This document shows positions 1 through 64,000 of a DNA stretch of 64,000 bases, one piece after another. A program made the translations under genes and the position numbers. The stretch lies in contig JAUWNJ010000010.1 in NCBI GenBank assembly GCA_030612725.1, forward strand, positions 32,837 to 96,836, written 5' to 3'. The notes under the pieces were generated by a model. That model did no database searches and had not been told where the DNA came from. It saw only the letters and a program-made list of their open reading frames with translations. Source of the stretch: Planctomycetales bacterium. Lineage in GTDB: Bacteria > Planctomycetota > Phycisphaerae > SM23-33. Position 1 is the stretch's first letter. The number at the start of each line of letters is the position of its first letter.

Positions 1-3
1 GGC

Positions 4-405
4 GTGCCGGTCATGCGGAAATTAATCGAACAAATCCGCTCGCTGGGCATGAAAAGCATCTACTACTACAGCGGCAACCCTGCCGGAAAATGGGAGCAGA
101 TACTCTCGCTCGGCATGGACGCCCTGGCGCTGGAAGAGAGCAAGAAAGATTTCACCATCGACATTGAAGAGGTCGCCGAGCGGGTGTCAGGGCGGTACAC
201 GCTGCTGGGTAATCTCGACGCAATTGGCGTTCTCCAGGACGGCAGCGACGAGCAACTCCGCGCCGAGGTCGCCCGCCAGATCGCCGCCGGTCGTAAGAAC
301 GGCAGCCGGTTCATCATGAGCCTCGGCAGCCCGCCGACGCCCGCCACGCCGGTCGAACGCGTCCGCCTCTACCTCGAACTGGCGCGCGAACTCGGCGACA
401 GGTAG
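4..405 (+). CDS. Uroporphyrinogen-decarboxylase (URO-D/MtaA-like) family protein, C-terminal fragment; 5' end lies outside the window
   Basis: ORF-track translation ends with a URO-D-fold-like C-terminus (YYYSGN...LGNLDAIGVL...). Partial at the window edge, and the family assignment is from memory of the fold. Confidence 0.4.
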   Translation: MPVMRKLIEQIRSLGMKSIYYYSGNPAGKWEQILSLGMDALALEESKKDFTIDIEEVAERVSGRYTLLGNLDAIGVLQDGSDEQLRAEVARQIAAGRKNGSRFIMSLGSPPTPATPVERVRLYLELARELGDR

Positions 406-428
406 GCCGGGGCAAGCAAGGAACGTAG

Positions 429-454
429 CATGGGCGTCTCGCCCATGTTTTTTT
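429..454 (+). terminator. Intrinsic terminator-like hairpin (catgggc-gtctc-gcccatg) followed by a T7 run
   Basis: Perfect 7-bp GC-rich stem with a 5-nt loop and a ttttttt run, 24 nt after the stop of the 4..405 ORF. It belongs to a repeat family also seen at 22577 and 41892. Confidence 0.55.
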
Positions 455-476
455 CACGGCCGGGACGCCCGTGCCA

Positions 477-2546
477 CTACTTCTCGGAAATCATCTTCTT
501 CGCCTTTGCCGCCAGGGGCGATTCGGGGTAATCCTTGACGATTCGCCGAAAAGTCTTTCGGGCAAGGTCGGTCTTTCGCATTTTGGTGTAGGCTTCGGCT
601 GACAGCATCAGCAGTTCCGGCGCGTAGTGGCTGCGGGGATTGACACGGATGAGTATCTGGGCCTGACGGGCGGCTGCGGCGTATTGCTTCCGCGACGTCG
701 CCAGTTTCGCGCGGATTAACGTCGAAAAACCCTCCAGTTTGTCGGTGGGAAATTCGTATTCCCATTTGTCCAAAGCCCCGGCTGCATCGTCAAACAATCG
801 CCGACGGAGGTAATCTTCGGCATGGCGGGCCAGGTCGCCTTTTCGGACGGCGGGTTTCATTTTCGCATCGCCTTTGACCGCCCCGGATGCTCGGTACGCT
901 TCGGCGGCCTTATCGTAATTTCCGCGATGGCGCCAGACGTCGCCGATACCGATTTTCGCTTCGCGGATTGCGCGATGCGTTGTCAGTGCGGCGTATTTTT
1001 TAATAGCGCGGGCGAAAATGCTCATAGCTCTGTCGATTTTATCATTTTCCAGGGCGATCTTTCCGGCGCGCACAAGCATCTCGGCTGACACGTCCGGCGC
1101 ATCGGTCATCTTCGCCGCTTTGACCAGTGCATCGACGGCCCGCCCCGGAGCGTCGGCGGTACGGATAAGCGCATCGGCGTAAATCCCCATCGCATCGCGC
1201 AGGACCGCCGAGGGCGCCTTGTTGCGAGCGATGAGTGCGTCGCCCGCGCGAATAACCGCCTCTTTCAGACCCGCGCGTTTGAAAATGATAACAGCCCCGG
1301 TGATGTCGCGCGAATCCGAAGCGGTAAAATCATAACCGGCTGCGATGCGTGCGTAATTGGCGGGAGGGTCCATGAGATTTTTTGCAACCTTATCCCACCG
1401 GCGCGATACGTATATGACGTTGGTCCGCGTGAGCGTCTGTGAGCCGATTTTAACCCTCAGCGTTACCTTATATCGCCCGTCGCGAAGATATACATGCTCG
1501 CATTTTTTATCCGAGGACTTCTGCCCGTCGCCGAAATCCCAATGGTATTGAACCTTGCCGCCGAATCGCCCCTTCAGCATGGCTTCAAATACGTACCGCT
1601 GAAAGTAGCGATTCGCCAGAAAGGTCTCCCCGGCGTGGCGCGGTATGAAATCGGCGTGCCGGCTCCGGCCATATCGTTCCAGGATACCGGGGGTCGCCCG
1701 ACGAACCGGCGCGAAGGCGCTGGGCGGAATTTTCCAAAGTCGCCGACCATTGGGCGTGCGCCATGCAGCCACAACCACCGGATTACCACCGGTGCCGACG
1801 TGATAGACCTTCAATTCGTGCAGGCCTTTGGAAAGTTTTATCCGTCCCTGCCTGACCGCACGACGCTGAGGACGATGATGCCGGCCATTGGAAACGATCA
1901 CCTTACCATCGACCAGCAGGAAAGAGGCGTCCCGGCTGGTGGTGGAAAAAATGTATTGCCCGTCGGCGGGGCAAACGAGATAACCCGTGAAGATGCTGCA
2001 TATCCGGTTCTGCGGGCCGAAGGGATTATAACCAAGGAAAATATCCCTGCGGAAGTCCCTGCCGAGCAGTTTTTTGCTTCGCTCGAAGATTCGTTGGACT
2101 TGCTTGAAATTCGCAATTCCCCCGCCGGTGTAGGCCCACGTCTCCATCAGCACGCCACGACGGATTTGCAGTTCCTGTTTCGGCGCCTCGGCCTTGGGAT
2201 TTCCGAAATAGAGGAAGTATTTTTTGATTGGCGGCTTCAGTTCGAACGCGACGCGGACGCTGTTGCCGGGGCCGACCATCAGCACTCGATGAGGCAGTAG
2301 CGTTCCGGTGGCGGTGGTTACGCGGATGTCGCGCCCGTCCGCGGCGGTAAGCCCGCCGGTCGGCATGGTAACGACGGCGATATCCCGGCCTGTTTTCAGA
2401 TTGGTCTTCGAAACGTCGCTCACCGTTACAGCCCGACGGTACGGCCAGTTATAATTCCACCAGCCTCCCTGCGCAGACACCGGCGCAGCCGCCGCCAGCA
2501 CCGCCGCAACGATGCAAATACGTAATGACCTGAAAACACTTTCCAT
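477..2546 (-). CDS. Secreted multidomain protein: signal peptide, DUF2341-like N-terminal region, PA14-like segment, PKD-like motif (YHWDFGDG), C-terminal TPR-like repeats
   Basis: 689-aa ORF with a hydrophobic N-terminal signal (AAVLAAAAPVSAQG), a GxxxCPADGxYxF PA14-like motif, YHWDFGDG, and an alanine-rich repeat-like C-terminus. Confidence 0.55.
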   Translation of the reverse strand: MESVFRSLRICIVAAVLAAAAPVSAQGGWWNYNWPYRRAVTVSDVSKTNLKTGRDIAVVTMPTGGLTAADGRDIRVTTATGTLLPHRVLMVGPGNSVRVAFELKPPIKKYFLYFGNPKAEAPKQELQIRRGVLMETWAYTGGGIANFKQVQRIFERSKKLLGRDFRRDIFLGYNPFGPQNRICSIFTGYLVCPADGQYIFSTTSRDASFLLVDGKVIVSNGRHHRPQRRAVRQGRIKLSKGLHELKVYHVGTGGNPVVVAAWRTPNGRRLWKIPPSAFAPVRRATPGILERYGRSRHADFIPRHAGETFLANRYFQRYVFEAMLKGRFGGKVQYHWDFGDGQKSSDKKCEHVYLRDGRYKVTLRVKIGSQTLTRTNVIYVSRRWDKVAKNLMDPPANYARIAAGYDFTASDSRDITGAVIIFKRAGLKEAVIRAGDALIARNKAPSAVLRDAMGIYADALIRTADAPGRAVDALVKAAKMTDAPDVSAEMLVRAGKIALENDKIDRAMSIFARAIKKYAALTTHRAIREAKIGIGDVWRHRGNYDKAAEAYRASGAVKGDAKMKPAVRKGDLARHAEDYLRRRLFDDAAGALDKWEYEFPTDKLEGFSTLIRAKLATSRKQYAAAARQAQILIRVNPRSHYAPELLMLSAEAYTKMRKTDLARKTFRRIVKDYPESPLAAKAKKMISEK

Positions 2547-2611
2547 GACAGACTCTTATGCTTTAACGCAACCGGTCCGACAAAGTTGCTTGCGGATAAT
2601 AACTACACGGA

Positions 2612-3509
2612 GAATATTGAATATTGTGCATAGCACCGCGTAGCGATACTACGTACCACTACGTGGAACAAAGAATTTTGAATTTCGAAGTATAAAGAAA
2701 AAGAAGAATGGTAACGGTGCGACATTTTATTACCCTTTTTCACCATTCCTTTTGGCTGCGCCTAGCCCCGTTCAGTCTTCTTCTTGTTCATTGATCCAAA
2801 TAACGGGCAGGAAAAGATATTTACCTGCCTTGCCTGTCCCCGGTTCAAATGCCAGTTCATCTTGGTGATCTTTCAGAACCTTGACGCCCCAGCTTTTCGC
2901 TTTCCTTGCCGTTTGCCTATCTGGAGTCAAAAACCCTTTCAAAGCCGCCGGTGGAACGACGCATCGCTCCCCACTGTCCTTTTTGAGGAACTCGACCATA
3001 TCAAACCTGTCCCAAGAGTTTGCCAAACTTGGTGATATGTCCCACCAGTAGAGGAAAGGCATATCGTCATACCTTCTACTCCGTTTGACCAGAACCGCTT
3101 CTTTTTCTTCAAGCACAGAGCTTTCTTCCATCTTGGATTCCGCATGACATTGCTGGTGGCACTCCGCGTGCATCAGGACGCAATTGTTTTTGCTGTATCC
3201 TTTTGTCTGATCCAAGCGGTGCAAGTGAACGTTTCGTCTGGTCTCAAAGGGCTTTTCACAGTAATGACATGGCTTGTTGGCATCGAACAGTTCTCGCTTG
3301 ATGCCGGTCTTCGTCTTCCGCTCGTCGAGTCCAAGCCTGGCGAAGACATACCGGTTCGCGTACCACCACTTGTCTGTGTCGCCATCGGCATGTTCGACGA
3401 TGAGTTTGCGAGTCTGTTCGAGAATTTCTTCGGGCTTCATGATGCTTGTCCTTTTTCTTCTTTTTTTAAACTTCGAAATTCAAAATTCTCTGTTCAATAT
3501 TCAATATTC
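2612..3509. mobile_element. Terminal-inverted-repeat-bounded cassette carrying a single HNH nuclease gene
   Basis: Left end has module A gaatattgaatattg (2612-2626) and module B agaattttgaatttcgaagt (2672-2691). Right end has exact reverse complements B' (3470-3489) and A' (3495-3509). The interior is visibly AT-richer than the flanks. Confidence 0.5.
2772..3440 (-). CDS. HNH endonuclease domain protein
   Basis: Translation contains CHYCEKPF...HLHRLDQTKGYSKNNCVLMHAECHQQCH, a canonical HNH/zinc-finger nuclease motif, in a lower-GC gene. Confidence 0.7.
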   Translation of the reverse strand: MKPEEILEQTRKLIVEHADGDTDKWWYANRYVFARLGLDERKTKTGIKRELFDANKPCHYCEKPFETRRNVHLHRLDQTKGYSKNNCVLMHAECHQQCHAESKMEESSVLEEKEAVLVKRSRRYDDMPFLYWWDISPSLANSWDRFDMVEFLKKDSGERCVVPPAALKGFLTPDRQTARKAKSWGVKVLKDHQDELAFEPGTGKAGKYLFLPVIWINEQEED

Positions 3510-3526
3510 ATCTTTTCCCTACTTCA

Positions 3527-5023
3527 TCATTCTCCCTGAATCGCAACCTTGGCGATCCTGAAGCATCCCACCGTTGAGATGATCCCGAAGAATTCGTCGG
3601 GGTTGCCGTCGCCGGTCGTCAGCATGATATGTCCGGCATCGTATCCGTTCAGGGCAGCATCGAAGCCGACCCATTTTCCGCCGATCAGTACGCGATTCCA
3701 TGCGTGAGGCCCGAAGACGCCCTTCCGCCCGCCGAAACTTTCGACGTAGGCCACGCCCGTTACGACCTGCGCGGGGATTCCGACTGCCCGGCAAAGAGCG
3801 GCTGCCAGGACGGCATGCTCGGAGCAGTCGCCCTGCCGGCTGGCGGCGACCTCAACGGCGGATGCGTAACCGACGGAAAGGTCTTTCTTGTTGATGTATT
3901 TTCGGACGAACGCCTCGATTTTCCTAGCGGCTTTGAGCGTATCCTTCGTGTCCCCGACGGCCTGGCGGGCGAGGGATTTTATCTTCTTGTCGTCGCACTG
4001 GATAAACCGCGTCGCCTTCAATGCCGACAGTGCGGTCTTGTCCTTTCCCTTGTACGGAAACGCAGCGCCGACTTCGGCTTTGACGGGGCAGACCGTTACA
4101 ACAACCGTGCCGGTTTTGAGGTTGCGGACCGTCTGGTTGTCTGTGGCGGGAAAATGCAGCTTCGCTTTATCGGCCGGTTTGCCGGGTTGAGCAATCGGCT
4201 CAAGCGTATATGTTATCGACCTGGCCGACGCGACGTTCTTGAGCGGTTGTGGCGGCGAAAGCAGAAACCGGGCAAAGAAATCCGCAACGTCGTTTTTGCT
4301 CAGCGCGAACACCCGGCTGCAGGCGACGATTTCGAGAGTCATGCCCATCGCGGGAAGAACGACCTTCTGGTCGTGGAAATTCCTGTCCACGTAGTTCGTC
4401 GCGGTTACGCCCTTTATGGTGGTCTTGACTTCAGTCAGCGGAACGACGCGCCCCAGCAGGTCAACGTTTTTCGTAGGCCCGACGAGCCGTTCTTCATCCT
4501 CTGCCTTGAGAGTCAGAGACGTGAATATCTTTGCGGTATATTTGGTTCCCTCGGTCAGACCCTTTTTCTTCGCCAGGATTCGCAGACCTTCGCTCATCAG
4601 CGCCCCTTCGGGCCAGTCTATGACACGTTTCTGAACACTTTGTCCGGTGGTGATTGTAACGTTGACTTTCCCGGCCGGAGTAACGGCGCCTTCAATCGCC
4701 ATAGCCATAATGCCAATGTCCTGGACGGACTTGAAGCCTATCGGCTTGCCGTCGGTGGTCTCGATGTCGGTGTAGCTCAGCCGGGCGGTTATGGCAACGG
4801 CTCCCCGGCTGATTGTGAATACCTTTGTTTCGGAAGTGGTTACCTTACCGTCGGAGACCTGGCGAGTGCGTTTGCTGTGCCCGACTTTCTTTCCATCTAT
4901 AAAGATGGCGAAATACTGCGTTTCGGTCTTTGCCGCAGGTTTCGTCGTTGCCCGTGGCGCAGCCGCTGCGACAACCGTCATAAAAATCACCGCCAGTACA
5001 CATAAGAATCTGCGTTTTTGCAT
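3527..5023 (-). CDS. Secreted transglutaminase-like (Cys-His-Asp) domain protein
   Basis: N-terminal signal peptide. C-terminal GDCSEHAVLAAALCRAVGIPAQVVTG ... GPHAWNRV matches the transglutaminase-like core. Confidence 0.65.
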   Translation of the reverse strand: MQKRRFLCVLAVIFMTVVAAAAPRATTKPAAKTETQYFAIFIDGKKVGHSKRTRQVSDGKVTTSETKVFTISRGAVAITARLSYTDIETTDGKPIGFKSVQDIGIMAMAIEGAVTPAGKVNVTITTGQSVQKRVIDWPEGALMSEGLRILAKKKGLTEGTKYTAKIFTSLTLKAEDEERLVGPTKNVDLLGRVVPLTEVKTTIKGVTATNYVDRNFHDQKVVLPAMGMTLEIVACSRVFALSKNDVADFFARFLLSPPQPLKNVASARSITYTLEPIAQPGKPADKAKLHFPATDNQTVRNLKTGTVVVTVCPVKAEVGAAFPYKGKDKTALSALKATRFIQCDDKKIKSLARQAVGDTKDTLKAARKIEAFVRKYINKKDLSVGYASAVEVAASRQGDCSEHAVLAAALCRAVGIPAQVVTGVAYVESFGGRKGVFGPHAWNRVLIGGKWVGFDAALNGYDAGHIMLTTGDGNPDEFFGIISTVGCFRIAKVAIQGE

Positions 5024-5149
5024 GACTTATATCCCTTTCATTGATATGAACGCCTATTGTAGCACTGACGTAGAAGTATTCCCCGGTTTTATATTGGAAA
5101 GTTACCAGCAGGAACGATTACATTCGTATAGTTGAGAGCAGGGCTGCGT

Positions 5150-5803
5150 ATGAACTGGAAATTACCGAATCAACTGACTGTCGGGCGGATTGTCTTGTCG
5201 GCGGCGTTTTTCGTGCTGCTGGGGCTGTACGAGCAGGGAACGTCCGGCGGCGTCCGCCTGCTCAATGTCGCGCTGGTTATTTACATCATCGCCGGCATCA
5301 CCGACATACTCGACGGATGGATCGCGCGAAAGTGGAACCTGACAAGTGCGTTCGGGCGGATTGCCGACCCGTTCGTCGATAAGGTGCTGGTCGTCGGAGC
5401 GTTCGCAATGCTGGCAGGGTCGAACTTCGCCATCGACGAGCAGATTGCCGGCGAATTCGAGCGAAACCTCCCAGCCTGGTTGAACGGCGGAATGGCTAGC
5501 GGCGTACAGGCGTGGATGGTCGTAGTAATCCTGGGAAGAGAGTTTATCGTCTCGGCAATTCGCGGATACAGCGAATCGCAGGGTATGAAATTTCCCGCAA
5601 CGTCGGCCGGTAAAATAAAAATGTTCGTCCAGTCGGTGGCAATCTGCGCTGTGCTCTTCCAATTGGCCAACGTGAACCAGCCGGCATGGGCGGTGGTTGC
5701 CAAAATCGTGGTCGTCTGGCTGGCGGTGATCGCTACAGTCCTCAGCGGACTGGCGTATGTCGGAAAAACCGGAAGGCTGCTTATGAGCGATGAAAAGGAT
5801 TAA
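5150..5803 (+). CDS. pgsA: CDP-diacylglycerol--glycerol-3-phosphate 3-phosphatidyltransferase
   Basis: MNWKLPNQLTVGRIVL start; CDP-alcohol phosphatidyltransferase motif DILDGWIARKWNLTSAFGRIADPFVDK; multiple TM segments. Confidence 0.8.
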   Translation: MNWKLPNQLTVGRIVLSAAFFVLLGLYEQGTSGGVRLLNVALVIYIIAGITDILDGWIARKWNLTSAFGRIADPFVDKVLVVGAFAMLAGSNFAIDEQIAGEFERNLPAWLNGGMASGVQAWMVVVILGREFIVSAIRGYSESQGMKFPATSAGKIKMFVQSVAICAVLFQLANVNQPAWAVVAKIVVVWLAVIATVLSGLAYVGKTGRLLMSDEKD

Positions 5804-6281
5804 ATTATTTATTGCGAGCGGTCTGGGTACGGGTTATCTGCCCATCGCGCCTGGTACGTGGGCCTCGGGGGCAACGGCGGCGGTTTTCCTGCTCGTGGCG
5901 TGGGGTTCGGAGGCGAATCCGTACTACATTGCAGGTGCGATGGCGGGGATTTTAGTCCTGTCGTCTGTGGCGTGTGTGGCGACGGGCAAATTCGCCGAAA
6001 AACAGTTCGGCAGGAAAGACCCCTCTCAAAGCACGCTCGACGAATGGGCCGGCCAGGCGCTGACATATCTGTTTTTACCGATTGGGACCGGTTGGTGGAA
6101 CTGGATGATTGTCGCCGGCGCGGGCTTTGTGGTGTTTCGCATATTAGACATCCTCAAGCCGCCCCCGGCGCGCCGCCTGGAAAATCTACCGTATGGATGG
6201 GGCGTCCTCGCCGACGACCTGATGGTGGCCGTCTATGCGAACCTGATATTACAGGTGATTTTGCGCTTTTGGTTCTGGTAA
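5790..6281 (+). CDS. pgpA: Phosphatidylglycerophosphatase A
   Basis: GLGTGYLPIAPGTWAS signature typical of PgpA. Overlaps the pgsA stop by 14 nt, suggesting an operon. Confidence 0.75.
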   Translation: MKRIKLFIASGLGTGYLPIAPGTWASGATAAVFLLVAWGSEANPYYIAGAMAGILVLSSVACVATGKFAEKQFGRKDPSQSTLDEWAGQALTYLFLPIGTGWWNWMIVAGAGFVVFRILDILKPPPARRLENLPYGWGVLADDLMVAVYANLILQVILRFWFW

Positions 6282-6315
6282 CGGAGTTTCTGCGTCGAAT
6301 TTTATATAACAAAAC

Positions 6316-6343
6316 TTGTCAATGATTGTTATTGGTGTATAAT
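6316..6343 (+). promoter_or_regulatory. Sigma70-like promoter TTGTCA-16-TATAAT upstream of parDE
   Basis: ttgtca at 6316-6321 and tataat at 6338-6343 with a 16-nt spacer, about 50 nt upstream of the parD start in an AT-rich intergenic region. Confidence 0.5.
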
Positions 6344-6391
6344 TAGAATTGAGCAGAGGAATGTTCAAGTAATTAGTTTCGGGGTGATATT

Positions 6392-6688
6392 ATGAACGTA
6401 TCGTTGACAAGCAAATTGGAAAAACTTGTAAAACAGAAGGTGAAATCCGGTCTGTACAATTCCGCCAGTGAGGTGATTCGGGAGAGTTTGCGCCTTTTGG
6501 AAGAGCGAGACAGGATTAACAAAATCCGCATCAGGGAACTTCGGAAAGAAGTTGCCGAAGGGATAGGGCAACTGAGGCGCGGCGAATTTACGGAAGTTAC
6601 GGACGATTCTCTGTCAAAGACGTTTGGCGAAATCAAGGCCCGAGGCCGTAAGAAACTGTCCGCCCGGAAGAAAAATCGCACCGCATGA
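6392..6688 (+). CDS. parD: Type II antitoxin, ParD/RHH family
   Basis: 98-aa protein (KLEKLVKQKVKSGLYNSASEVIRESLRLLEERD) with a ribbon-helix-helix antitoxin pattern. Its stop overlaps the downstream toxin start (ATGA). Confidence 0.75.
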   Translation: MNVSLTSKLEKLVKQKVKSGLYNSASEVIRESLRLLEERDRINKIRIRELRKEVAEGIGQLRRGEFTEVTDDSLSKTFGEIKARGRKKLSARKKNRTA

Positions 6689-6972
6689 CTCGCTATCGAA
6701 TCACAAAACAGGCCGAGGAGGACCTGGAGGCAATTTGGCTTTATATTGCCGAAGATAATCCTTCTGTTGCGGATCGAGTGCTGGATACGTTTCAGGAGAA
6801 GTTCCGCCTGTTGGGTGAACATCCACAAATGGGCAGAAGCCGGAAGGACCTCGGAGAAACCCTACGGAGCCTTCCTGTTGAGAAGTACGTAGTGTTCTAT
6901 CGCTACCGTGATGAATGCGTGGAGATCATTCACGTCATACATGGTGCGCGTGACATCCCGTCACTTTTGTGA
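6685..6972 (+). CDS. parE: Type II toxin, ParE/RelE family
   Basis: 95-aa protein with ITKQAEEDLEAIWLYIAEDNPSVADRV...VVFYRY...IIHVIHGARD, the ParE/RelE pattern, translationally coupled to parD. Confidence 0.75.
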   Translation: MTRYRITKQAEEDLEAIWLYIAEDNPSVADRVLDTFQEKFRLLGEHPQMGRSRKDLGETLRSLPVEKYVVFYRYRDECVEIIHVIHGARDIPSLL

Positions 6973-6982
6973 TGCGCCCTGC

Positions 6983-9649
6983 TCATATCTTTTTTGGTTC
7001 TGGTAGGTTGATTTCCGTCAGAAGCGCGGCGATGGTCGCCAGTACTGTGAAGATAAAGAGGCTCCAGAGCATGTTGGTTCCGAGGTTGTTAACGATTTCG
7101 ACCGCTCCGGGCTGTCCGCCACCCAACGCGGGAAAGCACGCCAGAGCGGCATGAACGACTGTATATCCCGCCGCCGTGATAGCGGCTGCGACTATTGTCA
7201 GTTTGACCCGCGAGAGCATTTTCGCCCCGCCTGCTCCGAGCGTCGTCGCAGCGCCGAGAAGCATCGGAAGCAATATCGCCGCAGGCCAGATGTTCTTCAG
7301 CGTCGGCAGAGACCCCCAGACATTTCGGCAGATAACGTCCGTAGCGCCGAACAGCGCCACAGCCACGATGGCGATGGGGATTACGTGCCAGATTCTCGTT
7401 CGCAGTTTGTCGCGGCGTCTGGCTCTTTCGTGCATTCGTCGGCGGACCGTCAAAGGCCAGTTGTAGAACAGGTCGAAGACGCCGTGCTCCATCAACGCCC
7501 CGTGTTCGCCGAAGACCGGAACAATATGCACCGCTTCGGTCGCCCAGTGCCCAGCCATGAAACGCGCCAAGGCCGGGTATCGGTACGCCATCTGAAGCGG
7601 AAACGCCAGGTATCCGATGTACTTGAAGAAGCCCAGGAACACCGCGATGTTGTAATCGCGAATGTTCCGCTCACGGATGACCAGATACAGCACGTACAGC
7701 CCGCGAACCAGCGAACCGGGAGAAATCGGCGTAACCTGGAAGAACCCGATAATGGCAAGCCCCTTGGCCCAGGCGTTTGGGTCCTGCATATGCGTAAAGT
7801 AATAGACCATCGCCACAGTAACCGAGACAATCTGCGTTATCGGAAGCGTGCAGAGATGGACGGCGAGGCTTTGTAGGTATTTTTGTATGAACGGTTCTTT
7901 TATCCGCGAGAGTATGTGCTCGGCGTCGTCGCGGGTGAGCATGTGCTTTTTTCGCCCGCCGGCGACCATATCGCGGAGCCACTGCTCGCGCGCGTCGGCG
8001 TTGAAGTACAGGTGGATCGGGCGGACGAAATAGTAGCGGAGTTTTTCGGCATCATATTTCTTGTCGGTCAGCAGGCGGTGGAGTTTCGCCGGCATCCAGG
8101 AGAAGAATATCGTATAGATTACGAACTGCACCGGCTTGGCCAGGAGGCGGCGCGCCCTGCTGGCCGATACCCGCTTGCCGCGATGCCAACTGATGAGCGT
8201 CTCGGATACGTGGGCGAGAAACGCCCGACGGAGGTAATTCCCATCGGTCAAAATCTTCGCGTAATGCCTGCGAAGATCGCCCCGTCCAGCGAGTTTTCGC
8301 AGCCACCTGAAGATTATCGGTACAGGTAGAATCAGCCCCGCCGCAACAGCGCCCCACATCCACCCCAAAGCCCCGGCTGACCACGCCGCCACCAGTACGC
8401 CTGCACCGGCAACGACCGGCAGCATCGGAAGCAGACCAAAGACCGCAAAGGCGACCGTCAGGAACCGGCTTCGGCGTAAGCGGCTTTCGGCTGCGTCATC
8501 GACCAAACCCTTTGCCCGCCATCCTGTTACCGCACCGTCGAGAATACCCGCCCAAAGTTCGCCGTCGTAAAGCAGGCGGACGTGATGATGCGTAATGTCC
8601 GGCAGGGAATTGCGATATGCCCGCTCGCAGACCGCCAGTTCGGCCAGTGCGTCGCGCAGGTCGGCGAATTCTTCGGCGTTCTCGTCGATGAACCGCCGGA
8701 GTTGCTCGAGGCTGCCACGGTCGAACTGCACCAACGACCCGCGAGCGATTCCCTTAAGGATGAGTTTGAAATCGGCTGGACTCATCGGTAAGAAGGGTAG
8801 CAGCGCAAGACCAGCGCGAAAATCCACCGCCGTCAGACCTGCTGCCGGGTCGCTATCGTCATCGGCATCGAGCCGCTTCAGGACGTTGGGCTGGCTCTTG
8901 GCCGTCCACCATTCATACTGCCTCGCCAGTTCCGGCGCACCCATATCGTGAAACAGCCGGACCACTCCGGCCATAAACTCTTTCTTGGCCCAATACTCCG
9001 GCGAACCGCCTTTGCCCGAATCGAAGTCCTTTCCCCTGCGCCGCCGCCCCAGGTGCTCATCCACTTCAAATTGCCAGTTTCGCCCGTCGATCCACTCGCT
9101 TATCTCGCCGCAAGCACCGAGCGTCTCGTCGAAAAACGTCCCCATCACATCGACGACGGCCTGTTCCGAACCGAAGCGGATTTTCGCGCCGCGTCTAATA
9201 AGTTTTTGCCAGATCGCTCCCGCTCTGGCGGCAGAGGGATTGACCTGGAGAGAAAAATCGCCCTGAAAACCGATTTTGTAAATTGCGTCGCGAAATTTTT
9301 GGGAGAAATTCGACGGGGGGATGAGGATTTTCATCGCATATCGCTCACCGACTTCAAGCCCGGAAATTGTCCCGCCATCGACCGAAAGCACCTTGACGCG
9401 ATAGACCTGTCCGGCGAAACCGCCGCCGATAAATTTCCCCACTTCCAGGCGAAGAGTCGCCCTCGTCGCGGGCGACACACCGGTAACTTCGTAGGTCAGT
9501 TCCCTTCCCGGATCGTATCGCCCGACGCACATCGGGCGCAGCACGTCGGCGGAGCGAAACGCCTCACTAAGAATCCGACAGGTTGTAACAGAGTAATCAG
9601 CCACCAAGCGCACCTCTCCCGGCCTGTGGAACGATAAATCTCGTCCCAC
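6983..9649 (-). CDS. ABC1/UbiB-like atypical protein-kinase domain fused to a large polytopic membrane domain
   Basis: N-terminal IGGGFAGQVYRVKV...YAMKI glycine-loop/AxK pattern, followed by more than 10 predicted hydrophobic helices. Confidence 0.45.
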   Translation of the reverse strand: MGRDLSFHRPGEVRLVADYSVTTCRILSEAFRSADVLRPMCVGRYDPGRELTYEVTGVSPATRATLRLEVGKFIGGGFAGQVYRVKVLSVDGGTISGLEVGERYAMKILIPPSNFSQKFRDAIYKIGFQGDFSLQVNPSAARAGAIWQKLIRRGAKIRFGSEQAVVDVMGTFFDETLGACGEISEWIDGRNWQFEVDEHLGRRRRGKDFDSGKGGSPEYWAKKEFMAGVVRLFHDMGAPELARQYEWWTAKSQPNVLKRLDADDDSDPAAGLTAVDFRAGLALLPFLPMSPADFKLILKGIARGSLVQFDRGSLEQLRRFIDENAEEFADLRDALAELAVCERAYRNSLPDITHHHVRLLYDGELWAGILDGAVTGWRAKGLVDDAAESRLRRSRFLTVAFAVFGLLPMLPVVAGAGVLVAAWSAGALGWMWGAVAAGLILPVPIIFRWLRKLAGRGDLRRHYAKILTDGNYLRRAFLAHVSETLISWHRGKRVSASRARRLLAKPVQFVIYTIFFSWMPAKLHRLLTDKKYDAEKLRYYFVRPIHLYFNADAREQWLRDMVAGGRKKHMLTRDDAEHILSRIKEPFIQKYLQSLAVHLCTLPITQIVSVTVAMVYYFTHMQDPNAWAKGLAIIGFFQVTPISPGSLVRGLYVLYLVIRERNIRDYNIAVFLGFFKYIGYLAFPLQMAYRYPALARFMAGHWATEAVHIVPVFGEHGALMEHGVFDLFYNWPLTVRRRMHERARRRDKLRTRIWHVIPIAIVAVALFGATDVICRNVWGSLPTLKNIWPAAILLPMLLGAATTLGAGGAKMLSRVKLTIVAAAITAAGYTVVHAALACFPALGGGQPGAVEIVNNLGTNMLWSLFIFTVLATIAALLTEINLPEPKKI

Positions 9650-9741
9650 CTTTTTATCGGAACAAATGACGCGATGCTATTGCCAACTTGCAAACATCTT
9701 CGCTTGTGTGTCGTCGATGTCGATGCCACAATGGTATCGGT

Positions 9742-12700
9742 ATGGTCAAAGAGGATGAAAGAATCCCGGTTTCGGGCAAGGGTGTAATCGTTCTTACCGG
9801 TCCGGCGAGTTCGGGCAAGACGTCGGCGGTGATAGAATTATACCGCCGGTGCGACGATGCTATCAGTGGGCCTGGGTGTCTGCTGATCGTTCCCAACGCC
9901 CCTGCCGTCGCGCAGGCGAAATCGCTCCTGCTGGAACGAACCGCCGGCGCGCTGATAGCACCGGCCGTTACGACCTTCGCAGGCCTGGCTGGGAACATTC
10001 TCGCCTCCTCAGGTCGGTCGCCGGCAACCCTGAGCCGCGTGCAGCGAATGCTGCTTCTGGAGCGGATAATCGCCGAAATTCACGCTGCCGGGGGATTTCG
10101 CGCTCTCGGACCGCTGGTCGATACGCCGGGGCTTGCCGAGGTGCTGGATAAGTCAATCGCCGAACTGAAGCGGGCTGCCGTCGAGCCTGACATGCTGGAA
10201 AAAGCGATGGGCAAGCCCTCCGGTAAAGATGCCGACCTGCTGGCGGTTTATCGCAAATACCAGAAGCATCTGCTCGATACGGGACTCTTCGACGTCGAAG
10301 GGCAGATGTGGCAGGCACGCGACGTATTGGCCGGCGATAACGACACGCCGCTGGGGTATGAAGGCATCACCTCCGTAGCCGTTGATGGCTTCACCGACTT
10401 CACACCAACACAACTTGAGATGCTCGCGCTGCTCGGTAAGCGGATGAAAACGGTGCTGATAACCCTCCCGCTGATTGACCGGAAGCATCGCAGCCGATTG
10501 TGGTTCTGGACGTCGAGGACGCTGGAGCGATTGCACAAAGCGATGCCCGACGCCCGTATTGTCAATACCGACAACGAGCACGAACCATTGCGAACCTTGT
10601 TTGACCTGACCGGCGAGTCCGAAGAAGAACCGACAAAACGAGAGGGTTTTTCGATAACCGTTCTGGAAGCGCCTGACGTCGAGGCGGAGGTACGCGCCGT
10701 GGCGCGAGCGGTCAAAGCCGACCTTGTGGCTGGGGCGAAATCCGGAACCATCGCCGTCGTCGCGCGAAATATGGAGGCATACACCGAACCGATCGAGCGA
10801 ATCTTCGCCGCCCATTCCATCGGCGTAAGGGCGAAATCGGCCAATCTGGACGCCTGCGGGCCGGTGCGATATATCCTGAGCCTGCTTGCGCTTCGGCGCG
10901 AGTATGAGTTCCACGACGTGCTGACGGTGATAAAAAACAGTTATTTCCGCCCGTCGGCGCTGGGCGATTTCGACGCCGCCACAGTGGCGACAGCCGAGAT
11001 ATCCATCCGCACAGCCAATGTCCTCGGCGGACGGGACAGTTATGCAAAGGCCTTCGCCCGCCTCGCACGACGGGCAAACCACGCCGCCGACAGCGACGCC
11101 GAAGACATCAAAAAGGCCGCCGATATGGTCGAGACGCTGATGACCTGCCTGGACGAATTGTCCTCGACCAAAGACATTACCCAATACGTTTCCGTCGTCA
11201 GGGCGATTATCGAGAGGCTTGAGATTTCCGTCGCGTCGGCGAGTTATGATGACGATTCGCTCGTGGCTGCCGACTTACGAGCGATGCGCGCGTTTGACGA
11301 ACTGCTCGACGACGTGTCAGCCGCCGGTCCGCTCGCAGGCGAACCGACCGACATCCCGGCGAGGGCGGCAGCGGTGTCGGCGTGCCCGTCGGCGCGGACT
11401 CACGCCGATGTAGCCGTCATGGACGTCCTCGACGCTCGGGCAGTGCGATTCAAACACCTCTACCTGCTCGGCGTCAATGAAAAGACCTTCCCGCAACTCA
11501 CCTTCGAGAGTTGCTTCATCACCGAGTCGGACCGTACCGCATGGGGCCAAGCCGGCGTCGTGCTCGATAAGCGAAGCGACCTCATCGGAAGAGAGATGCT
11601 ACTGTTCTATCTGTCGGCGACGCGGGCGGACGAAACGCTCAACGTAAGTTACCTCGCAGGCGATGCCGGCGAAGGCTCCGCCGCAAGAGGCGTTTTCGTC
11701 GCCGAATTAATCGCCTCTGCCCGGCGCGACCGAATCGCCGTGGCTGAAAAACGCATCTCTCCCGGTCAGTTCGTCCCGCCGATCGACCAGATCGCCACAC
11801 CGCCCGACGCCTTCAATGCCGCAATATCGGCGGCGTTCAACGGCGACGACAATGCGCATAAACTGATGGATTTCTCGAAGCGGAATTACGGCGACATCCT
11901 TCGCAGGGCGTCATTCGGGCTTCTCGCGGCGCATCGGCGATGGGCGCAGAGCCCTCCCGACGAATTCGACGGCAGGATAAACTCGCCGACGCTGCTGAAA
12001 AACCTCGCCGAACAAATACCGCAGCAATGGGTTTTTTCCGCCAGTGAATTGAACAGTTACGCAGCCTGTGGCTGGGGATTCTTTGCGCGATACCTTCTGC
12101 GGCTTGCGCCGCTTGCAGCGCCGTCGGCCCAACTTGCGCCGGCGGATCGCGGCATCTTTTGCCATGCCGTGCTCTGGCGGGTAATGACGAACCTTGCCAA
12201 AAACAGCGACGGAGTCAACCTCGCCGAAATCGACCCGGACGAACTGTCCAGGACGCTGAAGCAGGCGTGTCTTGCCGAAAAAAACAGACTCGCCGACAGG
12301 GCAATCTATTCTCAACTGTGGGACGCCCAGACTGCCTACTGGCAGCGGCTGTTGTGGAATTACCTTTCAGACCAACGGGAGGCATTCGGGAAAAAGCCCG
12401 CCCAATCGCTGCATTTCGAACTTGGTTTCGGCGTGACCCGGTATCGAGACGAAGACACAGACTCCGCAAGCAAACCCGAACCGATAGAATTGGATGCCGG
12501 TGAATATCAAATCCGCCTTGCCGGAAAGATCGACCGCGTTGACCTGATTACCTGCGAAGACGCCCCGGCTACACTGGCTGTGGATTACAAGACCGGACAG
12601 TTGCCCGCCGCCAGGGACATAATCGCCGGTAGAGACCTTCAGTTGGCTCTGTACGCCAAGGCGCTGGAGGCGATGTTCGATATACCATGCGCCGGCGGGG

Positions 12701-12939
12701 CATATCACGACCTGCGAAACAACAAGCATCGCTACTTCGCCACCTTCAAAACGCCAAAGGCCGAGGAAGGTTACGCCGAATTGCTCGCCGGAGCGATGGA
12801 GGCCGTCGGATTGTATGTCGGTGCAATGCGCGAGGGTCGGTTCGACGCCATCCCCGCCGGTAAATGCTCGAAGTGGTGCCCGTACCGTCAGATATGCCAG
12901 TATTCCCAGGCCCGTGCGAATCGAAAGGTAAGTTTTTGA
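9742..12939 (+). CDS. AddB-like helicase-nuclease subunit (PD-(D/E)xK nuclease with C-terminal Fe-S Cys cluster)
   Basis: Walker-A-like TGPASSGKTS at the N-terminus. C-terminal VDYKTG nuclease motif and CSKWCPYRQIC cysteine cluster are typical of AddB/RexB. ATG at 9742 chosen over the upstream ORF start. Confidence 0.65.
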   Translation: MVKEDERIPVSGKGVIVLTGPASSGKTSAVIELYRRCDDAISGPGCLLIVPNAPAVAQAKSLLLERTAGALIAPAVTTFAGLAGNILASSGRSPATLSRVQRMLLLERIIAEIHAAGGFRALGPLVDTPGLAEVLDKSIAELKRAAVEPDMLEKAMGKPSGKDADLLAVYRKYQKHLLDTGLFDVEGQMWQARDVLAGDNDTPLGYEGITSVAVDGFTDFTPTQLEMLALLGKRMKTVLITLPLIDRKHRSRLWFWTSRTLERLHKAMPDARIVNTDNEHEPLRTLFDLTGESEEEPTKREGFSITVLEAPDVEAEVRAVARAVKADLVAGAKSGTIAVVARNMEAYTEPIERIFAAHSIGVRAKSANLDACGPVRYILSLLALRREYEFHDVLTVIKNSYFRPSALGDFDAATVATAEISIRTANVLGGRDSYAKAFARLARRANHAADSDAEDIKKAADMVETLMTCLDELSSTKDITQYVSVVRAIIERLEISVASASYDDDSLVAADLRAMRAFDELLDDVSAAGPLAGEPTDIPARAAAVSACPSARTHADVAVMDVLDARAVRFKHLYLLGVNEKTFPQLTFESCFITESDRTAWGQAGVVLDKRSDLIGREMLLFYLSATRADETLNVSYLAGDAGEGSAARGVFVAELIASARRDRIAVAEKRISPGQFVPPIDQIATPPDAFNAAISAAFNGDDNAHKLMDFSKRNYGDILRRASFGLLAAHRRWAQSPPDEFDGRINSPTLLKNLAEQIPQQWVFSASELNSYAACGWGFFARYLLRLAPLAAPSAQLAPADRGIFCHAVLWRVMTNLAKNSDGVNLAEIDPDELSRTLKQACLAEKNRLADRAIYSQLWDAQTAYWQRLLWNYLSDQREAFGKKPAQSLHFELGFGVTRYRDEDTDSASKPEPIELDAGEYQIRLAGKIDRVDLITCEDAPATLAVDYKTGQLPAARDIIAGRDLQLALYAKALEAMFDIPCAGGAYHDLRNNKHRYFATFKTPKAEEGYAELLAGAMEAVGLYVGAMREGRFDAIPAGKCSKWCPYRQICQYSQARANRKVSF

Positions 12940-15900
12940 GTGAACTACCCGAACTTACCGGTCCTCAGCGTGAAGCCGCTATCGAGCGGGCAGGCGACAG
13001 TATCGCCCTGACCAGCGGGGCGGGATGCGGAAAGACGCTCGTGCTGGCAAGACGATTCACGGAGTTGATTATGGCCGCCGGCGGACTTCGACAAACTCAG
13101 TCGAGCCGCGCGGGCGAAGCCGACAAGAACCCATTCGATAACTTCGTGGCGTTGACGTTCACGGATAAGGCTGCGGCCGAAATGGTCCGGCGTGTCCGCG
13201 ACGTCCTGATGAACATTATGGCCGGTAGCGATAGCGAGGACGACCGCCGGAAGATCGCCGATTGGATTATCGAACTTCCCGCCGCTCGTATCTCCACCAT
13301 TCACAGTTTCTGCGCGTCGCTGCTTCGTCGTTACGCAATCGAAGCCGGCGTCGATCCGGGCTTTAGCGTCTGCGCCGACGAATTGCTGGCGGGGCAGATG
13401 CGAACGCGATCAGTCGAGGACGCCGTTCTCTCGGCTGTCGAGGTCGGCGACGCCAACGTGCTGGAATTGATGAGCCGCACGGAAATGAGCGGGATTCTCG
13501 CGGACGTCGAAACGCTCTTGAAACAGCGCGGCACATGGCGGGACGAAGATTACTCCGACCCGGAAAAAACGCTCGGCCGATGGCGGAAGAGGCAGGAGCA
13601 ATCACGACGGGATAAACTCACCGGCCTCGCCGAGGACGAAAACCTGCGCGATGAGATGAATCGTCTGGCCGGCTATCCGTGCCGCGAACCGGACGACAAA
13701 CTATTCGTATATCGTGAAAGAACGCTCGACGTTATCTCGCAAATCCTCCAGCAGCCTGACACGGTTCAATACGAAGACATTTCATCGCTCCGAAGCCCCG
13801 GCAACATCGGCGGCGCGAAGGCATGGGGCGGGAAAGACCAGCGTAAAGCCTACCGTCAGAAATTAAAAGCCTTTGTGGAGAAATTTGCCGAATTGGCTAC
13901 TTACTTCAGGACGATGGGCGATGCCGACGCGGACGCCGCACAATGTCTGGCGGTGCTGACGAAACTCGCCGGCCTAGCCGACGAACTTTACGCACAGCAG
14001 AAACGCCTGGCTGGGATGCTTGACTTCGACGACCTTATCGACCTGACGGCCCGATTGATACGGGACAATCGCCACGTCCGCCGCTCGATCGGCGGCAATA
14101 TCGACCAGATGCTTATCGACGAATGCCAGGACACCGACGCGACGCAACTGCGGATGCTGTGGGGCCTGCTGAGCGACGACAAGGCATCCGACTCGCTTCC
14201 AAAAAGCAGTAAAATCTGCATCATCGGCGACCTGAAGCAGAGCATCTATCGTTTTCGCGGCGCGCAGGCGGAGGTATTCGAGCAGTTGTGCAGCCGATTC
14301 GGCGGAAACAGGGTGCTGCTGGATAAATCCTTCCGCACGCATCGCGCCGGCGCGGCATTTGTCAACGAGACCTTCAGCCGGTTAATGAGCGGTTACGAAC
14401 CGATTGTCTCGTCGCGGACGGAACTGCCCCCGGTTCCCGGCGTCGAGATACTACTGACCCAATGCGCCGACGATACCAACGCAGAGGCAGCAGCCGACGC
14501 ACAGGCGGAACTGGTCGCGCAGCGAATCGGCGAAATAATCGACGGGCGAGAGAAAATCGTCTTCGATAAACAGGCGAACAAATGGCGTCCCGCCGAGCCA
14601 GGCGACTTCGCCGTCCTCTTCGCCCGAATGACCACCTCGCTGCGATACGAATACGCACTCCAGCGACGCGATTTGCCTTACTATGTCGTCGGAGGCGTCG
14701 GGTTCTTCAGCCGGCAGGAGGTCTATGACGTCCTCAACTCGCTGCGGGTCATCGACAACACGTTCGACGATATCGCCCTGTTCGGATTGCTGCGAAGCGC
14801 AATGCTCGGCCTGGACGATAACGTCCTGCTGCATATCGCTTCGGCTATCGGGCCGCCGTATTTCGACAAACTCACCGACGAGGCTGTGCTTAATGGACTT
14901 ACAGAACCGCAGGTCCGGCAACTCCGCTTCGCACATGAATTACTGGCCCGGTTGCACCGCGAAAAGGACGCGCTCGGACCGGCGGCGATTATCGAAGAGG
15001 TGCTTGAGCAGACGGGATACCAGGCTGTGCTTTTGAGTCAATTCCATGGCCGGCGAAAACTGGGGAATGTCCTTCAATTGCTTGATGCAGCCAGGTCGGC
15101 CCAAGCGACCGGAAAAATCTCGCTGGCGGATTTCATCAGGCGATACGACGAATACATCACGGATCAGTCCCGTCACGAACAGGCTGCCGTCGCCGACGAA
15201 ACCGACGACGTAATACGCATAATGACCGTGCATAAAGCCAAGGGCCTGGAGTTCCCCATTGTCATCATCCCGGACCTCAACGTCGGCTCGCATAAGATAA
15301 GAGACCGAATCCTTTTTCACCCCGACTGGTCGGTTACCTGTAAGCCGCCGGGAATTATGGATGAAGATGAGCAATCGGATAAATCCGGAGATGAAGAACC
15401 GGTCAGTTTCAGCCTGGCGAAGGAGGCTGAAAAGCAATCCGCCTACGAAGAGGACGTTCGCCGATTTTACGTCGCCGCTACACGCCACCAGGACCACCTT
15501 ATTCTAGTCGGGTCCGACCGGCGGAATAAAGACGGGCAATTCAAAGACAAAGGCTCCTGCCTGGCCATGCTTGATGACGTTTTCGGAATCGCCGATGCGA
15601 TAGACGCCGAGGCTGAAGCAATCGAATACGGCAGCGGTTTTTCCATCCGCCTGGCGCGAGTGGAGCCTGTTCGACCGGCTGGCGGGAAGCGAAAAATCTC
15701 GCCGGTCCCGCAACTTATCGCCGCCGCTGCTAATGCCGAAAAAGTCGCCGACGCCCTGGCGTCCACGGGTAAAAACGCCGGCGCGGAAAAATTGAACCTT
15801 ATCGGCCCACTTCCCGACGCCGTCGGGGGTGGAACGGTGGCTGCGACGGCGCTGGCTGACTTCGGTTACTGCCCGATGCTCTACCGATGGCGACACGAAC

Positions 15901-16589
15901 TGCGTGTGCCGTCAACAGGAAAAAAGACTACCTCCGCAACGCAAACCCGCCTCGATGCCGCCACCACCGGAACTTTCTTCCACAGATGTATGGAACTGGT
16001 GGATTTCGGCGACATCGCGTCGGTACAGGCCGAAGCGCTGGCAGGGCGCGTCGCTGCTGAGATGGAACTGACTGTCCCAGCCGAACCGCTTGGGCGCGAA
16101 TTGTCCGATATGCTCAATCGTCTGGCTCAAACGCCGCTGATGAAACAACTCACCGAGGCTCAGCAGCGATTGGCTGAACTGTCGTTCGTCTATCGCGCGG
16201 GTAACACGGATATCACCGGTCAGATTGACCTGCTGTATCAGGATGCCGAGGGGGCGTGGCACGTGGTGGACTATAAGTCCGACCGCATCGCTCCCGAACA
16301 GGCCTCCGAACACGCCATGCGGTACGAGTTGCAGATGATGGTTTACCTCGCCGCTGCGGGCAGGGCCTTCGAGACAGAAATCGCCGACGCGACGGTCTAT
16401 TTCCTCCGAGCGGGCGTTTCGCACCGCTTCGGCGCGACGAGCGAAACCATCGCCGCCGCCCAGCAACGTCTTGCACACTTAACGACGAAACTGGTCCACT
16501 GCCGGCGGGCAGGACAATTCGGGCGCATCAGCGATACCGACAAGTCGCTCTGTAAATCCTGCACGTACGCGAAACTGTGTTCACGTTAG
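12936..16589 (+). CDS. AddA/RecB-like UvrD-family helicase-nuclease
   Basis: Walker A ALTSGAGCGKT, UvrD-type helicase motifs, and a C-terminal DYKSD PD-(D/E)xK nuclease motif. A probable TTG start at 12936 overlaps the addB stop (ttTTGa), consistent with translational coupling. Confidence 0.7.
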   Translation: MSELPELTGPQREAAIERAGDSIALTSGAGCGKTLVLARRFTELIMAAGGLRQTQSSRAGEADKNPFDNFVALTFTDKAAAEMVRRVRDVLMNIMAGSDSEDDRRKIADWIIELPAARISTIHSFCASLLRRYAIEAGVDPGFSVCADELLAGQMRTRSVEDAVLSAVEVGDANVLELMSRTEMSGILADVETLLKQRGTWRDEDYSDPEKTLGRWRKRQEQSRRDKLTGLAEDENLRDEMNRLAGYPCREPDDKLFVYRERTLDVISQILQQPDTVQYEDISSLRSPGNIGGAKAWGGKDQRKAYRQKLKAFVEKFAELATYFRTMGDADADAAQCLAVLTKLAGLADELYAQQKRLAGMLDFDDLIDLTARLIRDNRHVRRSIGGNIDQMLIDECQDTDATQLRMLWGLLSDDKASDSLPKSSKICIIGDLKQSIYRFRGAQAEVFEQLCSRFGGNRVLLDKSFRTHRAGAAFVNETFSRLMSGYEPIVSSRTELPPVPGVEILLTQCADDTNAEAAADAQAELVAQRIGEIIDGREKIVFDKQANKWRPAEPGDFAVLFARMTTSLRYEYALQRRDLPYYVVGGVGFFSRQEVYDVLNSLRVIDNTFDDIALFGLLRSAMLGLDDNVLLHIASAIGPPYFDKLTDEAVLNGLTEPQVRQLRFAHELLARLHREKDALGPAAIIEEVLEQTGYQAVLLSQFHGRRKLGNVLQLLDAARSAQATGKISLADFIRRYDEYITDQSRHEQAAVADETDDVIRIMTVHKAKGLEFPIVIIPDLNVGSHKIRDRILFHPDWSVTCKPPGIMDEDEQSDKSGDEEPVSFSLAKEAEKQSAYEEDVRRFYVAATRHQDHLILVGSDRRNKDGQFKDKGSCLAMLDDVFGIADAIDAEAEAIEYGSGFSIRLARVEPVRPAGGKRKISPVPQLIAAAANAEKVADALASTGKNAGAEKLNLIGPLPDAVGGGTVAATALADFGYCPMLYRWRHELRVPSTGKKTTSATQTRLDAATTGTFFHRCMELVDFGDIASVQAEALAGRVAAEMELTVPAEPLGRELSDMLNRLAQTPLMKQLTEAQQRLAELSFVYRAGNTDITGQIDLLYQDAEGAWHVVDYKSDRIAPEQASEHAMRYELQMMVYLAAAGRAFETEIADATVYFLRAGVSHRFGATSETIAAAQQRLAHLTTKLVHCRRAGQFGRISDTDKSLCKSCTYAKLCSR

Positions 16590-16640
16590 AAGAGGCATGG
16601 TTACTTCAGTAACCAGGTTTCGAACAGTTACAATGTCATT

Positions 16641-17678
16641 ATGCGAAAATTCGACCGCTCCAAACCGATGCCGGTGAAGTACTGGTCCTTCGCCGGGCTG
16701 ATGCTGACGTACTGGTGTAATGCGCGGTGCGCTTCGTGTTACGTCTGCTCGTCGCCGTCGGCCCAGGGCGATATGAGCGTCGAAACGGCATTGGCGTTCT
16801 GGGAAGGTCTCCAAAGCGCCAGCCCTCACGGCTGTCGGGTCCACATCGGAGGCGGCGAACCGTTCGGGCGATGGGAAACGCTCATCGAACTGCTCCGGAA
16901 GGCGAAGGCTGCCGGACTGGCTCCGGCCGAGGCCGTCGAAACAAACGCTTTCTGGGCGGCTGACGAAAAAATTATCCGCGACCGCCTGGCGGCGCTGAAC
17001 GAAGCCGGGATGGAAAGGCTGGCGATTTCGTCGGATCCGTACCACCAGCAATTCGTCCCCATTGAGCGAGTGCGTCTGCTGGCGCGTATCGGCGAGGAAG
17101 TTCTTGGCCCGGACCGCATTCGCGTCCGCTGGCTCGACTGGGTGACAGAGGGTTTTGATACCGATTCGATGACACAAGAGCAGCGGAAAGAAGTATTTAC
17201 CGCTTATGCCGAAAAAAATCGGGACCGTCTCGCCGGCAGGGCGTCCGTTGAACTGGCAAAGATGCTACCGACGAAGCCGGCGACGGCCTTCGCCGATAAA
17301 CCCTGCTATGACAGGCTGTTGCGTTCGCGCCACGTCCATATCGACGGTGAGGGAATCGTCTGTCCGGGAACCTGTGCGGGAATTATACTGGGACGGGTAA
17401 CCGATGCCGATTCGGTGGGACGGTTATGGCAAAACCTCTACAATCACTTTGCCGATATGAATAGCGGTGGAAAACTTGTTCCGCCGGTTAACGTATTAAA
17501 CGTGCTGGCACGCTCCGGCCCGGTGGCGCTGATGGTCGAAGCCGAGCGACTCGGTTACGTCGAGCGGGCCGACGGATACGCCGGTCAGTGCCATTTATGC
17601 TGGTCCGTTCGTCGATGGTTATTCGAGAACGGACACTTTCGTGAGCGCCTAGGTCCGGCAACAGTGTACTGTCCGTAG
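16641..17678 (+). CDS. Radical SAM domain protein with additional C-terminal Cys motifs (SPASM/twitch-like)
   Basis: CNARCASCY is a CxxxCxxC radical-SAM cluster motif. Later CPGTCAGI and CHLCWS motifs are also present. Confidence 0.6.
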   Translation: MRKFDRSKPMPVKYWSFAGLMLTYWCNARCASCYVCSSPSAQGDMSVETALAFWEGLQSASPHGCRVHIGGGEPFGRWETLIELLRKAKAAGLAPAEAVETNAFWAADEKIIRDRLAALNEAGMERLAISSDPYHQQFVPIERVRLLARIGEEVLGPDRIRVRWLDWVTEGFDTDSMTQEQRKEVFTAYAEKNRDRLAGRASVELAKMLPTKPATAFADKPCYDRLLRSRHVHIDGEGIVCPGTCAGIILGRVTDADSVGRLWQNLYNHFADMNSGGKLVPPVNVLNVLARSGPVALMVEAERLGYVERADGYAGQCHLCWSVRRWLFENGHFRERLGPATVYCP

Positions 17679-17788
17679 AAGAACAATGCTTGACGGATAC
17701 GCTCGTAGAGTATAAGAATCACAGGCGTCGGAGCGACAGGGCACGAAAAATGAAATAAATCTTCCAGTATCTATAAGAGACCCAAAGC

Positions 17789-19024
17789 GTGACCGACAAC
17801 GAAATCAAGTCAACGGCGGCCAGCGACAGCGAAATTAAGCGAATCGTGTTGGAGAAACACCTCGCTACTGTCGAGGAAGTAGCCGAGTGCGCCGCCGAGC
17901 AGGAACACCTTAAGGCGGATGATCGCCAATGCAGCCTGGCCGGCGTCATGGTTGACCAGGGCATCGTTACAACCAGTCAGTTGCAGCGCGTGATCAAGGC
18001 GGTGGAGGTAATTCGCCCCACCCAACAGATTCCCGGATACCAGATTCTCTCCAAACTCGGTTCCGGGGCGATGGCGACGGTATTCAAAGCCAGACAGTTA
18101 AGCCTGGACCGCCTGGTCGCCATCAAGGTCCTCCCGAAACGGTACAGCGAAAACCCCGAATACGTCGAGCGGTTCTACAAAGAAGGAAAAGCCGCCGCCA
18201 AACTCAACCACGCCAACATAGTCCAGGCATTCGACGTAGGCGAGTCGGGCGGATACCACTACTTCGTCATGGAATACGTCGAAGGACACACCGTCTATGA
18301 CGAACTGGCCGAAGGAAAGGTTTTCAGCGAGGCGGAAGCCCTGAAAATAACCATTCAGATCGCCGAAGCACTCGCCCACTCTCACGAGCGAGGACTGATC
18401 CACCGCGACGTCAAACCCAAGAACATCATGATCACCACCGAAGGCATTGCGAAACTCGCCGACATGGGTCTGGCGCGTCTGGCAGAAGACACCCAGGCCG
18501 CCCAGGCAGAAGCAGGTAAGGCCTACGGTACACCGTATTATATCTCCCCGGAGCAGATTCGAGGCGATATGGACATCGACTTCCGCGCAGACATCTACGG
18601 ACTCGGCGCGACGCTGTATCACATGATAACCGGACAAGTACCTTTCGAAGCCGAGACGCCCGTAGCCGTTATGAACAAACACCTCAAGGAAACGCTGACC
18701 CCCCCCGACCATATAAACATATCGCTGTCGGTCGGACTGGGCGAGGTCGTGGAGGTGATGATGGCGAAGAAGCCTCAGGACCGATACGCATCCACCACCG
18801 ACCTGCTGCTCGACCTTGTATCCGTTGCCAGAGGCGAATCGCCTTTGCAGGTACACAAGATGCTCGACGCCAAATCGCTCTCGACCCTGATTCAGGAAGA
18901 AGAACAACCCGCCCCGGAGATGCTGTTCCGGGCAGACGACGAGGTAAAATACGTGCTGATATACATTTTACTGGCGCTACTGGTAGCGAGCGTTATGATC
19001 AACATCATCCAATTTCTTCTGTAG
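17789..19024 (+). CDS. Serine/threonine protein kinase with C-terminal TM anchor
   Basis: GSGAMATVFKA glycine loop, AIKVL, HRDVKPKNIM catalytic loop, DMGLA, SPEQ; a hydrophobic C-terminal helix. Confidence 0.8.
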   Translation: MTDNEIKSTAASDSEIKRIVLEKHLATVEEVAECAAEQEHLKADDRQCSLAGVMVDQGIVTTSQLQRVIKAVEVIRPTQQIPGYQILSKLGSGAMATVFKARQLSLDRLVAIKVLPKRYSENPEYVERFYKEGKAAAKLNHANIVQAFDVGESGGYHYFVMEYVEGHTVYDELAEGKVFSEAEALKITIQIAEALAHSHERGLIHRDVKPKNIMITTEGIAKLADMGLARLAEDTQAAQAEAGKAYGTPYYISPEQIRGDMDIDFRADIYGLGATLYHMITGQVPFEAETPVAVMNKHLKETLTPPDHINISLSVGLGEVVEVMMAKKPQDRYASTTDLLLDLVSVARGESPLQVHKMLDAKSLSTLIQEEEQPAPEMLFRADDEVKYVLIYILLALLVASVMINIIQFLL

Positions 19025-19082
19025 CGGAACCTCGCCCGACCGATGCGCTTGACATTATTATCGTTACCGACGTATCATCCCT

Positions 19083-19472
19083 GTGAAGGTGTTACAAAGG
19101 AGCAGATTGATGGAAGAACAGGCCTCCAGGTTGAAAGTTCTCAAGACGGGCGACGTAACAATCGTCGAGTTGACCGACAGGAAAATACTCGACGAGATGA
19201 TCATTTCGCAGATTGGCGAGACGTTGTCCGACATAATCGCCGAGTCCGACGGCGTCAGGCTTGTGCTGGATTTCACCAGCGTTGACCACATGTCCAGCAG
19301 CGCCCTGAGTATGCTGATAACTCTCAACAAACGTGCCCGTCAAAGCAACGGAAGGCTTGTGTTGTGCAATATCAGTCCGCCGATTTACGAGGCGTTCACG
19401 ATTACCCGTTTGAACGAGGTTTTTAAGACATGCGCCGATCGTAGCGAGGCCGTCGCGGAAGCGTCCTCTTAG
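19083..19472 (+). CDS. STAS-domain anti-sigma-factor antagonist (SpoIIAA-like)
   Basis: VLDFTSVDHMSSSALSMLITLNKRARQSNGRLVLCNI is an STAS pattern with a conserved phosphorylatable Ser. It sits in a cluster with an anti-sigma kinase. Confidence 0.6.
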   Translation: MKVLQRSRLMEEQASRLKVLKTGDVTIVELTDRKILDEMIISQIGETLSDIIAESDGVRLVLDFTSVDHMSSSALSMLITLNKRARQSNGRLVLCNISPPIYEAFTITRLNEVFKTCADRSEAVAEASS

Positions 19473-19499
19473 GGCGCCGGGGTTGGACTTACTATAAAC

Positions 19500-19925
19500 A
19501 TGATTGACAAGAGTATTCCCACCGACCTGACCGCCGCGAGGCGCCTGACCGAGGAGATCCTCTCGCTTACCGTCGCCTCCGGTTACAACGAAGACGACCG
19601 CTTCGCAATACGCCTGTCGCTGGAAGAGGCCTTGATAAATGCCATCAAGCACGGTAACAACTTCGAACCCGCAAAGAAGGTCAGGGTATCGGCCGACGTC
19701 GGGGCCAAACAGACGACGATTACCGTCTGCGACGAGGGCGCCGGATTCAACCCCGCCTCCGTGCCCGACCCCACTACCGATGAAAACCTCGAAAAACCCT
19801 CCGGCAGGGGAATTATGCTGATGAGAGCCTACATGGACGAAGTGTCCTATAACGATCATGGAAACGAAGTTCGCATGACCAAGCGCCGGTGTACAGGACT
19901 ACCACACCTCGCCGGACATAATTAG
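19500..19925 (+). CDS. Anti-sigma regulatory factor (RsbW/SpoIIAB-like Ser kinase, HATPase_c)
   Basis: LEEALINAIKHGN ... VCDEGAGFNP matches the GHKL ATPase N and G boxes. Confidence 0.7.
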   Translation: MIDKSIPTDLTAARRLTEEILSLTVASGYNEDDRFAIRLSLEEALINAIKHGNNFEPAKKVRVSADVGAKQTTITVCDEGAGFNPASVPDPTTDENLEKPSGRGIMLMRAYMDEVSYNDHGNEVRMTKRRCTGLPHLAGHN

Positions 19926-19937
19926 AAGGAGACGGTT

Positions 19938-20297
19938 ATGACCAACTCGTCTCACAACACGCCGCTCACGATGGATGTGACGAAACGCGGCAACGCCGTT
20001 GTCCTTACTGTTACCGGGTCGGTCTCCATGTCCGACGCCGAGAACCTCCAGGAAAAACTGGAACAACTCGCCGCCGAACGTACCCCCATCATCATTCTGG
20101 ACCTGAAGGGGATGGACTTCATCTGCTCGGTCGGGCTTGGCGCGATTATCGTCGGGCACCTCAAGTGCCGACATCACGCCGGGCAGGTCAGGCTCGCCCG
20201 CCCAGCCGCTTCCGTACGCGAACTGCTGGAAACGACTCGCCTGACAAAACTCTTCGACATCTACGACAGCGTCGAAGAGGCCCTCGCAAAAAAGTAA
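19938..20297 (+). CDS. Second STAS-domain anti-anti-sigma factor
   Basis: ILDLKGMDFICSVGLGAIIVGHLKCRHHAGQVRLARP is STAS-like, immediately downstream of the anti-sigma kinase. Confidence 0.6.
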   Translation: MTNSSHNTPLTMDVTKRGNAVVLTVTGSVSMSDAENLQEKLEQLAAERTPIIILDLKGMDFICSVGLGAIIVGHLKCRHHAGQVRLARPAASVRELLETTRLTKLFDIYDSVEEALAKK

Positions 20298-20358
20298 CCG
20301 GTGATACGGTTTTTTCAACCGCACCACCGGCGCGCTCACTTCAGTGAGTATGTCAGAT

Positions 20359-22437
20359 TCAGTCCACGTTCATCTTGCTGATATAATCTTCCAGCAACTT
20401 GCGAAGGCTTTTTACGTTCGCGCGGGCTTCGTCCAGTTCGGCCTGGAGTTCCTCTATCTTCGTCTCGATGTCCAGTACCTTCTTTGCGAACCGCTTGTAT
20501 CCTGTGCTGGAGGTGCTCCTGAAGGAACCCATGTTCGAGCGGTTGCGCTGCTGGTCGCGATTAAGCGTGGCTATCTGCCGCTCGATCTCTTTGACCTTCC
20601 GTTCCGCTGCCGTCAGGGCGTTCTTGCGCCTGATTGCCTCGGCAATCGCTTCGCGGACCTTCGGCAGAATCTCCCTGTTGGTTGTGTACCACGTAAGAGT
20701 CCCGACGCTGCTGCGCCAGATACCGGTGCTCTGACTGGTTACCTGCTCTTCAGCGACAACAAACTTTCCGGTCTTGCCGGCAGGGACGTCCGTCTCGAAA
20801 CGATATACTTTCGAGGTCTTTTCTGCCGGTTCGTCCGGGCTGATGAGTTTCCGCTCGGATCGGCGCGGATGCTCGATTACCAAAGTCCGCTTGGCGTCGG
20901 CCTTGTTCTTGATTACGTAGGACTTCTTGTATTCGTACTTGCGTGTAACATAAATCACGCCGCGAACGATTTTCACCGAGGTAATCTTCGATGTCGAACT
21001 TTCCGTCGGGTCCACCTTCACCTTCAGGTCGATTGCGTAACTCAGCAACCGCTTGTCCTTGGCCGAGAGGTTGCCTATTTGTGCGTCGCCGGCGTATGTC
21101 CCGCCGTCGAAGACGGTTACAGGACCGGCCAGCAGGCTCAACTTCGTGTCGTTTGTCAGCCAAAGCCCGTTGAGCGGGTGCTTTGCCATAACCGATTGGT
21201 TGTAGATGCTGACCTTCCTGCCTGATACGTCCTGGTTGATGATGGGAAGCATGGCGGATTTGCGTCGAGGCAGTGTAACCGGCGTCTTGATTTGATAGCT
21301 GAACAATTCGCCGACAGCCTTTGCCGCTGCGACAGAACGGACGCTGCTGCGGATGCTCTTTCCCATTTCGGCTTCATCGGCGATACCCCCCGCCAAGCGG
21401 CTGGCGACGGCGCCCGACGAGGGTATCCCCTTGGTCTTGCGACGCATCTCGTAAGCCCGCGTCCCTCGCGCTCTTGCGGGACTTGGCTTCAGGGCAAACA
21501 TCTTCTTTTCCGCCGCAATGCCCTCATCGTATGTCTGCGGGCGGAGCGAGGCGTACATCTGAGGCCTGACCACCGGACGAGGCACGTACAGCGGCGTGTA
21601 GAGGTCCTGGATAAACGAAATGGGCCGGCCTGAAACGAGCGTCAACTGCACCTTCTCCCAGTCAAAATCGGACGTGTTCTCCACAATCGCCCAGCCCTGC
21701 ATAAAGGCCTTGTCCTTCTTCTGCTCTTTGCCGCCGAGCACGAGTCGGTAGGAAGTCTTCCAGACCGGGGCCTCGTTTATGTACCCGATACGGACGCCGC
21801 GTTTGCCTTTGCCGGTGAAGTTAATCTTGACCGGTTTGCGGTTGCTGTCGCGGCTTTCGACCAGTAAGGCAAGGGCCTTGTTCAGTTCGGTGTTGAGTTT
21901 TTCATCGGCAAGTTTGATGTCGGAGATAGTATCCAGAGGCAGTGCTTTGATGCCCTTGTTTGTAAGGAGGTTCAGGATTTCCTGCCTTATCAGCGTGTTG
22001 GCCGGCAGGATGTGCTTTGTCTTTGTCTCTACGCCGAGGATTTTACCTGTAATCTTTACCGGCGCTGATATGACGACCGTTGCTCCGCGAATCTGCTTTA
22101 GCAGTTTTCCCAGCGTCGGGTCGCCGGAGATGTCGATACCGAAACTCTTCAGCGCCCTGGAGACCGGGTCGCGCGAGGCGTAAGTAACGCCCGTGATGTT
22201 CCCGCCGTCGAGGTCCATCAGGACCATTGACTTGAGGATGTCGTTAATCTGCCCGACCTTGAATTTCAACAGGACCTCGGCGTCGCCGGTAACTTCGCCG
22301 TTGTGCTCGAAGTAGGCCACGCCGCTGCTGAAGGCAGTTACCTTCGTAACCGGAACGGTGGTTTCCTCTGCCGCCGAGGCCGGTGCAACCATCGCCATGC
22401 AGGCCACAATCGCCAGTAATGATGCTGTGATTTTCAT
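20359..22437 (-). CDS. Secreted DUF4140/DUF4139-like protein (MuiA-like) with C-terminal coiled coil
   Basis: Signal peptide and an N-terminal pattern (VTKVTAFSSGVAYFEHNGEV...) resembling DUF4140. Family assignment is from memory. Confidence 0.45.
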   Translation of the reverse strand: MKITASLLAIVACMAMVAPASAAEETTVPVTKVTAFSSGVAYFEHNGEVTGDAEVLLKFKVGQINDILKSMVLMDLDGGNITGVTYASRDPVSRALKSFGIDISGDPTLGKLLKQIRGATVVISAPVKITGKILGVETKTKHILPANTLIRQEILNLLTNKGIKALPLDTISDIKLADEKLNTELNKALALLVESRDSNRKPVKINFTGKGKRGVRIGYINEAPVWKTSYRLVLGGKEQKKDKAFMQGWAIVENTSDFDWEKVQLTLVSGRPISFIQDLYTPLYVPRPVVRPQMYASLRPQTYDEGIAAEKKMFALKPSPARARGTRAYEMRRKTKGIPSSGAVASRLAGGIADEAEMGKSIRSSVRSVAAAKAVGELFSYQIKTPVTLPRRKSAMLPIINQDVSGRKVSIYNQSVMAKHPLNGLWLTNDTKLSLLAGPVTVFDGGTYAGDAQIGNLSAKDKRLLSYAIDLKVKVDPTESSTSKITSVKIVRGVIYVTRKYEYKKSYVIKNKADAKRTLVIEHPRRSERKLISPDEPAEKTSKVYRFETDVPAGKTGKFVVAEEQVTSQSTGIWRSSVGTLTWYTTNREILPKVREAIAEAIRRKNALTAAERKVKEIERQIATLNRDQQRNRSNMGSFRSTSSTGYKRFAKKVLDIETKIEELQAELDEARANVKSLRKLLEDYISKMNVD

Positions 22438-22639
22438 TTTCGTGCTCCTTTCATGGGTTACTCATCCGGGCAGCCTGGATGACCGCCCCTGCCTTATATT
22501 TGACGCATAACTCCTCACGTTGGTCTCATAAAAATAAAAAAACTCGCAAGAAAGCCCAATGGATACAGGTACCGTAGCATGGCCGTCTCGGCCATGATTT
22601 CACGGGCGATGCGTAGCATCACTACGTGAGACGCCCGCG

Positions 22640-23884
22640 CTACTTCAAATACGCTCGTTCGACTTTCGTCAGGGCTGCAACGGTGTCGGCGATTTCCTCG
22701 TCCGTCCAGTTTTCGTGGATATGGATGAGGAAGTTGCGGGTTACCGCCGCTTCGCAGTTCGGCAGGTTCGGCGGCTCGTATGGGGTCGTCCACGGGTAGC
22801 CGCCGGCGCCGTAAGTGTTGCGATTGCGGAACCAGACGTGCTCCGCAGGTATATGACGATACGACGGCGAGGCGGGGATTCCTTCAGCGGCCAATGCTTT
22901 GGCGAAGGCGTCCTTATCGACGGTGAGTTTGTCGGCATCGACCGTCATTCGCATGAACCAGTAACTCGCCTTCGCGTCGGGAATGATTTTTCCAGGCGCG
23001 ACGGACTGAAGGGATTTTATCCCGTCGGACACAGCGGCTGCCACGGACTGCCGGCGTTCGACGATCCACGGTAGTTTTTTCAGTTGGACCCGCGCGATAG
23101 CGGCTGACAGTTCGTCGGTGTTGAGGTTCAGTCCGAGGCGGACGTTGTTTGGTTCATCCGTCCCGAATGGTTTTCCGCGGTCCATGAACCGCCTGGCCTT
23201 CCAGAATAAATCTTCGTTTCGTGTGAAGAATATGCCGCCCTGCCCGCCGCTGGCGTAGTGCTTTCCGTACATCGTGCTGAAAGCGGCGATGTCGCCGTGG
23301 GTTCCGACGCTGGAACCGTGATAGATAGCCCCATGCGCCTGTGCGGCGTCTTCGACGACGGACAGACCTTTCTCGCGGGCCAATTCCATTATCGGGTCCA
23401 TGTCCACCGGTTCGCCGAATATTGGGGCCACGACGATGGCCCGCGTGCGTTCTGTAATCGCGGCGGCGACCTGTTCGGGTCCGACGTTGAAGGAAAACTC
23501 GTTCGTGTCGGCGGGAACGGGTATGCAGTTCATCATCACTATAGGCATTACCCCGCCGGGGTCGGTTATGGGCGGGCAGACGACTTCGCTTCCCGGCTCC
23601 AGTTCCAGCGCCGCCAGCGCCGACAGCAACGCCGACGTGCCGGAATTGACGGCCTTGGCGAATCCCCCGCCGAGATGCTCGGCGAATTCTTTCTCATACT
23701 CCTGCTCGCGCTTGCCGCCGTAGCCGAAGGCCTCACCGGCAGCAATGGACTCGTCGAAGACTTCGACGGCGGCGGCCTTTTCCTTGTCTCCGAATAATCG
23801 CCTCGGCGGAAATGGTTTCTCACGCACCGCCACACCACCGTCAATCGCCAGTTTCTCGTCAGACTTGCTCATCATTAAATCCAT
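22640..23884 (-). CDS. DegT/DnrJ/EryC1/StrS-family PLP-dependent aminotransferase
   Basis: AVNSGTSALLSALAALEL...GSEVVCPPITDPG and downstream motifs are typical of sugar aminotransferases. Confidence 0.75.
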   Translation of the reverse strand: MDLMMSKSDEKLAIDGGVAVREKPFPPRRLFGDKEKAAAVEVFDESIAAGEAFGYGGKREQEYEKEFAEHLGGGFAKAVNSGTSALLSALAALELEPGSEVVCPPITDPGGVMPIVMMNCIPVPADTNEFSFNVGPEQVAAAITERTRAIVVAPIFGEPVDMDPIMELAREKGLSVVEDAAQAHGAIYHGSSVGTHGDIAAFSTMYGKHYASGGQGGIFFTRNEDLFWKARRFMDRGKPFGTDEPNNVRLGLNLNTDELSAAIARVQLKKLPWIVERRQSVAAAVSDGIKSLQSVAPGKIIPDAKASYWFMRMTVDADKLTVDKDAFAKALAAEGIPASPSYRHIPAEHVWFRNRNTYGAGGYPWTTPYEPPNLPNCEAAVTRNFLIHIHENWTDEEIADTVAALTKVERAYLK

Positions 23885-23920
23885 TCCTGTTTAGCCGTCA
23901 CCGGTACGGCGACGAAAGTT

Positions 23921-24163
23921 TTATCTCCTGCGGAACAGTTTACGGACCAGTTCTTCTTCGCCGGAGCGGTTGCCTTCTATCATATGCCCGATAAATTGCA
24001 AGGCATATCCGCCTAAAAAAAGTCCCGCGGCGAGTGTCCAGTATTTCATTATGGCCGCTACCGGCGCAGCGATAAAAGCGGCAGGGATTCCGACCATGTG
24101 CAACGCGAAACTCGTCCGGTTGCAATGACGCGAAAGCCAGTTTGTGTACCATTTACGAAGCAT
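23921..24163 (-). CDS. Small hypothetical membrane protein
   Basis: 80-aa ORF with two hydrophobic helices. No confident family. Confidence 0.3.
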   Translation of the reverse strand: MLRKWYTNWLSRHCNRTSFALHMVGIPAAFIAAPVAAIMKYWTLAAGLFLGGYALQFIGHMIEGNRSGEEELVRKLFRRR

Positions 24164-24170
24164 AATAATC

Positions 24171-24290
24171 AGCAGTCAGCAATCAGCAAAAGATAAAAAA
24201 ACGACGAAGAAACAAATCAGCAATCAGCAGTCAGCAATCAGCGAATCAGTGTTCTTTTTCATCTTTTGCTGACAGCTGATTGCTGATAGC
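24171..24290. repeat. Intergenic composite repeat: tandem cagcaatcag units with an imperfect long inverted repeat (tcagcaatcagcaaaagat ... atcttttgctga(cagctg)attgctga)
   Basis: Read directly from the sequence. Arms are at 24177-24195 and 24262-24287. The interior contains repeated aatcagca units. Confidence 0.5.
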
Positions 24291-24301
24291 TGACCGCTCT
24301 T

Positions 24302-25117
24302 CTACATTACCGGCGGCGCGCCCCAGGTGATCGTATAGACCGTATTGAGCAGTACGCCGATGAAGAAATCCAGCGCAAGGATAGCCATGCAGGATTCGAC
24401 GAAACTTTCGGTGCATGCTCTTCCGACCCCTGCCGCTCCGGGCCGGCAACGAAAACCACGCCAACAGCATATCAGACTAATCACACCGGCGAAGAACAGG
24501 CTCTTGATAAGTCCGGTAACAATATCGAACATTTCCACCGTCCTGGCGGCGTTTTCCCAGAACTCGGCGGCATTGATACCGTAGAGTCCGACGCCGATGA
24601 GGTATCCGCCGAGGATTCCCGTCAGGTCCGCATAGAGCACGAGAATCGGCATCAGCAGCAGGCAGGCGAGGAATCTCGGCACTACCAGTACGCGGAGCGG
24701 GTCGGCCCCCATCGCTCGCAGCGCGTCTATCTGGTCGGTAACTCGCATGGTTCCCAGTTCGGCTGTCAGTCCGCCGCCGACGCGACCGGCCAGCATAATC
24801 GCCGCCAATACAGGACCCAACTCGCGTACTACCGAAAGGTTGACGATTGCGCCGAGTTTCGCCTCCAGACCGACTGCCTGGAATTGCAGTACGGATTGGG
24901 CGGCAAGGACCATCCCGACGAACGCGCCGGTGAACATTACTACCGGAACGCTCCGTGTACCGACCTCGTACATCTGCCGAAGCGTCAGGCGAATGTTGCG
25001 ACCGCTCAGCCCCGCCGACAGAATCCATTCGAACACTCGCCCGCAGAATCGACAGAAATCTCCCCACGCCACTATCAACGACAGACTCCGCGAACCAAGT
25101 TGTGCCAAAACATTCAC
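24302..25117 (-). CDS. mlaE: Mla-type ABC transporter permease
   Basis: Polytopic membrane protein with the MlaE/Ttg2B-family pattern (VRELGPVLAAIMLAGRVGGGLTAELGTMRVTDQIDALRAMG). Confidence 0.75.
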   Translation of the reverse strand: MNVLAQLGSRSLSLIVAWGDFCRFCGRVFEWILSAGLSGRNIRLTLRQMYEVGTRSVPVVMFTGAFVGMVLAAQSVLQFQAVGLEAKLGAIVNLSVVRELGPVLAAIMLAGRVGGGLTAELGTMRVTDQIDALRAMGADPLRVLVVPRFLACLLLMPILVLYADLTGILGGYLIGVGLYGINAAEFWENAARTVEMFDIVTGLIKSLFFAGVISLICCWRGFRCRPGAAGVGRACTESFVESCMAILALDFFIGVLLNTVYTITWGAPPVM

Positions 25118-26004
25118 GGTTCAATTCTTCCGATCTTACCGGGATAAAATATCTTGCGCCTGGTAACGAGAATTTCCGTCCGCGTTTTCTGCTGAACGAC
25201 GGCGTAGCCAAGGGCATTTTCAAGCCTGTATCGGGCAGAGTGATTGAGGTGCGGTCGAAGCGCAGTAGTCAGGCTGACATCGCACGGTCCGAATCGCCGG
25301 CGGTACTCGGCGAAGACCATATCGCGACAGTCCCACAACATCGGCGGAATACAAACCCGCCTGTTATCAACGTCGATAACGAACCGCCGCTCGTCCAGGA
25401 CCAGGCGGTTGAACGCCTCGGAAAGTCCGGCGGAAAAGTTTCCCTCGGTGAACGGCTTTCTCGGCAGGGGCGCGTAATCGATCCATGCGCCGGGCGCACA
25501 GGCGGCAAGACGAAAATCTCCGCTACGCCTGGTTGCGTCCCGGAGGATCGAGTCGATTTTTTCGAGCGACATATCGCACCCGTCGAGGAGAAATACCTTT
25601 TCGCGCGCCCGTGGTCGATATCGAGCCGGAGGAAAACCCGCCAAATCCGCCAACTTCATCGACCACGCCGCACGAGCGTTGTACCAGTAGGCCCAGCGAG
25701 ACTCGTCCGTCGGGTACATCTCCGGCGTGGCCGTCGGACCGGATACGGCCATCTTCTTCAATTGCGAATCCAGCCGGACGCGCACAGACGCGAAACCCGC
25801 CGGGATAAGACGACCTTTCTTATCGACGCCTTTGGAAAGAACGACTGACAGGTCGGAAACGTCCGAAGAAACCCCCACGCCGGTCAAGTCGAGACGAACC
25901 TCCGCAACGTCTGCTTCATCGACACAACCGGCCAGGAGCAACGCAAGTAGAAAGACGATTCCGGTTCTGCATGAGAAATAATCCATGGCAAAGATTGTAA
26001 TCAT
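25114..26004 (-). CDS. Hypothetical lipoprotein
   Basis: Signal peptide with lipobox-like LLAGC, 296 aa, with a 4-nt overlap onto mlaE. No confident family. Confidence 0.4.
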   Translation of the reverse strand: MITIFAMDYFSCRTGIVFLLALLLAGCVDEADVAEVRLDLTGVGVSSDVSDLSVVLSKGVDKKGRLIPAGFASVRVRLDSQLKKMAVSGPTATPEMYPTDESRWAYWYNARAAWSMKLADLAGFPPARYRPRAREKVFLLDGCDMSLEKIDSILRDATRRSGDFRLAACAPGAWIDYAPLPRKPFTEGNFSAGLSEAFNRLVLDERRFVIDVDNRRVCIPPMLWDCRDMVFAEYRRRFGPCDVSLTTALRPHLNHSARYRLENALGYAVVQQKTRTEILVTRRKIFYPGKIGRIEP

Positions 26005-26112
26005 CGGCCCGGTGGAACAACAACGATTATCTTCGACTTTCGGATTGGTCGCTCTGCGGTCTTGATTCGTCCGGCAGCGTTATTACAATACGCGATTCGA
26101 CAAAATGAATGG

Positions 26113-28770
26113 ATGACAGACATGAGCGAACTGCACAGAACTGTATTGTACGACCGGCATGTCGCCGGTGGTGGAAAAATCGTCGATTTCGCCGGATGGG
26201 AGATGCCGCTGCAATACGCCGGCGGGATCGTGGCTGAACACCTCGCCACGCGCAAAGGCGCAGGCCTGTTCGACGTCTCGCACATGGGGCGATTCATCTT
26301 CGGCGGCGAAGGCGCGACGCGATTTCTCCAGCACGTCCTGACCAACAACGCCGAGGCCCTGGAGACCGGGCAGGCGCAGTACACGATGATCCCCAACGCC
26401 GACGGCGGGGCAGTCGATGACGCGTACCTGTACCGCTTCGTCGAGGATGAATACCTCCTCGTCGTCAATGCCGCCAACCGACAAAAAGACTGGGACCATT
26501 TCTCCGAACACCTCGCCGAATTCGACGACGTGAAAATGACCGATGAGTCCGAAGAAATCGCAATGATCTCGCTCCAAGGCCCGCTGGCAGGGGCGATACT
26601 CTCCGGCGTTATTGATTCGGGAGCACTTCCAGAACCGACGCGGAACGAACTGGGAGCCGTCGTAATCAACGGCGTCGAGGTCCGTCTCGCCCGAACCGGA
26701 TACACGGGCGAACCGGTCTGCTTCGAACTGTTCGTCGAAAGCCAAGCCGCCGGGAAAATATGGGACCTGCTGATTAATCGCGGCGCAGAACCCGTCGGCC
26801 TCGGGGCGCGCGACACTCTTCGGCTGGAAGCAGCCCTGCCGCTCTACGGACACGAACTGGGACTCGAACCGGACGGAAAAGAAATTGCCGTATTCTCCTG
26901 CCCGTTGGCGCGATTCGCTGTGAGTTTCTCGCCGCTGAAGGGCGATTTTATCGGAAAAGACGCTCTGGCCAAACAGCATGAAGCCTTCATGAAAATCCTC
27001 TCCGAAGATTATTCGTTGATAGCGAACCTGCCGCGACGGATCGTTCCGGTTGCGGTGGTCGGTAAGGGTATCGCCCGTCCGCCGGCAGGGGCGTTCGTCG
27101 GCGACAAGCACGTCGGATTCGTTACCAGTGGAACGGTGGTTCCATACTGGCAGGTCGAGGGCGAAGGTCTGTCGAGCAGAATAACCGACCAAAAGGCGAT
27201 GCGGTCTATCTGCATGGTTATGCTCGACTGCGACCTGCGCGAGGGCGACCGGATTGAAATCGAAATTCGCGGCAAGCAGGTCGAAGCCGTTATCGTCCCG
27301 TTCCACCTCCGCAGCGAGGCTCCGCCTTACGCAAGGGCGATACTGCACGACCACGCATTGGCGATCCACGAAGACCGCACACGTCAGGCCGGCCCGACCA
27401 AGGCGCGCGACCTGCTTGAAAAGGCGATTGAAAACACCATCTGGCGACAGGCAGAGTGCATAAACCTCATCCCGTCCGAGCAGACGTTCTCGCCCATGGC
27501 CAGGATGCTGTCGATCATGGACCCCGCCTTCCGATACGCCGAGCACAAACCGCTCAAGGCCTTCTACGAAGCGAACGTCTTCTACTACCAGGGGACGGAT
27601 TTCATCGAGGCCGTTGAGACCTCGCTGGAAGCCGAATTGCGGAAATTCCTTGGCTGTGCGGAAGTCGAGACCCGCGCCGTCAGCGGGCAGATGGCGAACG
27701 CCGTCGTCTTCAGCGCGATGGTCGATTACATCAACCGGACCGACCGGAAAAGCCCGCCGAGAAGAATCGCAAGGGTGATGAACAATCACATCATCAAGGG
27801 CGGGCACCTCAGTTCCCAGCCGATGGGCGCGATGCGCGACTTCATCGCACACGACCCGAAAACGGAAAAACCGGCAATAACCAACTTCCCCGTCCTGCCC
27901 GAAAACCCGTATAAAATCGACGTGCCCGCCTGCCGGGAACTGCTGGAGCGATACAGACCCGAACTGATTATCTTCGGTAAGAGCGTCGTTCTGCACCCCG
28001 AACCGGTGGCTGAGATTCGGGCGTTCGCCGATGAGATGGGTATCGATACCGTAATCATGTACGACATGGCCCACGTGCTCGGACTCGTCGGCCCGCACTT
28101 CCAGGAACCTTTCGCCGACGGCGCCGACATCGTTACCGGCTCGACGCATAAGACATTCTTCGGTACGCAGCGGGGAATCGTCGCGTCCAACTACGCCGAG
28201 ACCGATGAGCGGTACAATCTCGCCGAGGCGATTCGTCGCAGGACGTTCCCCGGCTCGGTCAGCAATCATCATCTCGGAACGATGGTCGGGCTGCTGATGG
28301 CTACCTACGAGATGAACCATTTTAAGGATGAGTACCAGCCGAAGGTTATCGCCAACGCAAAGGCCTTCGCCGCTGCGCTGAAACGCTGCGGTATGGACGT
28401 AGCCGGTGATGCGGACGTCGGATATACGCAGACGCACCAGGTAGTTGTTAATGTCGGTTACAGCCGGGCCACCGAGATAGCGAGAAAACTTGAGGACAAC
28501 AATATAATCGTCAACTACCAGGCCGCACCAAATGAAGAAGGTTTCACCGCAGCCGGTGCGATTCGCATGGGCGTCTCGGAGATGACCAGGTTCGGAATGG
28601 GCGAGGGCGATTTTGAAACAGTTGCACAACTCATCGCCGATGTGGTAAATAACGACAAGCCGGTAAAGGCTGAAGTGAAATCGTTCAGGGGCGGATTCAC
28701 CGACCTGAAGTTCCGCTTCGGCGGCGAAGAATTTGACGGAATTATGGAAAAACTGCACGGGCTTGTATAG
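26113..28770 (+). CDS. gcvT: Glycine-cleavage T protein (aminomethyltransferase) fused to a C-terminal serine-hydroxymethyltransferase-like domain
   Basis: N-terminus YDRHVAGGGKIVDFAGWEMPLQYAGGIVAEHLATRKGAGLFDVSHMGRF matches GcvT. The C-terminal half carries SHMT-like motifs IPSEQTFSP (ENFTS), YYQGTDFIE (YYGGCE), VSGQMAN (HSGSQAN) and GSTHKTFFG (TTTHKT). An alternative start is at 26122. Confidence 0.7.
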   Translation: MTDMSELHRTVLYDRHVAGGGKIVDFAGWEMPLQYAGGIVAEHLATRKGAGLFDVSHMGRFIFGGEGATRFLQHVLTNNAEALETGQAQYTMIPNADGGAVDDAYLYRFVEDEYLLVVNAANRQKDWDHFSEHLAEFDDVKMTDESEEIAMISLQGPLAGAILSGVIDSGALPEPTRNELGAVVINGVEVRLARTGYTGEPVCFELFVESQAAGKIWDLLINRGAEPVGLGARDTLRLEAALPLYGHELGLEPDGKEIAVFSCPLARFAVSFSPLKGDFIGKDALAKQHEAFMKILSEDYSLIANLPRRIVPVAVVGKGIARPPAGAFVGDKHVGFVTSGTVVPYWQVEGEGLSSRITDQKAMRSICMVMLDCDLREGDRIEIEIRGKQVEAVIVPFHLRSEAPPYARAILHDHALAIHEDRTRQAGPTKARDLLEKAIENTIWRQAECINLIPSEQTFSPMARMLSIMDPAFRYAEHKPLKAFYEANVFYYQGTDFIEAVETSLEAELRKFLGCAEVETRAVSGQMANAVVFSAMVDYINRTDRKSPPRRIARVMNNHIIKGGHLSSQPMGAMRDFIAHDPKTEKPAITNFPVLPENPYKIDVPACRELLERYRPELIIFGKSVVLHPEPVAEIRAFADEMGIDTVIMYDMAHVLGLVGPHFQEPFADGADIVTGSTHKTFFGTQRGIVASNYAETDERYNLAEAIRRRTFPGSVSNHHLGTMVGLLMATYEMNHFKDEYQPKVIANAKAFAAALKRCGMDVAGDADVGYTQTHQVVVNVGYSRATEIARKLEDNNIIVNYQAAPNEEGFTAAGAIRMGVSEMTRFGMGEGDFETVAQLIADVVNNDKPVKAEVKSFRGGFTDLKFRFGGEEFDGIMEKLHGLV

Positions 28771-28774
28771 CAAA

Positions 28775-28925
28775 GATAGCAGAATTACAGGGATTTTTGT
28801 TTTTGCTGAAAAAAGAAGAAGAAAAAGGAGAAAGATAGCGGGATTATGGGGATTACTGGATTATAGGGATTTTCTTTTTTGTTTTTGTCCTCTAATCTCA
28901 AAATCCCTGTAATCCTGCTATTCTG
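28775..28925. repeat. Structured intergenic element: about 20-nt inverted repeat (agcagaattacagggatttt / aaaatccctgtaatcctgct) enclosing purine-rich tandem gggattat-like units
   Basis: Read directly from the sequence between the gcvT-SHMT stop and gcvH. Confidence 0.4.
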
Positions 28926-28970
28926 TTTCGGCGATGGCGACAAAACTTACACTTACAAGGAGAATCTTAC

Positions 28971-29360
28971 ATGGTTCCTGCTGAATTGCGATACGCAAAG
29001 AGTCACGAATGGGCGAAAATGGATGGCGGGACGGTAACAGTTGGTATAACCGCCTTCGCTGCTGAACAACTCGGCGACGTTGTCTTTCTTGAGTTGCCTG
29101 CCGTCGGCGAGAGCGTCGAGGCTGGGACACCCTTCGGCGTGGTCGAGTCGGTCAAGGCTGCGGTCGATTTAAATTCGCCCGTCAGCGGCGAGGTAATCGA
29201 GGTCAATGATGACCTGACCGAAGACATGGAACTGCTGGGCAAAGACTCCTACGGGTCAGCCTGGATGATAAAGGTAAAAACCGCCGGCGACGCCGATTTC
29301 CAAAGCCTCATGTCGGCTGACGAATACGAAAAATTCCTCGAAGCCGAAGAAAAGCATTAA
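28971..29360 (+). CDS. gcvH: Glycine-cleavage H protein (lipoyl carrier)
   Basis: 129 aa with ...ESVKAAVDLNSPVSGEV, the lipoyl-lysine motif. Confidence 0.85.
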   Translation: MVPAELRYAKSHEWAKMDGGTVTVGITAFAAEQLGDVVFLELPAVGESVEAGTPFGVVESVKAAVDLNSPVSGEVIEVNDDLTEDMELLGKDSYGSAWMIKVKTAGDADFQSLMSADEYEKFLEAEEKH

Positions 29361-29427
29361 GAAGTGGTAGCGACTCCAGCAGGCTGGTTCGCACCGTGAA
29401 CAACAACAAAAGAAGAAGGAGACCAAA

Positions 29428-30138
29428 ATGTCTAACAAGATGATGTTCACCGTGATTTTTGCCATGGCGGCAATATGTGCCGGTTGTAATTCTGAAAAAG
29501 CAGTTTGGAACGATGAGTTCACTGACCATAACCCACGTTGGGAATGGAATTACAATAAGGGAACGGCTTACAAACAGCTTACTACGATTGATGGCGTATC
29601 TGTTGTTGAGATTGGAATAACCGACCAATCCTCATCGTCAGGCTATTCTGATTGCTCGCTTCACGAGACAAAATATCAATATCATAATGGTGTATTTGAG
29701 GCGCGTCTCCGCTATGCCGGCGACCACAAATTCGGCACAATAGGATGGGGATTCTGGAACTACCAAGACAAACCAAGAGTTGAGTGTGCCTGGTTCCTTG
29801 GTTGTTCAACCGGAGGTAGTGCATCTGGTTTTCAGGCTATGGTTGTCAGTGATAGGGTTATAAAGTTCCAGAAGCATCTGCCTGAAATTGATATACAAAA
29901 ATGGCATATCTATCGAGTCGAACTTCTACCCACAGGCACCCGTTTCTTTGTTGACGGCGTTGAAGTTGCCGCTACTTCTAAGCGTCCCGGCAAACTACAG
30001 AGATCTGAGATATGGATAGATAACTATCGTCTTCAAGTGATAGACGGTAAGATATCGGCAGCGGGGCACCTGAACATACAGCAAGATCAGCGGATATATG
30101 TTGATTGGGTGCGGTACTATGAAGCCCGTAAAAAATAA
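29428..30138 (+). CDS. Lipoprotein with concanavalin-like/GH16-like fold (low-GC gene)
   Basis: Signal peptide plus lipobox (ICAGC). The gene is visibly AT-richer than its neighbours. Fold assignment is weak. Confidence 0.4.
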   Translation: MSNKMMFTVIFAMAAICAGCNSEKAVWNDEFTDHNPRWEWNYNKGTAYKQLTTIDGVSVVEIGITDQSSSSGYSDCSLHETKYQYHNGVFEARLRYAGDHKFGTIGWGFWNYQDKPRVECAWFLGCSTGGSASGFQAMVVSDRVIKFQKHLPEIDIQKWHIYRVELLPTGTRFFVDGVEVAATSKRPGKLQRSEIWIDNYRLQVIDGKISAAGHLNIQQDQRIYVDWVRYYEARKK

Positions 30139-30216
30139 ATACAGGGTTAAACAGGGACGATTTCCGATTTTCTCATTTGACTGGATTGAACTGGATTAAC
30201 CCCGGTCCCGATTGGG

Positions 30217-30267
30217 CTTTGCGAACTTTTGCCGCATCTGCCGCTCCCAATCAGATTCTGTCGCCTT
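30217..30267. repeat. 51-nt direct repeat, copy 1 (duplicate of the 3' end of the small ORF 32001..32186)
   Basis: cttTgcgaacttttgccgcatctgCcgctcccaatcagattctgtcgcctt matches 32009-32059 with 2 mismatches. Confidence 0.7.
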
Positions 30268-30417
30268 CAGCCGGTACGTCAAATCGTGGGTCGTAAAATT
30301 ATCTTGATTATTTTACGATTGTGTCGATAATAGTCCTGTTGTGAAACTGGGGTTATCTGGAGTTATCCAGCCTACTTGACTTTCTTCATCAAGCACCCAA
30401 CCATCCCATTTTATTCC

Positions 30418-31530
30418 CTAGCCTATCGAGCAGAAGCTAGTGGACCATTCGTTCCAGTGCTGGTTCGTTGGAGCCTGGCACATCTTTTCGATGAGAGCAG
30501 CGGGAAGAAACTCAAGGGGCCAGCAACGCGGTTTTCCACATCCGGCTTGGATAAGTCCGCTTTGGAGCATGTCCCAGACCATTTTCTTGAGTTGCGGGTT
30601 GCTCCAAGCCAGCTTGTACAACAACGAAACGATAAAGCACCCTATAGGACTGACTCCCGAAAGGCCAAAGTAGCTTGCGCTCACTTTGGGCCTGAATATT
30701 TCCCCCATTCCTGGCGGGTCAGGCGGCTTTGGCTTCCCGCCAAAGAACTCTGCCTCTGTGACTTCCCTGCCTCCTGCTCCATCGAGGACACAGTACTTGC
30801 TCTCATGCCTAGGCCTAGCCTCATGAAGCCAGATCGACTTCTCTGATATCCAGGTGCCAAGGTCCGCAACGCAAACCCAGTCCAGCATTTCACGTGGGTG
30901 CCGGACCTCCCCCAGGGCTTTGTCCAATCCTCTAAAAACGTTCTTTGCGGGGGTTGAACTCTCACTCTTCCAATGATGTGAATGGGCCAAGAGACCGTAT
31001 GAGATTCGAGAATGCAATTCGCGGTAGGGACTTCCGTTCATAAGACAATGCTGCTTGATCTCGCTGCATTTCGCTCTTGCCTCAGCGATATGCTTGGCGG
31101 TTAAGGTCAGCTTGCACTCGAACGCGGCCAGCACGCCCCCTGCCAGGTATCGCTTGCCCTCTCTCAGTTTCTCCGGGTAGCACGGATTCAGGATCACAAC
31201 ATCAACCTGAGGGCTTGAGTACCCATCGGGAAAGACGATACGCCCTTTCGTCTCGACGGGATACTCCGAGGGAAGCCACGCAGAAAGCAATTGCTGCCAA
31301 TTCCCTTCACTGTCATCACCCGCTGTCCCAGGATCCTCACGGACCGATGTCTGGATACGCTTATAGTGCGCATCCATCTCGGACGTGGCCTGTCGCATGA
31401 AGTGAGCTATATCGGAATCCGGCCGCCGGATGAACTTTGACACAAAGGCACTGCCTACGGCGATTTGCGGCGGCTCGTCTCGGTGTTCCGGTGGGGTGTC
31501 CATGCTTGGCATCCTTCCAGCATTATACAT
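30418..31530 (-). CDS. PD-(D/E)xK (restriction-endonuclease-like) nuclease-fold protein, uncharacterised
   Basis: PQVDVVILNP...LAAFECKLT gives a D...ExK arrangement on a beta-strand-like context. The MYNAG start at 31530 is preceded by ggagagg. Confidence 0.45.
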   Translation of the reverse strand: MYNAGRMPSMDTPPEHRDEPPQIAVGSAFVSKFIRRPDSDIAHFMRQATSEMDAHYKRIQTSVREDPGTAGDDSEGNWQQLLSAWLPSEYPVETKGRIVFPDGYSSPQVDVVILNPCYPEKLREGKRYLAGGVLAAFECKLTLTAKHIAEARAKCSEIKQHCLMNGSPYRELHSRISYGLLAHSHHWKSESSTPAKNVFRGLDKALGEVRHPREMLDWVCVADLGTWISEKSIWLHEARPRHESKYCVLDGAGGREVTEAEFFGGKPKPPDPPGMGEIFRPKVSASYFGLSGVSPIGCFIVSLLYKLAWSNPQLKKMVWDMLQSGLIQAGCGKPRCWPLEFLPAALIEKMCQAPTNQHWNEWSTSFCSIG

Positions 31531-31654
31531 GACCTCTCCCGTCCCCACAACCCCGACTCGTAACAACCCCACCGTCCCGGTTGTTCGGTTGTTTTCAAAT
31601 TAACCCAAACATTAGTGGGTAAGTTTAGGATTTCTCCTATCGTCTAGAACGTCA

Positions 31655-31683
31655 TTGACAATCTGCCACCCGCGTGAGATATT
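31655..31683 (+). promoter_or_regulatory. Sigma70-like promoter TTGACA-17-GATATT upstream of the small HNH gene
   Basis: ttgaca at 31655-31660, a 17-nt spacer, gatatt at 31678-31683; aaggag RBS at 31702-31707; ATG at 31714. Confidence 0.45.
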
Positions 31684-31713
31684 GTCGGTGGCTTTTAGGA
31701 AAGGAGCGTAACG

Positions 31714-31977
31714 ATGACCTATCCATTTATTGAGGCTGATGAGGTCTTAAAGTCGGCGGTATGGGCAAAAGGTAAGCCGATTCCAGATTACGATGCGGAC
31801 GTGTGGCGCCGGGATGTACGTGGGACAGCGATGAAGTACTCCGAGCATGGAAACACTGATTCTAAACACGGGTGGGAGATTGATCATATCATCCCGGTGG
31901 CTAAAGGTGGGCCCGACGATCTAGACAACTTACAGCCGCTACAGTGGCAAAATAATAGGACGAAGGGGGATTCCTAG
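31714..31977 (+). CDS. Small HNH endonuclease (87 aa)
   Basis: GWEIDHIIPVAKGGPDDLDNLQPLQWQNNRTKG is a classic HNH motif. Confidence 0.65.
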   Translation: MTYPFIEADEVLKSAVWAKGKPIPDYDADVWRRDVRGTAMKYSEHGNTDSKHGWEIDHIIPVAKGGPDDLDNLQPLQWQNNRTKGDS

Positions 31978-32000
31978 TTGGATTAAACCGGTTTGATACG

Positions 32001-32186
32001 TCAGGACACATTAGTTGACTTGGCGAACTTTTGCCGCATCTGTCGCTCCCAATCAGATTCTGTCGCCTTTAAGAAGTCTGAGAATAATGGAAACTCTGCC
32101 TTACTTTTCTCATATTCGGCAACGATACTTTCCTGAATGCGACGTTTCATCTTGACGCAATCAAATGTCTTCATTTTCGTCGCCAT
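32001..32186 (-). CDS. Small hypothetical protein (61 aa) whose 3' end is duplicated at the other cassette border
   Basis: ORF-track ORF. AT-rich. No family. Confidence 0.3.
   Translation of the reverse strand: MATKMKTFDCVKMKRRIQESIVAEYEKSKAEFPLFSDFLKATESDWERQMRQKFAKSTNVS
32009..32059. repeat. 51-nt direct repeat, copy 2 (forms the 3' end of the small ORF on the minus strand)
   Basis: Matches 30217-30267. Encodes ...KATESDWERQMRQKFAK on the minus strand in both copies. Confidence 0.7.
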
Positions 32187-32348
32187 ACACGCGAATCCTG
32201 CGCATTACATTCTCCCTGTCCCAAGGCTACAGGTATTTCGGGGACAAATCAATCCGCCACTGTTGTTCCGCTTGATTCTTGATTTGTCCGGCGAATCCTG
32301 ATATGTAGTGCTGCTTCGAGATTGCAGCAGAACGTACATGAGGAATAG

Positions 32349-33689
32349 TTGAAAATGCCATTTATCGCCAATACAGATGAGCAGCGTGAGCAGATGCTCA
32401 ACGAGTCGGGCATGAGCGCCGAGGACCTTTTCGCCGATATTCCCGCCGATTTGCGATGCGAGCGGCTGAAAATTGGACGCGGTTTGAGCGAGCAGGAAGT
32501 CCGTCGGCACATGGCGGCGCTGTCGGACAAGAACGCGTCGGGGCTTATCAGTTTTCTCGGCGGGGGGTTCTACGACCACTTCGTACCGGCGGCCGTCGAT
32601 GCAATGGCCTCCCGAAGCGAGTTTTACACCGCGTACACGCCGTATCAGCCTGAAGTCTCGCAGGGAACGCTCCAGGCGATTTATGAATATCAATCCGCGA
32701 TATGCCGGCTTACGGAAATGGAAGTCGCCAACGCCTCGCTCTACGACGGCGGAACGGCTGTCTATGAAGCCGTGATGATGGCGATGCGGATTACCCGGCG
32801 AAATCGCGTTATCGTCGATGAGACCGTCAACCCGGTCTATCGAAAGATGCTGCGGTCGTACACGACCAACCTCGGTATCGAGTTCGTCCAGACGTCCTGG
32901 CACGACGGCCTGGCCGACCGCGAGAAAATCGCGGCAGAATTGAATGACCAGACGGCTGCGGTTGTCGTTCAGAATCCGAACTTCTTTGGCTGTCTCGACG
33001 ATTTCGCCGACCTGGCCGATGCCGCCCACAAGCACGGCGCATTGTTGATTGTATCGTGTTATCCGATTTCGCTGGGCATGGTCCAGACGCCGGGGCAGAT
33101 GGGGGCCGACATAGTCGTCGGCGAGGGTCAGAGCCTGGGTCTGGCGTTGTCCTTCGGCGGTCCTTACCTGGGGTTCATGGCCACTCGCAAAAAATTCGTC
33201 CGCAAGATGCCCGGAAGGGTCGTCGGGCGCACTGTCGATAGCGAAGGGCGGGGCGGATTCGTCCTGACGCTCCAGACCCGCGAGCAGCACATCCGGCGCG
33301 AGAAGGCCATGTCGAACATCTGCACGAACGAGGGCTTGTGCGCCCTGACGGCGACGATTTACCTGAGCCTTCTCGGAAAGGAGGGTTTGCGTGAACTTGC
33401 CCAGACCTGCGCCGACAAGGCCAACTACGCACAGAAGCGCCTGCTGGAAATACCCGGCGTAACGACGCATTTCCCCAACCGCTGGTACTTCAATGAATTC
33501 GTCCTGAGGCTGCCGGTTGCGTCGGCCCAGAGGGTTATCCGCCGATTGCTGGAGCGGGGAATCTCGGCTGGTTTCCCGTTATCGAGATACTACGACGATA
33601 TGGAAAACTCGCTGCTGGTGGCAGTTACCGAAAAACGCACAAAAGAGCAGATCGACCTGCTGGCGCACGCACTGGAGGTGTCGCTGTGA
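32349..33689 (+). CDS. gcvPA: Glycine dehydrogenase (decarboxylating) subunit 1
   Basis: N-terminal P-protein pattern (FIANTDEQREQML...FLGGGFYDHFVPAAVD...YTPYQPEVSQGTLQAI). Confidence 0.85.
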   Translation: MKMPFIANTDEQREQMLNESGMSAEDLFADIPADLRCERLKIGRGLSEQEVRRHMAALSDKNASGLISFLGGGFYDHFVPAAVDAMASRSEFYTAYTPYQPEVSQGTLQAIYEYQSAICRLTEMEVANASLYDGGTAVYEAVMMAMRITRRNRVIVDETVNPVYRKMLRSYTTNLGIEFVQTSWHDGLADREKIAAELNDQTAAVVVQNPNFFGCLDDFADLADAAHKHGALLIVSCYPISLGMVQTPGQMGADIVVGEGQSLGLALSFGGPYLGFMATRKKFVRKMPGRVVGRTVDSEGRGGFVLTLQTREQHIRREKAMSNICTNEGLCALTATIYLSLLGKEGLRELAQTCADKANYAQKRLLEIPGVTTHFPNRWYFNEFVLRLPVASAQRVIRRLLERGISAGFPLSRYYDDMENSLLVAVTEKRTKEQIDLLAHALEVSL

Positions 33690-35134
33690 AACTCATTTTT
33701 GAAAAATCGGTTCCTGGTCGGCGTGCGTATCGGCCCGCCGATAACGACATTGACGCGCCGGCGCGAATCCCGAAGAATTTCCTGCGCGACCGGCCAGCCG
33801 ATCTTCCGGAACTGTCCGAACTGGACGTAGTGCGACACTTTACCGAACTGTCGAACAGGAACTTCGGCGTCGATACGGGCTTCTACCCGCTCGGCTCGTG
33901 CACAATGAAATACAACCCCAAGGTAACCGAGCGCATCAGCCACTATCCGGGGTTCGTGCACTTACATCCGCTGCTGCCGCAACTTCCCGGCGGGGAAATG
34001 CTCGTCCAGGGGGCGCTGGCTGTGTTGCACGACACTGACATGATGTTGCGCGAAATCTGCGGAATGGCCGCCTTTACAATGCAGCCTCTGGCAGGAGCAC
34101 ACGGCGAACTGACCGGTTCGATGATTATCGCGGCCTATCACGCAGACAAGGGCAACGACAAGACGACCATCCTTATCCCCGACAGCTCGCACGGGACCAA
34201 CCCGGCAAGCGCCGCCACCGCAGGATACGACGTGCAAACGGTCCCGTCCGACGATACCGGCGTGATGGACATTGACGCCCTGGCAGAAGTGATGAACGAC
34301 AAGGTCGCAGCCGTCATGCTCACCTGCCCCAATACACTTGGCCTGTTCAATCCGCGAATAAAAGAAATCTGCAAAATGGCCCACGATGTTGACGCACTGG
34401 TGTACTACGACGGAGCGAACCTCAACGCTCTGCTGGGACGATGCCGGCCCGGCGACATCGGATTCGACCTTGTGCACGTGAATTTGCACAAAACCTTCGC
34501 CACACCCCACGGCGGCGGCGGGCCTGGAGCAGGACCGGTCGGAGTCTGCGAAAAACTCATCCCATTCCTGCCAACCTCCGTCATCGCCGACAAACCAGAC
34601 GGGTCGTACTGGCTGGACTACGACAGACCAAAATCCATCGGGTATATCGCGCCGTTCTACGGAAACTTCGCCGTCATACTCAAAGCCTACATATATACCC
34701 TCATGCTGGGGACAGACGGGCTGGAGCGGGTCTCGGAAAACGCCGTGCTTAACGCCAATTACGTCAAAGAAAAACTCAAAGCCCATTTCGACCTGCCATT
34801 CGGACAGACCTGCAAACATGAGTTCGTTCTGTCGGCGTCGCGCCAGGCCAAAAACGGCGTCCGGGCGCTGGACATCGCCAAGGCCTTGATTGACCGGGGT
34901 TTCCACCCGCCGACGGTTTATTTCCCGTTAATCGTCCACGAAGCGATGATGATCGAGCCGACAGAAACCGAAAGCAAAGAGACGCTCGACACCTTCATCG
35001 CCGCGATGATCGAGATCGCCGAACTCGCCCAAAGCAACCCGGAAGAATTAACCGGATGCCCGCGAACGACGCCGGTCGGAAGACTCGACGAAACACTCGC
35101 AGCACGAAAACCAGATTTGGCGTCTTTGGAGTGA
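33686..35134 (+). CDS. gcvPB: Glycine dehydrogenase (decarboxylating) subunit 2
   Basis: GSCTMKYNPKV ... PLAGAHGELTG ... DSSHGTNPASA, the PLP-dependent P-protein C-terminal subunit. Overlaps the gcvPA stop by 4 nt. Confidence 0.85.
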   Translation: MKLIFEKSVPGRRAYRPADNDIDAPARIPKNFLRDRPADLPELSELDVVRHFTELSNRNFGVDTGFYPLGSCTMKYNPKVTERISHYPGFVHLHPLLPQLPGGEMLVQGALAVLHDTDMMLREICGMAAFTMQPLAGAHGELTGSMIIAAYHADKGNDKTTILIPDSSHGTNPASAATAGYDVQTVPSDDTGVMDIDALAEVMNDKVAAVMLTCPNTLGLFNPRIKEICKMAHDVDALVYYDGANLNALLGRCRPGDIGFDLVHVNLHKTFATPHGGGGPGAGPVGVCEKLIPFLPTSVIADKPDGSYWLDYDRPKSIGYIAPFYGNFAVILKAYIYTLMLGTDGLERVSENAVLNANYVKEKLKAHFDLPFGQTCKHEFVLSASRQAKNGVRALDIAKALIDRGFHPPTVYFPLIVHEAMMIEPTETESKETLDTFIAAMIEIAELAQSNPEELTGCPRTTPVGRLDETLAARKPDLASLE

Positions 35135-35157
35135 TATCCTGTCCGACTTTAATGATG

Positions 35158-35260
35158 GGTGCCATGCTTTCGCCCGCAGCGCAGCGGAGGGCGTAAGCAT
35201 GTTGTGGCGTAAATCATGCCTACACGCTTCGCTGCGCTGCGCGTGAAGGCATGGCACCCT
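35158..35260. repeat. About 28-nt imperfect inverted repeat (gggtgccatgctttcgcccgcagcgcagcg / cgctgcgctgcgcgtgaaggcatggcaccc) forming a long intergenic hairpin
   Basis: Read directly from the sequence between gcvPB and lpd. Confidence 0.5.
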
Positions 35261-35277
35261 GCACTAGGGATACTGTT

Positions 35278-36648
35278 ATGGGAAATTACGACGTAGTTAT
35301 TCTCGGCGGGGGTCCGGGCGGATACGCCGCCGCTTTGCGAGCGGCCTTGCGCGGCGCGAAGGTCTGCTGCGTCGAAATGGGACACATCGGCGGAACCTGC
35401 CTGAACGTCGGATGCATTCCCACCAAGGCAATGCTCCACGCAAGCGAGATTTTTCATCAGAGCAACCACGCATCCGCTTTCGGACTGAATTGTTCCTGCG
35501 TCGGCGTGGACGGTCGGGAATACATGGCCCGCGTCGCAAAAGTCGTCGCCGGACTGCGAAAGGGCGTCGAAGGACTGCTCAAGGCCCGTAAGGTGGACGT
35601 TCTCCGAGGCAAGGGGCGATTGACCGCTCCGGATACCATATCCGTCGAAACCGACAATGGCTCCGAGCAGGTCAAAGCACGTTCGATTATCATCGCCACG
35701 GGTTCGTCGCCCGCACGCCCCGGCTTCCTGCCATGGGATTCGCCGCGAATAATGACCACCAACGAAGCCACCACCGCCGAGAGCCTTCCCGAAAGCGTTA
35801 TTATCATCGGTGGAGGCGTTATCGGGTGCGAATTCGCAACCGTCTATTCCGAACTGGGCATCGAAACGACCGTTATCGAGATGCTCGACAGACTTGTGGC
35901 AAACCTCGACGCCGAAGCATCAAAGATAATCGCCCGAAGCCTCAAGAAACGCGGCGCGACCGTCCTGACCGGAAGCAAAATCGTCAGCGTCAAAGCAGAC
36001 GATTCGAGCGTTACAGTCGAAACCGAAGATGGAAAAATCATCGAAGCCGACTACGCAATTGCAGCTGTCGGGCGAATACCCAATACCGAAGACATCAGCG
36101 CCGAAGATATTGGTGTGGAAATGGACGGCGGAATCATTCGCGTTGATGACCGCTGCCGGACGAATGTCGAGGGCGTCTATGCCGTCGGCGATGTGGCTGA
36201 GACTCGCCAGTACGCCCATCTTGCGACTCGAATGGGCATCGTCGCAGCCGACAACGCCACGGGAAACGACGCCCGCGACGACCGGACAATCGTACCGGCG
36301 GGCGTCTATACGCACCCGGAAGTCGCCGCCGTCGGAGAGACCGAAGAGAAAGGCGAAAATGTCCGCGTATCGGCATTTCCGCTCCGCGCCAGTGGTATTG
36401 CACACGCCTACGGCGAGATTGACGGACAGGTAAAAATTGTCGCCGACGCCGAAACCGGAAAAATCCTCGGCTCGCTGGTTATCGGTCCGCACGCCACCGA
36501 CGTTATCGCCGAAATCGCACTGGCGATGCGGTATGGGCTGACCGTTGAGAATATCGCCGAGACCATCCACGCTCATCCGACCTTCGCCGAAGCCGTCGCC
36601 GAAGCATCCGAAGCGTGGCTGGGACTACCGTTACACACATTGCGATAA
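35278..36648 (+). CDS. lpdA: Dihydrolipoyl dehydrogenase (L protein)
   Basis: MGNYDVVILGGGPGGYAAALRAA...GGTCLNVGCIPTKAM contains the FAD-binding and redox-disulfide motifs. Confidence 0.85.
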   Translation: MGNYDVVILGGGPGGYAAALRAALRGAKVCCVEMGHIGGTCLNVGCIPTKAMLHASEIFHQSNHASAFGLNCSCVGVDGREYMARVAKVVAGLRKGVEGLLKARKVDVLRGKGRLTAPDTISVETDNGSEQVKARSIIIATGSSPARPGFLPWDSPRIMTTNEATTAESLPESVIIIGGGVIGCEFATVYSELGIETTVIEMLDRLVANLDAEASKIIARSLKKRGATVLTGSKIVSVKADDSSVTVETEDGKIIEADYAIAAVGRIPNTEDISAEDIGVEMDGGIIRVDDRCRTNVEGVYAVGDVAETRQYAHLATRMGIVAADNATGNDARDDRTIVPAGVYTHPEVAAVGETEEKGENVRVSAFPLRASGIAHAYGEIDGQVKIVADAETGKILGSLVIGPHATDVIAEIALAMRYGLTVENIAETIHAHPTFAEAVAEASEAWLGLPLHTLR

Positions 36649-36651
36649 ATA

Positions 36652-38334
36652 ATGTCGAAATTGATTTATTCAGACCTCGGACGCAAATCCTACGAATCGG
36701 CGTTGGTGATTCAACGCCGGTTACTGGAAGAGGTAAAGGCCGACGAGAACTCACCGGCGTATCTCCTGCTCCTCGAGCACGACCCGCCGGTTATAACGCT
36801 TGGTCGGAGCGCCGAGAGCGAGCATCTCCTTGCCTCGCCGGAGCGCCTGGAGCGCGAGGGCGTCGAGGTCCATAAATCCGCTCGCGGCGGGGATGTAACC
36901 TACCACGGTCCGGGACAACTGGTGGGATACCCGATTATGCAAGTTGCAAGTCGGGGAAGGAGCGTCCACGGGTACGTCCGCGACCTGGAAGAAGTCCTCA
37001 TCCGCCTGTTGGGACGCTTCGGCCTGAAGGGCCGACGGCGTAAGGGCCTCACCGGCGTATGGGTCGGCGACGAGAAAATCGCCGCTATAGGCGTAGCCGT
37101 CAGTCGATGGGTCGCCTGGCATGGGTTCGCGCTGAACGTCTCGACGGACCTGTCGCATTTCGATTTCATCGTGCCCTGCGGCATCGACGGGTGCAAAGTA
37201 ACCAGCATGGAGAAACTTCTCGCATCAGAAGTCTCAATTCAGGAAGTGAAACAACAGTTGGTAGAATGTCTGGTCGAGGTGTTCGGATTCGAACCTGTAG
37301 GCTGGAACGGAGCGAAGCGGAGTCCCACCTCAATTTCTACTCCGTCCCAGCCTACAAGTCGCGGACGGTTTCCTGTGTGGTTGCGTCGGCGTATTCCGCC
37401 TGCCGGCAGGAGCGCCGAGGTGCGGCGACTACTGGCCGATTTGAAACTCGAAACGGTCTGCTCCAGTGCGAACTGCCCGAACATGTCGGAATGTTTCGGT
37501 CGCGGCACTGCTACATTTATGATCCTCGGAAACACCTGCACCCGCTCATGCCGATTCTGCGCGGTTCCGACCGGAAAACCCGCAATGCCGCGAGATGACG
37601 AACCGGCCGCAGTGGCAGAGGCATCCGAGCGGCTTGGCCTGAAGCACGTCGTAATTACTTCAGTAACCCGCGACGACTTGCCCGACGGCGGGGCAGGACA
37701 CTTCGCCAAAACCATCCGCGCCGTCCAGGCCCGCCTTTCGCAAACCACAATAGAAGTCCTCACGCCCGACTTCGGTGGCGACGAAGCCGCAATTGACACC
37801 GTCCTTGCCGCCCGGCCTGACGTTTTCAACCACAATATCGAAACCGTTCCGCGTTTGTATTCGCATGTCCGCCCGCAGGCCCGGTACAAACGCAGCCTCG
37901 ACGTGCTCAAATATGCAAGCAGCAGGCTGGCCCGGGGTGGAGCAGGTAGGCTGGGCCAGAGCGGAGCGGAGTCCCACCTTCCTTATGCAAACGAACAAAA
38001 TGCAGAACAAAGGTGGGACTCCGCTTCGCTCCGGCCCAGCCTACGGAAACTCTTTACCAAGAGCGGTCTGATGGTGGGTCTGGGCGAAACTATCGACGAA
38101 ATCCGCGACGTGATGCGGGATTTGCGCAAGGCAGGGTGCAACATTCTGACCATCGGCCAATACCTCGCGCCGTCGCCGGAGCACGTACCGATAGCCCGAT
38201 TCGTCGAACCGTCCGAATTTGACGCCATGCGAACCGAAGCGCTGGCGATGGGCTTTACCGCCGTCGCCGCCGGACCCTTCGTTAGAAGCAGTTACCGCGC
38301 TGAAGAGGTTTTGAAAAAGCAAGCGGCCTTATAA
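36652..38334 (+). CDS. lipB-lipA: Fused octanoyltransferase (LipB) and lipoyl synthase (LipA) single ORF, carrying in-frame palindromic element insertions
   Basis: N-terminus matches LipB (VITLGRS...[19 protein letters not shown]). The C-terminus matches LipA ([29 protein letters not shown] ... [22 protein letters not shown] ... [11 protein letters not shown]). The junction and an internal loop contain copies of a repeat element. Confidence 0.65.
37946..38044. repeat. 99-nt palindromic REP/MITE-like element (35-nt arms gtaggctgggccRgagcgRagcggagtcccacctt) inserted in-frame inside the LipA-coding region
   Basis: Arms at 37946-37980 and 38010-38044 are reverse complements with 2 mismatches. 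The encoded extra peptide is roughly [37 protein letters not shown], located between conserved LipA blocks. Confidence 0.6.
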
Positions 38335-39210
38335 CTCCAACAGTCTTATGACGTTTTCGCGCGCGACTTTCTGGAAAATTTCCTCGCTGATTCTCTTTTC
38401 ATCGCGGAATTTCAGCAGCAAATCGACCAGCGGCGTCGGCGTTCCGGGCGCACAGATGTCCGTACCGAACATCAGCCGATCCTGGAATTCGTCGAGGAAT
38501 TTCGCGGCATAGTCAGGGTCGCGCGCAAGGGCGTTGCATCCGCTGTTGGCCGATAAGTCGCCGTAAAGGTTCGGATACCGCCGGAAGAGTTTGGGTATGA
38601 CGCCCTCTTCTTTGACGGGATAATTCGGATACCCGTCGCGGTCGGCGGGTGTGGCGAGCGGGGACATCTCCGCCCAGAACACCTGCGAGTGCCCGAAGAA
38701 TTTCAGGTCGGGAAACGTCTGTAGCGACCTTTCCAGTTGCGGCAGACCCGGATCGTCGTACAGGCCGTAGGTCCCGCCTATCTTCGCGCTTATGTGGAAC
38801 GTCAACGGGAAACCGACCTCCTGGACGTGCTTAAAAAGGTTCTGCACCATCAGGTCGCCGAATGGCAGGTTGGCGGTAACTTCGCCGACGCCCTTGCATC
38901 CCAGGTCGCGGTAGTAGCGGAGAATTTTGCCAAGCGGCGCATCGGGCGAATTGGTCATAGCACGCGGGTCAAGGTTGCAGAACGGAACGAACCGACCGGG
39001 GTACTTCCGGCATATCTCGATAATCTCTTCGTTGGCCTGCGGCGCAAAGACGCATTCGGGGCTGACCCCAGGCAGCAGGATCCCCTTTTCGATACCGACC
39101 GCATCATGGCGTTTGATGAGGTCTTCGGGCATGGTATAGGGCGTTTCCCGTCTCTCGTCGCGTGGCGGTCCTGGGAACATTCTTGTGTGTCCGTGAACAT
39201 CTATAAACAT
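38329..39210 (-). CDS. Amidohydrolase-2-family metal-dependent hydrolase (TIM barrel)
   Basis: MFIDVHGH start motif (the metal-binding HxH) and a downstream pattern consistent with an amidohydrolase-2 fold. Internal ATG chosen as start. Confidence 0.5.
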
Positions 39211-39224
39211 TGGTGCTGCTCCTT

Positions 39225-40238
39225 TCATTTTCCTCTGATTAGTCCTTTGAGGCCTTTTTCGTCCAGTGCGTCGGCGCATTTGGCGGCCGATTTTTCGATT
39301 GGATCGTCGCTGTCGAGTTTTTCGTTTATCAGGTCGCGGACCCGCTTGCGGTCGCCCCTGCCGGCGCAGGTCAATTTGACCATTCCCAGGCTAAGGATGG
39401 CTTCGACTCGTACAGCCCGATCAGCGTGGTTGGCTACGAGGTTGAAAATATCTCCGGGGTGAGGCCCGTTAGCGCCGCTTTCGGCGCGTGCGAATGTCCG
39501 CATGACATTGTCGAGGTCGGTATAGATGCTGCTCATGTCCCCCAGGCCTGCGCGGTACTCCCGGACCGCGTTGACGCGTTCGGGCTTGTTCCATTTTGCG
39601 TAGAGATGCCCCAGTAATTCGCAGGCGATTTTCTGCAAACCTATCCCGGTTCGCACGATGTCAAGCCTGGCCCGCTCGTCAATCAGATGTTGCCCCAGCG
39701 ACAGAACATCGAACATGCGCTTTTCGGCGGCGGGATAACTACCTTCGCCTTTGCCGATGTAGTGAGCGAACAGCATCCGAGGAGCATCCACGATGCTCTG
39801 AAACCGTTCGGCCTCAACCGGTCTGTCGTATGTAACTTTCATCTGTTCCGAGAAGTAAAATGACATATCTTTTTTGGCGGCGCCGGCGGCGATGGGCTTC
39901 GCGACGCTGTTCAACAAGGCTACATCGTCGTCCGTCAGACGATACTCGTCTTTCATTAAGGCGTAATAGTGTTTGAACATCGCCTGTATCGCCTCGGTGT
40001 TTTTATCGTAGGATTTCATCGCCTGCCTGTAATCATCGGCGGCGTTTCCCTCGCCGTCGGGCGCAGACGGCAGCAGGGTTGTCAACGGTTCGGAAGGCCT
40101 CTGAAGCTTCAACATCCCCGGCCCGGTCGTCGCTTGCGTCGGATCCGTCGGCGACGGAAAAAACAGCACCGTTACCAGCACGATAATTACAAACGCACCG
40201 AAAATACCCGCCAGAATCCAGCCAAGCCTGTTACCCAT
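39225..40238 (-). CDS. Hypothetical membrane-anchored protein
   Basis: N-terminal TM helix (ILAGIFGAFVIIVLVTVLFF). No family. Confidence 0.35.
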   Translation of the reverse strand: MGNRLGWILAGIFGAFVIIVLVTVLFFPSPTDPTQATTGPGMLKLQRPSEPLTTLLPSAPDGEGNAADDYRQAMKSYDKNTEAIQAMFKHYYALMKDEYRLTDDDVALLNSVAKPIAAGAAKKDMSFYFSEQMKVTYDRPVEAERFQSIVDAPRMLFAHYIGKGEGSYPAAEKRMFDVLSLGQHLIDERARLDIVRTGIGLQKIACELLGHLYAKWNKPERVNAVREYRAGLGDMSSIYTDLDNVMRTFARAESGANGPHPGDIFNLVANHADRAVRVEAILSLGMVKLTCAGRGDRKRVRDLINEKLDSDDPIEKSAAKCADALDEKGLKGLIRGK

Positions 40239-40298
40239 ATGTTATTCTCCTGTTCAATTGGCGATTGACAATCGGCAATTGACAATTTCATTTGTGGT

Positions 40299-43100
40299 TC
40301 ATTCTTTTATCGGCGTCAGGTACATGGTGCCGAGGTTTTCCGGGCTGTAGAAGTATCGCACCGCGCCGGCCCAGCTTGATGCTTCGGACTCGGCGGTTGC
40401 GAATCGCGTGAAATTGATTCCCCACAACGGTTCGGTCCCGTCCGGGCCGAAGGCTTTCAGCGGGATCGCCAATTCGACGACCCAGAGTTTTTTATCTTTG
40501 GCGACGGCGGAACGGACCCGTACAGGCCAGGGCTTGACTCTTGCCGGTTCCGCGCCGATACCGCGCTCGGCGAGGATCACGCCATTGCACTTTACCACGA
40601 GATGATACAAATCGGCGGCGCTTTTTGCCTTCCGGCCCGGATCGATAATCAGTTCCACCATGTCCTCACCGGCGGCGAGGAACTGCTCGTATCGGACGAT
40701 GTTATCGGCGCGGGCGTGGAGTCTGTCCATTTTCGGCTCGTCGCAGCGGAACGCCACGTACAGGTTTTTATCGTCGCGCGTAACAAAAGCGGATGTCCGG
40801 CGACGGGCAAGCCCTTTTCCGCCCCTGCCCCGTCGGCCCAGCACGATAAAGGCTCCGGCGGTATTTCCTGCTCGCAGCGGCCAATCGTCAAGATTCCCGT
40901 CAATGACAATCGCTTTGGCGACGGTTCCGGCCCGGATGAACGGAACGCAGGCGAGGAGGTCTTCGGTTCGGCCCGGGGTGGTGGTCATCGCCAGTGGGAT
41001 ATTTATTTTCGCGTCTGAACCCGTTGGGATACCGACGCCTTCGGCGGCAAGGGTCAGGACGGTAAGTTCGCTTCCTTTGAGTCGTTTTTGGATTCGGGCG
41101 GTTGTCGGTTTCCACCCTGCCGGAAGATCGGCGATTCGCAACTCCACATCAACCGGATTGGTCTGTTCGTTGTAAAGTTCCGCTCGGACAACAGCGGCGA
41201 AACGCCCGTGGCCAAGCATTTTCACGCGCGAACGAATCCGCTCGACACGAACCCGGCAGGTAAGTTGGCGAAGTTGTTTCCAGGCGAGTTGTTCGGACAG
41301 GAGTTGGCGACGGGAAACATTTTCAGGATGGACGGCCGAAAGGACTTCTTCGGCGAGGAGTCTTCGGGCGGATGTCCAGACTTCGCCGTCGGCGACCCAT
41401 CCGCGAAATCTCGCGTCGAGGTGATGGTCCCCGGCTGCGTCCAGGCAGGCATAATGGACCATTGTATCGATCATTACCCGCGCGACGGCGGCTCTTTGCC
41501 TTTGTCGCAGCAACCAGAGATAGGCGACATCCTGCAAACCCCGACGGAGGCGCTTGAGGCGAACCGAAGGAAAAACCGTATCGCCGTCAGAGGTCTTACC
41601 CGGATAAAACAAGCGGTCTTCGTTACCGGCCTGCTTTGACCAGTTGAGCACTTCGGGTATGAAGACGCCGGGGCAGTCGTATTTCATCGCTATCCATGCC
41701 AATGCGCGAACGTCGGCGGGCGAACTCAACACGCCGCATCCGCCCAGGTACGGAGGCCTGCCCGGACGAAGCCAGAGACCGGCCAAACGGTGGCTTCGGG
41801 CGAGTCGTTTCGCATCGGATGGGTTAACCATATGCGCCGGTGGCGCGTACATATCGGCCAACGATGCAAAATCCTTCGGAGGGTTCCCAAAACGTAGCAC
41901 GGGCGGGACGCCCGTGTTACGTAGCATGGGCGGGACGCCCGTGTTACGCCGAGCCGGTGGAAGTTCGGTCAAAATCGGCGTTTCAGGTCCGGTCAAACGA
42001 ACCAGACGCGCAAGAGATGAATAACGCTCATAAGCCCGTTGCCCGCTCGAATCGGACCTCGGCCAGACGAACAGGCGGTCGCCGAACCCGATGCTCTTGA
42101 AATGCTCGACCGTCCCAGCCAGAACAGCCCCGGCGGTCTTGCGATAGGCATCCGCAGCGATCCCGCCGTAATTCGCCGGTTCAGGCCAGCCGGTACGGAA
42201 TGGCGCAGGCCAGGCCGATACGCCGACGCGGTCGTCAAAGGCCGAGCCGTCGAGGTATGGCTTGACGATGTTGTCGTAATCATCCCACCGAAGCGCCACC
42301 GCTCCGGACATGTCACGTTTAATGGTCGGATGGATGGACTTATCGAACAGGTCCACGCGATGCTCGTGCGCCAGACGCATCAATCGGCGGATAACAGTCA
42401 GGCCCGCGCGGACATCCTCTTTCGCCGCGTCGAGACGGACGGGAACTGCTCCGCCAAAGGTTGAAAAAATCGTCTCGTAACCAAATCCGCCCATGCACGC
42501 GACCGGCTTGGCGTCGGGAAGGACGAAGTCGTACACCTTCAGCGCCACCTTCGCTCGCGTCAGGCCTCGGCTCGACGAGGCCGTAATTGCGCCGACGTAA
42601 TCGCCCGGAAGCCTGTCACGCCGGACGGCTACATCCACCCAGACCGCCAGCCGCTCGCCGGGACCGACGTCAAACGAATCGGACGGCTTCATCGGTTGCA
42701 ACGCGTCGTAGAACCTTACCGGCCTGACGGGTGCGTCGGTCAGGAGGAGATACCATGCCGGATAACGCTCAATCGCCACAGGCAGCATTCGGAACAATTT
42801 AACGTTCTCGACGCCGATCTTCCGCCCGCCGAAGCCGGTAAGCGGGCTGACGGACAGTTTTACTTCTTCAAGCCCGTCGGCAGGAGCGTCCAGAACCAAC
42901 TGAAAACTGACCGTTTCGTTGGCGGCTGAAAAGAGATTGACGCTCCGCGAATCAGCGTCCCATACACTGCTGACCCTGGACGCCTGCGTCTGCTCGGTCA
43001 GGTGTACCATGTCCCCCGCCACCCAGAGGTGCCCCGGGCCGGGCCGACCACAGCCGGCGAGGCTCAGGCACGCAATCAATAATGTCAGTCGTCGCAACAC
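40299..43100 (-). CDS. Large (933 aa) hypothetical lipoprotein
   Basis: Signal peptide plus lipobox (LSLAGC). Contains an internal in-frame tandem duplication caused by a 27-nt palindromic element. Confidence 0.45.
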   Translation of the reverse strand: MLRRLTLLIACLSLAGCGRPGPGHLWVAGDMVHLTEQTQASRVSSVWDADSRSVNLFSAANETVSFQLVLDAPADGLEEVKLSVSPLTGFGGRKIGVENVKLFRMLPVAIERYPAWYLLLTDAPVRPVRFYDALQPMKPSDSFDVGPGERLAVWVDVAVRRDRLPGDYVGAITASSSRGLTRAKVALKVYDFVLPDAKPVACMGGFGYETIFSTFGGAVPVRLDAAKEDVRAGLTVIRRLMRLAHEHRVDLFDKSIHPTIKRDMSGAVALRWDDYDNIVKPYLDGSAFDDRVGVSAWPAPFRTGWPEPANYGGIAADAYRKTAGAVLAGTVEHFKSIGFGDRLFVWPRSDSSGQRAYERYSSLARLVRLTGPETPILTELPPARRNTGVPPMLRNTGVPPVLRFGNPPKDFASLADMYAPPAHMVNPSDAKRLARSHRLAGLWLRPGRPPYLGGCGVLSSPADVRALAWIAMKYDCPGVFIPEVLNWSKQAGNEDRLFYPGKTSDGDTVFPSVRLKRLRRGLQDVAYLWLLRQRQRAAVARVMIDTMVHYACLDAAGDHHLDARFRGWVADGEVWTSARRLLAEEVLSAVHPENVSRRQLLSEQLAWKQLRQLTCRVRVERIRSRVKMLGHGRFAAVVRAELYNEQTNPVDVELRIADLPAGWKPTTARIQKRLKGSELTVLTLAAEGVGIPTGSDAKINIPLAMTTTPGRTEDLLACVPFIRAGTVAKAIVIDGNLDDWPLRAGNTAGAFIVLGRRGRGGKGLARRRTSAFVTRDDKNLYVAFRCDEPKMDRLHARADNIVRYEQFLAAGEDMVELIIDPGRKAKSAADLYHLVVKCNGVILAERGIGAEPARVKPWPVRVRSAVAKDKKLWVVELAIPLKAFGPDGTEPLWGINFTRFATAESEASSWAGAVRYFYSPENLGTMYLTPIKE
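41892..41947. repeat. Tandem 2x 27-nt palindromic element (acgtagcaYgggcgggacgcccgtgtt) inside coding sequence
   Basis: Two adjacent copies give the peptide repeat RNTGVPPMLRNTGVPPVL in the minus-strand ORF. It belongs to the same family as the hairpins at 424-447 and 22577-22598. Confidence 0.55.
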
Positions 43101-43152
43101 AGACCCTGGATTGTACCGGGTCAGGCCCGGAAAATAAAACGGCAGGGAAGAA

Positions 43153-43302
43153 TTGGTTGACTGGATTATCTGGTTGACTGGTTGACTGGTTGATTGGTTG
43201 ATTGGTTGACTGGTTGATTGGTTGACTGGTTGATTGGTGAATCGGTTTTGCTTTTCGTTTCTGTTGTTGCCTAAACCCTATTCCCTAGTCCCAAGTCCCT
43301 AT
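43153..43302. repeat. Composite repeat array (left): about 11 tandem 8-nt units ggttgaYt, followed by a ctaaaccctattccctagtcccaagtccctatc block
   Basis: Read directly. It is the reverse-complement counterpart of the array at 52447-52591. Confidence 0.6.
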
Positions 43303-43307
43303 CTTTT

Positions 43308-43583
43308 TCACACATCCCCGTTTTTGGCGATTGCCTCATCTTCGTAAGGCCCCAGCAGCCTGCGGTAGCACTCCAACTGACAACAGGTCAGCACGCCGCC
43401 GATGAAATCCTGAGCGCGCGAATACCGCATTCCCTTTTCCTCCAGGTATCGCTTGATAATCGAATAGATAATGTAATTGAGATGCCCCTTGGCGGCATCG
43501 TCGTTCAGGGCGGACAACTTCGCAACGACATCCCCAATGGCCTGTTCGTATTGACCCCTGTCTTCTTGTGGTATGTACGGCAT
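43308..43583 (-). CDS. Small hypothetical protein (about 91 aa)
   Basis: ORF with a gggagg RBS 7 nt upstream of the MPYIP start. Lower GC. No family. Confidence 0.35.
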   Translation of the reverse strand: MPYIPQEDRGQYEQAIGDVVAKLSALNDDAAKGHLNYIIYSIIKRYLEEKGMRYSRAQDFIGGVLTCCQLECYRRLLGPYEDEAIAKNGDV

Positions 43584-43634
43584 CAATCTGCCTCCCATCT
43601 ATCCGTCCGTGATGCATATCCCGTTATTTAAGGA

Positions 43635-43686
43635 AACTATAATAACCGAATCGTTATTATAGTTTTTCGCCAAAAACTATAATAAC
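43635..43686. promoter_or_regulatory. Operator-like perfect palindrome AACTATAATAAC-N6-GTTATTATAGTT plus a third half-site, upstream of the small gene 43308..43583
   Basis: aactataataac at 43635-43646, gttattatagtt at 43653-43664, aactataataac again at 43675-43686. AT-rich, about 50-100 nt upstream of the minus-strand start codon. Confidence 0.5.
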
Positions 43687-43708
43687 AAAGAATGCCCACG
43701 ATTACCCG

Positions 43709-44731
43709 TTACCGTAAGTTTGAAATCTCGATGAGTTTTTCCAGTGCTTTGGCGGCTTTTCCTGAATCGATTGACTCGGAGGCCGGGGCGATACCGGCGG
43801 CGATGGAATCGACCCTGTCTGCGACGACCAGGGCGGCTGCGGCGTTGAGAACGACAATGTCGCGGTCTGGACCGGTCTTGCCGGCGAGGACGGCGCGGGT
43901 TCGCTCGGACGATTCTTCCGCCGATTTTACCGATAAGTCCGCCATAGTCGCTCTGGCAAGGGAAAAATCTTCAGGCTGGACGGTGAAGGTGGTGATTTCG
44001 CCGTCTTTCAGTTCGGCGATGCGCGTCGGACTGGTGATGGAGATTTCGTCCAGCCCGTCGTCTGCGTGAACGACCATCGCCCGTTGCGAACCGAGGGCCT
44101 TGAGAACCTCGGCGATTGTCTCGATGAGAGCGCCGTCGAAGACGCCCATGAGTTGCCTCTTCGCCCCGGCTGGGTTTGTCAGGGGTCCGAGAACGTTGAA
44201 GATCGTTCGGATGCCGAGCGCTTTGCGAACCGGAACGGCGTATTTCATTGCGGGGTGATGTTTGACGGCGAAGCAGAATCCAATGTTGGCCTCGGCGAGG
44301 CATCGGGCGACTGTTTTCTCATCGGCGTCGATGTTAACGCCGAGCGCCGCCAGCACGTCGGCCGATCCGCTGGCGCGGGTGTGCGTGCGGTTTCCGTGCT
44401 TGGCGACGGTTACTCCCGCTCCGGCGGCGACCAGGGCGGCGGCCGTTGAGACATTCAGCGTACTCATCCCCGTCCCGCCGGTGCCGCAGGTGTCGATAAC
44501 GTCCAGCCCGCCGGTGTCGATCTTCACCGATTGGGCGCGCATGGCAGTGGCCGCTCCTGTAATCTCCGCGACGCTCTCGCCGCGCGTCGCCATCGCCACC
44601 AGCAGGCCTGCAATCTGCGCCTCGCTCCACGCGCCGCTCATTATCTGCCCGAAGGCGTCTCTCGCCTGCTCGCGGGTCAAACCTTCGCCCATCGCAGCGC
44701 GAAGAACCTCTCTGTATTCCATCTCTGACAT
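43709..44731 (-). CDS. trpD: Anthranilate phosphoribosyltransferase
   Basis: DTCGTGGTGMSTLNVSTAAALVAAGAGVTVAKHGNR and downstream TrpD motifs. The internal MSEMEYREVL start is preferred. Confidence 0.8.
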   Translation of the reverse strand: MSEMEYREVLRAAMGEGLTREQARDAFGQIMSGAWSEAQIAGLLVAMATRGESVAEITGAATAMRAQSVKIDTGGLDVIDTCGTGGTGMSTLNVSTAAALVAAGAGVTVAKHGNRTHTRASGSADVLAALGVNIDADEKTVARCLAEANIGFCFAVKHHPAMKYAVPVRKALGIRTIFNVLGPLTNPAGAKRQLMGVFDGALIETIAEVLKALGSQRAMVVHADDGLDEISITSPTRIAELKDGEITTFTVQPEDFSLARATMADLSVKSAEESSERTRAVLAGKTGPDRDIVVLNAAAALVVADRVDSIAAGIAPASESIDSGKAAKALEKLIEISNLR

Positions 44732-44822
44732 GATATTTTCCTCATTGCGTTGAAGAATCTTCTGTTGTCTGAACGGTACATTGTGAATTATAGTCTTCAC
44801 TCCATTTGGAGCAACTGTATCT

Positions 44823-46328
44823 ATGTTGGAATTTCGACTTTTGGTTATCGCCGATTCGCACTACGCCTCGTGTGGCGACGACGTTGTCTCAGGCCCGAGC
44901 CGCCGATGCGACCTGGGATGCGAGATTGTCCGACGGGCTATTGTCGATGCCGACCGACGGGGCGGATTCGACGCTATCGCCCTGATGGGCGACCTGATAG
45001 ACAACGGTAATTCGCCGCGGGCGATGGAAGATTTGCTGGCGGTGCGTGATGTGGTCCGTGCCGCTGCGCCGGATACTCCGCTGCTGGTGGTTCCCGGAAA
45101 CCACGACGGAGACCCGCAACGCCTGCTGGATATATTCGAGCATCGTTGTGGCCTGCATAAAATAGGGCCATACCGCTTCATTACATTCGCCGATTCATAC
45201 GTCAATGACCGGATATGCACTCGCAACGAAGCGGATCGGCGACTGATGATGGATGAGTCCGCCCAGGCCGGTCCGCCGATTATCGTCCTCCAGCACAACC
45301 CGATGAACCCGGTTATCGTCAAGGACGAATATCCGTTTATGTTGACCAATCGGACGGAGGTAATGGCCGATTACGCTGAAGCAGGCGTCGTGCTGTCGAT
45401 AAGCGGGCATTACCATACGGGCCAGGCTTTAAATGTCGCCGACGGCGTGCGATATTTCACAGCCCCCGCCGTCTGCGAGGCTCCGTTCCGCTACGCGATG
45501 ATTACGCTGCGAGAGCGGGACATGGACGTCGAACTCCGCCCGCTGGCAGCCGAGGCCGAACCGGCAATTATCGACTGCCACGCACATACCGAATTCGCAT
45601 ATTGCGGTACGGACATCACCGCCGAGGGCGCTATCGCCCGCGCTCGCATCTTCGGCCTGGCCGGACAGTGCCTCACCGAACACGCCGGACAACTCTATTG
45701 CAACCAAGATGACTTCTGGACCGCTCGCCATATTCGAGAGCCGGCTGTGTGGCGCAGCGGGGAAAACTCCCGAATGGCGGAGTTCCGCGAGAAAATGCTC
45801 CCGCTGCGGGACGACTTCGTTCGCGTCGGGCTGGAGGTCGGACTTGATGCGGACGGAAAACTTACCATCCGCGACGAAGACCGCGATTGGCCTGACCTGC
45901 TCATCGGGGCTGTGCACTGGATACCCGAAGACCCCGACGAATTGAACGACGCGCAGTTGGCCGACGCATTCATGCGGGCGTCGAGAGGCCTGGCCGAATC
46001 AGGCGTGGACATCCTGGCTCATCCCTGGCGGTTCTTCCGTCGGGAAAAGCGCCCCACGCCGAAGGAACTCTACGGCGACCTCGCCGACGTATTGGCGGCC
46101 ACCGATACCGCCGCCGAGATAAACTTCCACACGAATCAGCCGGACCCGGTCTTCATTGCCGAGTGCATCGCACGCGGCGTGAAAATCTCCTTTGCCTCCG
46201 ACGCCCACGCAATGTACGAACCCGGCGGCCTCACCGCGCACCTGGCGCTGCTGCGCCAAGCGGCAGGACGCGACGACATCGCCGATTTGTTATTCTATCC
46301 GCCTGCGCACCAACAACCCGGTTATTGA
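44823..46328 (+). CDS. Calcineurin-like metallophosphoesterase domain fused to a C-terminal PHP (polymerase/histidinol-phosphatase-like) domain
   Basis: GDLIDNG ... VVPGNHDG metallophosphoesterase motifs, then IDCHAHTEFAYCGTDI, a PHP-like HxH start. Confidence 0.55.
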   Translation: MLEFRLLVIADSHYASCGDDVVSGPSRRCDLGCEIVRRAIVDADRRGGFDAIALMGDLIDNGNSPRAMEDLLAVRDVVRAAAPDTPLLVVPGNHDGDPQRLLDIFEHRCGLHKIGPYRFITFADSYVNDRICTRNEADRRLMMDESAQAGPPIIVLQHNPMNPVIVKDEYPFMLTNRTEVMADYAEAGVVLSISGHYHTGQALNVADGVRYFTAPAVCEAPFRYAMITLRERDMDVELRPLAAEAEPAIIDCHAHTEFAYCGTDITAEGAIARARIFGLAGQCLTEHAGQLYCNQDDFWTARHIREPAVWRSGENSRMAEFREKMLPLRDDFVRVGLEVGLDADGKLTIRDEDRDWPDLLIGAVHWIPEDPDELNDAQLADAFMRASRGLAESGVDILAHPWRFFRREKRPTPKELYGDLADVLAATDTAAEINFHTNQPDPVFIAECIARGVKISFASDAHAMYEPGGLTAHLALLRQAAGRDDIADLLFYPPAHQQPGY

Positions 46329-46503
46329 TAAAGGTGCAAATAATGCCCGTCTCTAAAGCCGATAGATGAGCGACGCGAAGCGCCCCTTCGGGAAGCGAAT
46401 CCGTCGGAAACGAAAATAAACTCGAAAGATTCCGAAAAATCGCCGAAAGTAAAAATACCTGCTTGAAAACTCGCCGGGTTGCGGCGAAGATGAACGGGTA
46501 TGT

Positions 46504-46577
<74 letters not shown>

Positions 46578-46667
46578 ATGTTTGACCTGCCGGGTTTTTT
46601 CTTGACGAACCTGTCGGGTTTGGGATAAAAACTCGGTAGGTTTGTGTAATTAACGATACAAAGGAGC

Positions 46668-46802
46668 ATGGTAATGATCGATCTGAGTATGTTGGCCGCC
46701 GATAGCGGCGAGTATTTCAACTGGAAGATTCAGCTGCCCCTGCTGGCGGTACTGGTCGGCGTGATTGTCTTCTGGCTGTGGTATCGCAAGAAGCAGATGT
46801 AA
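46668..46802 (+). CDS. Possible small membrane peptide (44 aa), not in the ORF track
   Basis: aaggag RBS at 46661-46666, then ATG; it encodes MVMIDLSMLAADSGEYFNWKIQLPLLAVLVGVIVFWLWYRKKQM with one TM helix. A perfect 10-bp hairpin follows at 46852-46881. Confidence 0.3.
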   Translation: MVMIDLSMLAADSGEYFNWKIQLPLLAVLVGVIVFWLWYRKKQM

Positions 46803-46851
46803 TTCGCGCCCGTTCTATTTCTCCTCGCGCCGCCGCCTAAGGTGTCAGCAA

Positions 46852-46881
46852 CCTCGTATGCTTTAGGCTTTGCATACGAGG
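46852..46881 (+). terminator. Perfect 10-bp hairpin cctcgtatgc-N10-gcatacgagg followed by a T-rich stretch
   Basis: Read directly. Lies downstream of the small ORF and upstream of holA. Confidence 0.35.
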
Positions 46882-46925
46882 TTTGTTCTATGCGAGTTTC
46901 AAAGCAGCCATTGCGACTCGGGTGA

Positions 46926-47852
46926 GTTCGCGGGAGGTTTCGCATCCCTCATTCACCAGACAGGTCCGTCTTCGTCCTGCACGGCCAGGACGCATTCCTG
47001 CACCAGAAGCGGTGCGCCGAACTCATTAACCAACTAACCGGGCCGGACGACGCAAACCTCGCCGTTGCGAAATTCGACGCCGACGCCGAACTCGCCGACG
47101 TGATGGACGAGTTGCGGACTGCCCCGCTTCTGGCAGGACGACGAATCGTAATCGTCCGCGATTCCGACGCCTTCGTTATCGAACACGCCGCAACACTGGC
47201 GAAATACCTCGCCGCACCTGCCGGCACAGGAACGCTGATCCTTTTGGTCAATTCCTGGCCTCCGAAAACGCAGCGCAAAGATTCAGATACAATCGCCGCC
47301 ATCAAGGCATTGACCAAAATTGTCGGTAAGGTCGGTGAATTGACAAACTGCTCCGCGCCGTCGTCGGCCGCGCTTCCGAAGTGGATTTCCCAGGCCGCCG
47401 AAGCGCACGGTAAAAATATGGCTCCGCAGGCAGCGCGAATGCTGGCGGAATGGATCGGAGCCGACCTGGCCCGGCTCAACGGTGAAATCGAAAAACTCGT
47501 CCTTTACGTCGGCGACCGGAAGGGAATCTCCTCTGCGGACGTCTCCGCCGTCGCCGTCGCCACGGGCGGATATAAACCGTTCGCGCTGACGAACGCCATC
47601 GGGCGACGCGACACGCGCAAGGCGCTGACAATACTGGCGGAAATGCTCACCAGCCGGGGCGAAGAAATCAAAACGCTCGGAATGTTGGCATGGCATGTGC
47701 GAAAAATGCTCGCCAAGGCAGGCCGGAATACCGCCGCAGCCGCAAAAATGCGACGCGACACCAGAAAACTACTCGCCGCAGACCTCGCCATCAAATCCGG
47801 CGCAGACTCTGCCACCACAATGCAACTGCTCGTAATGGACTTGTGTAGCTGA
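46926..47852 (+). CDS. holA: DNA polymerase III delta subunit
   Basis: C-terminal HolA pattern (YKPFALTNAIGRRDTRKALTILAEML). The N-terminal HolA-like region (VFVLHGQDAFLHQKRCAELINQL) is in-frame upstream of the first GTG (47100), but no canonical start codon lies between the in-frame TGA at 46923 and 47100. Confidence 0.5.
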   Translation, partial: VRGRFRIPHSPDRSVFVLHGQDAFLHQKRCAELINQLTGPDDANLAVAKFDADAELADVMDELRTAPLLAGRRIVIVRDSDAFVIEHAATLAKYLAAPAGTGTLILLVNSWPPKTQRKDSDTIAAIKALTKIVGKVGELTNCSAPSSAALPKWISQAAEAHGKNMAPQAARMLAEWIGADLARLNGEIEKLVLYVGDRKGISSADVSAVAVATGGYKPFALTNAIGRRDTRKALTILAEMLTSRGEEIKTLGMLAWHVRKMLAKAGRNTAAAAKMRRDTRKLLAADLAIKSGADSATTMQLLVMDLCS

Positions 47853-47875
47853 ACGAAAAGCAACTGGAGAAGAGC

Positions 47876-48703
47876 ATGAGTATTATCAAGATCGCGCTGG
47901 CGCAGGTATCGGCGACGGACAACAGAGAAGAAAACCTCCAAAAAGCCTTCAGCCTCATGGAGCAGGCGAAAGACCAGGACGCCTCAATCATCTGCTTCCC
48001 CGAAATGGCCTTCGACCCGTTCTTTCCGCGAGTCCGCACCGACAAGCGATATTTCGACCTGGCCGAACCGATTCCCGGACCGATGGTCGAGAAGTTTCAG
48101 GAAAAGGCAAAGCAGCTATCCCTGGCCACCGTCATAAATATGTACGAACTGGCTGCGCCGGGAGAATACTACGATTGCTCGCCGGTGATAGACGCCGACG
48201 GCGCCCTGCTTGGCATCAGCCGGATGATGCACATCGCCGAACTACCCAATTACAACGAAAAATTCTACTATTGGGAAGGCAACACGGGCTTTCCGGTTTT
48301 CCAGGCGGGCGGCGCGAAGATCGGGATCGCCATCTGCTATGACCGCCACTTCCCCGAACAGATGCGGGCGCTGACGCTCGGCGGAGCGGAGATTATCCTC
48401 GTCCCGACCGCCACGTCCACGCCGGCGCTAAAGCACATCTGGCACGTCGAGATGCAGGCGGCCTCAATAGCAAACCAGGTGTTCGTAGCATTGAACAACC
48501 GGGCGGGAACCGAGGGCGAAATGACCTTCTTCGGAAGGAGTTTCGTCGTCAACCCGCGCGGCGAGGTTATCGCGCAGGCCAAGGAAAACGAAGAAGACCT
48601 GCTGGTGGTCGAACTGGACCTCTCGCTTATCGAGCAGACCCGACGGGACTTACCATTCCTCCGCGACCGCAGACCCGACGCCTATGGCCCGCTGATTGAG
48701 TAG
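47876..48703 (+). CDS. Carbon-nitrogen hydrolase (nitrilase superfamily)
   Basis: IALAQV...ICFPEMAF... and the Glu/Lys/Cys arrangement (GIAICYDRHFPE) typical of CN hydrolases. Confidence 0.75.
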   Translation: MSIIKIALAQVSATDNREENLQKAFSLMEQAKDQDASIICFPEMAFDPFFPRVRTDKRYFDLAEPIPGPMVEKFQEKAKQLSLATVINMYELAAPGEYYDCSPVIDADGALLGISRMMHIAELPNYNEKFYYWEGNTGFPVFQAGGAKIGIAICYDRHFPEQMRALTLGGAEIILVPTATSTPALKHIWHVEMQAASIANQVFVALNNRAGTEGEMTFFGRSFVVNPRGEVIAQAKENEEDLLVVELDLSLIEQTRRDLPFLRDRRPDAYGPLIE

Positions 48704-48734
48704 GCTGGGCCGGAGCGAAGCGGAGTCCCACCTT
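48700..48734. repeat. Single-arm copy of the gtaggctgggccggagcgaagcggagtcccacctt element, immediately after the nitrilase stop and followed by a T run
   Basis: Identical to the arms in lipA (37946.., 38010..) and at the lipB-lipA junction (37297..). Confidence 0.5.
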
Positions 48735-48807
48735 ATCCCTTTTTTAATCCACAATCCGCAATTTGATCTCTTGATCATTCGCTCGATTTGATCAACGATC
48801 GCGGCCA

Positions 48808-50112
48808 ATGAGCGAAAACACAAAAAATCCCCCCACCTACTTCACCGATGCCGCCGGACGCTTCACCCTCTATCAGGGAAATTGCCTCGAACTGATGCCG
48901 CTACTACCGGCCTGCTCATTCGACCTCATCTTCGCCGACCCGCCGTATTTCCTCTCCAACGGCGGAATCACATGCCATGCCGGGAAGATGGTCTCCGTCA
49001 ACAAGGGCAAATGGGACCGCTCGATGGGCTTCGCCGGAAACTACGCATTCACCAAAGACTGGATCGCCCGATGCCAACGCCTCCTCAAACCCAACGGGAC
49101 AATGTTCGTCTCCGGCACCAGCCACATCATACACATCGTCGGAGCCGTTATGGACGAACTAGGCCTGAAAATCCTAAACGACATCACCTGGGTAAAGCCG
49201 AACCCGCCGCCGAACCTGTCGTGCCGGTATTTCACGCACGCTGCCGAGACGATTCTCTGGGCAGGCCGGGATAAAAAGTGCCGGCACAAGTTCAATTATC
49301 AGTTGATGAAGCGAATCAACGGCGGAAAGCAGATGAAGAGCGTCTGGACGGATATAGAAACGCCGCGACGGGACGAAAAAGTCTTCGGAAAGCACCCGAC
49401 GCAGAAACCGCTCGCCCTTCTGGAGCGGATAATCGCAGCCGCCAGCGACGAAGGCGACCTCATCCTCGACCCCTTCAGCGGCTCAGCCACAACAGGAATC
49501 GCGGCTGCAAGAATGAACAGACAATCCATAGGCCTGGAGATGGAAACGGAATTTCTGGATATCGGCGTGCATCGTTTCGTCGGCGTGCCACAGGCTGACA
49601 ATCCCGACCGCATTCTCGATTTAATAAAAGTACATGCTTTGGGAAATCCGACTCCAACCGAACTTGCACGTTGCTTGGGCATGACTGAACGCCAGGCGCA
49701 TTACTACCGGCAAGCCGCTTCAATACTCGGACTACTTCGACGCTCGGAAAGCGGCTGGGCATTGACCGAAATCGGAAAGACCATTTGCGAAAACAGGCAA
49801 TTGTACGCCCGTTCACTTTTAGCGCAAAGGATACTGGAACTTCCGCTCGTCCAGTCAGCCATCAGGAAAAGCCGGAGGTATCGCACCAAAAACACAAAAT
49901 GCCGAATCATTGCAGAGTTATTATCCCGCAGCACCGCACTGACCGGTTCGACTTGCACACGGCGAGCACAAACGCTCTTGGCATGGATAGATTGGTCGCT
50001 GGCGCACTGTTGCGCCGAACCTGTCCTGCCGGTATTTCACGCACACTGCCGAGACGATTCTCTGGGGCGGCAAAACGAAAAGTTGGTAAAATGCCAACGG
50101 TTCGCTATATAA
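48808..50112 (+). CDS. Beta-class N6-adenine DNA methyltransferase of the CcrM/M.HinfI family (probable GANTC specificity) with an extended C-terminal region
   Basis: FADPPY (motif IV) precedes LDPFSGSATTG (motif I), the beta-class order. Block-by-block similarity to CcrM (ILNDITWVKPNPPPN, FNYQLMK, HPTQKPLALLERII). The C-terminal ~170 aa are atypical. Confidence 0.8.
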   Translation: MSENTKNPPTYFTDAAGRFTLYQGNCLELMPLLPACSFDLIFADPPYFLSNGGITCHAGKMVSVNKGKWDRSMGFAGNYAFTKDWIARCQRLLKPNGTMFVSGTSHIIHIVGAVMDELGLKILNDITWVKPNPPPNLSCRYFTHAAETILWAGRDKKCRHKFNYQLMKRINGGKQMKSVWTDIETPRRDEKVFGKHPTQKPLALLERIIAAASDEGDLILDPFSGSATTGIAAARMNRQSIGLEMETEFLDIGVHRFVGVPQADNPDRILDLIKVHALGNPTPTELARCLGMTERQAHYYRQAASILGLLRRSESGWALTEIGKTICENRQLYARSLLAQRILELPLVQSAIRKSRRYRTKNTKCRIIAELLSRSTALTGSTCTRRAQTLLAWIDWSLAHCCAEPVLPVFHAHCRDDSLGRQNEKLVKCQRFAI

Positions 50113-50121
50113 TCGCACACC

Positions 50122-50859
50122 ATGAAACAATATGAAGCAGTCATTCGGACGTTGGAAAACCTGGGGGGTCTCGCAACGTTAGGACAACTCTACGGCGAGG
50201 TGTTCAAAATAACCGACTGCAAATGGGGGACGAAAACGCCGCTTGCAAGCATCCGCCGCATCGTTCAAACGCGCAAAGAAATCTACAAGATAAAACCTGG
50301 CCTCTACGGATTGACCACACTGAAAAGAGAACACGTCTCTCGCGGTATCGTCGCGGAAACGGCGAAGAACAGGGATTCTGCCGAAGTGGTGCGCTTCAAC
50401 CATACCTACTATCAGGGTTTGCTGCTCATCGTCGGAAAACTGAAGCGATTTGATTGCTGGTCGCCCAATCAGGATAAAAACAAAGTGTTTTTGGACGGAA
50501 CAATTGATTCGCTCCGCACCCTCAAGGAGATGCCGCGCTTTTCATACGATAATTTGGTGAATCGCAGCGCGACCGTCGATGTTATCTGGTTCAATGAGCG
50601 CGGAATGCCGAGCAGTTTTTTTGAGATTGAACACAGCAGCGACATCCAAAACTCGCTGCTCAAGTTCAACGACTTGCAGGATTTTCAGACTCGAATGTTC
50701 ATCGTCTCAAACACCAAACGCCGCAAGGAGTATGAAAGCAAAATCAAATACTCTTCGTTTCGGGATATTGCGGGCAGGGCGAAGTTTCTTTCCTTCGATT
50801 GGCTCGTGAAGGAATACGAGCACACCGTCGAAGCAAGCAGCGCAGAAGTAACGCTCTGA
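50122..50859 (+). CDS. Uncharacterised protein with N-terminal winged-helix-like domain and restriction-endonuclease-like C-terminal region; candidate cognate endonuclease
   Basis: Starts 10 nt after the methyltransferase stop. N-terminus resembles Mrr-N-type wH (GGLATLGQLYGEVFKI...IRRIVQTRKEIYKIKPGLYGL). VDVIWFN...FFEIEH could be a degenerate PD-(D/E)xK core. Lower GC. Confidence 0.4.
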   Translation: MKQYEAVIRTLENLGGLATLGQLYGEVFKITDCKWGTKTPLASIRRIVQTRKEIYKIKPGLYGLTTLKREHVSRGIVAETAKNRDSAEVVRFNHTYYQGLLLIVGKLKRFDCWSPNQDKNKVFLDGTIDSLRTLKEMPRFSYDNLVNRSATVDVIWFNERGMPSSFFEIEHSSDIQNSLLKFNDLQDFQTRMFIVSNTKRRKEYESKIKYSSFRDIAGRAKFLSFDWLVKEYEHTVEASSAEVTL

Positions 50860-50964
50860 TGAGTTTAAGGCGGGTAGCGTGGTCGCGTTTTTGGGGCCAC
50901 ATTTACGTCAGCGCGGCCACGGTTTGTTCCACCAGAAGGCACACAGCAAGGTTGCAACAATGCG

Positions 50965-52032
50965 ATGACAAAGAACGTTTGCGAGAAATGCATATACTGC
51001 AATGCTCCTGTGCAAGGTGGTTCGCAAGGGGACCACGTGATACCGGCAGCGCTTGGAAAGTTCCGAAACGCGACTAACTTCAAACGCATTTGCGTAAAGT
51101 GCAATTCCGAGATTGGCCGCTGTGAGGAACAACTACTAAGGTGCGGTCCGGGAGTGCTGTTCAGGCGATTGGTCATACCGGCAACCCACCGGTCACGCGG
51201 TCAACCCAGAGCTTCCATGACGGGCGCTGGGGGAGTCCCTCCTCCCGAGGTGTGGGCGCACTTCCCAGACCACAAAGAGGCCGTCACTCTAACCGAGTCA
51301 GGCCGAAACGTTGTCGGTTTCGATCACCTGGTTGTTTATGATGATAAGGATGAAGGTCATGTTGTACGTCTGAATCCGAACATGTCGCCGGAGGCACTTC
51401 GGGCGGCCGTCAAAAGGCTTGGCCTCAAGAAGATAAAGGTGACCACCTCGCACTTCGCCAAGAAAAACGAACACACATCTGATCTCTATCTGAAGATATT
51501 TTCACAGGCTTGGCCGGAAGCCCAATATGAGCAAAAACCAGATCTAGATCCGGGAGTGCATCCTGTTCCTGTCGAGTTTAAATTTGTTGCCACCGACCTT
51601 TACTTCCGTGCGATTGCGAAGATTGCTTTCCATTACTACCTGACACAGTCGATGAGGTCGCTAGGGAATGAAGACTATTTTCGAGAAATCAGGGACTTCA
51701 TCAGATACGGTGGCGGAAAACTTGCTGTGGACAAGTTCTTTATTGGCTCAAACATATTCAGTTTCCCGCAGTTCCTAAGTAACATGGTCCCCAGTTGGTG
51801 GCATCATATTCTTGCTACACTGGAGCGCGACGGAACCGTTTTCGCTATGGTCTGTCTCTTCTACGGCCCCGAGTGCAAAGGCGAACGGTACACGTTGGAA
51901 CTAGGAAAGATCCCGGGGCGTATTGTTTTGCCGAAGTCTTGCTGGGCACACACTTATGACTACTTCCGTCCCGAAGACATCGGCAAGTACGCTGGCAAAG
52001 TGCATCCGGTTTCTATCACCGCGCTGCGGTGA
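50965..52032 (+). CDS. HNH-nuclease-domain protein with large uncharacterised C-terminal domain
   Basis: N-terminal CEKCIYCNAPVQGGSQGDHVIPAALGKF...CVKCNSEIGRCE is an HNH/Zn motif. 355 aa. Lower GC than the flanks. Confidence 0.5.
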   Translation: MTKNVCEKCIYCNAPVQGGSQGDHVIPAALGKFRNATNFKRICVKCNSEIGRCEEQLLRCGPGVLFRRLVIPATHRSRGQPRASMTGAGGVPPPEVWAHFPDHKEAVTLTESGRNVVGFDHLVVYDDKDEGHVVRLNPNMSPEALRAAVKRLGLKKIKVTTSHFAKKNEHTSDLYLKIFSQAWPEAQYEQKPDLDPGVHPVPVEFKFVATDLYFRAIAKIAFHYYLTQSMRSLGNEDYFREIRDFIRYGGGKLAVDKFFIGSNIFSFPQFLSNMVPSWWHHILATLERDGTVFAMVCLFYGPECKGERYTLELGKIPGRIVLPKSCWAHTYDYFRPEDIGKYAGKVHPVSITALR

Positions 52033-52200
52033 CGATTTCGCGCTCGCTGGTTTTTAAATCACTTGGATTGCGAAAATAGGCAACCACGGCACTATCCGTC
52101 GGCGAGATGGATGTTCAATTGCAGATTCATCGTGTTCTGAGTCGATCATCAATCGGTATGTGCGTCAAGAGGGAAATCAGCATTTCGCGCGATATCTTCC

Positions 52201-52249
52201 CGCTTCCTACCCTTCGGGTCTGAGCCTCAGGGTCGAAGGGTAGGAAGCG
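52201..52249. repeat. Perfect 16-bp-stem hairpin cgcttcctacccttcg ... cgaagggtaggaagcg with an internally palindromic loop
   Basis: Read directly. Lies within the repeat-dense noncoding region. Confidence 0.55.
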
Positions 52250-52288
52250 GGTATCACCGGGCTTTCGATTATCCCTTGATCGCGCTGT

Positions 52289-52426
52289 GTTCGCATCTGC
52301 GCGCGCAAACGCGAACGTAAAAATCGGGGAGATGAAAAATTCCAAAAAAACTTTTCCCAAGGCCGCCAAGGACTTATGCCGTCGCTATCCGTTTTGTGTT
52401 CGCCTTTGCGCGCGCAAACGCGAACG
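52289..52426. repeat. Two copies of the palindromic motif gttcgcNtYtgcgcgcgcaaacgcgaac (52289-52316 and 52399-52426)
   Basis: Read directly. Each copy is itself a hairpin (gttcgc/gcgaac arms around gcgcgcgc). Confidence 0.5.
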
Positions 52427-52446
52427 CAAAAGATAATATAGAGGAC

Positions 52447-52591
52447 AGATAGGGACCTAGGGACTTGGGACTAGAAGATAGGGCCTAGGGCGTAGGGCAT
52501 AGGGCGTAGGGCGTAGGGAATGCGTAGCATCACTACGTGAAAACAGATGAACCAGTCAACCAGTCAACCAGTCAACTAATCAACCATCAAC
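52447..52591. repeat. Composite repeat array (right): gatagggacctagggacttgggactag plus tagggc tandem units, then gcgtagcatcactacgtga, then accagtcaacc tandem units
   Basis: Reverse-complement arrangement of the array at 43153-43302. Confidence 0.6.
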
Positions 52592-52700
52592 TTGGGCCGT
52601 TTAGGCAAGATAGGCAATGGTGGATTTTTAAAAATGGGCGTAAAAATGACCTCAAAAAACATAAATGATTGGCTCGTAAGGACTTGTGGATTTTGGAAAC

Positions 52701-52807
52701 TTTCCCAATTGTTCCCAATCGTTCCTAATCGTTCCCATTTGTTCCCAATCGTTCCCAATCGTTCCCATTCGTTCCCATTCGTTCCGAATTGTTCCGTTTC
52801 GTTCCGC
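52701..52807. repeat. 11 consecutive 10-nt units gttcccaatc (variants tttcccaatt, gttcctaatc, gttcccattc, gttccgaatt...), with exact 10-nt periodicity
   Basis: Read directly. The ORF-track ORFs 52592..52984 and 52686..52991 are translation artefacts of this array. Confidence 0.6.
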
Positions 52808-52995
52808 AGCGGTGGTCCGCGGAGTCCCCGCAGAGTCCTCGCAGAGTCCTACGGGCTACGGACTACCGAACAGGAAAGATTCCTTCCGCTTCCCCCCACG
52901 GGGCTTCCTTGCGGTCGCGGCTCGCTTGTTGTGCTTGTTCATTCGACGGTTTCCGATTATACTCGAGTCGGATTTAATTTCTAAGGGGTAATGCG

Positions 52996-53454
52996 ATGCG
53001 AGTTGAGACACAATTTTCGGTATTTCTGGTCAACAAGCCCGGCGTGCTGGCACAGGTAACCAGCGCCCTTGCCAAAGCCAAAATCGACCTGATAGCCCTG
53101 ACGCTGGTGGATTCCAGCGAGCACGGCGTATTGCGGATAGTCTGCGCCGGTGAAAACGACAAGGTTCGCAAGGCCCTCGCCCAGGCGCAAGACCAATTCA
53201 CCGAGACCGAAGTGCTGGTAATGGAACTTTCCAATAAGCCAGGCGCATTTTCGGCAATGACGCAAAAACTCGCCGACGCACACATCAATATCAGTTACGC
53301 ATATTGCACCGGCGGGGCGAAAGGCGGAAAGACGACGGCCGTTTGCAAAGTCGCCGACCTGAAGAAGGCGTTGAAAGTGCTCAAACCGGCACGCAGCGGC
53401 AGCAGCAAGAACACGCGGGTAAAAATCAAAGCCGCTCCGCGCAGACGGCGATAA
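52996..53454 (+). CDS. Tandem ACT-domain protein
   Basis: Two repeats of the ACT-like pattern (FSVFLVNKPGVLAQVTSALAKAKIDLIAL ... LVMELSNKPGAFSAMTQKLADAHINIS). Confidence 0.55.
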   Translation: MRVETQFSVFLVNKPGVLAQVTSALAKAKIDLIALTLVDSSEHGVLRIVCAGENDKVRKALAQAQDQFTETEVLVMELSNKPGAFSAMTQKLADAHINISYAYCTGGAKGGKTTAVCKVADLKKALKVLKPARSGSSKNTRVKIKAAPRRRR

Positions 53455-53466
53455 GGGGAAAATTTT

Positions 53467-54183
53467 ATGATTTTAGCGGCAATTCGAGATGGATTCATTC
53501 TGGATTCGTGGACAGTCGAGTCAATCGTCCGCCTGCTTGTGGCGGCTGCGCTTGGCGGGCTTGTCGGTCTGGAGCGCAAGCAGCACGGGCGGGCGGCTGG
53601 TCTGCGGACTCACCTGCTGGTAGCGCTGGGAGCAGCTATGGCGATGGTCGTCTCGCTGCACTTCGAGCACGTATTCGGCAAGACCGGAGCCGAGATGTCC
53701 ATTCGGATAGACCCTGCCAGGGTCGCTTACGGCGTGATGGCGGGTATCGGATTCCTTGGGGCCGGCGCTATTATCCAGTACGGCGTGGGTGTTCGCGGCC
53801 TGACCACTGCTGCGAGCATGTGGTGTACTGCGGCGATAGGATTGGGGGCGGGGTTCGGGATGTTCGCCGTATCGTTCGTCGCCGTGGCTATTGTCCTGTT
53901 CGCGCTTATCGTTCTGGACGTCGTTGACCGCCACATCCCCGTCAGGTTCACCAAGAACATCAAACTCGACGTTCCGGGAACCTCGCCCGACGCCATCGAC
54001 CGTTACGAAAAACTATTGGCAGGACGAAACGTCAAAGTAGTCAACATGGGATACACATGCGATTTCGAGAACGACTGCTCGACCATATCGCTGCGGATTT
54101 CCGCCAGGGTCGCCCACATAACCGAAGCAATGAACCGTCTCCGCGAAGGCGCACCGGAAATCACGGGTATGAAGGTCGCGTAA
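53467..54183 (+). CDS. MgtC/SapB-family membrane protein
   Basis: LVAAALGGLVGLERKQHGRAAGLRTHLLVALGAAM is the MgtC signature; plus a C-terminal soluble domain. Confidence 0.65.
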   Translation: MILAAIRDGFILDSWTVESIVRLLVAAALGGLVGLERKQHGRAAGLRTHLLVALGAAMAMVVSLHFEHVFGKTGAEMSIRIDPARVAYGVMAGIGFLGAGAIIQYGVGVRGLTTAASMWCTAAIGLGAGFGMFAVSFVAVAIVLFALIVLDVVDRHIPVRFTKNIKLDVPGTSPDAIDRYEKLLAGRNVKVVNMGYTCDFENDCSTISLRISARVAHITEAMNRLREGAPEITGMKVA

Positions 54184-54342
54184 GTTTTACCTCATTACGA
54201 ATGCGTACTGAATGATGAACAGCACAGCGAAGATATAGACAATGAGCGGACACTCCTTCACCCGTTTGAAATAAAAAGCGAAACGACAAGCCGGATGACT
54301 CGTCGTTTCGCAATGTTGTTTTTTACACTCTCGCGGCGTTTT

Positions 54343-55671
54343 CTATTTCAACAGTTCGTCGGCGTGTTCGGCCACCTTGCGGAAGGCGGCGGCGTATTCT
54401 TCGATAATTTCCGGACGGTCGTGCTTGAACCACGGAATCGAGATCGCCCTCTTGGCGATGCCTTCTGTCACCGGCAGCGATCCCGGACCTTGTCGCACGT
54501 CGCGCGACGCGTTGGCGATGACCGTCGGTTTCCCGTGGCCATAGACATCCGCATCGTGAAGGGCCGGGTGCAGGTGCAGCGGTCCGTTGATTCCGGGACG
54601 GGTCTCGAAGCCCTCTGCCGTCAGGGCCTGGCAGAACTTCTCGGCGCTCAGTCCGCCCAGTTCCTCAGACCTGTACAGGCCCTTGGCGGCGTACCACCCG
54701 CCCATCGTCGAACCGGAATCCGCCGGCGGGCGGTGGGCCTTGATGCCCGGAACGCCTTCCAGCAAATCCCAGAAGCGGTTCATCGCCTTCTGTATCTCCA
54801 CAATGCGCTGCGGGTAGTATTTAAGTTGCACCCGCGCCAGCGAGGAGGCGACCTGGTTGAGGCGGTGCTTGTATCCGCCGAGCGGGACGCCGGCGAATTT
54901 CTTCAGTTCCGGGTTGGTAATCTGACCCTTCCCGTCGCTGTACATCGACGGCAGTCCTGTGCGCTCGTAGTGCCCGAAGGCCGCTGCCCGCTCGAAAATG
55001 TTCTGATCGTTGGTGATGAGCATTCCGCCCTCGCCGGCCACCAGGCTCTTACCGGCCATCATGCTGAATGCGCCGACGTGACCGATCGTACCGAGCGCCC
55101 GCCCCTTGTACAGGCCGCCCTGGGCGTGAGAGACGTCCTCAATGACCTTGACGTTGTGCTTCTCGGCAATGGCCATTATCTCGTCCATCTCGGCGGGATA
55201 CGCGCAGTTGTGCACCACCACGATGGCCTTTGTGTCTTCACTGATGCGATGCTCAATGTCGGCAGGGTCTATGCAGAGGGTGTCGCCGAGGATGTCGGCG
55301 AAGTTAATCGTCGCGCCCAGAGACAGCGCCGGAAGGGCGGCTGCCCAATAGACCGGCGACTGGATGATAATCTCGTCGCCGATGCCCACGCCGCAGCCGA
55401 ACATCGCGCCGAGAAGCGAGGCGGTGCCGTTGCAATAACCCAGGGCGTATTTCACGCCGAGCCACTCGCAAACTTCCTTCTCCAGTTGCTTGGTAACGTC
55501 CGTACCGCTCATCCCGACGCCGCGGTGTATCATTTCCAGCACAGCCTGTTCGTCCTCGGACGTGATTATAGGCCAGGTGAACATATCGGCGGGGTCCTTC
55601 GTTATCGCCTTAGGCCCGCCGAGAAGCGCGAGGGATGATTTCGTCGAAGATGCTACCTCTGTCGATGACAT
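54343..55671 (-). CDS. DegT/DnrJ/EryC1/StrS-family PLP-dependent aminotransferase (second copy)
   Basis: GYCNGTASLLGAMFGCGVGIGDEIIIQSPVYWAAA and downstream motifs. Confidence 0.75.
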   Translation of the reverse strand: MSSTEVASSTKSSLALLGGPKAITKDPADMFTWPIITSEDEQAVLEMIHRGVGMSGTDVTKQLEKEVCEWLGVKYALGYCNGTASLLGAMFGCGVGIGDEIIIQSPVYWAAALPALSLGATINFADILGDTLCIDPADIEHRISEDTKAIVVVHNCAYPAEMDEIMAIAEKHNVKVIEDVSHAQGGLYKGRALGTIGHVGAFSMMAGKSLVAGEGGMLITNDQNIFERAAAFGHYERTGLPSMYSDGKGQITNPELKKFAGVPLGGYKHRLNQVASSLARVQLKYYPQRIVEIQKAMNRFWDLLEGVPGIKAHRPPADSGSTMGGWYAAKGLYRSEELGGLSAEKFCQALTAEGFETRPGINGPLHLHPALHDADVYGHGKPTVIANASRDVRQGPGSLPVTEGIAKRAISIPWFKHDRPEIIEEYAAAFRKVAEHADELLK

Positions 55672-55717
55672 TGCACTGCTCCTTTTTTCAATTCAAGATG
55701 AACGTTTTACAGAATTA

Positions 55718-55808
55718 ACCACAAAGGGCACAAAGAACACAAAGGCAATAAAGAATATTTCAATTCCGTTCTTTGTGTTCTTTGTGCCCTTTGTGGTTCG
55801 TTTTTTTA
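55718..55808 (+). terminator. 27-bp perfect inverted repeat (accacaaagggcacaaagaacacaaag / ctttgtgttctttgtgccctttgtggt) with a 25-nt loop, followed by tcgttttttta
   Basis: Read directly. Lies between the tRNA-Asp 3' end and the DegT start. Its orientation as a terminator for the + strand is puzzling because no + strand gene lies upstream. Confidence 0.45.
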
Positions 55809-55810
55809 AA

Positions 55811-55884
<74 letters not shown>

Positions 55885-56049
55885 ACGCGTACTTCCCTTT
55901 TACCCACGAGGGAACCAACCCTTATACCGCAATAGACAGGGAATTGTCAATAGCGATTTGACCGAAAATCATAGTTTCTGCATCTTGCCGTTTTGCGACC
56001 ATGCCGGTATACTCCACAATTCGGATACTAAACAAAAAGGGTGCAAACA

Positions 56050-57150
56050 ATGAAGATTGCGGTAATTGGCGGCGACGGGACAGGCCCGGAAGTGGTGGCG
56101 GAAGGTCTGAAGGTTCTCAAAGCAGTGGCTGGGAAGGTTGGCTTCGAGTACGAGACGAAGGATTTTAATGTCAGCGGCGACAGGTACCTCGCCAATGGTG
56201 GCGACCCGGAAAAACCCTCCATCCCCATCATCGACGAGGACGAAATCGAAGAACTCAAAACCTTCGACGCGATTTATCTCGGGGCTGTCGGGCATCCCGA
56301 CGTAGCGCCCGGTATTCTGGAAAAGGGGCTGCTGCTGCGTCTTCGTTTCGCGCTGGACCAGTACGTCAATCTCCGCCCGGTAATGCTCTATCCCGGCGTA
56401 CCGTGTCCGCTGGTCGGTAAAGGCCCCGACGACATCGACTTCGTGGTTATCCGCGAGAACACTGAGGGCATCTACACCGGAATGGGCGGCATCCAGTACA
56501 AAGGCACGCCGCAGGAAGTTTCAACGCAGGTCAACTGCACGACGCGGTTCGGCGCCGAGCGGGCCATTCGTTACGCCTTCGAAACCTGCAAAAAACGCAA
56601 CGCCAAAAAACGCCTCACGCTGGTCCATAAAACAAACGTCCTGACCTTTGTCGGTCAGACCTGGTTCAACGCCTTCGAAGCCGTAGCCAAAGAATATCCG
56701 GACATCGAAACCGATTACAACCACGTGGACGCCTGCTGCATGTGGTTTATCAAGAACCCGGAGTTTTACGACGTAATCGTTACGGACAACATCTTCGGCG
56801 ACATAATCACGGACCTCGGCGCGATGATCCAGGGCGGAATGGGCGTAGCCGCAGGCGGAAACATCAATCCCAACGGCGTCAGCATGTTCGAGCCTATAGG
56901 CGGCTCTGCCCCGAAGTACACGGGCAAGAACGTCATCAACCCCATCGCCGCCATCGCCGCGATGGCGATGCTGCTGAGCGAGACGGGGCAAAACACCGGC
57001 GACGCCAAACTCGCCGATGCGGGTCGGCGCGTCGAATCGGCCATAAGGTCCGTTACATCGAAGATGAAATCGCAGTCGGCCGGAAAAATGGGCTTCACCA
57101 CCACCGAAATAGGCGATCTTGTAGCCGATGCCGTCGCAAAGACAGAATGA
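56050..57150 (+). CDS. Isocitrate/isopropylmalate dehydrogenase-family enzyme (3-isopropylmalate or tartrate dehydrogenase-like)
   Basis: [17 protein letters not shown]-terminus, NLRP, and the [19 protein letters not shown]-terminal signature. Confidence 0.7.
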
Positions 57151-57151
57151 C

Positions 57152-57715
57152 TCAGAACCATAATTCATTCGCCTGCGGCGATTCGTCCGCGAGGTGTTCT
57201 GCAACCAGTTCCGCATAGGTCTTCGTGATTGTCGGGGCATTTTCCAAGCCCAGCATTTTTCGCGTAGCCTGGACGGTTTCTTCGTCGTCGGCTTCGATTT
57301 CCAGGAAAAATCCCAGGTCCGGCAATTCGTCCAGTTCGATTCGGGACTGTCCCAGGCCGAAACTCTCCCGCCGCTTCTGAAATGAAACCGTCGGGCAATA
57401 ACCCAATGCCGACAGTATCGCATGTCCGGTATCGGGCGAATTTATAACGATTTCCTCTTCAACCCGGATTTTCAGTTCACCCGCACGTTGCGGACCCTTG
57501 TAAGTAAGTACGCTCCATATGGCTCGTCCGTCGGACGGTTTGGCGGTGCGAATCCGCAGGCCACAGTCGTTCCGGCGGAGATGCGCGTCGGGTGTGTCGA
57601 AGTAGGTATTCTCCTCCATGACCGTTCCTGTCGTTTCGGCCCCAGCCGAAAGCAGTTTCTCGCGCGTGGCTACAGGGTCGGAAATGCGGAACTTTATTTC
57701 TATCTCAAGACCCAT
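57152..57715 (-). CDS. CYTH-domain protein (class IV adenylyl cyclase / triphosphatase-like)
   Basis: [11 protein letters not shown] start with the EIEIKF CYTH signature. Confidence 0.65.
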
Positions 57716-57769
57716 AAGCGGATTATACCGTCTGATGATATGTGCGTCTAAACCTGAATTGCCAAAAAG

Positions 57770-59290
57770 TCACGTACCCTTTTTATTTTGATTTCCGCGC
57801 CGTTGCCCCAGCGTCCTCAGACGCCAGAACAATCGCGGCATTACGTTGTTGTAAGCGTTGAATCTTGCCCGCTTCATAATATCGCGCAGGGGTTTTGCCC
57901 CGGGGTCGGGCATACCGATAGCGAGAAAGACCGCGCCGATCCTGGCCGCTATGGCTATCAGGAAAATCACGTGATAGTTATTCCATGTGAACGGTCCGGC
58001 GCTTATCTCAAATCCGTGGAGCGATTGTGCGACCTGTCCGCCGATTATCCCACCGGCGAATCCGCCCACAGCGGTGATAATGGCGGCGGCGGCGACATAT
58101 CTGCTCTTGCCTGCGGTTTCAGAAAAGCCGAGGATGATACTGGTCTGCGCCAGGTTCACCCCGCTCCACATCGCCCCGGAAATTATTGACGCCGTCCCAC
58201 CAAGCAGATAGGCCAGTATGAGATCCCCGGGAGATATAAACAACCATACTACCGGTGCAGTAACAGCACCTACAGTGGCCAGGATAAGTATCGGTCTCCG
58301 TCCCCAGCGATCGGTCAGCCTTCCCCAAAAGCGGACCACCATCAGTGCGCCGACGGTTCCGCAAACCATAAAAACCACATTAGCGCCCAACTTGCTGTAT
58401 CCGACTTTCTCCAGTGCGTTAAGCCAGAAGAACTGCCCGCCGACAGTCATGGAAAAGGTGATGACCATTCCGTAAATGGCGTACATGCGAAACCGGTGGT
58501 CGCGGAAAGACCCGGCTACTAGTCGAATCGGTTCGACAACTATCCCGACCAGACCCTTGAAGAATCCACGACCACGACGTCCGGTTGAATTATCGGCCTG
58601 TACCGGCGAGGAAATCTCTCGAACCCGCAGGTGTAACAGCGGATCGATCATTCCCATCAGACCACCGCAGACAAAGATACCGCAGATCGTCCACAGAAGC
58701 ACCGGCTGGGCGTCAATGGTCATCGGCGCGGCGGTAATCACGGCGCGGTCCAGGAGGATACCGGCGGCGATGACCGTAACTATATGAATCGGAGCCGTCA
58801 TCAGGCTTCGGGTGGCGAAATATCGACCGCGTACCCGACGGGGAATCAAGTCGCTCATCCACGACCACCACAGAGGTTGGGCCAGATGCGCCAGGATGGA
58901 ACTGATAGCAAAGACGATGAAGAAGACCGTAATGGCGCCCCGCCCAGACCCGAGAAAAAACGGAACAGCCGCTATCGCCAACCACAAAATACGATGGATA
59001 CCGGCATAGACGACGACCGGATATTTCCGCATCCCGGTCCGCTCGATGAACGTAACGGCGACCGCCTGGGCAAGCGTCGCCGCCCAGGGCAATGCTGCGA
59101 GGATACCGAAATCACGATCATTAAATCCCAGCATCCGACAGAAAAGTGTCATCTGGCTACCGCAGACGCACGCCATCCACGCGATACCGAACATCCACGC
59201 GACCGTTACCGTCTTCATAGAGCCGCGTAGGTCTTTGCCCCGAACAGACAATGCCGGAAGAACCTCAAAACTTTTATGCCGCCAGGACAT
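57770..59290 (-). CDS. MFS transporter
   Basis: 506 aa with about 12-14 hydrophobic helices and MFS-like loop motifs. Confidence 0.65.
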   Translation of the reverse strand: MSWRHKSFEVLPALSVRGKDLRGSMKTVTVAWMFGIAWMACVCGSQMTLFCRMLGFNDRDFGILAALPWAATLAQAVAVTFIERTGMRKYPVVVYAGIHRILWLAIAAVPFFLGSGRGAITVFFIVFAISSILAHLAQPLWWSWMSDLIPRRVRGRYFATRSLMTAPIHIVTVIAAGILLDRAVITAAPMTIDAQPVLLWTICGIFVCGGLMGMIDPLLHLRVREISSPVQADNSTGRRGRGFFKGLVGIVVEPIRLVAGSFRDHRFRMYAIYGMVITFSMTVGGQFFWLNALEKVGYSKLGANVVFMVCGTVGALMVVRFWGRLTDRWGRRPILILATVGAVTAPVVWLFISPGDLILAYLLGGTASIISGAMWSGVNLAQTSIILGFSETAGKSRYVAAAAIITAVGGFAGGIIGGQVAQSLHGFEISAGPFTWNNYHVIFLIAIAARIGAVFLAIGMPDPGAKPLRDIMKRARFNAYNNVMPRLFWRLRTLGQRRGNQNKKGT

Positions 59291-59433
59291 TTCCCGGTTA
59301 CCCCAGTAAATCAGGTCATATAAAATTGGGATAAATACGCCCCGCCGCTACGTAAGTCCAATGTAAAAGCGGGAATTCGAAAATTTTTTACATTACCCAA
59401 CGAACCATCACCGCCTCGCAAGGAACGTGCCGC

Positions 59434-60567
59434 TTGTGGTTTCACCGACAGTTGTCTAATCTGACATCCATGAGCGCCCGTCCCGTGAAACTCGATATCT
59501 ACCGCACAGCGATTCCCATGCGGTCATTCGAGCACGCCGCCGCTACCAGAAACCTGGCCGAAGCCGTTGTCGTCCGCCTGGAAATGTCCGACGGTTCCGT
59601 CGGTTGGGGCGAGACGCTCCCGCGAAAGTACGTTACCGGCGAAACGCTCGAAACCGTCCCCGACGACATTGAGCGAATGTCTCCGTTAAATCCGGCGGAC
59701 GAATCTGTCGATGCGTCCGTCCCGAAACCCGCCGCCGCCTGCGCGCTGGACCTTGCCCTCGTTGATGCAGACGCGAAGGCGGAAGGTAAGTCTCTGGGCG
59801 GACCTATTCCGCACAACATTCGCGTCAGCGGCGTACTCGGCTCGGCAGACCCGGCCAGAACGTCAAGACGCCTTCGAATGATGCGTCTCTATGGTCTGCG
59901 GGATTTCAAACTCAAACTCGGTTTCGGCGACGACACCGATACGGAGAACCTTCGCGTCGTACACAAGCAAATCGGAAAGGCGATCCGCGACCTCGAATAT
60001 ACGCTTCGCGTGGATGTCAACGGCGGGTGGGCGGCAGAGGAGATTCCGGATCGCGTCGCCGCACTTAAACCCTTCGGTGTCTGCGTTGTCGAGCAACCGG
60101 TATTCGGGCCACCGGAAACGCTTATCGAACTTGCCCAACGATGCGAACTGCCGCTGATGGCCGATGAATCATTAATCACAATCGCCGACACCAATAAGTT
60201 TGTCCATGCTACCGGAAAAAAAGTCTGGATGAACGTCCGCCTCAGCAAAAGCGGCGGAATCGGTCCGTGCGGCAAAATTGCCGAAGCCGCCGCCCAAGCC
60301 GGCGCACCGTTCGTCATAGGATGTATGGTCGGTGAGAGCGGAATCCTTTCCGCCGCCCAGCGCGTGCTGTTGGCAAAAATCCCCAAACCAAAATTCGTCG
60401 AGGGAAACTACGGAAAATTCCTCCTTGCCGACGACCTGACGAAACCAAGCCTCCGCTTCGGATATGGCGGAAAACTCAAAACCCTGACCGGTCCGGGCCT
60501 GGGCGTGACAGTGAGCGAACGAAAAATCACACGCTACGGAACGCTGATCAAAACCCTCCATGCATGA
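59434..60567 (+). CDS. Enolase-superfamily enzyme (mandelate racemase/muconate lactonizing enzyme family; dipeptide epimerase/OSBS-like)
   Basis: KLDIYRTAIPMRSFEHAAATRNLAEAVVVRLEMSDGSVGWGE and the metal-ligand spacing (DVNGGW, VEQP, DES). Confidence 0.7.
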   Translation: MWFHRQLSNLTSMSARPVKLDIYRTAIPMRSFEHAAATRNLAEAVVVRLEMSDGSVGWGETLPRKYVTGETLETVPDDIERMSPLNPADESVDASVPKPAAACALDLALVDADAKAEGKSLGGPIPHNIRVSGVLGSADPARTSRRLRMMRLYGLRDFKLKLGFGDDTDTENLRVVHKQIGKAIRDLEYTLRVDVNGGWAAEEIPDRVAALKPFGVCVVEQPVFGPPETLIELAQRCELPLMADESLITIADTNKFVHATGKKVWMNVRLSKSGGIGPCGKIAEAAAQAGAPFVIGCMVGESGILSAAQRVLLAKIPKPKFVEGNYGKFLLADDLTKPSLRFGYGGKLKTLTGPGLGVTVSERKITRYGTLIKTLHA

Positions 60568-60612
60568 ACAATGCGTAGTCTGGGCCGATAAGTCGAAGAT
60601 GCGCCGTGGCGT

Positions 60613-60669
60613 GCCCACCTTTTGTCTGTGAACGTAAGGTGGGCCTCGCTCCGCTCGACCCAGCCTACC
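60613..60669. repeat. Variant copy of the cccacctt/aaggtggg palindromic element (right arm full-length: aaggtgggcctcgctccgctcgacccagcctac)
   Basis: Read directly. Related to the element at 37946, 38010 and 48700. Confidence 0.45.
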
Positions 60670-60683
60670 GCTGATTGCACAAG

Positions 60684-60753
60684 GAGGTTGATTTATTCGT
60701 GTAATTCGTGTAATTCGTGGACTACTGTATTCGTGGAATTCGTTTGAATTCGT
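60684..60753. repeat. About 8 tandem 9-nt units (T/G)AATTCGTG immediately upstream of metK
   Basis: tattcgtg taattcgtg taattcgtg gactactg tattcgtg gaattcgt ttgaattcgtg taattcgtg, ending about 26 nt before the metK GTG start. Confidence 0.55.
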
Positions 60754-60778
60754 GTAATTCGTGGAAAAGGAGCAACAC

Positions 60779-62005
60779 GTGCCTGCATTAGGTCAAAACA
60801 TCCCGAAACATCTTTTCACCAGTGAATCCGTTACCAAGGGACATCCCGACAAGGTTTCCGACCAGATTTCCGACGCCATTGTGGACTTGCTGATAGGGGC
60901 CGACCCGAAGGCGCACGTCGCCTGCGAGACACTGGTAACCACCGGGCTGGTTGTTCTGGCCGGCGAGGTTACAGTGCATAATCTCAAGGGCGAAAAAGCA
61001 CTCCTGTCGGCTGAAGAGACCGCCCGGCGGGTAGTCCGCGACATCGGATACGACGATTCTTCCACCGGCTTCGACTACCGAAGTTGCGCGGTGATACGAA
61101 CACTTCACAACCAATCGTCCGACATCGCGCGCGGCGTTGACAGGAAGAAGAAAAAGGACCAGGGCGCAGGCGACCAGGGAATAATGTTCGGCTTCGCCTG
61201 CCGGGACACCAGGGAGATGATGCCGCTTCCGATCCAACTGGCCCACCGTCTGACCGCCCGTCTGACCGAGGCGCGCGAAAGCGGCGAGGTCCGCTGGCTG
61301 CGACCCGACGGAAAAAGCCAGGTAACTATCGAGTATCGCGGAAACACGCCCACCAAATTATTAACCGTCGTATTGTCAACCCAGCACGACGAAAGCGTAA
61401 TAAACCCGCGAACCGACACAATGTCAAAAGAGGCCAGGGAAAAACTTAAAACCAAAGTCGTCAAACCGGCCATCATGGACGTTTGCCCGAAGTTGTGGTC
61501 AAACAGGATAAAATATCACATTAACCCCACCGGAAAGTTCGTCATCGGCGGTCCCAACGGAGATACCGGACTGACCGGAAGGAAAATCATCGTCGATACC
61601 TACGGCGGGCGCGGAAGCCACGGCGGAGGGGCGTTCAGCGGGAAAGACCCGTCAAAGGTTGACCGCTCCGCATCATACATGGCAAGGCACATCGCCAAGA
61701 ACGTAGTCGCCGCCAGACTCGCCGAAGCCTGCGAGGTGCAGTTGTCCTACGCCATCGGCGTAGCAGAACCCACCAGCGTCCTGGTCGATTGCGGCGGGAC
61801 CGAGGCCGTCGATCATCGCAAACTCGCAAAGGCTGTTCGTGATACCTTCCCGCTGACGCCGGCAGAGATAATCGACTACCTCAACCTGCTGCGTCCGATC
61901 TACGAAGAGACCGCCCGTAACGGGCACTTCGGAAGGACCGGAAAAAACTTCACCTGGGAAAAGACAAACAAGAGCGGTCAATTGCGAAAGGCATGCGGAC
62001 TGTAA
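60779..62005 (+). CDS. metK: S-adenosylmethionine synthetase
   Basis: [60 protein letters not shown] start at 60779 preceded by aaggag. Confidence 0.9.
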
Positions 62006-62032
62006 GGTTGGTTTCCGCCGGCGCAGAATAAC

Positions 62033-62073
62033 GCCGAACGGTTCATCGTGAGATCACTTTTGAACCGTTCGGC
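62033..62073 (+). terminator. Perfect 13-bp hairpin gccgaacggttca-N15-tgaaccgttcggc downstream of metK
   Basis: Read directly. No strong T run follows, so its terminator function is uncertain. Confidence 0.4.
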
Positions 62074-62421
62074 GTATAAGCGTCTTAGTTAAGCTACCTG
62101 TACCTGTTGTCCAAGGCGGCGTTTGGCGTTGATAATCTTCCGACCATTACGGGTCCGCATTCGCGCACGGAAACCGATTCGGCGTGATCGTCGTCGCTTT
62201 GATATTTTGTGCGGATAGTGCATAAAAAAACCTCAACTCCCGATCTCCCGCGTCCGGAAATCTTCACGGGGAGCGGAATATAGCCTGTTTCCTGGTAACA
62301 CACAAGGAAAAATTTCGCATAAATCAGGTAGGCCCCATTAAGCAAAACGTTATACTCCCTCGGCATGTATGTTTCCGGCATACTCGCTTCAGTGAGCATG
62401 TTGTTAAAAAAGGAACCAACA

Positions 62422-63720
62422 ATGACGCGGATTGACGTGGAGGAATACGTTCGCCAGGCGGTCCCGAAGCCCGGCGAGGAGCAGGACCGTTTCCGGGAGG
62501 CGCTGGGCAACAAGTGGAAAGCGTCGGCCGGCCTGTTTGAGCGAGAGAACCTGGGGCGACTGATCAGCCCTGATGCAATCCGCCGGGCCTTGGTGGGCAT
62601 GAGACTCGAACCGGCTGAGTACGCCCCGGCAATGGAGGCTATCACCCGCAGAGTCGCCGAAGACCCAATGTTCGGACGGCTATGGGAACACTGCTGGTAC
62701 CTGGCGTATCGATTCGAGCCGCTCGACCGCTGGAGCGCGGAACGGTGGCAACCGTTTGAACGCTTCCTGGGAGAGGACGCCGGAGAGTTTTTCCTGTCGG
62801 TGCTCCTGTCGCACTACGATTGCCTGATGGAATTTGTGAAGGCCCGTTCCATCCCGATCGAGGTCGTGGAGGCGACTCTGGTGGCGCAGGTATCAGAGCG
62901 ACTGCGTAAAGATACAGCCCGTGCCGGTCGCCCGTGCCTCGGCTCTTCTGGCTTGACATGGCTTAGTTACCACCTCGCCGGCAAGGTATTTCGCCTTGGA
63001 CGACTGGTGTACACACCGCGACCGTTCGAGGGAAAACTGACGCTCTACCGCAATCGAGAATCCGGCGAGACGATAGCGGTTCCGACGTCGGGGCTGAAGT
63101 TCCGCCGCGACGGACAGTTTGACGGCGCCGGCGGACGGAGTGATCCGGAAGGGGTCTGGACAAGCCGAATTCGCCAGGATGGAAACACGTTGGTCAGCAA
63201 CGCATGGATATCGCCCCACGGCTGTGCTCGTCAGGAAGATATCCGCCTCGACCTGACGGTGTGGGAGGCGGTGCTGGAGCCTGGCGACCAGACGATTGAA
63301 TTTCACATCCCCGGCGGCGAACCGCTCGACCAGGCCGCATGCGGTGAGTCGTTCCGCTGGTCGCTGAAGTTCTTCGCCAGGCACTTCCCGGAAATTACCC
63401 CGCGCGCGATCCACGTCGGCACCTGGCTGCTCGACCCCCAGTTGCAGGATATGCTCCCGGCGACGTCCAACCTGGTCCGCTTCCAGCGGGAGATGTATCT
63501 TTACCCGGTGGATTACGGCGCAGGAGGCGAACGACACATACTTGGCTCCGACTACAACAGCCTCGACGATGCCCCCCAGCGAACAGCCCTCCAGCGGTCG
63601 GTCATCAGGCACCTGCGTGCCGGTGGGCACATGATGGGGGCGGGTGGTATTCTTCTGGCCGACGACGTAGTCTCCGGCTGCTGGGGAACACAGCGATATA
63701 TAAACACCGCCGGGCCGTGA
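62422..63720 (+). CDS. Hypothetical protein (433 aa)
   Basis: ORF with an aagga RBS before the ATG at 62422. No recognisable family. The minus-strand ORF 62094..62645 is considered a shadow. Confidence 0.4.
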   Translation: MTRIDVEEYVRQAVPKPGEEQDRFREALGNKWKASAGLFERENLGRLISPDAIRRALVGMRLEPAEYAPAMEAITRRVAEDPMFGRLWEHCWYLAYRFEPLDRWSAERWQPFERFLGEDAGEFFLSVLLSHYDCLMEFVKARSIPIEVVEATLVAQVSERLRKDTARAGRPCLGSSGLTWLSYHLAGKVFRLGRLVYTPRPFEGKLTLYRNRESGETIAVPTSGLKFRRDGQFDGAGGRSDPEGVWTSRIRQDGNTLVSNAWISPHGCARQEDIRLDLTVWEAVLEPGDQTIEFHIPGGEPLDQAACGESFRWSLKFFARHFPEITPRAIHVGTWLLDPQLQDMLPATSNLVRFQREMYLYPVDYGAGGERHILGSDYNSLDDAPQRTALQRSVIRHLRAGGHMMGAGGILLADDVVSGCWGTQRYINTAGP

Positions 63721-63823
63721 GGTACGCCAACTTCAGCGAACATACCAAAGCACACTTGACGCGACTGCTCAAGGGGCTTATTTTTCATGCCGCAATGCAG
63801 GAACCGAAGAGAAGGAACAGGTC

Positions 63824-64000
63824 ATGGCAAAAAACGCGGAACTGGTGGAACTGACGAACAAGTATCTCATCGAAAACTACGGACGACTTCCGGTGGCGAT
63901 GGTGCGCGGGGCCGGTGCGAAAATATGGGACGCCGACGGGACAGAATACCTGGACTTCTTCGCAGGCTTCGGAGCAGGCGGAGTAACGGGCCACTGCCAT
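63824..64000 (+). CDS. Class-III PLP aminotransferase (acetylornithine/ornithine aminotransferase-like), N-terminal fragment; runs off the window end
   Basis: MAKNAELVELTNKYLIENYGRLPVAMVRGAGAKIWDADGTEYLDFFAGFGAGGVTGHCH is the typical ArgD/class-III N-terminus. Confidence 0.55.
   Translation, partial: MAKNAELVELTNKYLIENYGRLPVAMVRGAGAKIWDADGTEYLDFFAGFGAGGVTGHCH

Follow-up and report, generated by a model that had tools for sequence, protein, structure and literature searches.

Introduction

What is a single HNH-type nuclease gene doing between perfect inverted repeats? The question was raised by a locus in a 64-kb stretch of DNA from a Planctomycetales bacterium (hereafter the window, meaning the whole 64,000 nt that we analyzed). 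A first-pass annotation of the window had described the locus as a unit bounded by terminal inverted repeats (TIRs), with the nuclease as its only cargo. We give about an even chance to a different explanation, according to which the apparent TIRs are the two halves of one REP/MITE-like intergenic palindrome, a conserved single-copy HNH gene has come to lie in its loop, and the stem is still under selection.

Results

Anatomy of the Inverted Arms

Two short modules, A and B, lie on one side of a 222-aa ORF and their exact reverse complements on the other. Their positions, their sequences and the distances between A and B (45 nt in the left arm, on the 2612 side, and 5 nt in the right arm, on the 3509 side) are as the first-pass annotation had given them (Table 1). 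Neither module had a further match in the 64-kb window, even with 2–3 mismatches allowed, where shuffled sequences lead one to expect approximately zero. The arms are longer than first described, at about 60 nt each, with an inner extension formed by a purine-rich tract (2666-2711 vs. 3450-3495; 46 nt, 83% complementary). They are built from 7-nt GAAnnnn units, and the purine/pyrimidine tract makes up the inner stem. The purine tract of the upstream arm contains an AAGGA motif resembling a Shine-Dalgarno sequence, and its inner end lies 9 nt 5′ of the HNH start codon. The inner part of the downstream arm reads, in the mRNA sense, as a pyrimidine tract followed by B′. A syntenic ortholog on an independent metagenome contig (L005) is surrounded by the same arms (49 nt, 92% complementary), so the inverted repeat is not an assembly artefact.

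The description of the HNH gene as the only cargo also held, as the 222-aa ORF is the sole sizeable interior ORF with detectable homologues or a family match; the other interior ORFs overlap it in other frames or on the opposite strand. An Rfam scan of positions 2300-3800 at E ≤ 1 returned chance-level matches only. Scanning the locus for sigma-70 promoters returned none, and there was one weak terminator-like site over the start codon.

Table 1. Coordinates of the features of the HNH locus and of intergenic hairpins elsewhere in the window.
Feature	Position	Strand	Remarks
PA14/PKD/TPR gene	477-2546	-	Downstream neighbor of the HNH ORF
PA14/PKD/TPR gene leader (AGCAACTTT..TTGCGTTAAAG.ATAAGAGTC.GTC ATG)	2547..2611	-	Conserved at filled and empty sites; bounds the replaced segment on the right
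Module A (GAATATTGAATATTG)	2612-2626	+	Exact; outer part of the downstream arm
Secondary insertion (TGCATAGCACCGCGTAGCGATACTACGTACCACTACGTGG) in the downstream arm	2627..2666		40 nt; own small hairpin; CGTAG-N5-CTACG family
Downstream arm, inner part	2667..2711	+	AACAA, B, purine tract ATAAAGAAAAAGAAGAATGG (+ strand reading)
Module B (AGAATTTTGAATTTCGAAGT)	2672-2691	+	Exact
HNH 3′ untranslated spacer, stop codon to downstream arm	2712..2771	-	About 17% divergent from L005
HNH (beta-beta-alpha-Me) nuclease-family gene, 222 aa	2772..3440	-	HNH/zinc motif, homologue alignment
Upstream arm (gene orientation)	3450..3509	-	Order: A, AACAG, B, purine tract TTAAAAAAAGAAGAAAAAGG
Module B reverse complement	3470-3489	-	Exact
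Module A reverse complement	3495-3509	-	Exact; upstream arm
Transglutaminase stop codon (3527-3529) and short spacer ending AAGAT	3510..3529	-	Left junction of the swap
Transglutaminase-like gene	3527-5023	-	Upstream neighbor of the HNH ORF
Compact intergenic hairpin	24168-24298		Arms of 7-9-nt periodic units
Compact intergenic hairpin	28776-28921		Between gcvT and gcvH; AAAAAAGAAGAAGAAAAAGG-type purine core as in the HNH arms
Compact intergenic hairpin	52286-52431		Arms of 7-9-nt periodic units
Compact intergenic hairpin	55703-55812		Arms of 7-9-nt periodic units

The Encoded Protein Belongs to a Narrow HNH Family

The 222-aa protein consists of an N-terminal helical region, an HNH/zinc motif (C58, C61, H74, N86, C94, H95, and H99) and a C-terminal beta-rich domain of no assigned function. 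In an alignment of 31 homologues the first six of these residues were invariant, while H99 was present in at least 90%. The protein has the CxxC...CxxH zinc ligands, the catalytic His/Asn/His and the beta-beta-alpha fold by which the HNH nuclease superfamily is recognized. The HNH match in Pfam was sub-threshold only (14.7 bits; cut-off 21.4). A profile match to the PDB identified the HNH (En) domain of a group II intron maturase (E 5.9e-5), PHROG matches were to HNH and endonuclease VII families, and the fold matched HNH nucleases only. The residues, the PDB profile and the PHROG matches settle the assignment, and the predicted product is a member of the HNH nuclease family. The protein had no match in PADLOC or NCBIfam, and a search of Pfam, NCBIfam, PADLOC and PHROGs matched no block-encoded protein to a transposase family (DDE, HUH, serine or tyrosine recombinase).

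The family is narrow, comprising 226 clusters in a 90% database, nearly all of them from Planctomycetota/Phycisphaerae metagenomes. Among 1.84 billion sequences, 29 representatives reached E 1e-30, and the two halves of the protein were also found apart. No HNH relative was detected in 2.9 million viral contigs, nor was module B found in viral contigs.

The Block Replaced an Ancestral Hairpin

We compared the intergenic region between the transglutaminase-like and PA14 genes across relatives, as the first-pass annotation had proposed. The block was present in L005 and absent from L042, L043/L066, L065, and L068. Two of these genomes (L042 and L043) were found by scanning with the transglutaminase-like protein and three (L065, L066, and L068) by looking up PA14 homologues; L066 is identical to L043 across the compared spacer, and the two were counted as one. 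All four empty-site genomes keep the transglutaminase–PA14 pair and lack the HNH gene, and L042, L043, and L065 also keep the upstream genes. Their PA14 identities to the window are 89, 80, 77, and 74%. An HNH gene conserved in synteny without the repeats, which the first-pass annotation had named as the outcome that would speak against it, was not found here: syntenic relatives without the repeats were also without the gene.

In the empty sites the spacer is about 150 nt long and contains a hairpin of GCAGGGAT units; its loop is T-rich, and a U-rich tract comes after it. This arrangement is conserved in all four genomes, and two compensatory swaps distinguish the hairpin of L042 from that of L043. 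No hairpin of the GCAGGGAT type was found in the window. The left junction is exact: AAGAT(T) stands directly before the GAAT arm in the window and L005, and in the empty sites it stands before the old hairpin; by this comparison the terminal inverted repeats sit at the exact ends of the inserted block. On the right side, similarity returns about 13 nt past the arm, within the conserved PA14 leader. The flanks (...AAAAGAT / element / TCCGTGT...) contain no direct repeat and hence no target-site duplication. Some transposon families make no such duplication, and its absence is weak evidence when taken alone.

In a quartet analysis of gain versus loss, the window, L005, and L042 formed a trichotomy. 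The four genomes that bracket this group all have one and the same hairpin, which makes the arm–HNH–arm block derived. Judged from these alignments, it replaced the ancestral, predicted terminator-like hairpin before the window and L005 organisms diverged. The exchange of one hairpin for another is explained most simply if arms and gene came together as one unit, and such a joint arrival would fit a mobile unit better than a hairpin that was already in place and received the gene later.

Age of the Block and Selection on the Gene and Arms

Between the window and L005, dS was 0.58 for the HNH gene, 0.65 for the transglutaminase gene, and 0.47 for the PA14 gene. The same comparison revealed no tract of raised identity around the block that would point to recombination or co-conversion, and block identity fell within the range of the PA14 gene. 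Because the HNH dS equals that of its neighbors and there is no raised-identity tract, the block has been in place since the window and L005 split. The HNH gene has a dN/dS of 0.13, which indicates purifying selection and a functional protein.

The arms changed far less than their surroundings. They differ between the two genomes at 5 of 122 positions (3 of 62 in the upstream arm), against a raw synonymous difference (pS) of approximately 0.40 (binomial P ~1e-20) and 13 differences in 69 positions of adjacent non-coding DNA (Fisher P 0.0014), so that arm conservation is approximately 8-fold above that of synonymous sites and 4-fold above that of adjacent non-coding DNA. The HNH 3′ spacer is likewise less conserved than the arms. 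Judged by these rates, the arms are maintained by selection.

The two lineages have also acquired different small insertions. The filler of the left arm, which the first-pass annotation had recognized as a copy of a small hairpin, is specific to the window: the 40-nt insert is missing from the orthologous arm in L005, and its CGTAG-N5-CTACG core occurs 3 times in the window where 0.08 are expected. In L005, for its part, a palindrome of 148 nt has inserted into the HNH 3′ UTR. Evidently, palindromic elements of small size nest into one another in this lineage.

These insertions, and the divergence that has left the two inner purine tracts 83% complementary, are what one would expect of a non-functional relic, be it an inverted duplication that arose from gene insertion or a broken, decaying hairpin. 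However, decay is hard to reconcile with arms that stayed 8-fold and 4-fold more conserved than synonymous and adjacent non-coding sites over a dS of 0.58, and the arm sequence pre-exists as a family elsewhere (see below). We consider a relic most improbable.

The few changes that the arms did undergo bear on the pairing between them. One is compensatory: in module A, an A-to-G change in the upstream arm of L005 is matched by a T-to-C change in the downstream arm, which converts an A-U pair into a G-C pair. The three one-sided changes all yield G·U pairs in the sense RNA. The predicted duplex is more stable in the sense than in the antisense transcript in both genomes (-62.7 vs. -60.1 and -70.3 vs. 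-65.5 kcal/mol). When the arms are joined by a short linker, the predicted structure is a stem of some 58 bp from which the 40-nt insert projects as a hairpin of its own (-78.8 kcal/mol, z -14.7). The covariation evidence, one compensatory and three wobble changes, is thin because just two genomes carry the block, and the wobble pattern alone would arise about 1 time in 8 by chance. The pattern in these two genomes is suggestive of an RNA-level role on the sense transcript. Arm sequence is moreover conserved beyond what a 58-bp stem would need, which hints at recognition by a sequence-specific factor.

HNH Homologues Occur at Other Loci Without the Arms

The ortholog in L005 encodes a protein 87% identical to that of the window. 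HNH homologues that are 50-84% identical were found in seven other contexts, with no flanking repeat. These seven loci represent seven different gene neighborhoods (protein identities: L006 84%, L007 80%, L001-3 78%, L004 71%, L063 63%, L062 ~60%, and L056 ~55%), and none of them has a flanking inverted repeat or a consistent adjacent hairpin. The HNH gene of L006 is preceded by a half-arm of CACAAAG units, but the complementary downstream arm is missing. Taken across these loci, the arms are not part of the HNH gene unit.

The first-pass annotation had noted that the interior is AT-richer than the flanking genes, and this is borne out (GC 0.47-0.52 vs. 0.56-0.63). HNH genes run 4-8% below host GC at all nine loci, which accounts for the AT-rich interior, and their GC tracks that of the host. 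A constant offset of this kind makes the low GC a property of the gene rather than a sign of recent import, and together with a dS equal to that of the flanks it identifies a long-term resident rather than an active transposon.

With these results, the proposal of an inverted-repeat-bounded mobile unit can be divided. What stands is a discrete block, filled in two genomes and empty in four relatives, whose left edge coincides with the end of an arm. What is not supported is the interpretation of the arms as transposase-type TIRs with the HNH protein as the mobilizing enzyme, given the lack of a target-site duplication and of a second copy in the window, a dS like that of the neighbors and a GC content that tracks the host. 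A TIR transposon in the ordinary sense is not supported, as there is no transposase, no target-site duplication and no copy elsewhere in the 64-kb window, and the repeats are not tied to the HNH family in general. A search of the literature for HNH-only TIR transposons yielded nothing beyond casposons, ISC/IscB, and unrelated work. Two other candidates were rejected. The arm ends have no RYYYAAC/GTTRRRY cores of the kind expected of an integron cassette; an attC site is a single compact site downstream of a gene, not a pair of arms around it. An invertible segment is contradicted by the HNH gene having the same orientation in the window and L005, with no recombinase nearby.

The scattered positions of the homologues could alternatively reflect a free-standing homing-type gene. 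In that case the HNH nuclease would cut the empty allele, for example at an extruded GCAGGGAT hairpin, the block would be copied by recombinational repair via the flanking genes, and the arms would be part of the cassette. Presence and absence do alternate at one precise site within the trichotomy of the window, L005, and L042, and the different addresses in related genomes include a reciprocal empty site: in L006 the HNH gene lies just downstream of Iso_dh, whereas the window ortholog of Iso_dh (56041-57150, 74% identical) has no adjoining HNH gene. Free-standing HNH homing endonuclease genes exist, such as mobE of phage T4 (PMC2790892), and the present locus resembles mobE in having a lone HNH gene between two conserved genes that is missing from the same site in relatives. 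Unlike mobE, the gene has a host-adjusted composition and long inverted arms, shows no signs of recent spread or co-conversion and is not phage-borne. The absence of a raised-identity tract and a gene dS equal to flank dS speak against recent transfer. Likewise, the gene has a GC content fitted to that of each host, 14 contigs of one population have it fixed at a single site, and relatives are lacking among the 2.9 million viral contigs. Homing would, in addition, leave the 60-nt inverted arms without a reason. We therefore regard it as distinctly unlikely.

The Arm Sequence Recurs as Compact Hairpins

A metagenome scan with module B alone returned 34 loci. At no fewer than 8 distinct loci, B was preceded by an A-like GAATATYGAA..GAAC segment that was absent from the query, with 36/40 identity in L017. 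At these loci the arm pairs with an adjacent complementary arm, giving a compact intergenic hairpin, and the flanks are unrelated. A 62-nt version exists in three copies that are about 95% identical and have unrelated flanks, one at a locus common to L012, L017, and L018 and two in L035. One contig has two copies of the arm-type hairpin 170 nt apart. The best named relatives of the gene next to the L012 hairpin are from Planctomycetota/Sedimentisphaerales. Both an imperfect palindrome able to fold stably and its dispersal among unrelated intergenic loci, all in related metagenomes, were therefore observed, and by this distribution the arm sequence is a repeat family in its own right.

No HNH gene was found on the contigs with compact arm-type hairpins. 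The first-pass annotation had mentioned as a contrary outcome that A and B might be ordinary motifs beside many unrelated genes. This is partly what was found, in that A and B occur together as compact hairpins at eight or more loci of related metagenomes, none of them with an HNH gene. Within the 64-kb window, GAAT-type units were found only at the two HNH arms, and a compact GAAT-type hairpin was found neither in the window nor in 15 kb and 11 kb of the closest relatives. The window does contain compact intergenic hairpins of other periodic units (Table 1).

A dispersed motif conserved at the level of sequence, beyond complementarity, might also be a protein-binding or promoter-like DNA site. 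The arms would then be two separate, convergent motifs, one serving the HNH gene and the other an antisense transcript across the HNH 3′ end or the regulation of the PA14 gene, and the compact hairpins would be back-to-back operators. Several features agree with this. Copies of the 40-nt motif lie in intergenic regions that are unrelated to one another, in L012 in a divergent promoter region. Both arms have a purine-rich, Shine-Dalgarno-like tract at their end, with an ATG behind it, and on the + strand a 28-codon ORF starts at 2707, after the downstream arm. On the other hand, the promoter scan gave no sigma-70-type match, the small antisense ORF is broken by the 148-nt insertion in L005, and the motif is missing from the rest of the 64-kb window. 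A pure DNA-site model also does not predict that all one-sided changes should be to G·U and one change compensatory. We judge this interpretation to be unlikely.

Discussion

Of the explanations considered, we favor a hairpin repeat element whose loop contains a gene. The HNH gene would occupy what is normally the short loop of the element, and the arm–gene–arm block would have displaced the terminator-like hairpin that ancestrally separated the transglutaminase-like and PA14 genes. The gene may have come into the loop while the element was still elsewhere or once it was already in this slot. As part of this explanation, palindromic elements of this kind are common in the Phycisphaerae/Sedimentisphaerales-like lineage; compact relatives of the arms were seen in related metagenomes.

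The transglutaminase-like, HNH and PA14 genes share one strand, so that any transcript that reads through the block carries both arms. On such a read-through transcript the arms could close into a stem of approximately 58 bp around the HNH mRNA and would thereby sequester the HNH ribosome-binding site. By analogy with REP sequences, RNase III stems and hok, the stem might be a structure that processes or stabilizes the RNA, or that limits translation of a nuclease that could do harm. In the processing stems that RNase III cuts in rRNA operons and in the fold-back of hok, complementary segments that are hundreds of nucleotides apart enclose a functional RNA or ORF, and the hok mRNA fold-back hides the translation start of a harmful product. 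The likeness of our locus to these stems lies in its anatomy, the strand-specific G·U changes and the conservation.

Insertion sequences such as IS1397 and ISKpn1 lodge in the loops of REP/BIME palindromes; they carry a transposase and TIRs and make target-site duplications. The HNH block is similar in that a coding unit sits in the loop of a palindrome, whose arms then look like an outer inverted repeat, and different in that it has the HNH gene only and no ends of its own.

REP, BIME, REPIN and MITE-like repeats are short imperfect intergenic palindromes, found also inside operons and dispersed at unrelated loci; several sequence families may coexist in a lineage, copies insert into one another, and as hairpins in RNA they are either tolerated or exploited (PMC3116915; PMC3337134). 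The arms described here share these properties, being intergenic, dispersed, nested, hairpin-forming imperfect palindromes. They differ in that a protein gene separates their two halves, which lie about 740-850 nt from each other, in the 7-nt periodicity of the arms and, when compared with REP/REPIN, in having no other copy in the 64-kb window and no linked RAYT.

The comparison with RAYTs raises the alternative that the HNH protein itself recognizes and mobilizes the GAAT hairpin sequence, the block being a master copy or an autonomous element. In a REPtron, the gene for a RAYT (an IS200/IS605-like HUH-Y1 transposase) is flanked by its cognate REP/REPINs, and RAYTs have been described as single-copy, long-resident and under purifying selection (PMC3337134). 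The HNH gene has the same three traits. It is vertically inherited, and on both sides it has inverted copies of a sequence that related organisms have in scattered compact hairpins and that, in the arms, is conserved far past neutral expectation. The indel boundary coincides with the arm end, the swap has the look of a single event, and the protein matches an endonuclease VII-type PHROG family and structure-specific HNH nucleases. Yet the protein is an HNH nuclease and not an HUH tyrosine transposase, and the association between gene and repeat is seen at one locus rather than across the protein family, with seven other HNH loci having neither flanking repeats nor a consistent adjacent hairpin. 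Conversely, the contigs with compact hairpins carry no HNH gene. There is also no other GAAT hairpin in the 64-kb window and no target-site duplication, and HNH nucleases cut DNA but are not known to have strand-transfer activity. Mobilization of the hairpin sequence by the HNH protein is in our view improbable. In its broader form, the HNH family would be the dedicated partner of a hairpin-repeat family (an HNH counterpart of RAYT/REPIN) or the mobilizer of an inverted-repeat-bounded element, with the block as master copy and the compact GAAT hairpins as its gene-less offspring; to this we assign only a small probability.

A gene between perfect inverted repeats, then, need not be a transposon; on the explanation we favor, the gene described here lies in the loop of a hairpin repeat element. 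More widely, the little-studied Phycisphaerae genomes contain many families of periodic-arm intergenic hairpins, which are exchangeable at the same slot and apparently selected. They also encode a narrow, uncharacterized two-domain family of HNH nucleases whose genomic address shifts between close relatives, although the gene behaves as a resident. If the HNH protein should prove to be the partner of the hairpins, it would represent a new enzyme class for the biology of REP-like repeats. If, instead, the arms regulate or process the nuclease mRNA, the locus would provide a simple natural case of a gene insulated within a long-range RNA stem.

Sequence divergence and indels at the HNH locus

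We compared the HNH gene with its syntenic ortholog on the metagenome contig L005 and found that the most diverged stretch of the gene (window 3170-3350, about codons 30-90) is the one that encodes the HNH catalytic motif, with 72% nucleotide identity there versus 91-93% in the C-terminal half. His72, a nearly invariant HNH residue, is replaced by Pro in L005, and the window lacks the 148-nt palindromic insertion found in the 3′ UTR of the L005 gene (see table). A second small-gene indel, the ParD/ParE block, lies just 3 kb away from the HNH indel. The pair is preceded by a promoter-like site, TTGTCA-N17-TATAAT, and the entire block of ~700 nt is absent from L042, a related genome without the HNH gene, where PgpA directly adjoins the 888-aa gene.

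Coordinates of palindromic elements and of the toxin-antitoxin block
Feature	Location	Strand	Block
Small hairpin family, core GCGTAGC-N3-ACTACGT	window 2638-2655, 22611-22628, 52522-52539		
148-nt palindromic insertion, 3′ UTR of HNH ortholog	L005:2763-2922		
Terminator-like hairpin, transglutaminase–PA14 spacer	L042:8543-8625; L043:8497-8585; L065:3349-3431; L068:705-789		
Compact hairpin, arms of CAGGGAT-type units, purine/pyrimidine core	window 28776-28921		
ParD/ParE toxin-antitoxin pair	window 6392-6688 and 6685-6972	+	window 6282-6982
Long intergenic hairpins	window 24168-24298, 52286-52431, 55703-55812, 35150-35266, 37297-38044		

Intergenic hairpins

The terminator-like spacer hairpin is kept in all four related genomes whose transglutaminase–PA14 slot is empty of HNH; across this set its two arms show compensatory G/A swaps and its count of 9-nt units varies. 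The compact hairpin is flanked by the gcvT-fusion gene (26062-28770) and gcvH (28971-29360), which places it within a likely operon. It also resembles the hairpin occupying the empty HNH slot of L042. Each of the five long hairpins differs in sequence. Tandem units of 7-9 nt, such as ATCAGCA and CACAAAG, make up the arms of at least three, and hairpin 55703-55812 adjoins tRNA-Asp (window 55810-55885, minus strand). Among the small hairpins, a 19-nt core is identical between the two distal copies, and the copy at 52522 is preceded by a run of TAGGGCG repeats.

Gene neighborhoods of HNH homologues

Of the homologues in other genomes, one adjoins a HicAB toxin-antitoxin pair (L006:2603-3210) and another follows a tRNA-Met-like gene, ~150 nt downstream (L007:3775-3850). 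The HNH gene tends to be found in the company of small accessory genes.

Follow-up and report, generated by a model that had tools for sequence, protein, structure and literature searches.

Glycine/serine one-carbon metabolism has the glycine-cleavage system (GCS) and serine hydroxymethyltransferase (SHMT) at its core, and so do photorespiration and the reductive glycine pathway; the latter pathway is being engineered for the assimilation of formate and CO2. In the photorespiration of plant mitochondria, glycine decarboxylase and SHMT together convert two molecules of glycine into serine, CO2 and NH3, and channeling between the two enzymes is a matter of debate. They share a pool of methylene-tetrahydrofolate (methylene-THF) and tetrahydrofolate (THF) but are separate proteins, whereas in the system described here, for which the same two reactions are predicted, the T component and SHMT either form one covalent chain or are coupled in translation. 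Fusions in which a GcvT-type folate domain captures a C1 unit on folate and is joined to its C1-exchanging partner enzyme are known from dimethylglycine oxidase (1PJ5), sarcosine oxidase (2GAG) and DMGDH (4PAB), and searches with the T half of our protein found all three as homologues; there, however, the partner is a flavin oxidase and H protein is not required, whereas here it is a PLP enzyme. The best match to this PLP enzyme in both sequence and fold is the SHMT of M. jannaschii (4BHD/4UQV), which prefers tetrahydromethanopterin.

In the acetogen Thermacetogenium phaeum, a gcvT-gcvH-gcvPA-gcvPB cluster with sdaAA/sdaAB has been discussed as part of a branch leading from glycine via serine to pyruvate (PMC12674515). 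This clustering of the GCS with serine dehydratase resembles that of fusion-bearing acetogen operons, but the gcvT and two glyA genes of T. phaeum are separate and unlinked, and a fusion is not described (PMC12674515). Neither this paper nor PMC1971073 mentions a GcvT-SHMT fusion, and a search of the full-text literature accessible without subscription returned no description of one; the fusion appears never to have been studied before.

The fusion gene and its genomic context

The window, by which we mean the entire stretch of 64,000 nucleotides from a Planctomycetales bacterium that was analyzed, contains an uninterrupted plus-strand reading frame that extends from a TTG at 26062 to a TAG stop at 28768-28770. 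A preliminary description had placed its start at ATG 26113; this start yields a product of 885 aa, whose numbering is retained below. ATG 26122 is the likelier start, as the identical database protein P0001 comprises 882 aa and homologues begin with MSxLxRT. The same description had proposed a T protein and an SHMT-like domain within one protein, and this is borne out: there is a single open reading frame, and searches with Pfam GCV_T, GCV_T_C and SHMT recovered each of the three domains, confirming a full-length SHMT-fold domain behind a GcvT aminomethyltransferase in one gene. The features of the locus are as follows.

26122..28770, plus strand: gcvT-SHMT-like fusion gene (reading frame, Pfam and NCBI models, homologue starts)
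26146..26862 (aa 12-250), plus strand: GCV_T folate-binding domain (Pfam PF01571, E 2.9e-78)
27202..27300 (aa 364-396), plus strand: GCV_T_C barrel domain (Pfam PF08669, 28.1 bits, cutoff 25.9)
27313..27336 (aa 401-408), plus strand: SEAPPYAR, the conserved tail of the long-form T protein
27337..27408 (aa 409-432), plus strand: variable inter-domain linker of about 24 aa (pLDDT below 50, dN/dS about 0.5)
27418..28635 (aa 436-841), plus strand: SHMT-fold PLP domain, assigned to an archaeal-like clade (Pfam, fold, alignment)
28150..28152, plus strand: Lys680, PLP Schiff-base lysine in the STHKT motif, equivalent to Lys229 of E. coli SHMT
28519..28521, plus strand: Gln803, aligned with Asn347, which contacts the pterin in E. 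coli SHMT
28771..28970, plus strand: spacer of 200 nt between the fusion gene and gcvH
28971..29360, plus strand: gcvH, lipoyl carrier H protein (lipoyl-lysine motif ESVK, Lys62)
29428..31572: two unrelated interrupting genes, GH16-like (plus strand) and DUF6602 (minus strand)
32349..33689, plus strand: gcvPA, P-protein subunit 1 (likely start ATG 32355)
33686..35134, plus strand: gcvPB, P-protein subunit 2
35251..36648, plus strand: dihydrolipoyl dehydrogenase, L protein (TIGR01350, 505 bits, cutoff 409)
36652..38334, plus strand: fusion of LipB octanoyltransferase and LipA lipoyl synthase (H-protein lipoylation)

The fusion gene thus heads a complete glycine-cleavage cluster of the order fusion-gcvH-[insertion]-gcvPA-gcvPB-lpd-lipB/lipA, in which the region 29428..31572, of lower GC content, is probably an insertion. 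The spacer downstream of the fusion gene holds a long imperfect hairpin, which is composed of a GGATTACAGGGATTTT-like motif present three times. A glycine riboswitch or other known RNA was not found upstream with Rfam at gathering thresholds, which returned only two tRNAs for the window. According to Pfam, the remaining large reading frames of the window are common chromosomal genes (AddAB, a Ser/Thr kinase, TrpD, a restriction-modification system, MetK), with no folD, fhs, metF or glyA among them. When the window and 80 genome loci were searched for a canonical glyA by tblastn with E. coli GlyA, only the C-terminal half of the fusion was matched.

The T-protein half

As evidenced by curated models, the N-terminal half belongs to the GcvT family, with scores for the window protein of 266.5 for the GcvT equivalog TIGR00528 (cutoff 235.85) and 310.5 for the GcvT model NF001567 (cutoff 300), and it aligns with the solved T proteins of B. 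subtilis, T. maritima and E. coli at E values of 1e-60 to 1e-50. In the AF2 model this half reaches a pLDDT of about 85-95 and a Foldseek TM score of 0.87 to both 1YX2 and 1WOO, so that a three-domain T-protein fold is predicted. Residues D102/D103, Y107, N119, Y197, E205 and R233 are invariant across 42 relatives and align with D95/D96, Y100, N112, Y188, E195 and R227 of the T. maritima protein. The catalytic aspartate is D97 in E. coli and D96 in T. maritima, and this assignment, like the list of folate-site residues, follows structures of the human, E. coli and T. maritima proteins. In its fold, in the pair of catalytic aspartates and in the residues of the folate site the half thus agrees with canonical GcvT (E. 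coli 1VLO/3A8I, T. maritima 1WOO, B. subtilis 1YX2), and the fusion occupies the same gcvT slot in a gcvT-H-PA-PB operon.

The N-terminal 400 or so residues had been described as a typical T protein. While the identity holds, the qualifier does not: this is a long form of about 410 aa, compared to about 365 aa in canonical T proteins, some 45 residues longer and with insertions in the C-terminal barrel region. It ends in a distinctive SEAPPYARP tail where canonical proteins end in LPFY, and a PLP enzyme of 470 aa follows that canonical GcvT lacks. The SEAPPYAR tail also forms the end of the T protein in split versions of the pair. The half looks like a true T protein, and H-protein-dependent transfer of an aminomethyl group to THF is its predicted reaction.

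The SHMT half

The C-terminal half matches nearly the entire SHMT profile PF00464 (positions 9-399 of 399, E 6e-36, 124 bits against a cutoff of 27), and a C-terminal extension reaches aa 885. With 250.6 bits it stays below the cutoff of 335 for the NCBI SHMT model NF000586, as do standalone relatives that score 249 and 256, and this shortfall explains why the standalone copies are named 'hypothetical protein'. A direct comparison with M. jannaschii SHMT gives an E value of 2.6e-50, and with a profile of the family this archaeal enzyme scores 259 bits, whereas bacterial SHMTs reach at most 129. Modeled alone from a more diverse alignment, the half attains a pLDDT of 84.9 and a pTM of 0.86, and the top 50 matches in a fold search with this model all have the SHMT fold, with TM scores of up to 0.85, the value obtained for M. 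jannaschii SHMT. In the full-length AlphaFold monomer the SHMT half, with a pLDDT of about 60, a pTM of 0.51 and an rmsd of some 20 A to SHMTs, is too weak to define how the two halves are arranged. The proposal that the C-terminal 480 or so residues are a divergent SHMT is therefore upheld: the motifs SEQTFS (aa 455-460), YYQGTD (aa 491-496) and GSTHKT are all present, the PLP lysine is conserved as Lys680 and invariant in the aligned fusions, and family and fold searches alike place the half with SHMT and not with another family of PLP fold type I.

An alignment of 67 fusions shows no variation at the positions that correspond to S35, Y55, E57, Y65, S97, G98, H126, S175, D200, H203, H228, K229 and R363 of the E. 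coli enzyme, each of which keeps its residue. The PLP ligands of the window protein are K680, D651, H565, H654, S624 and S524/G525, and the residues for binding of the substrate carboxylate and for acid-base catalysis are S455, Y475, E477, Y492 and R818. In the folate pocket Y64, L121 (as isoleucine), L127, F257 and P258 are kept or conservatively changed, and the one marked replacement concerns position 347, which is an asparagine in archaeal and canonical SHMTs but a glutamine in the split copies and throughout the 67 fusions of the alignment. This asparagine is needed for the THF-dependent activity of B. stearothermophilus SHMT, and with its consistent replacement by glutamine normal use of folate is not guaranteed.

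The SHMT half carries the archaeal signatures S226, Q235 and FPGxVSNHH (for VFPGxQGGP), all of which are shared with M. jannaschii SHMT. It differs from that enzyme in its sequence (about 36% identity), in Gln347, in extra insertions and in that domains of this type are always paired with a T protein. In a neighbor-joining tree, a crude distance tree, the fused and split forms make up a separate clade marked by Q347, while M. jannaschii SHMT and the proteins P0219 and P0249, all with N347, fall elsewhere. By its sequence, the half is archaeal-like but outside the clade of standalone archaeal SHMTs.

Distribution, split versions and reversed fusions

The pair of a T protein and an SHMT-like protein, fused or adjacent, recurs in many bacterial and some archaeal lineages. 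The statement that the fusion is not a standard gene architecture is accurate for model organisms, but not for environmental genomes, where it is common. The fusion adjoins gcvH-gcvPA-gcvPB at some 25 of the 80 genome loci, and a second GcvT-family gene lies nearby at only one of the 80 (L012). In a large clade of Desulfobacterales and in Lysobacterales, gcvH and gcvP are absent within 10 kb of the fusion. Among cultured organisms, Acetobacterium carries the fusion. Standalone SHMT-like genes are located directly downstream of a T-protein coding region in eight out of eight cases, with gcvH-PA-PB next in four of them, and where the junctions were read, in two split pairs, they consist of a real stop, a Shine-Dalgarno sequence and an ATG. 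The split versions are nested among fused forms in the neighbor-joining tree. In genome-reduced DPANN archaea the gene pair is isolated, with no gcvH or gcvP found within 6 kb.

Proteins of about 1220 aa with the reversed order SHMT-...-GcvT (P0192, P0407, P0419) occur in Aerophobetes, Anaerolineae, Poribacteria and Methanomassiliicoccales and are found in a gcv operon. The same two activities are predicted for this single chain, which is likewise annotated just as GcvT, but in contrast to the window fusion it has the opposite domain order, an extra middle region and a canonical-type SHMT (T226, R235, GG, N347). The reversed proteins are the product of an independent fusion event.

The fusion proteins, thousands of them, are annotated just as 'GcvT', and with their standalone partners named 'hypothetical protein', metabolic reconstructions may miss an SHMT activity. 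This would affect many genomes of Desulfobacterales, Planctomycetota, Chloroflexota, acetogens and DPANN archaea, and wherever a genome has no SHMT other than this one, it would be taken to lack serine/glycine interconversion. A natural and widespread single-chain T-protein/SHMT also offers a test case for the channeling of methylene-THF, widened further by its split and reversed counterparts, and a candidate part for synthetic C1 pathways.

Proposed function and alternative readings

We consider it probable that the protein is a bifunctional T-protein/SHMT that acts as the T component of the neighboring GCS and interconverts glycine and serine via locally recycled methylene-THF; both activities, their kinetic coupling and the direction of flux are what we infer from comparison of sequences and gene order. 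In such a scheme, glycine would be decarboxylated by P protein (gcvPA/PB) and its aminomethyl group loaded onto lipoyl-H protein, from where the N-terminal T domain would move the carbon to THF, yielding NH3 and 5,10-methylene-THF. The C-terminal PLP domain would combine methylene-THF with a second glycine to form serine, regenerating THF beside the T site, and H protein would be reoxidized by Lpd, for a net and reversible conversion of 2 Gly + NAD+ + H2O = Ser + CO2 + NH3 + NADH. The PLP domain is expected to dimerize as all SHMTs do, which would lead to a (T-SHMT)2 particle, and tethering would confine the labile folate intermediate, along with a small pool of folate, to the vicinity of the enzyme while fixing a 1:1 stoichiometry.

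The functional coupling put forward in the preliminary description gains comparative support from the pairing in fused and split form, from the independent reversed fusion and from an acetogen operon of the order gcvH-fusion-gcvPA-gcvPB-sdaB-sdaA. As the latter runs into L-serine dehydratase, it fits a route from glycine via serine to pyruvate, which is suggested for the acetogen operons only. Serine dehydratase was also considered as a general partner of the fusion and rejected, as it is adjacent at just three of the 80 loci, all of them from acetogens. The linker, being variable and predicted to be disordered, argues against a rigid tunnel and for a coupling by proximity rather than through a sealed passage. 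True substrate channeling may take place, but given the disordered linker and the split versions that work as separate proteins it may also be weak or absent.

A less likely reading, to which we nevertheless assign appreciable weight, is that both halves are active but independent, the fusion providing co-expression and a 1:1 stoichiometry without any hand-over of intermediate or folate. A role in serine breakdown would then be equally possible, with methylene-THF made at both sites and nothing passed between them. The variable linker with its low model confidence and fast evolution is in line with this, as are the natural split versions nested among the fused ones and the distance of the fusion from other gcv genes at many loci. 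However, the pairing is highly persistent, without exception in the eight standalone copies, it arose twice, in opposite orders and with different SHMT subfamilies, and the paired SHMT clade is distinguished by an invariant substitution in the pterin pocket. Together these observations suggest a co-adaptation beyond shared expression.

A doubtful extension of the coupled enzyme is a co-evolved 'glycine-to-serine synthase', more than two housekeeping enzymes joined by chance, whose SHMT-like site would have become independent of the free folate pool and would receive the C1 unit directly from the T domain. A bound folate might swing between the sites, or a methylene or iminium species might be handed over; the pterin pocket of the site is remodeled, with glutamine for Asn347, and the module would then run on a folate that is catalytic and does not exchange. 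If true, such a mechanism could explain the isolated gene pair in genome-reduced DPANN archaea.

It is improbable that the C-terminal half is instead a folate-independent aldolase or transaldolase of the SHMT fold, for instance one cleaving threonine or another beta-hydroxy amino acid to feed glycine to the GCS. Such an activity could be read from the score below the curated SHMT cutoff, from the replacement of Asn347 and from a secondary NCBIfam match to fluorothreonine transaldolase, and among solved structures the transaldolase ObiH (7k34) ranks second. ObiH, however, aligns over the C-terminal two thirds only (profile positions 174-452) with a partial score of 144 bits, compared to 259 bits over the full length for M. 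jannaschii SHMT, the window protein scores 149 with TIGR04506 against a cutoff of 650, and we judge an aldolase or transaldolase identity unlikely. The N-terminal segment with the conserved residues Y55, E57, Y64 and Y65 aligns with true SHMTs, the remaining folate-site residues are retained as listed above, and at position 347 glutamine preserves the amide group. In addition, the split operons L081 and L089 contain a separate threonine aldolase of their own.

Even more remote is the idea that the SHMT-like half has become a catalytically dead regulatory or scaffolding domain, such as a glycine/serine sensor controlling the T protein. In one divergent representative of the family, P0124, the Schiff-base lysine, E57 and H126 do appear to be lost, but the window protein has every PLP-binding and catalytic residue intact, as has each of the 67 fusions in the alignment, and the SHMT half is under strong purifying selection. 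Compared to L004, a relative with 88% identity, dN/dS is 0.14 for the SHMT half and 0.16 for the T half, and purifying selection on the two is similar.

Finally, there is next to no chance that the fusion arose through an error in sequencing or assembly, such as a frameshift artificially joining two neighboring genes, even though neighboring split versions do occur: the same three domains in about 883 aa are found in all of the best 120 database matches, protein clusters with this architecture number more than 120, and 184 species genomes encode it, the reading frame is intact at 79 of 80 independent reference-genome loci from many phyla, one complete isolate genome included, and with the dN/dS values this rules out a joining error. 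Two seemingly standalone copies on error-prone contigs turned out to be frameshifted fusions, and such errors thus do happen, but in the opposite direction.

A T protein and an SHMT-like domain in one reading frame

The frame runs uninterrupted on the + strand from TTG 26062 to TAG 28770. The start adopted in the preliminary description, ATG 26113, gives an 885-aa fusion product, and a further ATG lies at 26122; since the database protein P0001, 100% identical to the window's fusion, comprises 882 aa and the homologues start with MSxLxRT, the second ATG is the likelier start. A Pfam search confirmed that a T protein and a serine hydroxymethyltransferase (SHMT)-like domain are encoded together, with three domains in a single frame:

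aa 12-250, GCV_T, E 2.9e-78
aa 364-396, GCV_T_C
aa 436-841, SHMT, profile positions 9-399 of 399, E 6e-36

The motifs quoted in that description were recovered as SEQTFS (aa 455-460), YYQGTD (aa 491-496) and GSTHKT with its lysine (aa 676-681), and the C-terminal blocks are, as had been stated, divergent but recognisable, with a Pfam SHMT match and the catalytic residues and PLP-lysine kept.

Sequence and predicted structure identify the N-terminal half as a T protein. It scores above the NCBI GcvT cutoffs (TIGR00528, 266.5 versus 235.85; NF001567, 310.5 versus 300), aligns to the solved T proteins of B. subtilis, T. maritima and E. coli with E-values of 1e-60 to 1e-50, and yields a confident model with a TM score of 0.87 on solved T proteins. 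The positions aligned to T. maritima D95/D96, Y100, N112, Y188, E195 and R227, known from published structures as the catalytic aspartate and folate-site residues, are invariant in 42 relatives. The label 'typical' fits these cutoffs, fold and residues, but not the length and tail: with about 410 aa, against 365 aa in canonical T proteins, and with minor insertions in its barrel region, this half is a long form, and it ends in ...SEAPPYARP rather than ...LPFY. Variants of this tail are common to standalone long-form T proteins.

The C-terminal half is, by the same two lines of evidence, an SHMT of a special clade. In a single-sequence search its closest solved relative was the archaeal M. jannaschii SHMT (E 2.6e-50), which matches the family profile over its full length with 259 bits; bacterial and eukaryotic SHMTs reach at most 129 bits, and the transaldolase ObiH 144 bits, confined to the C-terminal two thirds. 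Modelled alone (pLDDT 84.9, pTM 0.86), this half retrieved SHMT folds in all of the top 50 hits of a fold search, with M. jannaschii SHMT the best at a TM score of 0.85. Residues were compared in an alignment of 67 fusions with M. jannaschii SHMT and E. coli GlyA, the latter aligning consistently with the solved-structure matches; numbering is that of E. coli, and functional roles of residues follow published structures. S35, Y55, E57, Y65, S97, G98, H126, S175, D200, H203, H228, K229 and R363 are invariant in the 67 fusions, and the changes T226S, R235Q and GG262/263SN are common to them and the archaeal enzyme. Position N347, a pterin contact, is a glutamine in all 67. In a simple distance tree, fused and split SHMT-like copies form one clade marked by Q347, apart from archaeal SHMTs (N347) and canonical SHMT. 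The SHMT half lies under the NCBI SHMT cutoff (250.6 versus 335), as do its standalone relatives, which for this reason carry the label 'hypothetical protein'. In one 889-aa fusion representative (P0124, 46% identity) the aligned SHMT-like half carries His where the Schiff-base lysine belongs, Thr instead of E57 and Leu instead of H126; it may be an inactivated copy or reflect an alignment error.

Distribution and maintenance of the fusion

Among 5.8 billion proteins searched, all 120 best matches share the three-domain architecture (about 883 aa, 65-84% identity). They originate from Phycisphaerae/Planctomycetes, Desulfobacterales, Elusimicrobia and Anaerolineaceae MAGs, and their sole name is 'glycine cleavage system aminomethyltransferase GcvT'. 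The distribution check called for earlier found the fusion across many lineages: a scan of one genome per species gave at least 184 carrier genomes, a lower bound, including two Planctomycetales with synteny as in the window (L001, 92% identity; L004, 88%) as well as Desulfobacterales, Syntrophobacter, Acidobacteriota, Spirochaetales, Lysobacterales, Thermoleophilia/Gaiellales, Chloroflexia, Nitrospiria and Oscillospiraceae. Cultured organisms with the fusion include Acetobacterium malicum DSM 4132 and Eubacteriaceae ES2 (complete genome). An exhaustive search of 50%-identity representatives extended full-length fusions down to 37% identity, with a Woesearchaeota archaeon among the sources.

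The reading frame is intact in 79 of the 80 loci kept. Against L004, dN/dS is 0.16 for the T half and 0.14 for the SHMT half, so that both are maintained by selection, and about 0.5 for the 27-codon linker. Two genes joined by a frameshift are ruled out by the 120 like-built matches, the intact loci and the low dN/dS.

Genomic context and alternative arrangements

In the window the fusion heads a glycine cleavage cluster:

28971-29360, gcvH
29428-31572, two unrelated genes, lower GC content
32349-33689, gcvPA
33686-35134, gcvPB
35251-36648, dihydrolipoyl dehydrogenase
36652-38334, LipB-LipA fusion

This gene order therefore provides all of the glycine cleavage system's components plus the lipoylation enzymes, with the fusion as the sole T protein of the cluster. 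Neither canonical glyA, folD, fhs or metF nor a glycine riboswitch was found within the 64 kb window.

Elsewhere, about 25 of 80 genome loci have the fusion beside gcvH-gcvPA-gcvPB, with lipB/lplA and lipA genes often coming next; the Lysobacterales and one clade of Desulfobacterales lack this neighbourhood. The operon reads gcvH-fusion-gcvPA-gcvPB-sdaB-sdaA in Eubacteriaceae ES2, A. malicum and a further Acetobacterium, judged from its genes a complete route from glycine through serine to pyruvate. The comparable gcv...sda cluster studied in Thermacetogenium phaeum differs in its separate gcvT and unlinked glyA genes (PMC12674515). At the Acidobacteriota locus L012, the fusion has a second, distant 395-aa GcvT-family gene (7986-9173, 28% identity to the T half) as its upstream neighbour and an IclR-type regulator (12863-13675) as its downstream one.

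Each of the eight standalone SHMT-like clade members looked up has a T-protein coding region directly upstream, and gcvH-gcvPA-gcvPB follow in four. Two of these four carry a low-specificity L-threonine aldolase (GntG/LtaE family, above cutoff) between gcvPB and lpd (L081 10732-11799; L089 9917-10957), which suggests that threonine-derived glycine feeds the module there. In a Chloroflexota split copy a PGDH-like dehydrogenase comes next. The L081 and L084 junctions contain a true stop codon, a Shine-Dalgarno-like motif and an ATG, and in the simple distance tree split forms sit nested among fused ones. At L085 (4064-6530) and L086 (2-2601) the upstream T-protein sequence lies in shifted frames; both are probably fusions that indel errors in long-read assemblies have disrupted, which inflates database counts of 'standalone' copies. 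DPANN archaea hold the long T protein and SHMT-like pair either split (Nanoarchaeia, L082 4551-7455 and L083 3763-6667) or fused (Woesearchaeota, P0145/P0277). The Nanoarchaeia T protein has 482 aa and scores under the GcvT cutoffs (262 versus 300). Neither gcvH/gcvP around the DPANN pairs nor, on 11 contigs, other gcv genes around the Nanoarchaeia split pair were found within 6 kb, and the pair may work without a full glycine cleavage system.

A reversed arrangement, named only GcvT, occurs in proteins of about 1220 aa with a canonical-type SHMT at the N-terminus, a middle region, and GCV_T/GCV_T_C at the C-terminus (P0192, P0214, P0241, P0407, P0419; L090 7001-10747; L091 6435-10130). It occurs widely in Aerophobetes, Anaerolineae, Poribacteria, Actinobacteria and Methanomassiliicoccales. 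As Pfam gives two GCV_T stretches, a further, degenerate GCV_T copy may make up the middle region. Judged by sequence, this form arose independently of the window-type fusion, and that fusion came about twice, in opposite orders and from different SHMT subfamilies, is strong evidence for an advantage in joining the two activities. An Aerophobetes contig reads aminotransferase-reversed fusion-transketolase-gcvH-gcvPA-gcvPB. A class I/II aminotransferase and a transketolase-family gene flank both this fusion (flanking genes at L091 5217-6404 and 10162-12195) and the Lysobacterales window-type fusions (flanking genes at L029 7635-9962 and L040 7115-8623); between the two contexts the aminotransferases are 36% identical, the transketolase-family genes only 25%. 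This might point to a route from serine via hydroxypyruvate to a transketolase donor, which is pure speculation.

Proposed coupling of the two activities

The T half would transfer the aminomethyl group from lipoyl-H protein to give 5,10-methylene-THF and NH3, and the SHMT half would combine this methylene-THF with a second glycine to serine, returning THF; the sum would be 2 Gly to Ser + CO2 + NH3 + NADH, reversibly. SHMTs are obligate dimers, and a (T-SHMT)2 particle is thus predicted. Because the inter-domain linker is variable and modelled with low confidence, sequence and model suggest tethered proximity rather than a sealed tunnel. That Q347 in the pterin pocket is a co-adaptation to the T partner may be so, as a speculation. 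The acetogen operons favour the direction from glycine through serine to pyruvate; in Wood-Ljungdahl organisms the module may just as well run in reverse, from serine to two C1 units, or in the reductive glycine direction.

Both enzyme families are textbook knowledge and the fused architecture is implicit in public databases; we found no description of the GcvT-SHMT architecture in the full-text literature open without subscription. What is new is the recognition of a widespread, selectively maintained T-protein/SHMT module in fused, split and reversed form, and of a dedicated, mis-annotated SHMT-like clade.

Additional features of the window

The 560-aa LipB-LipA frame, a second fusion within the cluster, joins LipB octanoyltransferase and LipA lipoyl synthase in one chain (TIGR00214, 163 bits versus a cutoff of 84; TIGR00510, 362 versus 310). 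It scores under the NCBI model for the known LplA-LipA fusion (357 versus 800), and in related loci, unlike here, lipB and lipA are two neighbouring genes. Three copies of a GGATTACAGGGATTTT-like motif (chance expectation 0.45), absent from the rest of the window at up to one mismatch, lie in the 200-nt spacer between fusion and gcvH (28771-28970). The copies fold as a long imperfect hairpin (MFE -54.3 kcal/mol, z -3.7) without an Rfam match, which may be a processing or stability element setting the T:H expression ratio. Between gcvH and gcvPA the cluster is broken by a GH16-like gene (+) and a DUF6602 gene (-) at 29428-31572; with a GC content of 0.50-0.51 against 0.56-0.59 around, this stretch is probably an insertion, and the closest relative, L004, has other genes at the site. 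A further stretch of GC 0.51 (48808-52032) encodes an N6/N4 DNA methylase with DUF7226, an unannotated 245-aa ORF and an HNH-domain protein, and probably represents a mobile module, whether restriction-modification or another kind. Two tRNA genes were located:

46504-46577, + strand, tRNA gene
55811-55884, - strand, tRNA gene

Follow-up and report, generated by a model that had tools for sequence, protein, structure and literature searches.

E. coli, Pseudomonas and Vibrio are known to have hotspots at which defence genes accumulate between conserved core genes. In the 64-kb window (the whole stretch of DNA that was analysed), the gcvH-gcvPA gap resembles them in that its borders are fixed core genes (gcvH or a GH16-like gene on one side, gcvPA on the other), that no recombinase is resident, and that its restriction-modification, nuclease, ATPase or toxin-antitoxin content varies among related genomes. 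In contrast to the known hotspots, it lies inside a housekeeping operon, that of glycine cleavage, is small (1.5–5 kb), and carries the scars of a PIN/small-ORF module together with a recurring ~15–20-nt junction motif.

The larger nuclease encoded in the gap can be compared with two described systems. NucC (PDB 6P7P, 6Q1H, 7ZGV) is a cA3-activated endonuclease of CBASS and type III CRISPR systems, and Damona is a single-gene anti-phage cassette with a DUF6602 domain that was found in the chromosomal integron of V. cholerae (Darracq et al., bioRxiv 10.1101/2024.07.02.601686). A sequence-only reading of the window had proposed that two 51-nt direct repeats bound one two-nuclease cassette, inserted site-specifically between gcvH and gcvPA. 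In our comparison with a handful of metagenome-assembled genomes, the gap is probably an accessory and defence-gene hotspot that was built piecemeal by recombination, and not one new mobile element.

A variable gap inside the glycine cleavage operon

We found four gene contents of the gcvH-gcvPA gap among the window and the related genomes. The window carries a DUF6602 gene, an HNH gene and a small ORF; L005–L007 carry an N6_N4 methyltransferase, an MvaI/BcnI-type enzyme, a degenerate HNH gene, the small ORF and an aminotransferase; L004 carries a 188-aa protein of unknown kind, the small ORF, a PIN gene and an aminotransferase. The closest relative (L093/L094, ~92% nucleotide identity) has an AAA_14/DUF4143 ATPase gene at the site, with no repeat and no small ORF. 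The module borders are given by the extent of homology, which covers 30399–31524 in L003 and 31657–32256 in L005, and in L093 covers 30268–30347 and resumes from 32265. The coordinates of the features are listed in Table 1.

Table 1. Features of the gap between gcvH and gcvPA, in window coordinates
Feature	Position	Strand	Remarks
GH16-like lipoprotein gene, 236 aa	29428..30138	+	Weak Glyco_hydro_16 Pfam match (E 2e-4)
Alternative "A-type" small-ORF tail ...PNRDRG* (stop 30196–30198) and 3' flank	30141..30216	-	Ends in a junction motif copy (30142–30161)
Direct repeat copy 1	30217..30267	-	Codons ~40–56 of a truncated second small-ORF copy
80-nt piece	30268..30347	.	Palindrome CGTAAAAT-N10-ATTTTACG; promoter-like hexamers on both strands
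DUF6602-family, NucC-like PD-(D/E)xK nuclease gene, 361 aa	30418..31503	-	In-frame upstream starts to 31572
Junction motif ACCGTCCCGGTTGTT	31566..31585	.	Within the spacer that separates the nuclease genes
Stand-alone HNH endonuclease gene, 87 aa, with promoter-like site	31655..31977	+	Gene 31714–31977; promoter-like site 31655–31683
Palindromic junction motif variant GGATTAAACCGGTTTGAT	31978..31997	.	Separates the stop codons of the convergent HNH gene and small ORF
Intact small ORF, 61 aa, "B-type" tail ...STNVS*	32001..32186	-	Six homologues; carries repeat copy 2 (32019–32069)
PIN/small-ORF module upstream region	32187..32256	-	PIN remnant is the first 19 nt only (32187–32205); from alignment with L004 and L008
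Conserved gcvPA upstream spacer	32265..32348	+	Bounds the variable region on the right in every relative; homology with L093, L004 and L005 restarts here

The segment does lie between gcvH and gcvPA as had been proposed, but not directly, in that the GH16-like gene stands between gcvH and copy 1 of the repeat. This gene has 90% nucleotide identity to L093 and is absent from L004 and L005. The 1.8-kb segment had also been described as visibly AT-richer; its GC content is indeed lower, though the difference is merely modest (0.522 vs 0.566 for the window). The DUF6602 gene has a GC content of 0.551, the GH16-like gene 0.447 and the small ORF 0.43, and the spacers are also AT-rich. The GH16-like gene, the small ORF and the spacers are the truly AT-rich parts; therefore, the low-GC zone begins well outside the repeat.

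The 80-nt piece on the inner side of copy 1 is 93.6% identical to L093/L094, in which it immediately precedes the AAA ATPase gene, and it recurs in L005 on the downstream side of the aminotransferase gene. Because the piece is common to L093/L094, the sequence just inside the proposed cassette is backbone and not cargo. Its promoter-like sites run from 30327 to 30298 on the minus strand and over 30304–30331 on the plus strand. A role as the promoter of the small-ORF operon would fit L005 and the window, but not readily L093/L094, which have the ATPase gene behind the piece.

The annotated or tested genes across roughly 16.6–62 kb of the window are housekeeping genes, with no integrase or transposase among them, and an Rfam search of 25000–34000 returned no RNA family, the glycine riboswitch included. 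In agreement with the sequence-only reading, there is no methyltransferase between gcvH and gcvPA and no recombinase nearby. The gap is not a type II restriction-modification system, as it lacks a cognate methyltransferase, nor is it a classical IS, as it has neither terminal inverted repeats nor a transposase domain; no inverted repeat bounds the repeat-flanked segment. That horizontally acquired accessory DNA is present at the locus is supported.

The DUF6602 nuclease gene

That the cargo consists of two nuclease-fold proteins, one PD-(D/E)xK and one HNH, was confirmed by profile matches and by the conserved catalytic residues of the former. The larger protein matches Pfam DUF6602 (PF20247) with 76.4 bits against a cut-off of 27 (E 1.8e-21, residues 77–174 of the 384-aa ORF), and PF20247 was found in all 120 listed homologues; more than 1,700 homologues are spread across phyla. 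PHROGs and NCBIfam gave no match for the protein. The active site is V100-D101...E129-C-K131, of which D101, E129 and K131 do not vary among 54 family members. The fold stands as first read; for the length, the gene caller and the homologue alignment favour 361 aa, with the start at 31503, over 370 aa. Exact-sequence look-ups of the 384-aa and 370-aa versions found no match, while the 361-aa version is on record.

The homology of the DUF6602 protein with NucC is backed by both sequence and fold, the restriction-endonuclease fold being present with NucC-specific embellishments. The two proteins have a PGTxGDxxExxW motif in common, and the active site reads VDx27ECK in the DUF6602 protein and IDx30EAK in NucC, such that D101, E129 and K131 align to Asp73, Glu104 and Lys106. 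The equivalent of the adenine-stacking Tyr81 of NucC is Y109, which is invariant across the DUF6602 family. At the position of Arg53, which binds the cA3 phosphates in NucC, the family is variable and the window protein has Glu; its gate loop falls short of that of NucC by ~6 residues and has no equivalent of His136, and the region of NucC Thr226 is not alignable. The DUF6602 protein also has about 120–140 additional C-terminal residues. Unlike NucC, it is encoded at a locus with no CD-NTase or Cas10 gene, its neighbours being gcv, HNH and GH16-like genes.

With Damona, the comparison was made at the domain level. Both proteins contain a DUF6602 domain together with secondary matches to Cas PD_DExK and the CBASS small endonuclease, and both are encoded by a single gene on mobile or accessory DNA; Damona resides in an attC-flanked integron cassette, whereas the window locus has no integron. 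The DUF6602 protein would be an Mg-dependent DNA endonuclease of NucC type, extended by a C-terminal region of ~140 aa. Most plausibly, it may act as a single-gene anti-phage or abortive-infection effector like Damona, a defence function that we infer from family resemblance.

In L003, on another contig, the DUF6602 gene is found at 88% nucleotide identity with a different upstream neighbour gene and unrelated sequence on both sides. Homology is confined to 30399–31524, which is about the extent of the transferable DUF6602 unit. This bears on whether the two nuclease genes form a joint two-gene defence or modification-dependent restriction system, as their arrangement might suggest: they are divergent neighbours separated by 210 nt of spacer, both encode nucleases, and no methyltransferase accompanies them. 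However, neither this HNH nor the small ORF was found within 8 kb of any of 80 genomic DUF6602 loci (tblastn E<=1), a set drawn from a genome collection without the window's own genome, and this HNH is also absent near the DUF6602 gene in L002 and L003. The HNH of L005–L007, in turn, occurs without a DUF6602 gene, and the spacer between the two genes is absent from the homologous loci of either. A joint system is already largely refuted by this absent co-occurrence, and we consider it highly improbable; the two nucleases would work independently.

In the DUF6602 neighbourhoods, no neighbour cluster is conserved in more than 9 of the 80 loci. Restriction-modification genes or a transposase are often found next to the DUF6602 gene, which in some cases is carried by a plasmid or a viral contig; the sampled neighbours also include housekeeping genes.

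The 51-nt repeat, the small ORF and the HNH gene

The direct repeat is 51 nt long with two mismatches (49/51 identical), as had been read from the letters. Copy 2 had been placed at 32009–32059, which is 10 nt off from its actual position, 32019–32069. Only two copies are present in the 64-kb window, where shuffles expect 0. A scan with the degenerate 51-mer core found just two contigs in the JGI metagenomes, both in a distant xseA context and adding no further alleles or empty sites, and no match in the viral collection.

We confirmed that copy 2 lies within the 3' part of the small minus-strand ORF, a conserved ORF whose six homologues are 67–96% identical and for which no profile library searched gave a significant match. 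Copy 1 proved to be a displaced, duplicated remnant of a small-ORF 3' end as proposed: read on the minus strand, it runs on as ...KFAKPNRDRG*, the exact C-terminus of the intact homologue P0123. The 106 nt of 30162–30267 are 100% identical to L009 and 30141–30267 is 86% identical to L008, both of which have an intact A-type small ORF. The A and B alleles of the small ORF split sharply directly after the conserved core. The 51-nt repeat has the appearance of a remnant from a small toxin-antitoxin-like gene that was present twice.

A PIN gene precedes the small ORF in L004, L008 and L010, and in L004 and L008 this gene (158 aa) overlaps the small ORF start; the small ORF may be the antitoxin-like partner of PIN. 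In the window, no adjacent, overlapping PIN gene of the kind that marks a PIN-type toxin-antitoxin-like pair was found beside the small ORF, but only 19 nt of PIN. From the alignment with L004 and L008, the PIN body was deleted at a TATG microhomology. In L005–L007 and L009, PIN was lost at a different junction, and the losses are therefore independent; a single PIN deletion common to the window and L005 is ruled out by these separate junctions. The small-ORF DNA is 92–95% identical between genomes whose gcv genes share merely 81–83%, which indicates recent movement of the small-ORF module.

The HNH protein matches Pfam HNH (PF01844) with 35.1 bits against a cut-off of 21.4 (E 1.5e-8) and contains the His-Me finger motif HGWEIDHIIP...NLQPL..NN. 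Both its length of 87 aa and its own TTGACA-17-GATATT promoter-like site agree with the sequence-only reading. In L005–L007, which are other Phycisphaerae, the block of HNH and small ORF (31657–32256) is 90% identical and has a single 51-mer copy; there, the HNH adjoins the MvaI/BcnI-type restriction enzyme and the methyltransferase. The HNH is best read as a small nuclease of a common stand-alone type that is linked with the small ORF.

This linkage could also point to homing, in which the HNH would be a free-standing homing endonuclease that cuts the 3' end of an A-type small ORF, repair from an HNH-bearing B-type donor would copy in the HNH and DUF6602 genes, and the 51-nt duplication would be the scar. 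The window and L005–L007 show tight linkage of the HNH gene with the B-type tail, the A and B alleles diverge right past the conserved core, and beside the B-type tail the HNH gene is intact in the window, degenerate with a premature stop in L005–L007 and absent with the tail kept in L004, as would be expected for the states of a homing cycle. However, homing normally replaces sequence rather than duplicating it, similar small HNH proteins occur in unrelated plasmid contexts without such a partner, and the loci that bear on the question are three independent ones in all. We regard homing of this kind as quite improbable.

A sharp-edged 51-nt repeat around foreign DNA is also the expected leftover of site-specific or Campbell-type integration. 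Homology with the closest relative stops exactly where copy 1 ends on its inner side (30267|30268), which could be a precise junction. In this reading, the 1.8-kb segment would be a discrete integrative element, whose circle (51-nt core, B-type tail, HNH, DUF6602 and 80-nt piece) joined the core of a resident A-type small ORF by means of a recombinase in trans or of RecA acting on 51 nt of homology, leaving the repeats as attL and attR. As with the attL/attR elements that target gene 3' ends, the locus has a direct repeat with sharp edges, a displaced natural 3' end (PNRDRG*) at the far side and an intact ORF that gains a substitute tail; the recurring motif at the module junctions fits as well. 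Unlike for those elements, no integrase or other recombinase was found among the annotated or tested genes of the window. Nor was the segment found anywhere else as a unit: L003 has the DUF6602 gene alone, and L005–L007 combine the HNH and the small ORF with different cargo and have just one 51-mer. In addition, the 80 nt inside copy 1 occur in the closest relative with neither small ORF nor cassette, and among the relatives examined we found no empty site, in which the GH16-like gene and gcvPA would enclose an intact small ORF and one 51-mer only. We therefore consider a discrete element unlikely, and the proposal that the two repeats bound one site-specifically inserted two-nuclease cassette is not supported; when a repeat-bounded unit was looked for elsewhere, its parts were found separately only.

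Junction motif and assembly of the gap

In addition to the repeat, we observed a junction motif of ~15–20 nt, with the core GTCCCGGTT, at many module borders in five genomes, where it takes direct, inverted and palindromic hybrid forms. A 15-mer of the copy between the two nuclease genes also lies directly after the stop codon of the L003 DUF6602 gene, and related copies are found at module borders in L004, L005 and L008. The motif is not a clean target-site duplication, as the L004/L005 comparison has two adjacent copies already in the uninterrupted state, and it is not a genome-wide repeat, as the window holds one exact 15-mer and the 8-nt core is at background outside the hotspot. Its recurrence may point to a site-directed process, for which plain homologous recombination gives no explanation. 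The modules might accordingly be cassettes exchanged in a site-directed manner with no recombinase of their own, either via the motif, comparable to Xer-dependent dif modules, or through HNH homing on the small-ORF 3' end with the 51-nt repeat as repair scar; we find this rather unlikely. The motif would matter more if proven a recombination site.

For the piecemeal hotspot that we favour, accessory genes, mostly nucleases or of defence type, would be gained, swapped and eroded in the gap of this Phycisphaerae lineage. The window version would be a mosaic in which at least five pieces of independent inheritance are joined, namely the A-type small-ORF 3' fragment, the 80-nt promoter-like backbone, the DUF6602 gene, the HNH gene and the intact B-type small ORF with its PIN gene deleted. 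Most likely, DNA with one small-ORF copy recombined beside or into the resident copy by ordinary homologous or short-homology recombination, and later deletions would have removed the greater part of one small ORF as well as the two PIN genes. The 51-nt repeat would then stem from the conserved 3' regions of the two small-ORF alleles, left on either side of the newer DNA. We infer the mechanism and succession of these events; no intermediate or empty-site genome that would order them was found.

For annotation, the locus cautions against reading every long direct repeat that flanks foreign genes as an att site, since such a repeat can be what is left of duplicated toxin-antitoxin-like modules. 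A housekeeping operon for glycine cleavage in uncultured Phycisphaerae appears to host a small accessory-gene hotspot that turns over rapidly. The locus also adds a planctomycete example to the DUF6602 family of NucC-like nucleases, which is widespread and biochemically uncharacterised and whose members, as "orphan NucC" enzymes, have no linked cyclase.

The direct repeat and the small ORF

The DUF6602 and HNH genes, encoding two nuclease-fold proteins, lie between copies of a 51-nt direct repeat (49/51 identical). A Logan contig of SRR12623518 is 100% identical to the window. The sequence-only reading had described the locus largely correctly, including the repeat and the position of copy 2 within the 3' end of the minus-strand small ORF. 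Copy 1 lies where it had been placed, while copy 2 had been given 10 nt too low, and the larger protein is 361 aa as called rather than 370 aa. The segment does not directly follow gcvH, since a GH16-like gene separates gcvH from copy 1. It is indeed AT-richer (GC 0.522 against 0.566 for the window; DUF6602 gene, 0.551), but the low-GC zone (0.43-0.45) covers the GH16-like gene and spacers more than the cargo. Within the 64-kb window the 47-nt core of the repeat is confined to these two positions (0 expected by chance).

Coordinates of features in the window and in comparison loci from other genomes (L handles)
Locus	Feature	Position	Strand	Remark
Window	GcvT fusion	26062-28770		902 aa, one ORF
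Window	146-nt element	28776-28921		AT-rich gcvT-gcvH spacer
Window	GH16-like lipoprotein gene	29428..30138		236 aa
Window	Copy 1	30217-30267
Window	80-nt piece	30268-30347
Window	DUF6602 gene	30418..31503	minus	361 aa in public assembly; in-frame starts up to 31572
Window	HNH gene	31714..31977	plus	87 aa
Window	Small ORF	32001..32186	minus	61 aa
Window	Copy 2	32019-32069		within 3' part of small ORF
Window	Second HNH-domain gene	50965-52032		355 aa
Window	Junction motif	30142-30161, 31566-31585, 31978-31997
L003	Junction motif	1401-1420		shortly after DUF6602 stop codon
L004	Junction motif	4651-4670, 5363-5382		both sides of PIN/small-ORF module
L005	Junction motif	6514-6524, 6633-6652, 7162-7181		both sides of PIN/small-ORF module
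L008	Junction motif	1355-1374, 2104-2123		both sides of PIN/small-ORF module
L004	MITE-like repeat	5371-5632
L005	MITE-like repeat	about 6650-6920
L005	146-nt-type element	5053-5166		upstream of gcvPA
L004	Extra gcvPA-gcvPB ORF	1433-1744
L005	Extra gcvPA-gcvPB ORF	3061-3624
L006	Extra gcvPA-gcvPB ORF	5800-6363

The small ORF is a real gene, with six homologues of 45-62 aa and 67-96% identity. In three loci (L004, L008 and L010) a PIN-domain gene precedes and overlaps it, from which we infer that the small ORF is the downstream partner of the PIN protein in a toxin-antitoxin-like pair. Its C-terminus is of A-type, ...KFAKPNRD(R/Q)G, in L008 and L009, and of B-type, ...KFAK(P/S)(I/T)NVS, in the window and L004. 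The minus-strand reading of copy 1 runs on as KFAKPNRDRG*; copy 1 with its 3' flank (30162-30267) is 100% identical to L009 across 106 nt, and the region matches L008 at 86% identity down to 30141. These matches indicate that copy 1, already proposed as a remnant of the small ORF's 3' end, is a truncated A-type small ORF, copy 2 belonging to an intact B-type one. The repeat is the conserved stretch of this mobile PIN-partner gene, present twice in the window and twice in none of the compared loci. A promoter-like site (TCGACA-18-GATAAT) in the 80-nt piece aims at the truncated small ORF (window 30196-30282, minus strand), which from a TTG start could still yield a predicted 27-aa peptide, MTYRLKATESDWERQMRQKFAKPNRDRG.

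Upstream of the window's B-type copy the PIN gene is gone except for its first 19 nt (region 32187-32256), with a TATG microhomology junction. In L005-L007 and L009 the junction is a different one, with AAT(G/T)CGCAG repeats at the PIN start and end (L005 7233-7244), so PIN was lost at least two times, independently. Genomes with only 81-83% identity in their gcv genes match each other at 92-95% in small-ORF DNA, which points to recent horizontal movement of the PIN/small-ORF module.

Gene content between gcvH and gcvPA

Four gene contents were seen in this gap. The window carries the GH16-like gene, truncated A-type small ORF, 80-nt piece, DUF6602, HNH and B-type small ORF. L093 and L094, two assemblies of its closest relative (~92% nucleotide identity), carry the GH16-like gene, a ~40-nt aminotransferase 3'-end remnant and the same 80-nt piece, followed by an AAA_14/DUF4143 ATPase gene. 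L005-L007 contain a methyltransferase, a restriction enzyme, degenerate HNH and small ORF, MITE-like repeats, the 80-nt piece and an aminotransferase, and L004 a 188-aa protein of unknown function, a MITE-like repeat, small ORF, PIN and aminotransferase. Homology of L093 to the window restarts at 30268, the inner edge of copy 1, ends at 30347 and restarts at 32265, so that the DNA directly inside the supposed cassette is backbone shared with relatives. This 80-nt piece contains a palindrome, and each of its strands bears predicted promoter-like hexamers.

An insertion via the 51-nt core, whether of Campbell type or site-specific, would leave the same end structure, as would homing by means of the HNH protein. 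We consider the former unlikely and the latter highly unlikely, since no recombinase was present among the window genes checked (as had been claimed), the segment lacks terminal inverted repeats, no empty site was found, and the unit was not seen a second time.

Several other features accompany the operon. The MITE-like repeats are ~270 nt long and palindromic, with ends CTTAGCCACGGGCGGCAGCCCGTGG, and further hairpin-rich short repeats lie within the relatives' hotspot. Extra ORFs of 103 aa and 187 aa (function unknown, no Pfam match) lie between gcvPA and gcvPB in relatives; in the window the two genes overlap and no ORF separates them. The aminomethyltransferase GcvT carries a fused serine hydroxymethyltransferase-like domain, an arrangement kept in relatives (L001 and L005, 881-882 aa). 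The 146-nt element has 22-nt terminal inverted repeats, ATAGCAG[A/G]ATTACAGGGATTTT, and no Rfam match, which leaves two readings, a MITE-like insertion and an unrecognised regulatory element.

The two nuclease genes

The large nuclease matches Pfam DUF6602 (76 bits, cut-off 27) as well as the PADLOC models for CRISPR-associated PD_DExK and the CBASS effector NucC (E 8e-19 to 6e-10). Its homologues, >1,700 in number, are about 320 aa long and ~40% identical across 91% of its length; those of the genome scan belong to Poribacteria, Proteobacteria, Firmicutes, Bacteroidota, Cyanobacteria and Actinobacteria, among others. Plasmids and a few viral contigs carry homologues, too. Invariant features include the EDPGTAGDxGExNW motif, D101 and E129-C-K131. 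Compared with published NucC (bioRxiv 10.1101/694703), the active site IDx30EAK has the counterpart VDx27ECK and the equivalent of Tyr81 is invariant, whereas conservation does not extend to Arg53, the gate loop is shortened and has no His136 equivalent, and a ~140-residue C-terminal region is added. No cyclase gene lies near the DUF6602 gene in the window.

Among 80 genomic DUF6602 loci, no neighbour family is common to more than nine, and none has, within 8 kb, a relative of the window's HNH or small ORF (tblastn E<=1). Sampled neighbours include methyltransferase/helicase pairs (Poribacteria), an Eco47II restriction-modification pair (Lachnospiraceae), a transposase and housekeeping genes. 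In several Poribacteria (L013, L022, L024, L030, L032) the gene is flanked by an N6_N4 methyltransferase gene (~1,015 aa) and a ResIII-helicase gene pair (~396 aa plus ~996 aa), which suggests recurrent association with one restriction-like system within this phylum. The L003 homologue is 84% identical in protein; its 88% nucleotide identity is limited to 30399-31524 (the gene and ~20 nt per side), with both flanks unrelated to the window and another gene upstream, presumably resembling a RhuM-type C-terminus. A 60% identical homologue (L002) has yet another context. In the literature searched, the only description of DUF6602 found was Damona, a single-gene anti-phage cassette with this domain in the V. 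cholerae chromosomal integron (bioRxiv 10.1101/2024.07.02.601686), whose secondary matches (PD_DExK, CBASS endonuclease) are those of the window's protein. The window's gene encodes a DUF6602/NucC-like nuclease that is probably Damona-like.

The product of the HNH gene is of the canonical small type (35 bits in Pfam), and a strong predicted promoter-like site lies upstream, in line with the claim of its own promoter. The block 31657-32256 (HNH promoter and gene, B-type small ORF, 70 nt upstream) is found again in L005-L007, at 90% identity; its neighbours there are a restriction enzyme of the MvaI/BcnI type and an N6_N4 methyltransferase, both called full-length. There, both small ORF and HNH gene carry Trp-to-stop changes (TGG to TAG or TGA; L005 7262-7447, 7470-7791), and the block is decaying. 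L004 has the B-type tail and lacks HNH, and similar HNH proteins stand alone in unrelated plasmid contexts. The recurring block and these contexts show that HNH is linked with the small ORF rather than with DUF6602. About 19 kb downstream lies the gene of another HNH-domain protein, unrelated to this one and with HNH_5 at its N-terminus.

Junction motif and origin of the locus

A ~15-20-nt motif with core GTCCCGGTT occurs at many module borders in the hotspot of five genomes and is not a general repeat in the window. Among its forms are ACCGTCCCGGTTTAATCCGG and ...GGTTGTT...; there is also an inverted form, and a palindromic hybrid, ATTAAACCGGTTTAAT, separates the HNH gene from the small ORF. 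This candidate recombination or protein-binding site may mark a site-directed exchange process.

The proposal of a single novel two-nuclease mobile cassette was not supported, as the nuclease genes have separate borders and backbone lies inside copy 1; the two genes are separate modules with their own histories. With the repeat read as copies of a PIN-partner gene, this makes it reasonably likely that the locus is a small accessory/defence-gene hotspot, which recombination and deletion would have rebuilt event after event. The genes are additions to known kinds, a DUF6602/NucC-like nuclease and a stand-alone HNH, and the modest interest lies in the hotspot within the glycine-cleavage operon and in the junction motif.

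Follow-up and report, generated by a model that had tools for sequence, protein, structure and literature searches.

REPs that end in a GTAG tag have been catalogued in more than 80 species, the PVC superphylum included (Di Nocera, De Gregorio and Rocco 2013, PMC3733652). As defined in Table 1 of that survey, they are 20–40 nt long and consist of an unpaired terminal GTAG and an imperfect palindrome with a stem of 5–13 bp and a loop of 2–20 nt. The survey describes them as RAYT-associated and predominantly arranged as head-to-head dimers. It also reports some that lie wholly inside known genes, with dimers encoding 20–30 aa, and TAG stop codons that are donated by GTAG REP termini (PMC3733652). 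REPINs are mobilised by RAYTs (Bertels and Rainey 2011, PMC3116915). Palindromic repeats are further known as RPEs (Ogata et al. 2000), which these sources describe as in frame in many unrelated functional genes (PMC3733652, PMC10969869), while MITEs such as ERIC, BOX, Nezha and Correia make in-frame fusions (review PMC10969869).

Here, we analyse a 99-nt palindrome in a 64-kb stretch of Planctomycetales DNA, hereafter the window, together with related loci (L numbers). The initial annotation, made from the sequence of the window, placed this element in a lipoyl-synthase coding region. It does lie inside the LipA part of the gene, but the ORF encodes a LipB-LipA fusion rather than plain LipA (table 1). 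Pfam domains LplA-B_cat (aa 14–206) and Radical_SAM (aa 290–424) were identified, along with NCBIfam matches to lipoyl synthase (388.9 bits, in two stretches) and LipB; the score for TIGR00510 was 361.8 bits, above the cut-off of 310. The LipA part retains the radical-SAM CX3CX2C motif (C296/C300/C303), the N-terminal CX4CX5C motif of the auxiliary cluster (C270/C275/C281) and the C-terminal RSSY (R545-S546-S547-Y548), and the modelled protein has the LipA fold. The fusion architecture is common to more than 100 Planctomycetota homologues, and the gene sits in a conserved gcvP-lpdA-lipBA neighbourhood. We considered, and rejected, the idea that the element created the fusion, since fused genes are widespread and the fusion is also present in relatives whose linker is empty. 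The frame is open over 560 codons, the element bringing no stop codon, and pairwise dN/dS against close orthologues is 0.09–0.22 in the LipB and LipA segments that flank the insert; by these sequence measures, the host gene is functional. It is also a recombination mosaic among the four relatives compared below.

Table 1. Coordinates of the lipBA gene and of the REP family sites in the 64-kb window.
Feature	Position	Strand	Remarks
LipB-LipA fusion ORF, host of both elements	36652-38334	+	560 aa; Pfam and NCBIfam matches
Internally deleted REP doublet, in frame in the LipB/LipA linker	37297-37355		59 nt; left REP intact, right truncated
Degenerate copy of left junction and REP head (GCAGGCTGGCCCGG...)	37922-37945	+	24 nt; directly 5' of main element
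Left REP unit	37946-37980	+	GTAG tag, GCTGGGCC/GTCCCACC stem, 13-14-nt loop, TT extension
Spacer between the two REPs	37981-38009	+	29 nt
Right REP unit, inverted	38010-38044	-	reverse complement GTAGGCTGGGCCGGAGCGAAGCGGAGTCCCACCTT = family consensus
REP singlet, same family	48700-48734	+	overlaps end of CN_hydrolase ORF
Diverged REP doublet, same family, intergenic	60575-60668		between ORF 59434-60567 and ORF 60761-62005

Repeat finding reproduced the palindrome at 37946–38044 as first described, with two 35-nt arms, mismatched at positions 13 and 19 only, around a 29-nt spacer; the arms lengthen to 44 nt at 89% complementarity. Judged by its sequence anatomy, the element is an inverted doublet of GTAG-tagged REPs (a REPIN), from a family that is associated with RAYTs in related MAGs. 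The left arm reads GTAGGCTGGGCCAGAGCGGAGCGGAGTCCCACCTT, and its loop bears GCGGAGC where the family consensus and the right arm bear GCGAAGC. Over its first 33 nt (through CCCACC), the reverse complement of the right arm is identical to the REP singlet at 48700–48732. Homologous spacers are present in the L001 linker copy and in the lipA copies of both L001 and L002. The 99-mer folds at −78.3 kcal/mol against a mean of −29.4 for dinucleotide shuffles (z = −14.1; 0 of 200 shuffles as good). Rfam identified two tRNAs in the window and no match at the element.

The element amounts to 33 codons and lies in frame; two of its three reading frames are open, and the third holds the TAG of the GTAG tag. 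The earlier statement that a 33-codon element preserves the frame holds as far as frame and stop codons are concerned, but the net insertion relative to an empty orthologous allele is 40 codons, because the degenerate 24-nt copy that precedes the element adds a further 7–8. This degenerate copy is absent from L001, L002 and L004. The lipA copy was confirmed, but the initial annotation had missed another one that occupies the LipB/LipA linker within this ORF; it folds at −31.4 kcal/mol (z = −6.1). Outside lipBA, the stop codon of the CN_hydrolase ORF (47876–48703) is the TAG of the singlet's GTAG tag.

The family unit can be written GTAG-GCTGGGCC-(loop)-GGCCCACC, with loops of 3–24 nt and modes at 4 and 13, which is the anatomy of a GTAG-tagged REP; REPs of the family can also be represented as GTAGGCTGGG[AC]CGGAGCGAAGCGGAG. 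The head of E. coli REPs is GTAGGC, the same as the head here. In 124 units taken from the window and from related loci, a variable position in the stem is C:G in 86, A:T in 9 and G:C in 7, and the occurrence of three Watson–Crick pair types indicates compensatory variation that supports a hairpin. The cores GCGGAGTCCCACC and GTAGGCTGG occur 5 and 7 times in the window (0.16 and 0.21 expected, respectively). We scanned one genome per species (185,579 species) with the pattern GTAGGCTGGGCC-N(3-25)-CCCACCTT and obtained 90 exact-pattern stretches. Of these, 77 are in eight Planctomycetota MAGs, with at least 27 in the fragmentary MAG CSMAG_1454 and 20 in CSMAG_1105, while the remaining 13 are scattered and compatible with chance. 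Copies of the family are thus many and dispersed. They are also mainly extragenic: 82 of 102 sites in the related loci and the window have no long open frame across them, and approximately 5% fall in real genes. The window's own genome, sampled over 64 kb, contributes four sites. That the palindrome is a mobile repeat, as the initial annotation proposed, is borne out by these dispersed copies and by its presence or absence at the same site among orthologues, although its membership of a GTAG-REP/RAYT family had not been recognized.

Both singlets and inverted doublets occur, the latter frequently enough, and with the folding into a larger hairpin seen for the window doublet, to match the head-to-head dimers of GTAG REPs. 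A total of 34 doublets were matched, approximately 30 of this family; four belong to an unrelated Sulfomarinibacteraceae locus (L059). Since spacers differ among most of these doublets, the family looks, on sequence, more like BIME-type head-to-head REP dimers than a uniform REPIN population. Intragenic copies are not confined to lipBA: in-frame members of the family also sit in an SDR gene of L013, whose adh_short_C2 match extends across the REP, in an M56 peptidase gene of L083 and, probably, in a GT2 gene of L019. We rejected L033, L090 and most other sites spanned by a frame as chance open frames or chance motif matches.

Evidence for an associated transposase comes from related genomes. 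A strict HUH...YxxNP motif scan of ORFs in the window and related loci yielded no RAYT, but a relaxed scan uncovered one in L073 (1640–2245, minus strand, 202 codons), which matches NF047646, 'REP-associated tyrosine transposase', at 173 bits (cut-off 80). It is flanked by REPs of the family (GTAGGCTGGGCC...GGCCCACC), and its homologues are abundant in Planctomycetota. The RAYT homologue P0141 in L099 has inverted REPs on both sides; the downstream one (GTAGGCTGGGACGGAGCGAAGCGGAGTCCC) is identical over 30 nt to the REP of the window and L002, while the upstream one has a slightly different head (GTAGGTGGGG...). A further RAYT, in L098, has a close variant of the family REP at its flanks. A tblastn search with the L073 protein gave no further match in the window and the loci searched; neither the 64 kb of the window nor the loci of its three closest relatives, each a part of a genome, yielded a RAYT. 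From the related MAGs we infer a RAYT link for the window's genome, and transposition into the lipA site would probably have been RAYT-mediated, by analogy with other GTAG REPs.

The resemblance to published GTAG REPs is therefore close. As in the survey's description, a 5' GTAG tag is combined with a short imperfect stem-loop, dimers are inverted, copies are mostly extragenic and, in related MAGs, RAYTs are flanked by REPs; a minority of copies lie in frame inside genes and TAG is donated as a stop, here at 48700 (PMC3733652). The differences lie in the host clade, here uncultured Planctomycetota MAGs, and in the fragment of the window's own genome, where no RAYT was found. The family is placed by its anatomy rather than by a sequence match to one of the 24 published families, and lipA is not among the host genes given as examples in the main text of the survey, which concern DNA synthesis and repair (e.g. 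uvrA and uvrB; PMC3733652). Compared with REPINs, most dimers here have unrelated spacers and do not form a homogeneous population.

Alignment with close relatives, including one without the insert, was the check proposed at the outset. The three closest orthologues are 76–81% identical to the window protein by BLASTP (83–86% in a MAFFT alignment), and closest orthologues differ exactly at two sites, the lipA loop and the linker. Both sites are empty in L004, although the genome it comes from (CSMAG_432) carries the REP family elsewhere. L002 and L003, the latter from an independent archive (ENA), have the 99-nt doublet at exactly the same lipA site and an empty linker, while L001 has a 68-nt short-loop version in lipA and 1.5 elements in the linker. 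Comparison of filled with empty alleles revealed no target-site duplication at the lipA site, nor at the linker, where the empty allele reads GAGCCTG^CCGTTCC and the filled one GAGCCTG-TAGGCTGG...CCAGCCTA-CCGTTCC. The lack of one is in line with Y1 transposition of the IS200/IS605-like type. RAYTs belong to the HUH/Y1 enzymes, are relatives of the IS200/IS605 transposases, and act on single-stranded hairpin DNA without duplicating the target.

Spacers are homologous among the three lipA copies of the window, L001 and L002, unlike those of the approximately 30 other family doublets, each of which has its own. As far as spacer sequence goes, this shows that the three lipA copies in the clade descend from one insertion event, not three. 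In L001, the copy in the linker has the same arms as that in lipA and agrees with it at 17 of 21 spacer bases, which suggests that the whole doublet was copied within the gene, spacer included.

These comparisons bear on whether the insert is real. The source is a MAG, repeats can mislead assemblers, and a second lipA could be present elsewhere in a genome of which the window covers 64 kb, so the palindrome might mark a misassembly or a decaying copy of the gene. Yet the insert is found at the same site in three more independent assemblies, two from NCBI (L001 and L002) and one from ENA (L003). The 560-codon frame is open with intact catalytic motifs and a dN/dS of approximately 0.1, and the gcvP-lpdA-lipBA context is conserved. 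We consider a pseudogene or assembly artefact extremely improbable.

To judge how the protein accommodates the extra residues, we used an AlphaFold2 model based on 116 homologues, which has a mean pLDDT of 89.5. Confidence falls below 50 only at residues 219–236 (the linker copy) and 434–456 (the lipA copy). The LipA domain of the model superimposes on 5EXK with a TM score of 0.93 and an rmsd of 1.4–2.0 Å, and the LipB domain on 2QHS with a TM score of 0.95. The lipA insert lies between the helix at 412–432 and the strand at 468–475, where the alignment with Mycobacterium tuberculosis LipA (5EXI) breaks, approximately 44 query residues standing against four in the solved chain. The insert is therefore predicted to be a disordered loop that leaves the LipA fold preserved, and from the topology of the TIM barrel this helix-to-strand loop would face away from the radical-SAM cluster. 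The earlier reading of the insert as a tolerated extra loop is in keeping with the low-confidence loop in the model, the intact ORF and the purifying selection on its flanks.

Length variation among homologues points to the same two places. From the Leu of the SL motif to the Lys of KSG, the loop is most often 12 aa in the 116 fusion homologues and 50 aa here; the figure of about 12 residues previously given for E. coli was imprecise as stated, but 12 aa is indeed the commonest length in this set. Loops of at least 30 aa occur in 12 of the 116, and linkers range from 9 to 94 aa. Insertions of at least 10 aa are present at the linker in 50 sequences and at the lipA loop in 18, and in at most four at any other internal position. 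A metagenome scan of lipBA loci returned mostly non-fusion LipA with short loops, and a long loop was seen in none of approximately 60 scorable loci.

We think it probable that the element is a REPIN of a small-clade Planctomycetota family that inserted in the lipA part of the gene and survived there as a near-neutral passenger, because its length is in frame, the frame used is free of TAG and the loop is tolerated by the fold. The family would have been mobilised, probably by a RAYT, and one copy would have landed in the lipA part of the fusion gene. It would have survived because the net insertion is a multiple of three, because it is read in a frame that bypasses the TAG of the GTAG tag and because the site is a length-variable loop between helix 412–432 and strand 468–475. 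The extra 40 residues would then form a disordered excursion that leaves the radical-SAM barrel and the cluster motifs intact, the sibling copy would sit in the linker as the other length-tolerant part of the protein, and the mRNA would gain a predicted, very stable hairpin. The insert would have been filtered, not recruited, by selection. The simplest reading is a survival filter, in which insertions land anywhere and only those that are in frame, stop-free and fold-tolerant persist. We infer neutrality for enzyme function, as we do any effect at the RNA level.

One observation sits uneasily with simple neutrality. Between the window and L002, 92 of the 99 nt of the element are the same (93%; 7 differ), compared with 80% in flanking lipA (Fisher p = 4e-4) and 62% at third codon positions (p = 1e-9). 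A purely neutral passenger of the age of the gene would not show such conservation, so another cause is needed: candidates are a recent transfer of the allele, conversion by other copies of the REP and constraint on the hairpin. The last of these would fit an insert recruited by selection, with the hairpin in the ORF or the encoded peptide serving as a site for RNase III or for ribosome pausing that adjusts LipA output or helps co-translational folding and Fe-S loading, or as a docking loop on the protein. Such a role would account for both its retention and its conservation. The RNA hairpin is predicted to be extremely stable, the element and its flanks (159 nt) folding at −99.4 kcal/mol (z = −10.5), and the original suggestion of an mRNA structure that affects translation draws its support from such predictions. 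Conservation of the arms, however, is expected in any REP homogenised by copying or conversion, and the close relative L004 has neither insert and an equally constrained gene. Nor is the peptide conserved: dN/dS inside the lipA insert is 0.4–0.55, L001 encodes a different and shorter peptide, and the modelled pLDDT of the insert is below 50. Most homologues manage with a 12-aa loop, and the element showed no signal resembling a terminator or a promoter. Recruitment also gains something from the non-homologous palindromes described next, but on balance we regard it as improbable and retain the near-neutral passenger as the preferred reading.

The same sites are occupied by other palindromes in two other lineages. 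The long LipA loop of L095 is encoded by a different palindrome of 81 nt (z = −7.0) and that of L096 by one of 69 nt (z = −12.4), and the L095 linker holds a palindrome of 143 nt (z = −9.7). An apparent palindrome in the loop of L097 was discarded as not significant (z = −1.8). Across lineages, palindromes of at least three different families are found in the LipA loop, and the residue within the loop at which they are inserted differs. The long loops seen in these other lineages are encoded by non-homologous palindromes, rather than being the homologous loop that would mark a lineage feature instead of an insertion. As a separate observation, the two ends of the palindrome in L096 are found again in the window, in an intergenic palindrome at 35158–35258.

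Recurrence of this kind raises the question of whether the two sites are targeted, the transposition machinery or recombination between REPs preferring them through, for example, pre-existing hairpin-prone sequence or an older REP remnant, so that insertion rather than survival is biased. Two of the four family sites in the window, and both of those in the 16-kb L001 locus, lie in the lipBA gene, and the degenerate copy of a REP head adjoins the main element. REPs have been reported as targets of further insertions, in background cited in the survey (PMC3733652), and the different palindrome families in the loop of other lineages would fit a preferred site too. On the other hand, spacer homology reduces the three lipA copies to one event, the empty alleles share no motif between the two sites and the insertion residue varies by lineage. 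These two sites are the only ones where the protein family accommodates changes in length, so a survival filter suffices. A targeting bias seems to us unlikely, and survival of a near-neutral insert is again preferred.

A broader proposition, which we rate as doubtful, is that the LipA loop and the LipB/LipA linker are recurrent landing pads in Planctomycetota, where a hairpin is either useful or targeted. If so, the hairpin could pace translation between the halves of the Fe-S enzyme or set the ratio of LipB to LipA output; alternatively, the site might be favoured by single-strand transposases. Intragenic REPINs would then be a selected feature, not tolerated junk. This reading draws on the conservation of the element above that of synonymous sites in its host gene, and on the different palindrome families found in one loop across lineages.

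Other classes of intragenic repeat are less close relatives. RPE inserts, like those described here, are thought to sit at fold-compatible positions, but RPE-1 is approximately 150 bp and encodes a conserved peptide, RPE copies are mostly intragenic and their hosts, as these sources describe them, are obligate intracellular alpha-proteobacteria (PMC3733652, PMC10969869). In the present family, approximately one site in twenty lies in a real gene and the peptide is not conserved. Given the lack of both a sequence relationship and a conserved peptide, we see only a resemblance of behaviour to RPEs, not membership. MITEs are likewise small, non-autonomous repeats that occasionally lie within ORFs without breaking the frame. 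They differ in that they duplicate their target site and have terminal inverted repeats that stem from DDE insertion sequences, whereas the element here is built of GTAG-tagged REP units and neither filled site shows a target duplication.

In-frame insertion of this kind had been thought uncommon when the element was first noted. The insertion is indeed tolerated, but intragenic in-frame REPs were already documented in the GTAG REP survey (PMC3733652). With these established precedents, the phenomenon is one already described in other bacteria, and the present case is set apart by its host clade, its host gene and its sequence. Knowledge of REPs and of lipoyl synthase is left unchanged; the only features that might lead further are that unrelated palindromes have repeatedly occupied the two sites and that the element is more conserved than its surroundings. 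What the locus offers is a natural experiment, in which four closely related genomes have an essential radical-SAM gene that is empty, singly occupied or doubly occupied by REP doublets. It shows a route by which 'extragenic' palindromes enter coding DNA, through a frame without TAG, a net length divisible by three and a loop that the fold tolerates. It further locates two permissive positions in LipB-LipA fusions, which could serve for protein engineering, and extends RAYT-associated GTAG REPs, intragenic copies included, to uncultured Planctomycetota.

The fused LipB-LipA gene (lipBA) is a recombination mosaic among the window and the orthologous loci of three close relatives (L001, L002 and L004), as revealed by sliding-window identity. 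Between the window and L001, identity reached 96% in some 90-nt stretches and was 71% in others. Over the gene's 3′ third, L001 and L004 formed the closest pair of the four.

The surroundings of lipBA are also a hotspot of small mobile cassettes. Three relatives (L002, L004 and, from ENA, L003) carry a MazE/PIN toxin-antitoxin pair downstream of the gene, and in L002 and L004 a HicB-like gene precedes the lpdA-like gene, on the side facing gcvP. At this neighbourhood, the window and L001 have neither the pair nor the HicB-like gene.

Features of the window and of related loci, by position
Feature	Locus	Position	Setting
lipBA	window	36652-38334	
MazE/PIN pair	L002	6793-7427	
MazE/PIN pair	L003	2181-2815	
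MazE/PIN pair	L004	6589-7223	
HicB-like gene	L002	3352-3561	
HicB-like gene	L004	3232-3441	
REP singlet	window	48700-48734	3′ end of carbon-nitrogen hydrolase ORF 47876-48703
Diverged REP doublet	window	60575-60668	between enolase-superfamily and metK-like ORFs
CGTGTAATT-like tandem repeats	window	~60700-60760	
Palindrome	window	35150-35266	
Unrelated palindrome/inverted repeat	window	24168-24298	
Unrelated palindrome/inverted repeat	window	28776-28921	
Unrelated palindrome/inverted repeat	window	52199-52251	
Unrelated palindrome/inverted repeat	window	52286-52428	
Unrelated palindrome/inverted repeat	window	55703-55812	adjoins tRNA gene 55811-55884 (minus strand)
GTAGCATGGGCG...CGCCCATG-type unit	window	~425-450	
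GTAGCATGGGCG...CGCCCATG-type unit	window	41921-41945	
In-frame REP	L013	1814-1846	short-chain dehydrogenase gene
Three in-frame REPs	L083	3841-4019	BlaR1/M56 peptidase gene
Probable in-frame REP	L019	1255-1355	glycosyltransferase gene

Palindromic repeat families are abundant in the window. The GTAG-tagged REP family of the lipBA doublet recurs as a singlet overlapping the carbon-nitrogen hydrolase ORF, whose stop codon is the TAG of the GTAG tag, and as a diverged doublet followed by short tandem repeats. A second GTAG-tagged REP family appears to be represented by the units of GTAGCATGGGCG...CGCCCATG type. Distinct from the REP family is a palindrome with 52-nt arms (81% complementary), which lies just upstream of, and overlaps, the first ATG of the lpdA-like ORF preceding lipBA. 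Its termini, GGTGCCATGCTT, are found again in L096, a locus from another lineage, within the palindrome occupying the LipA loop there, and once in a further locus, L065.

Copies of the lipBA REP family also lie in frame in genes of other loci. In the dehydrogenase gene the REP is spanned by the Pfam match; in the peptidase gene three REPs separate N-terminal segments, and in the glycosyltransferase gene the REP, probably in frame, is upstream of the GT2 domain.

Alignment of Planctomycetota LipB-LipA fusions revealed linkers of up to 94 aa, many of which contain repeat-like peptides (for example HGQDARGTHGQDAHATR, EDCGLRIADCGL and IRNPQSAIRNPQSA; P0019, P0022, P0035, P0040 and other homologues). 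The repetitive character of these peptides suggests that LipB-LipA linkers include translated copies of other dispersed DNA repeats.
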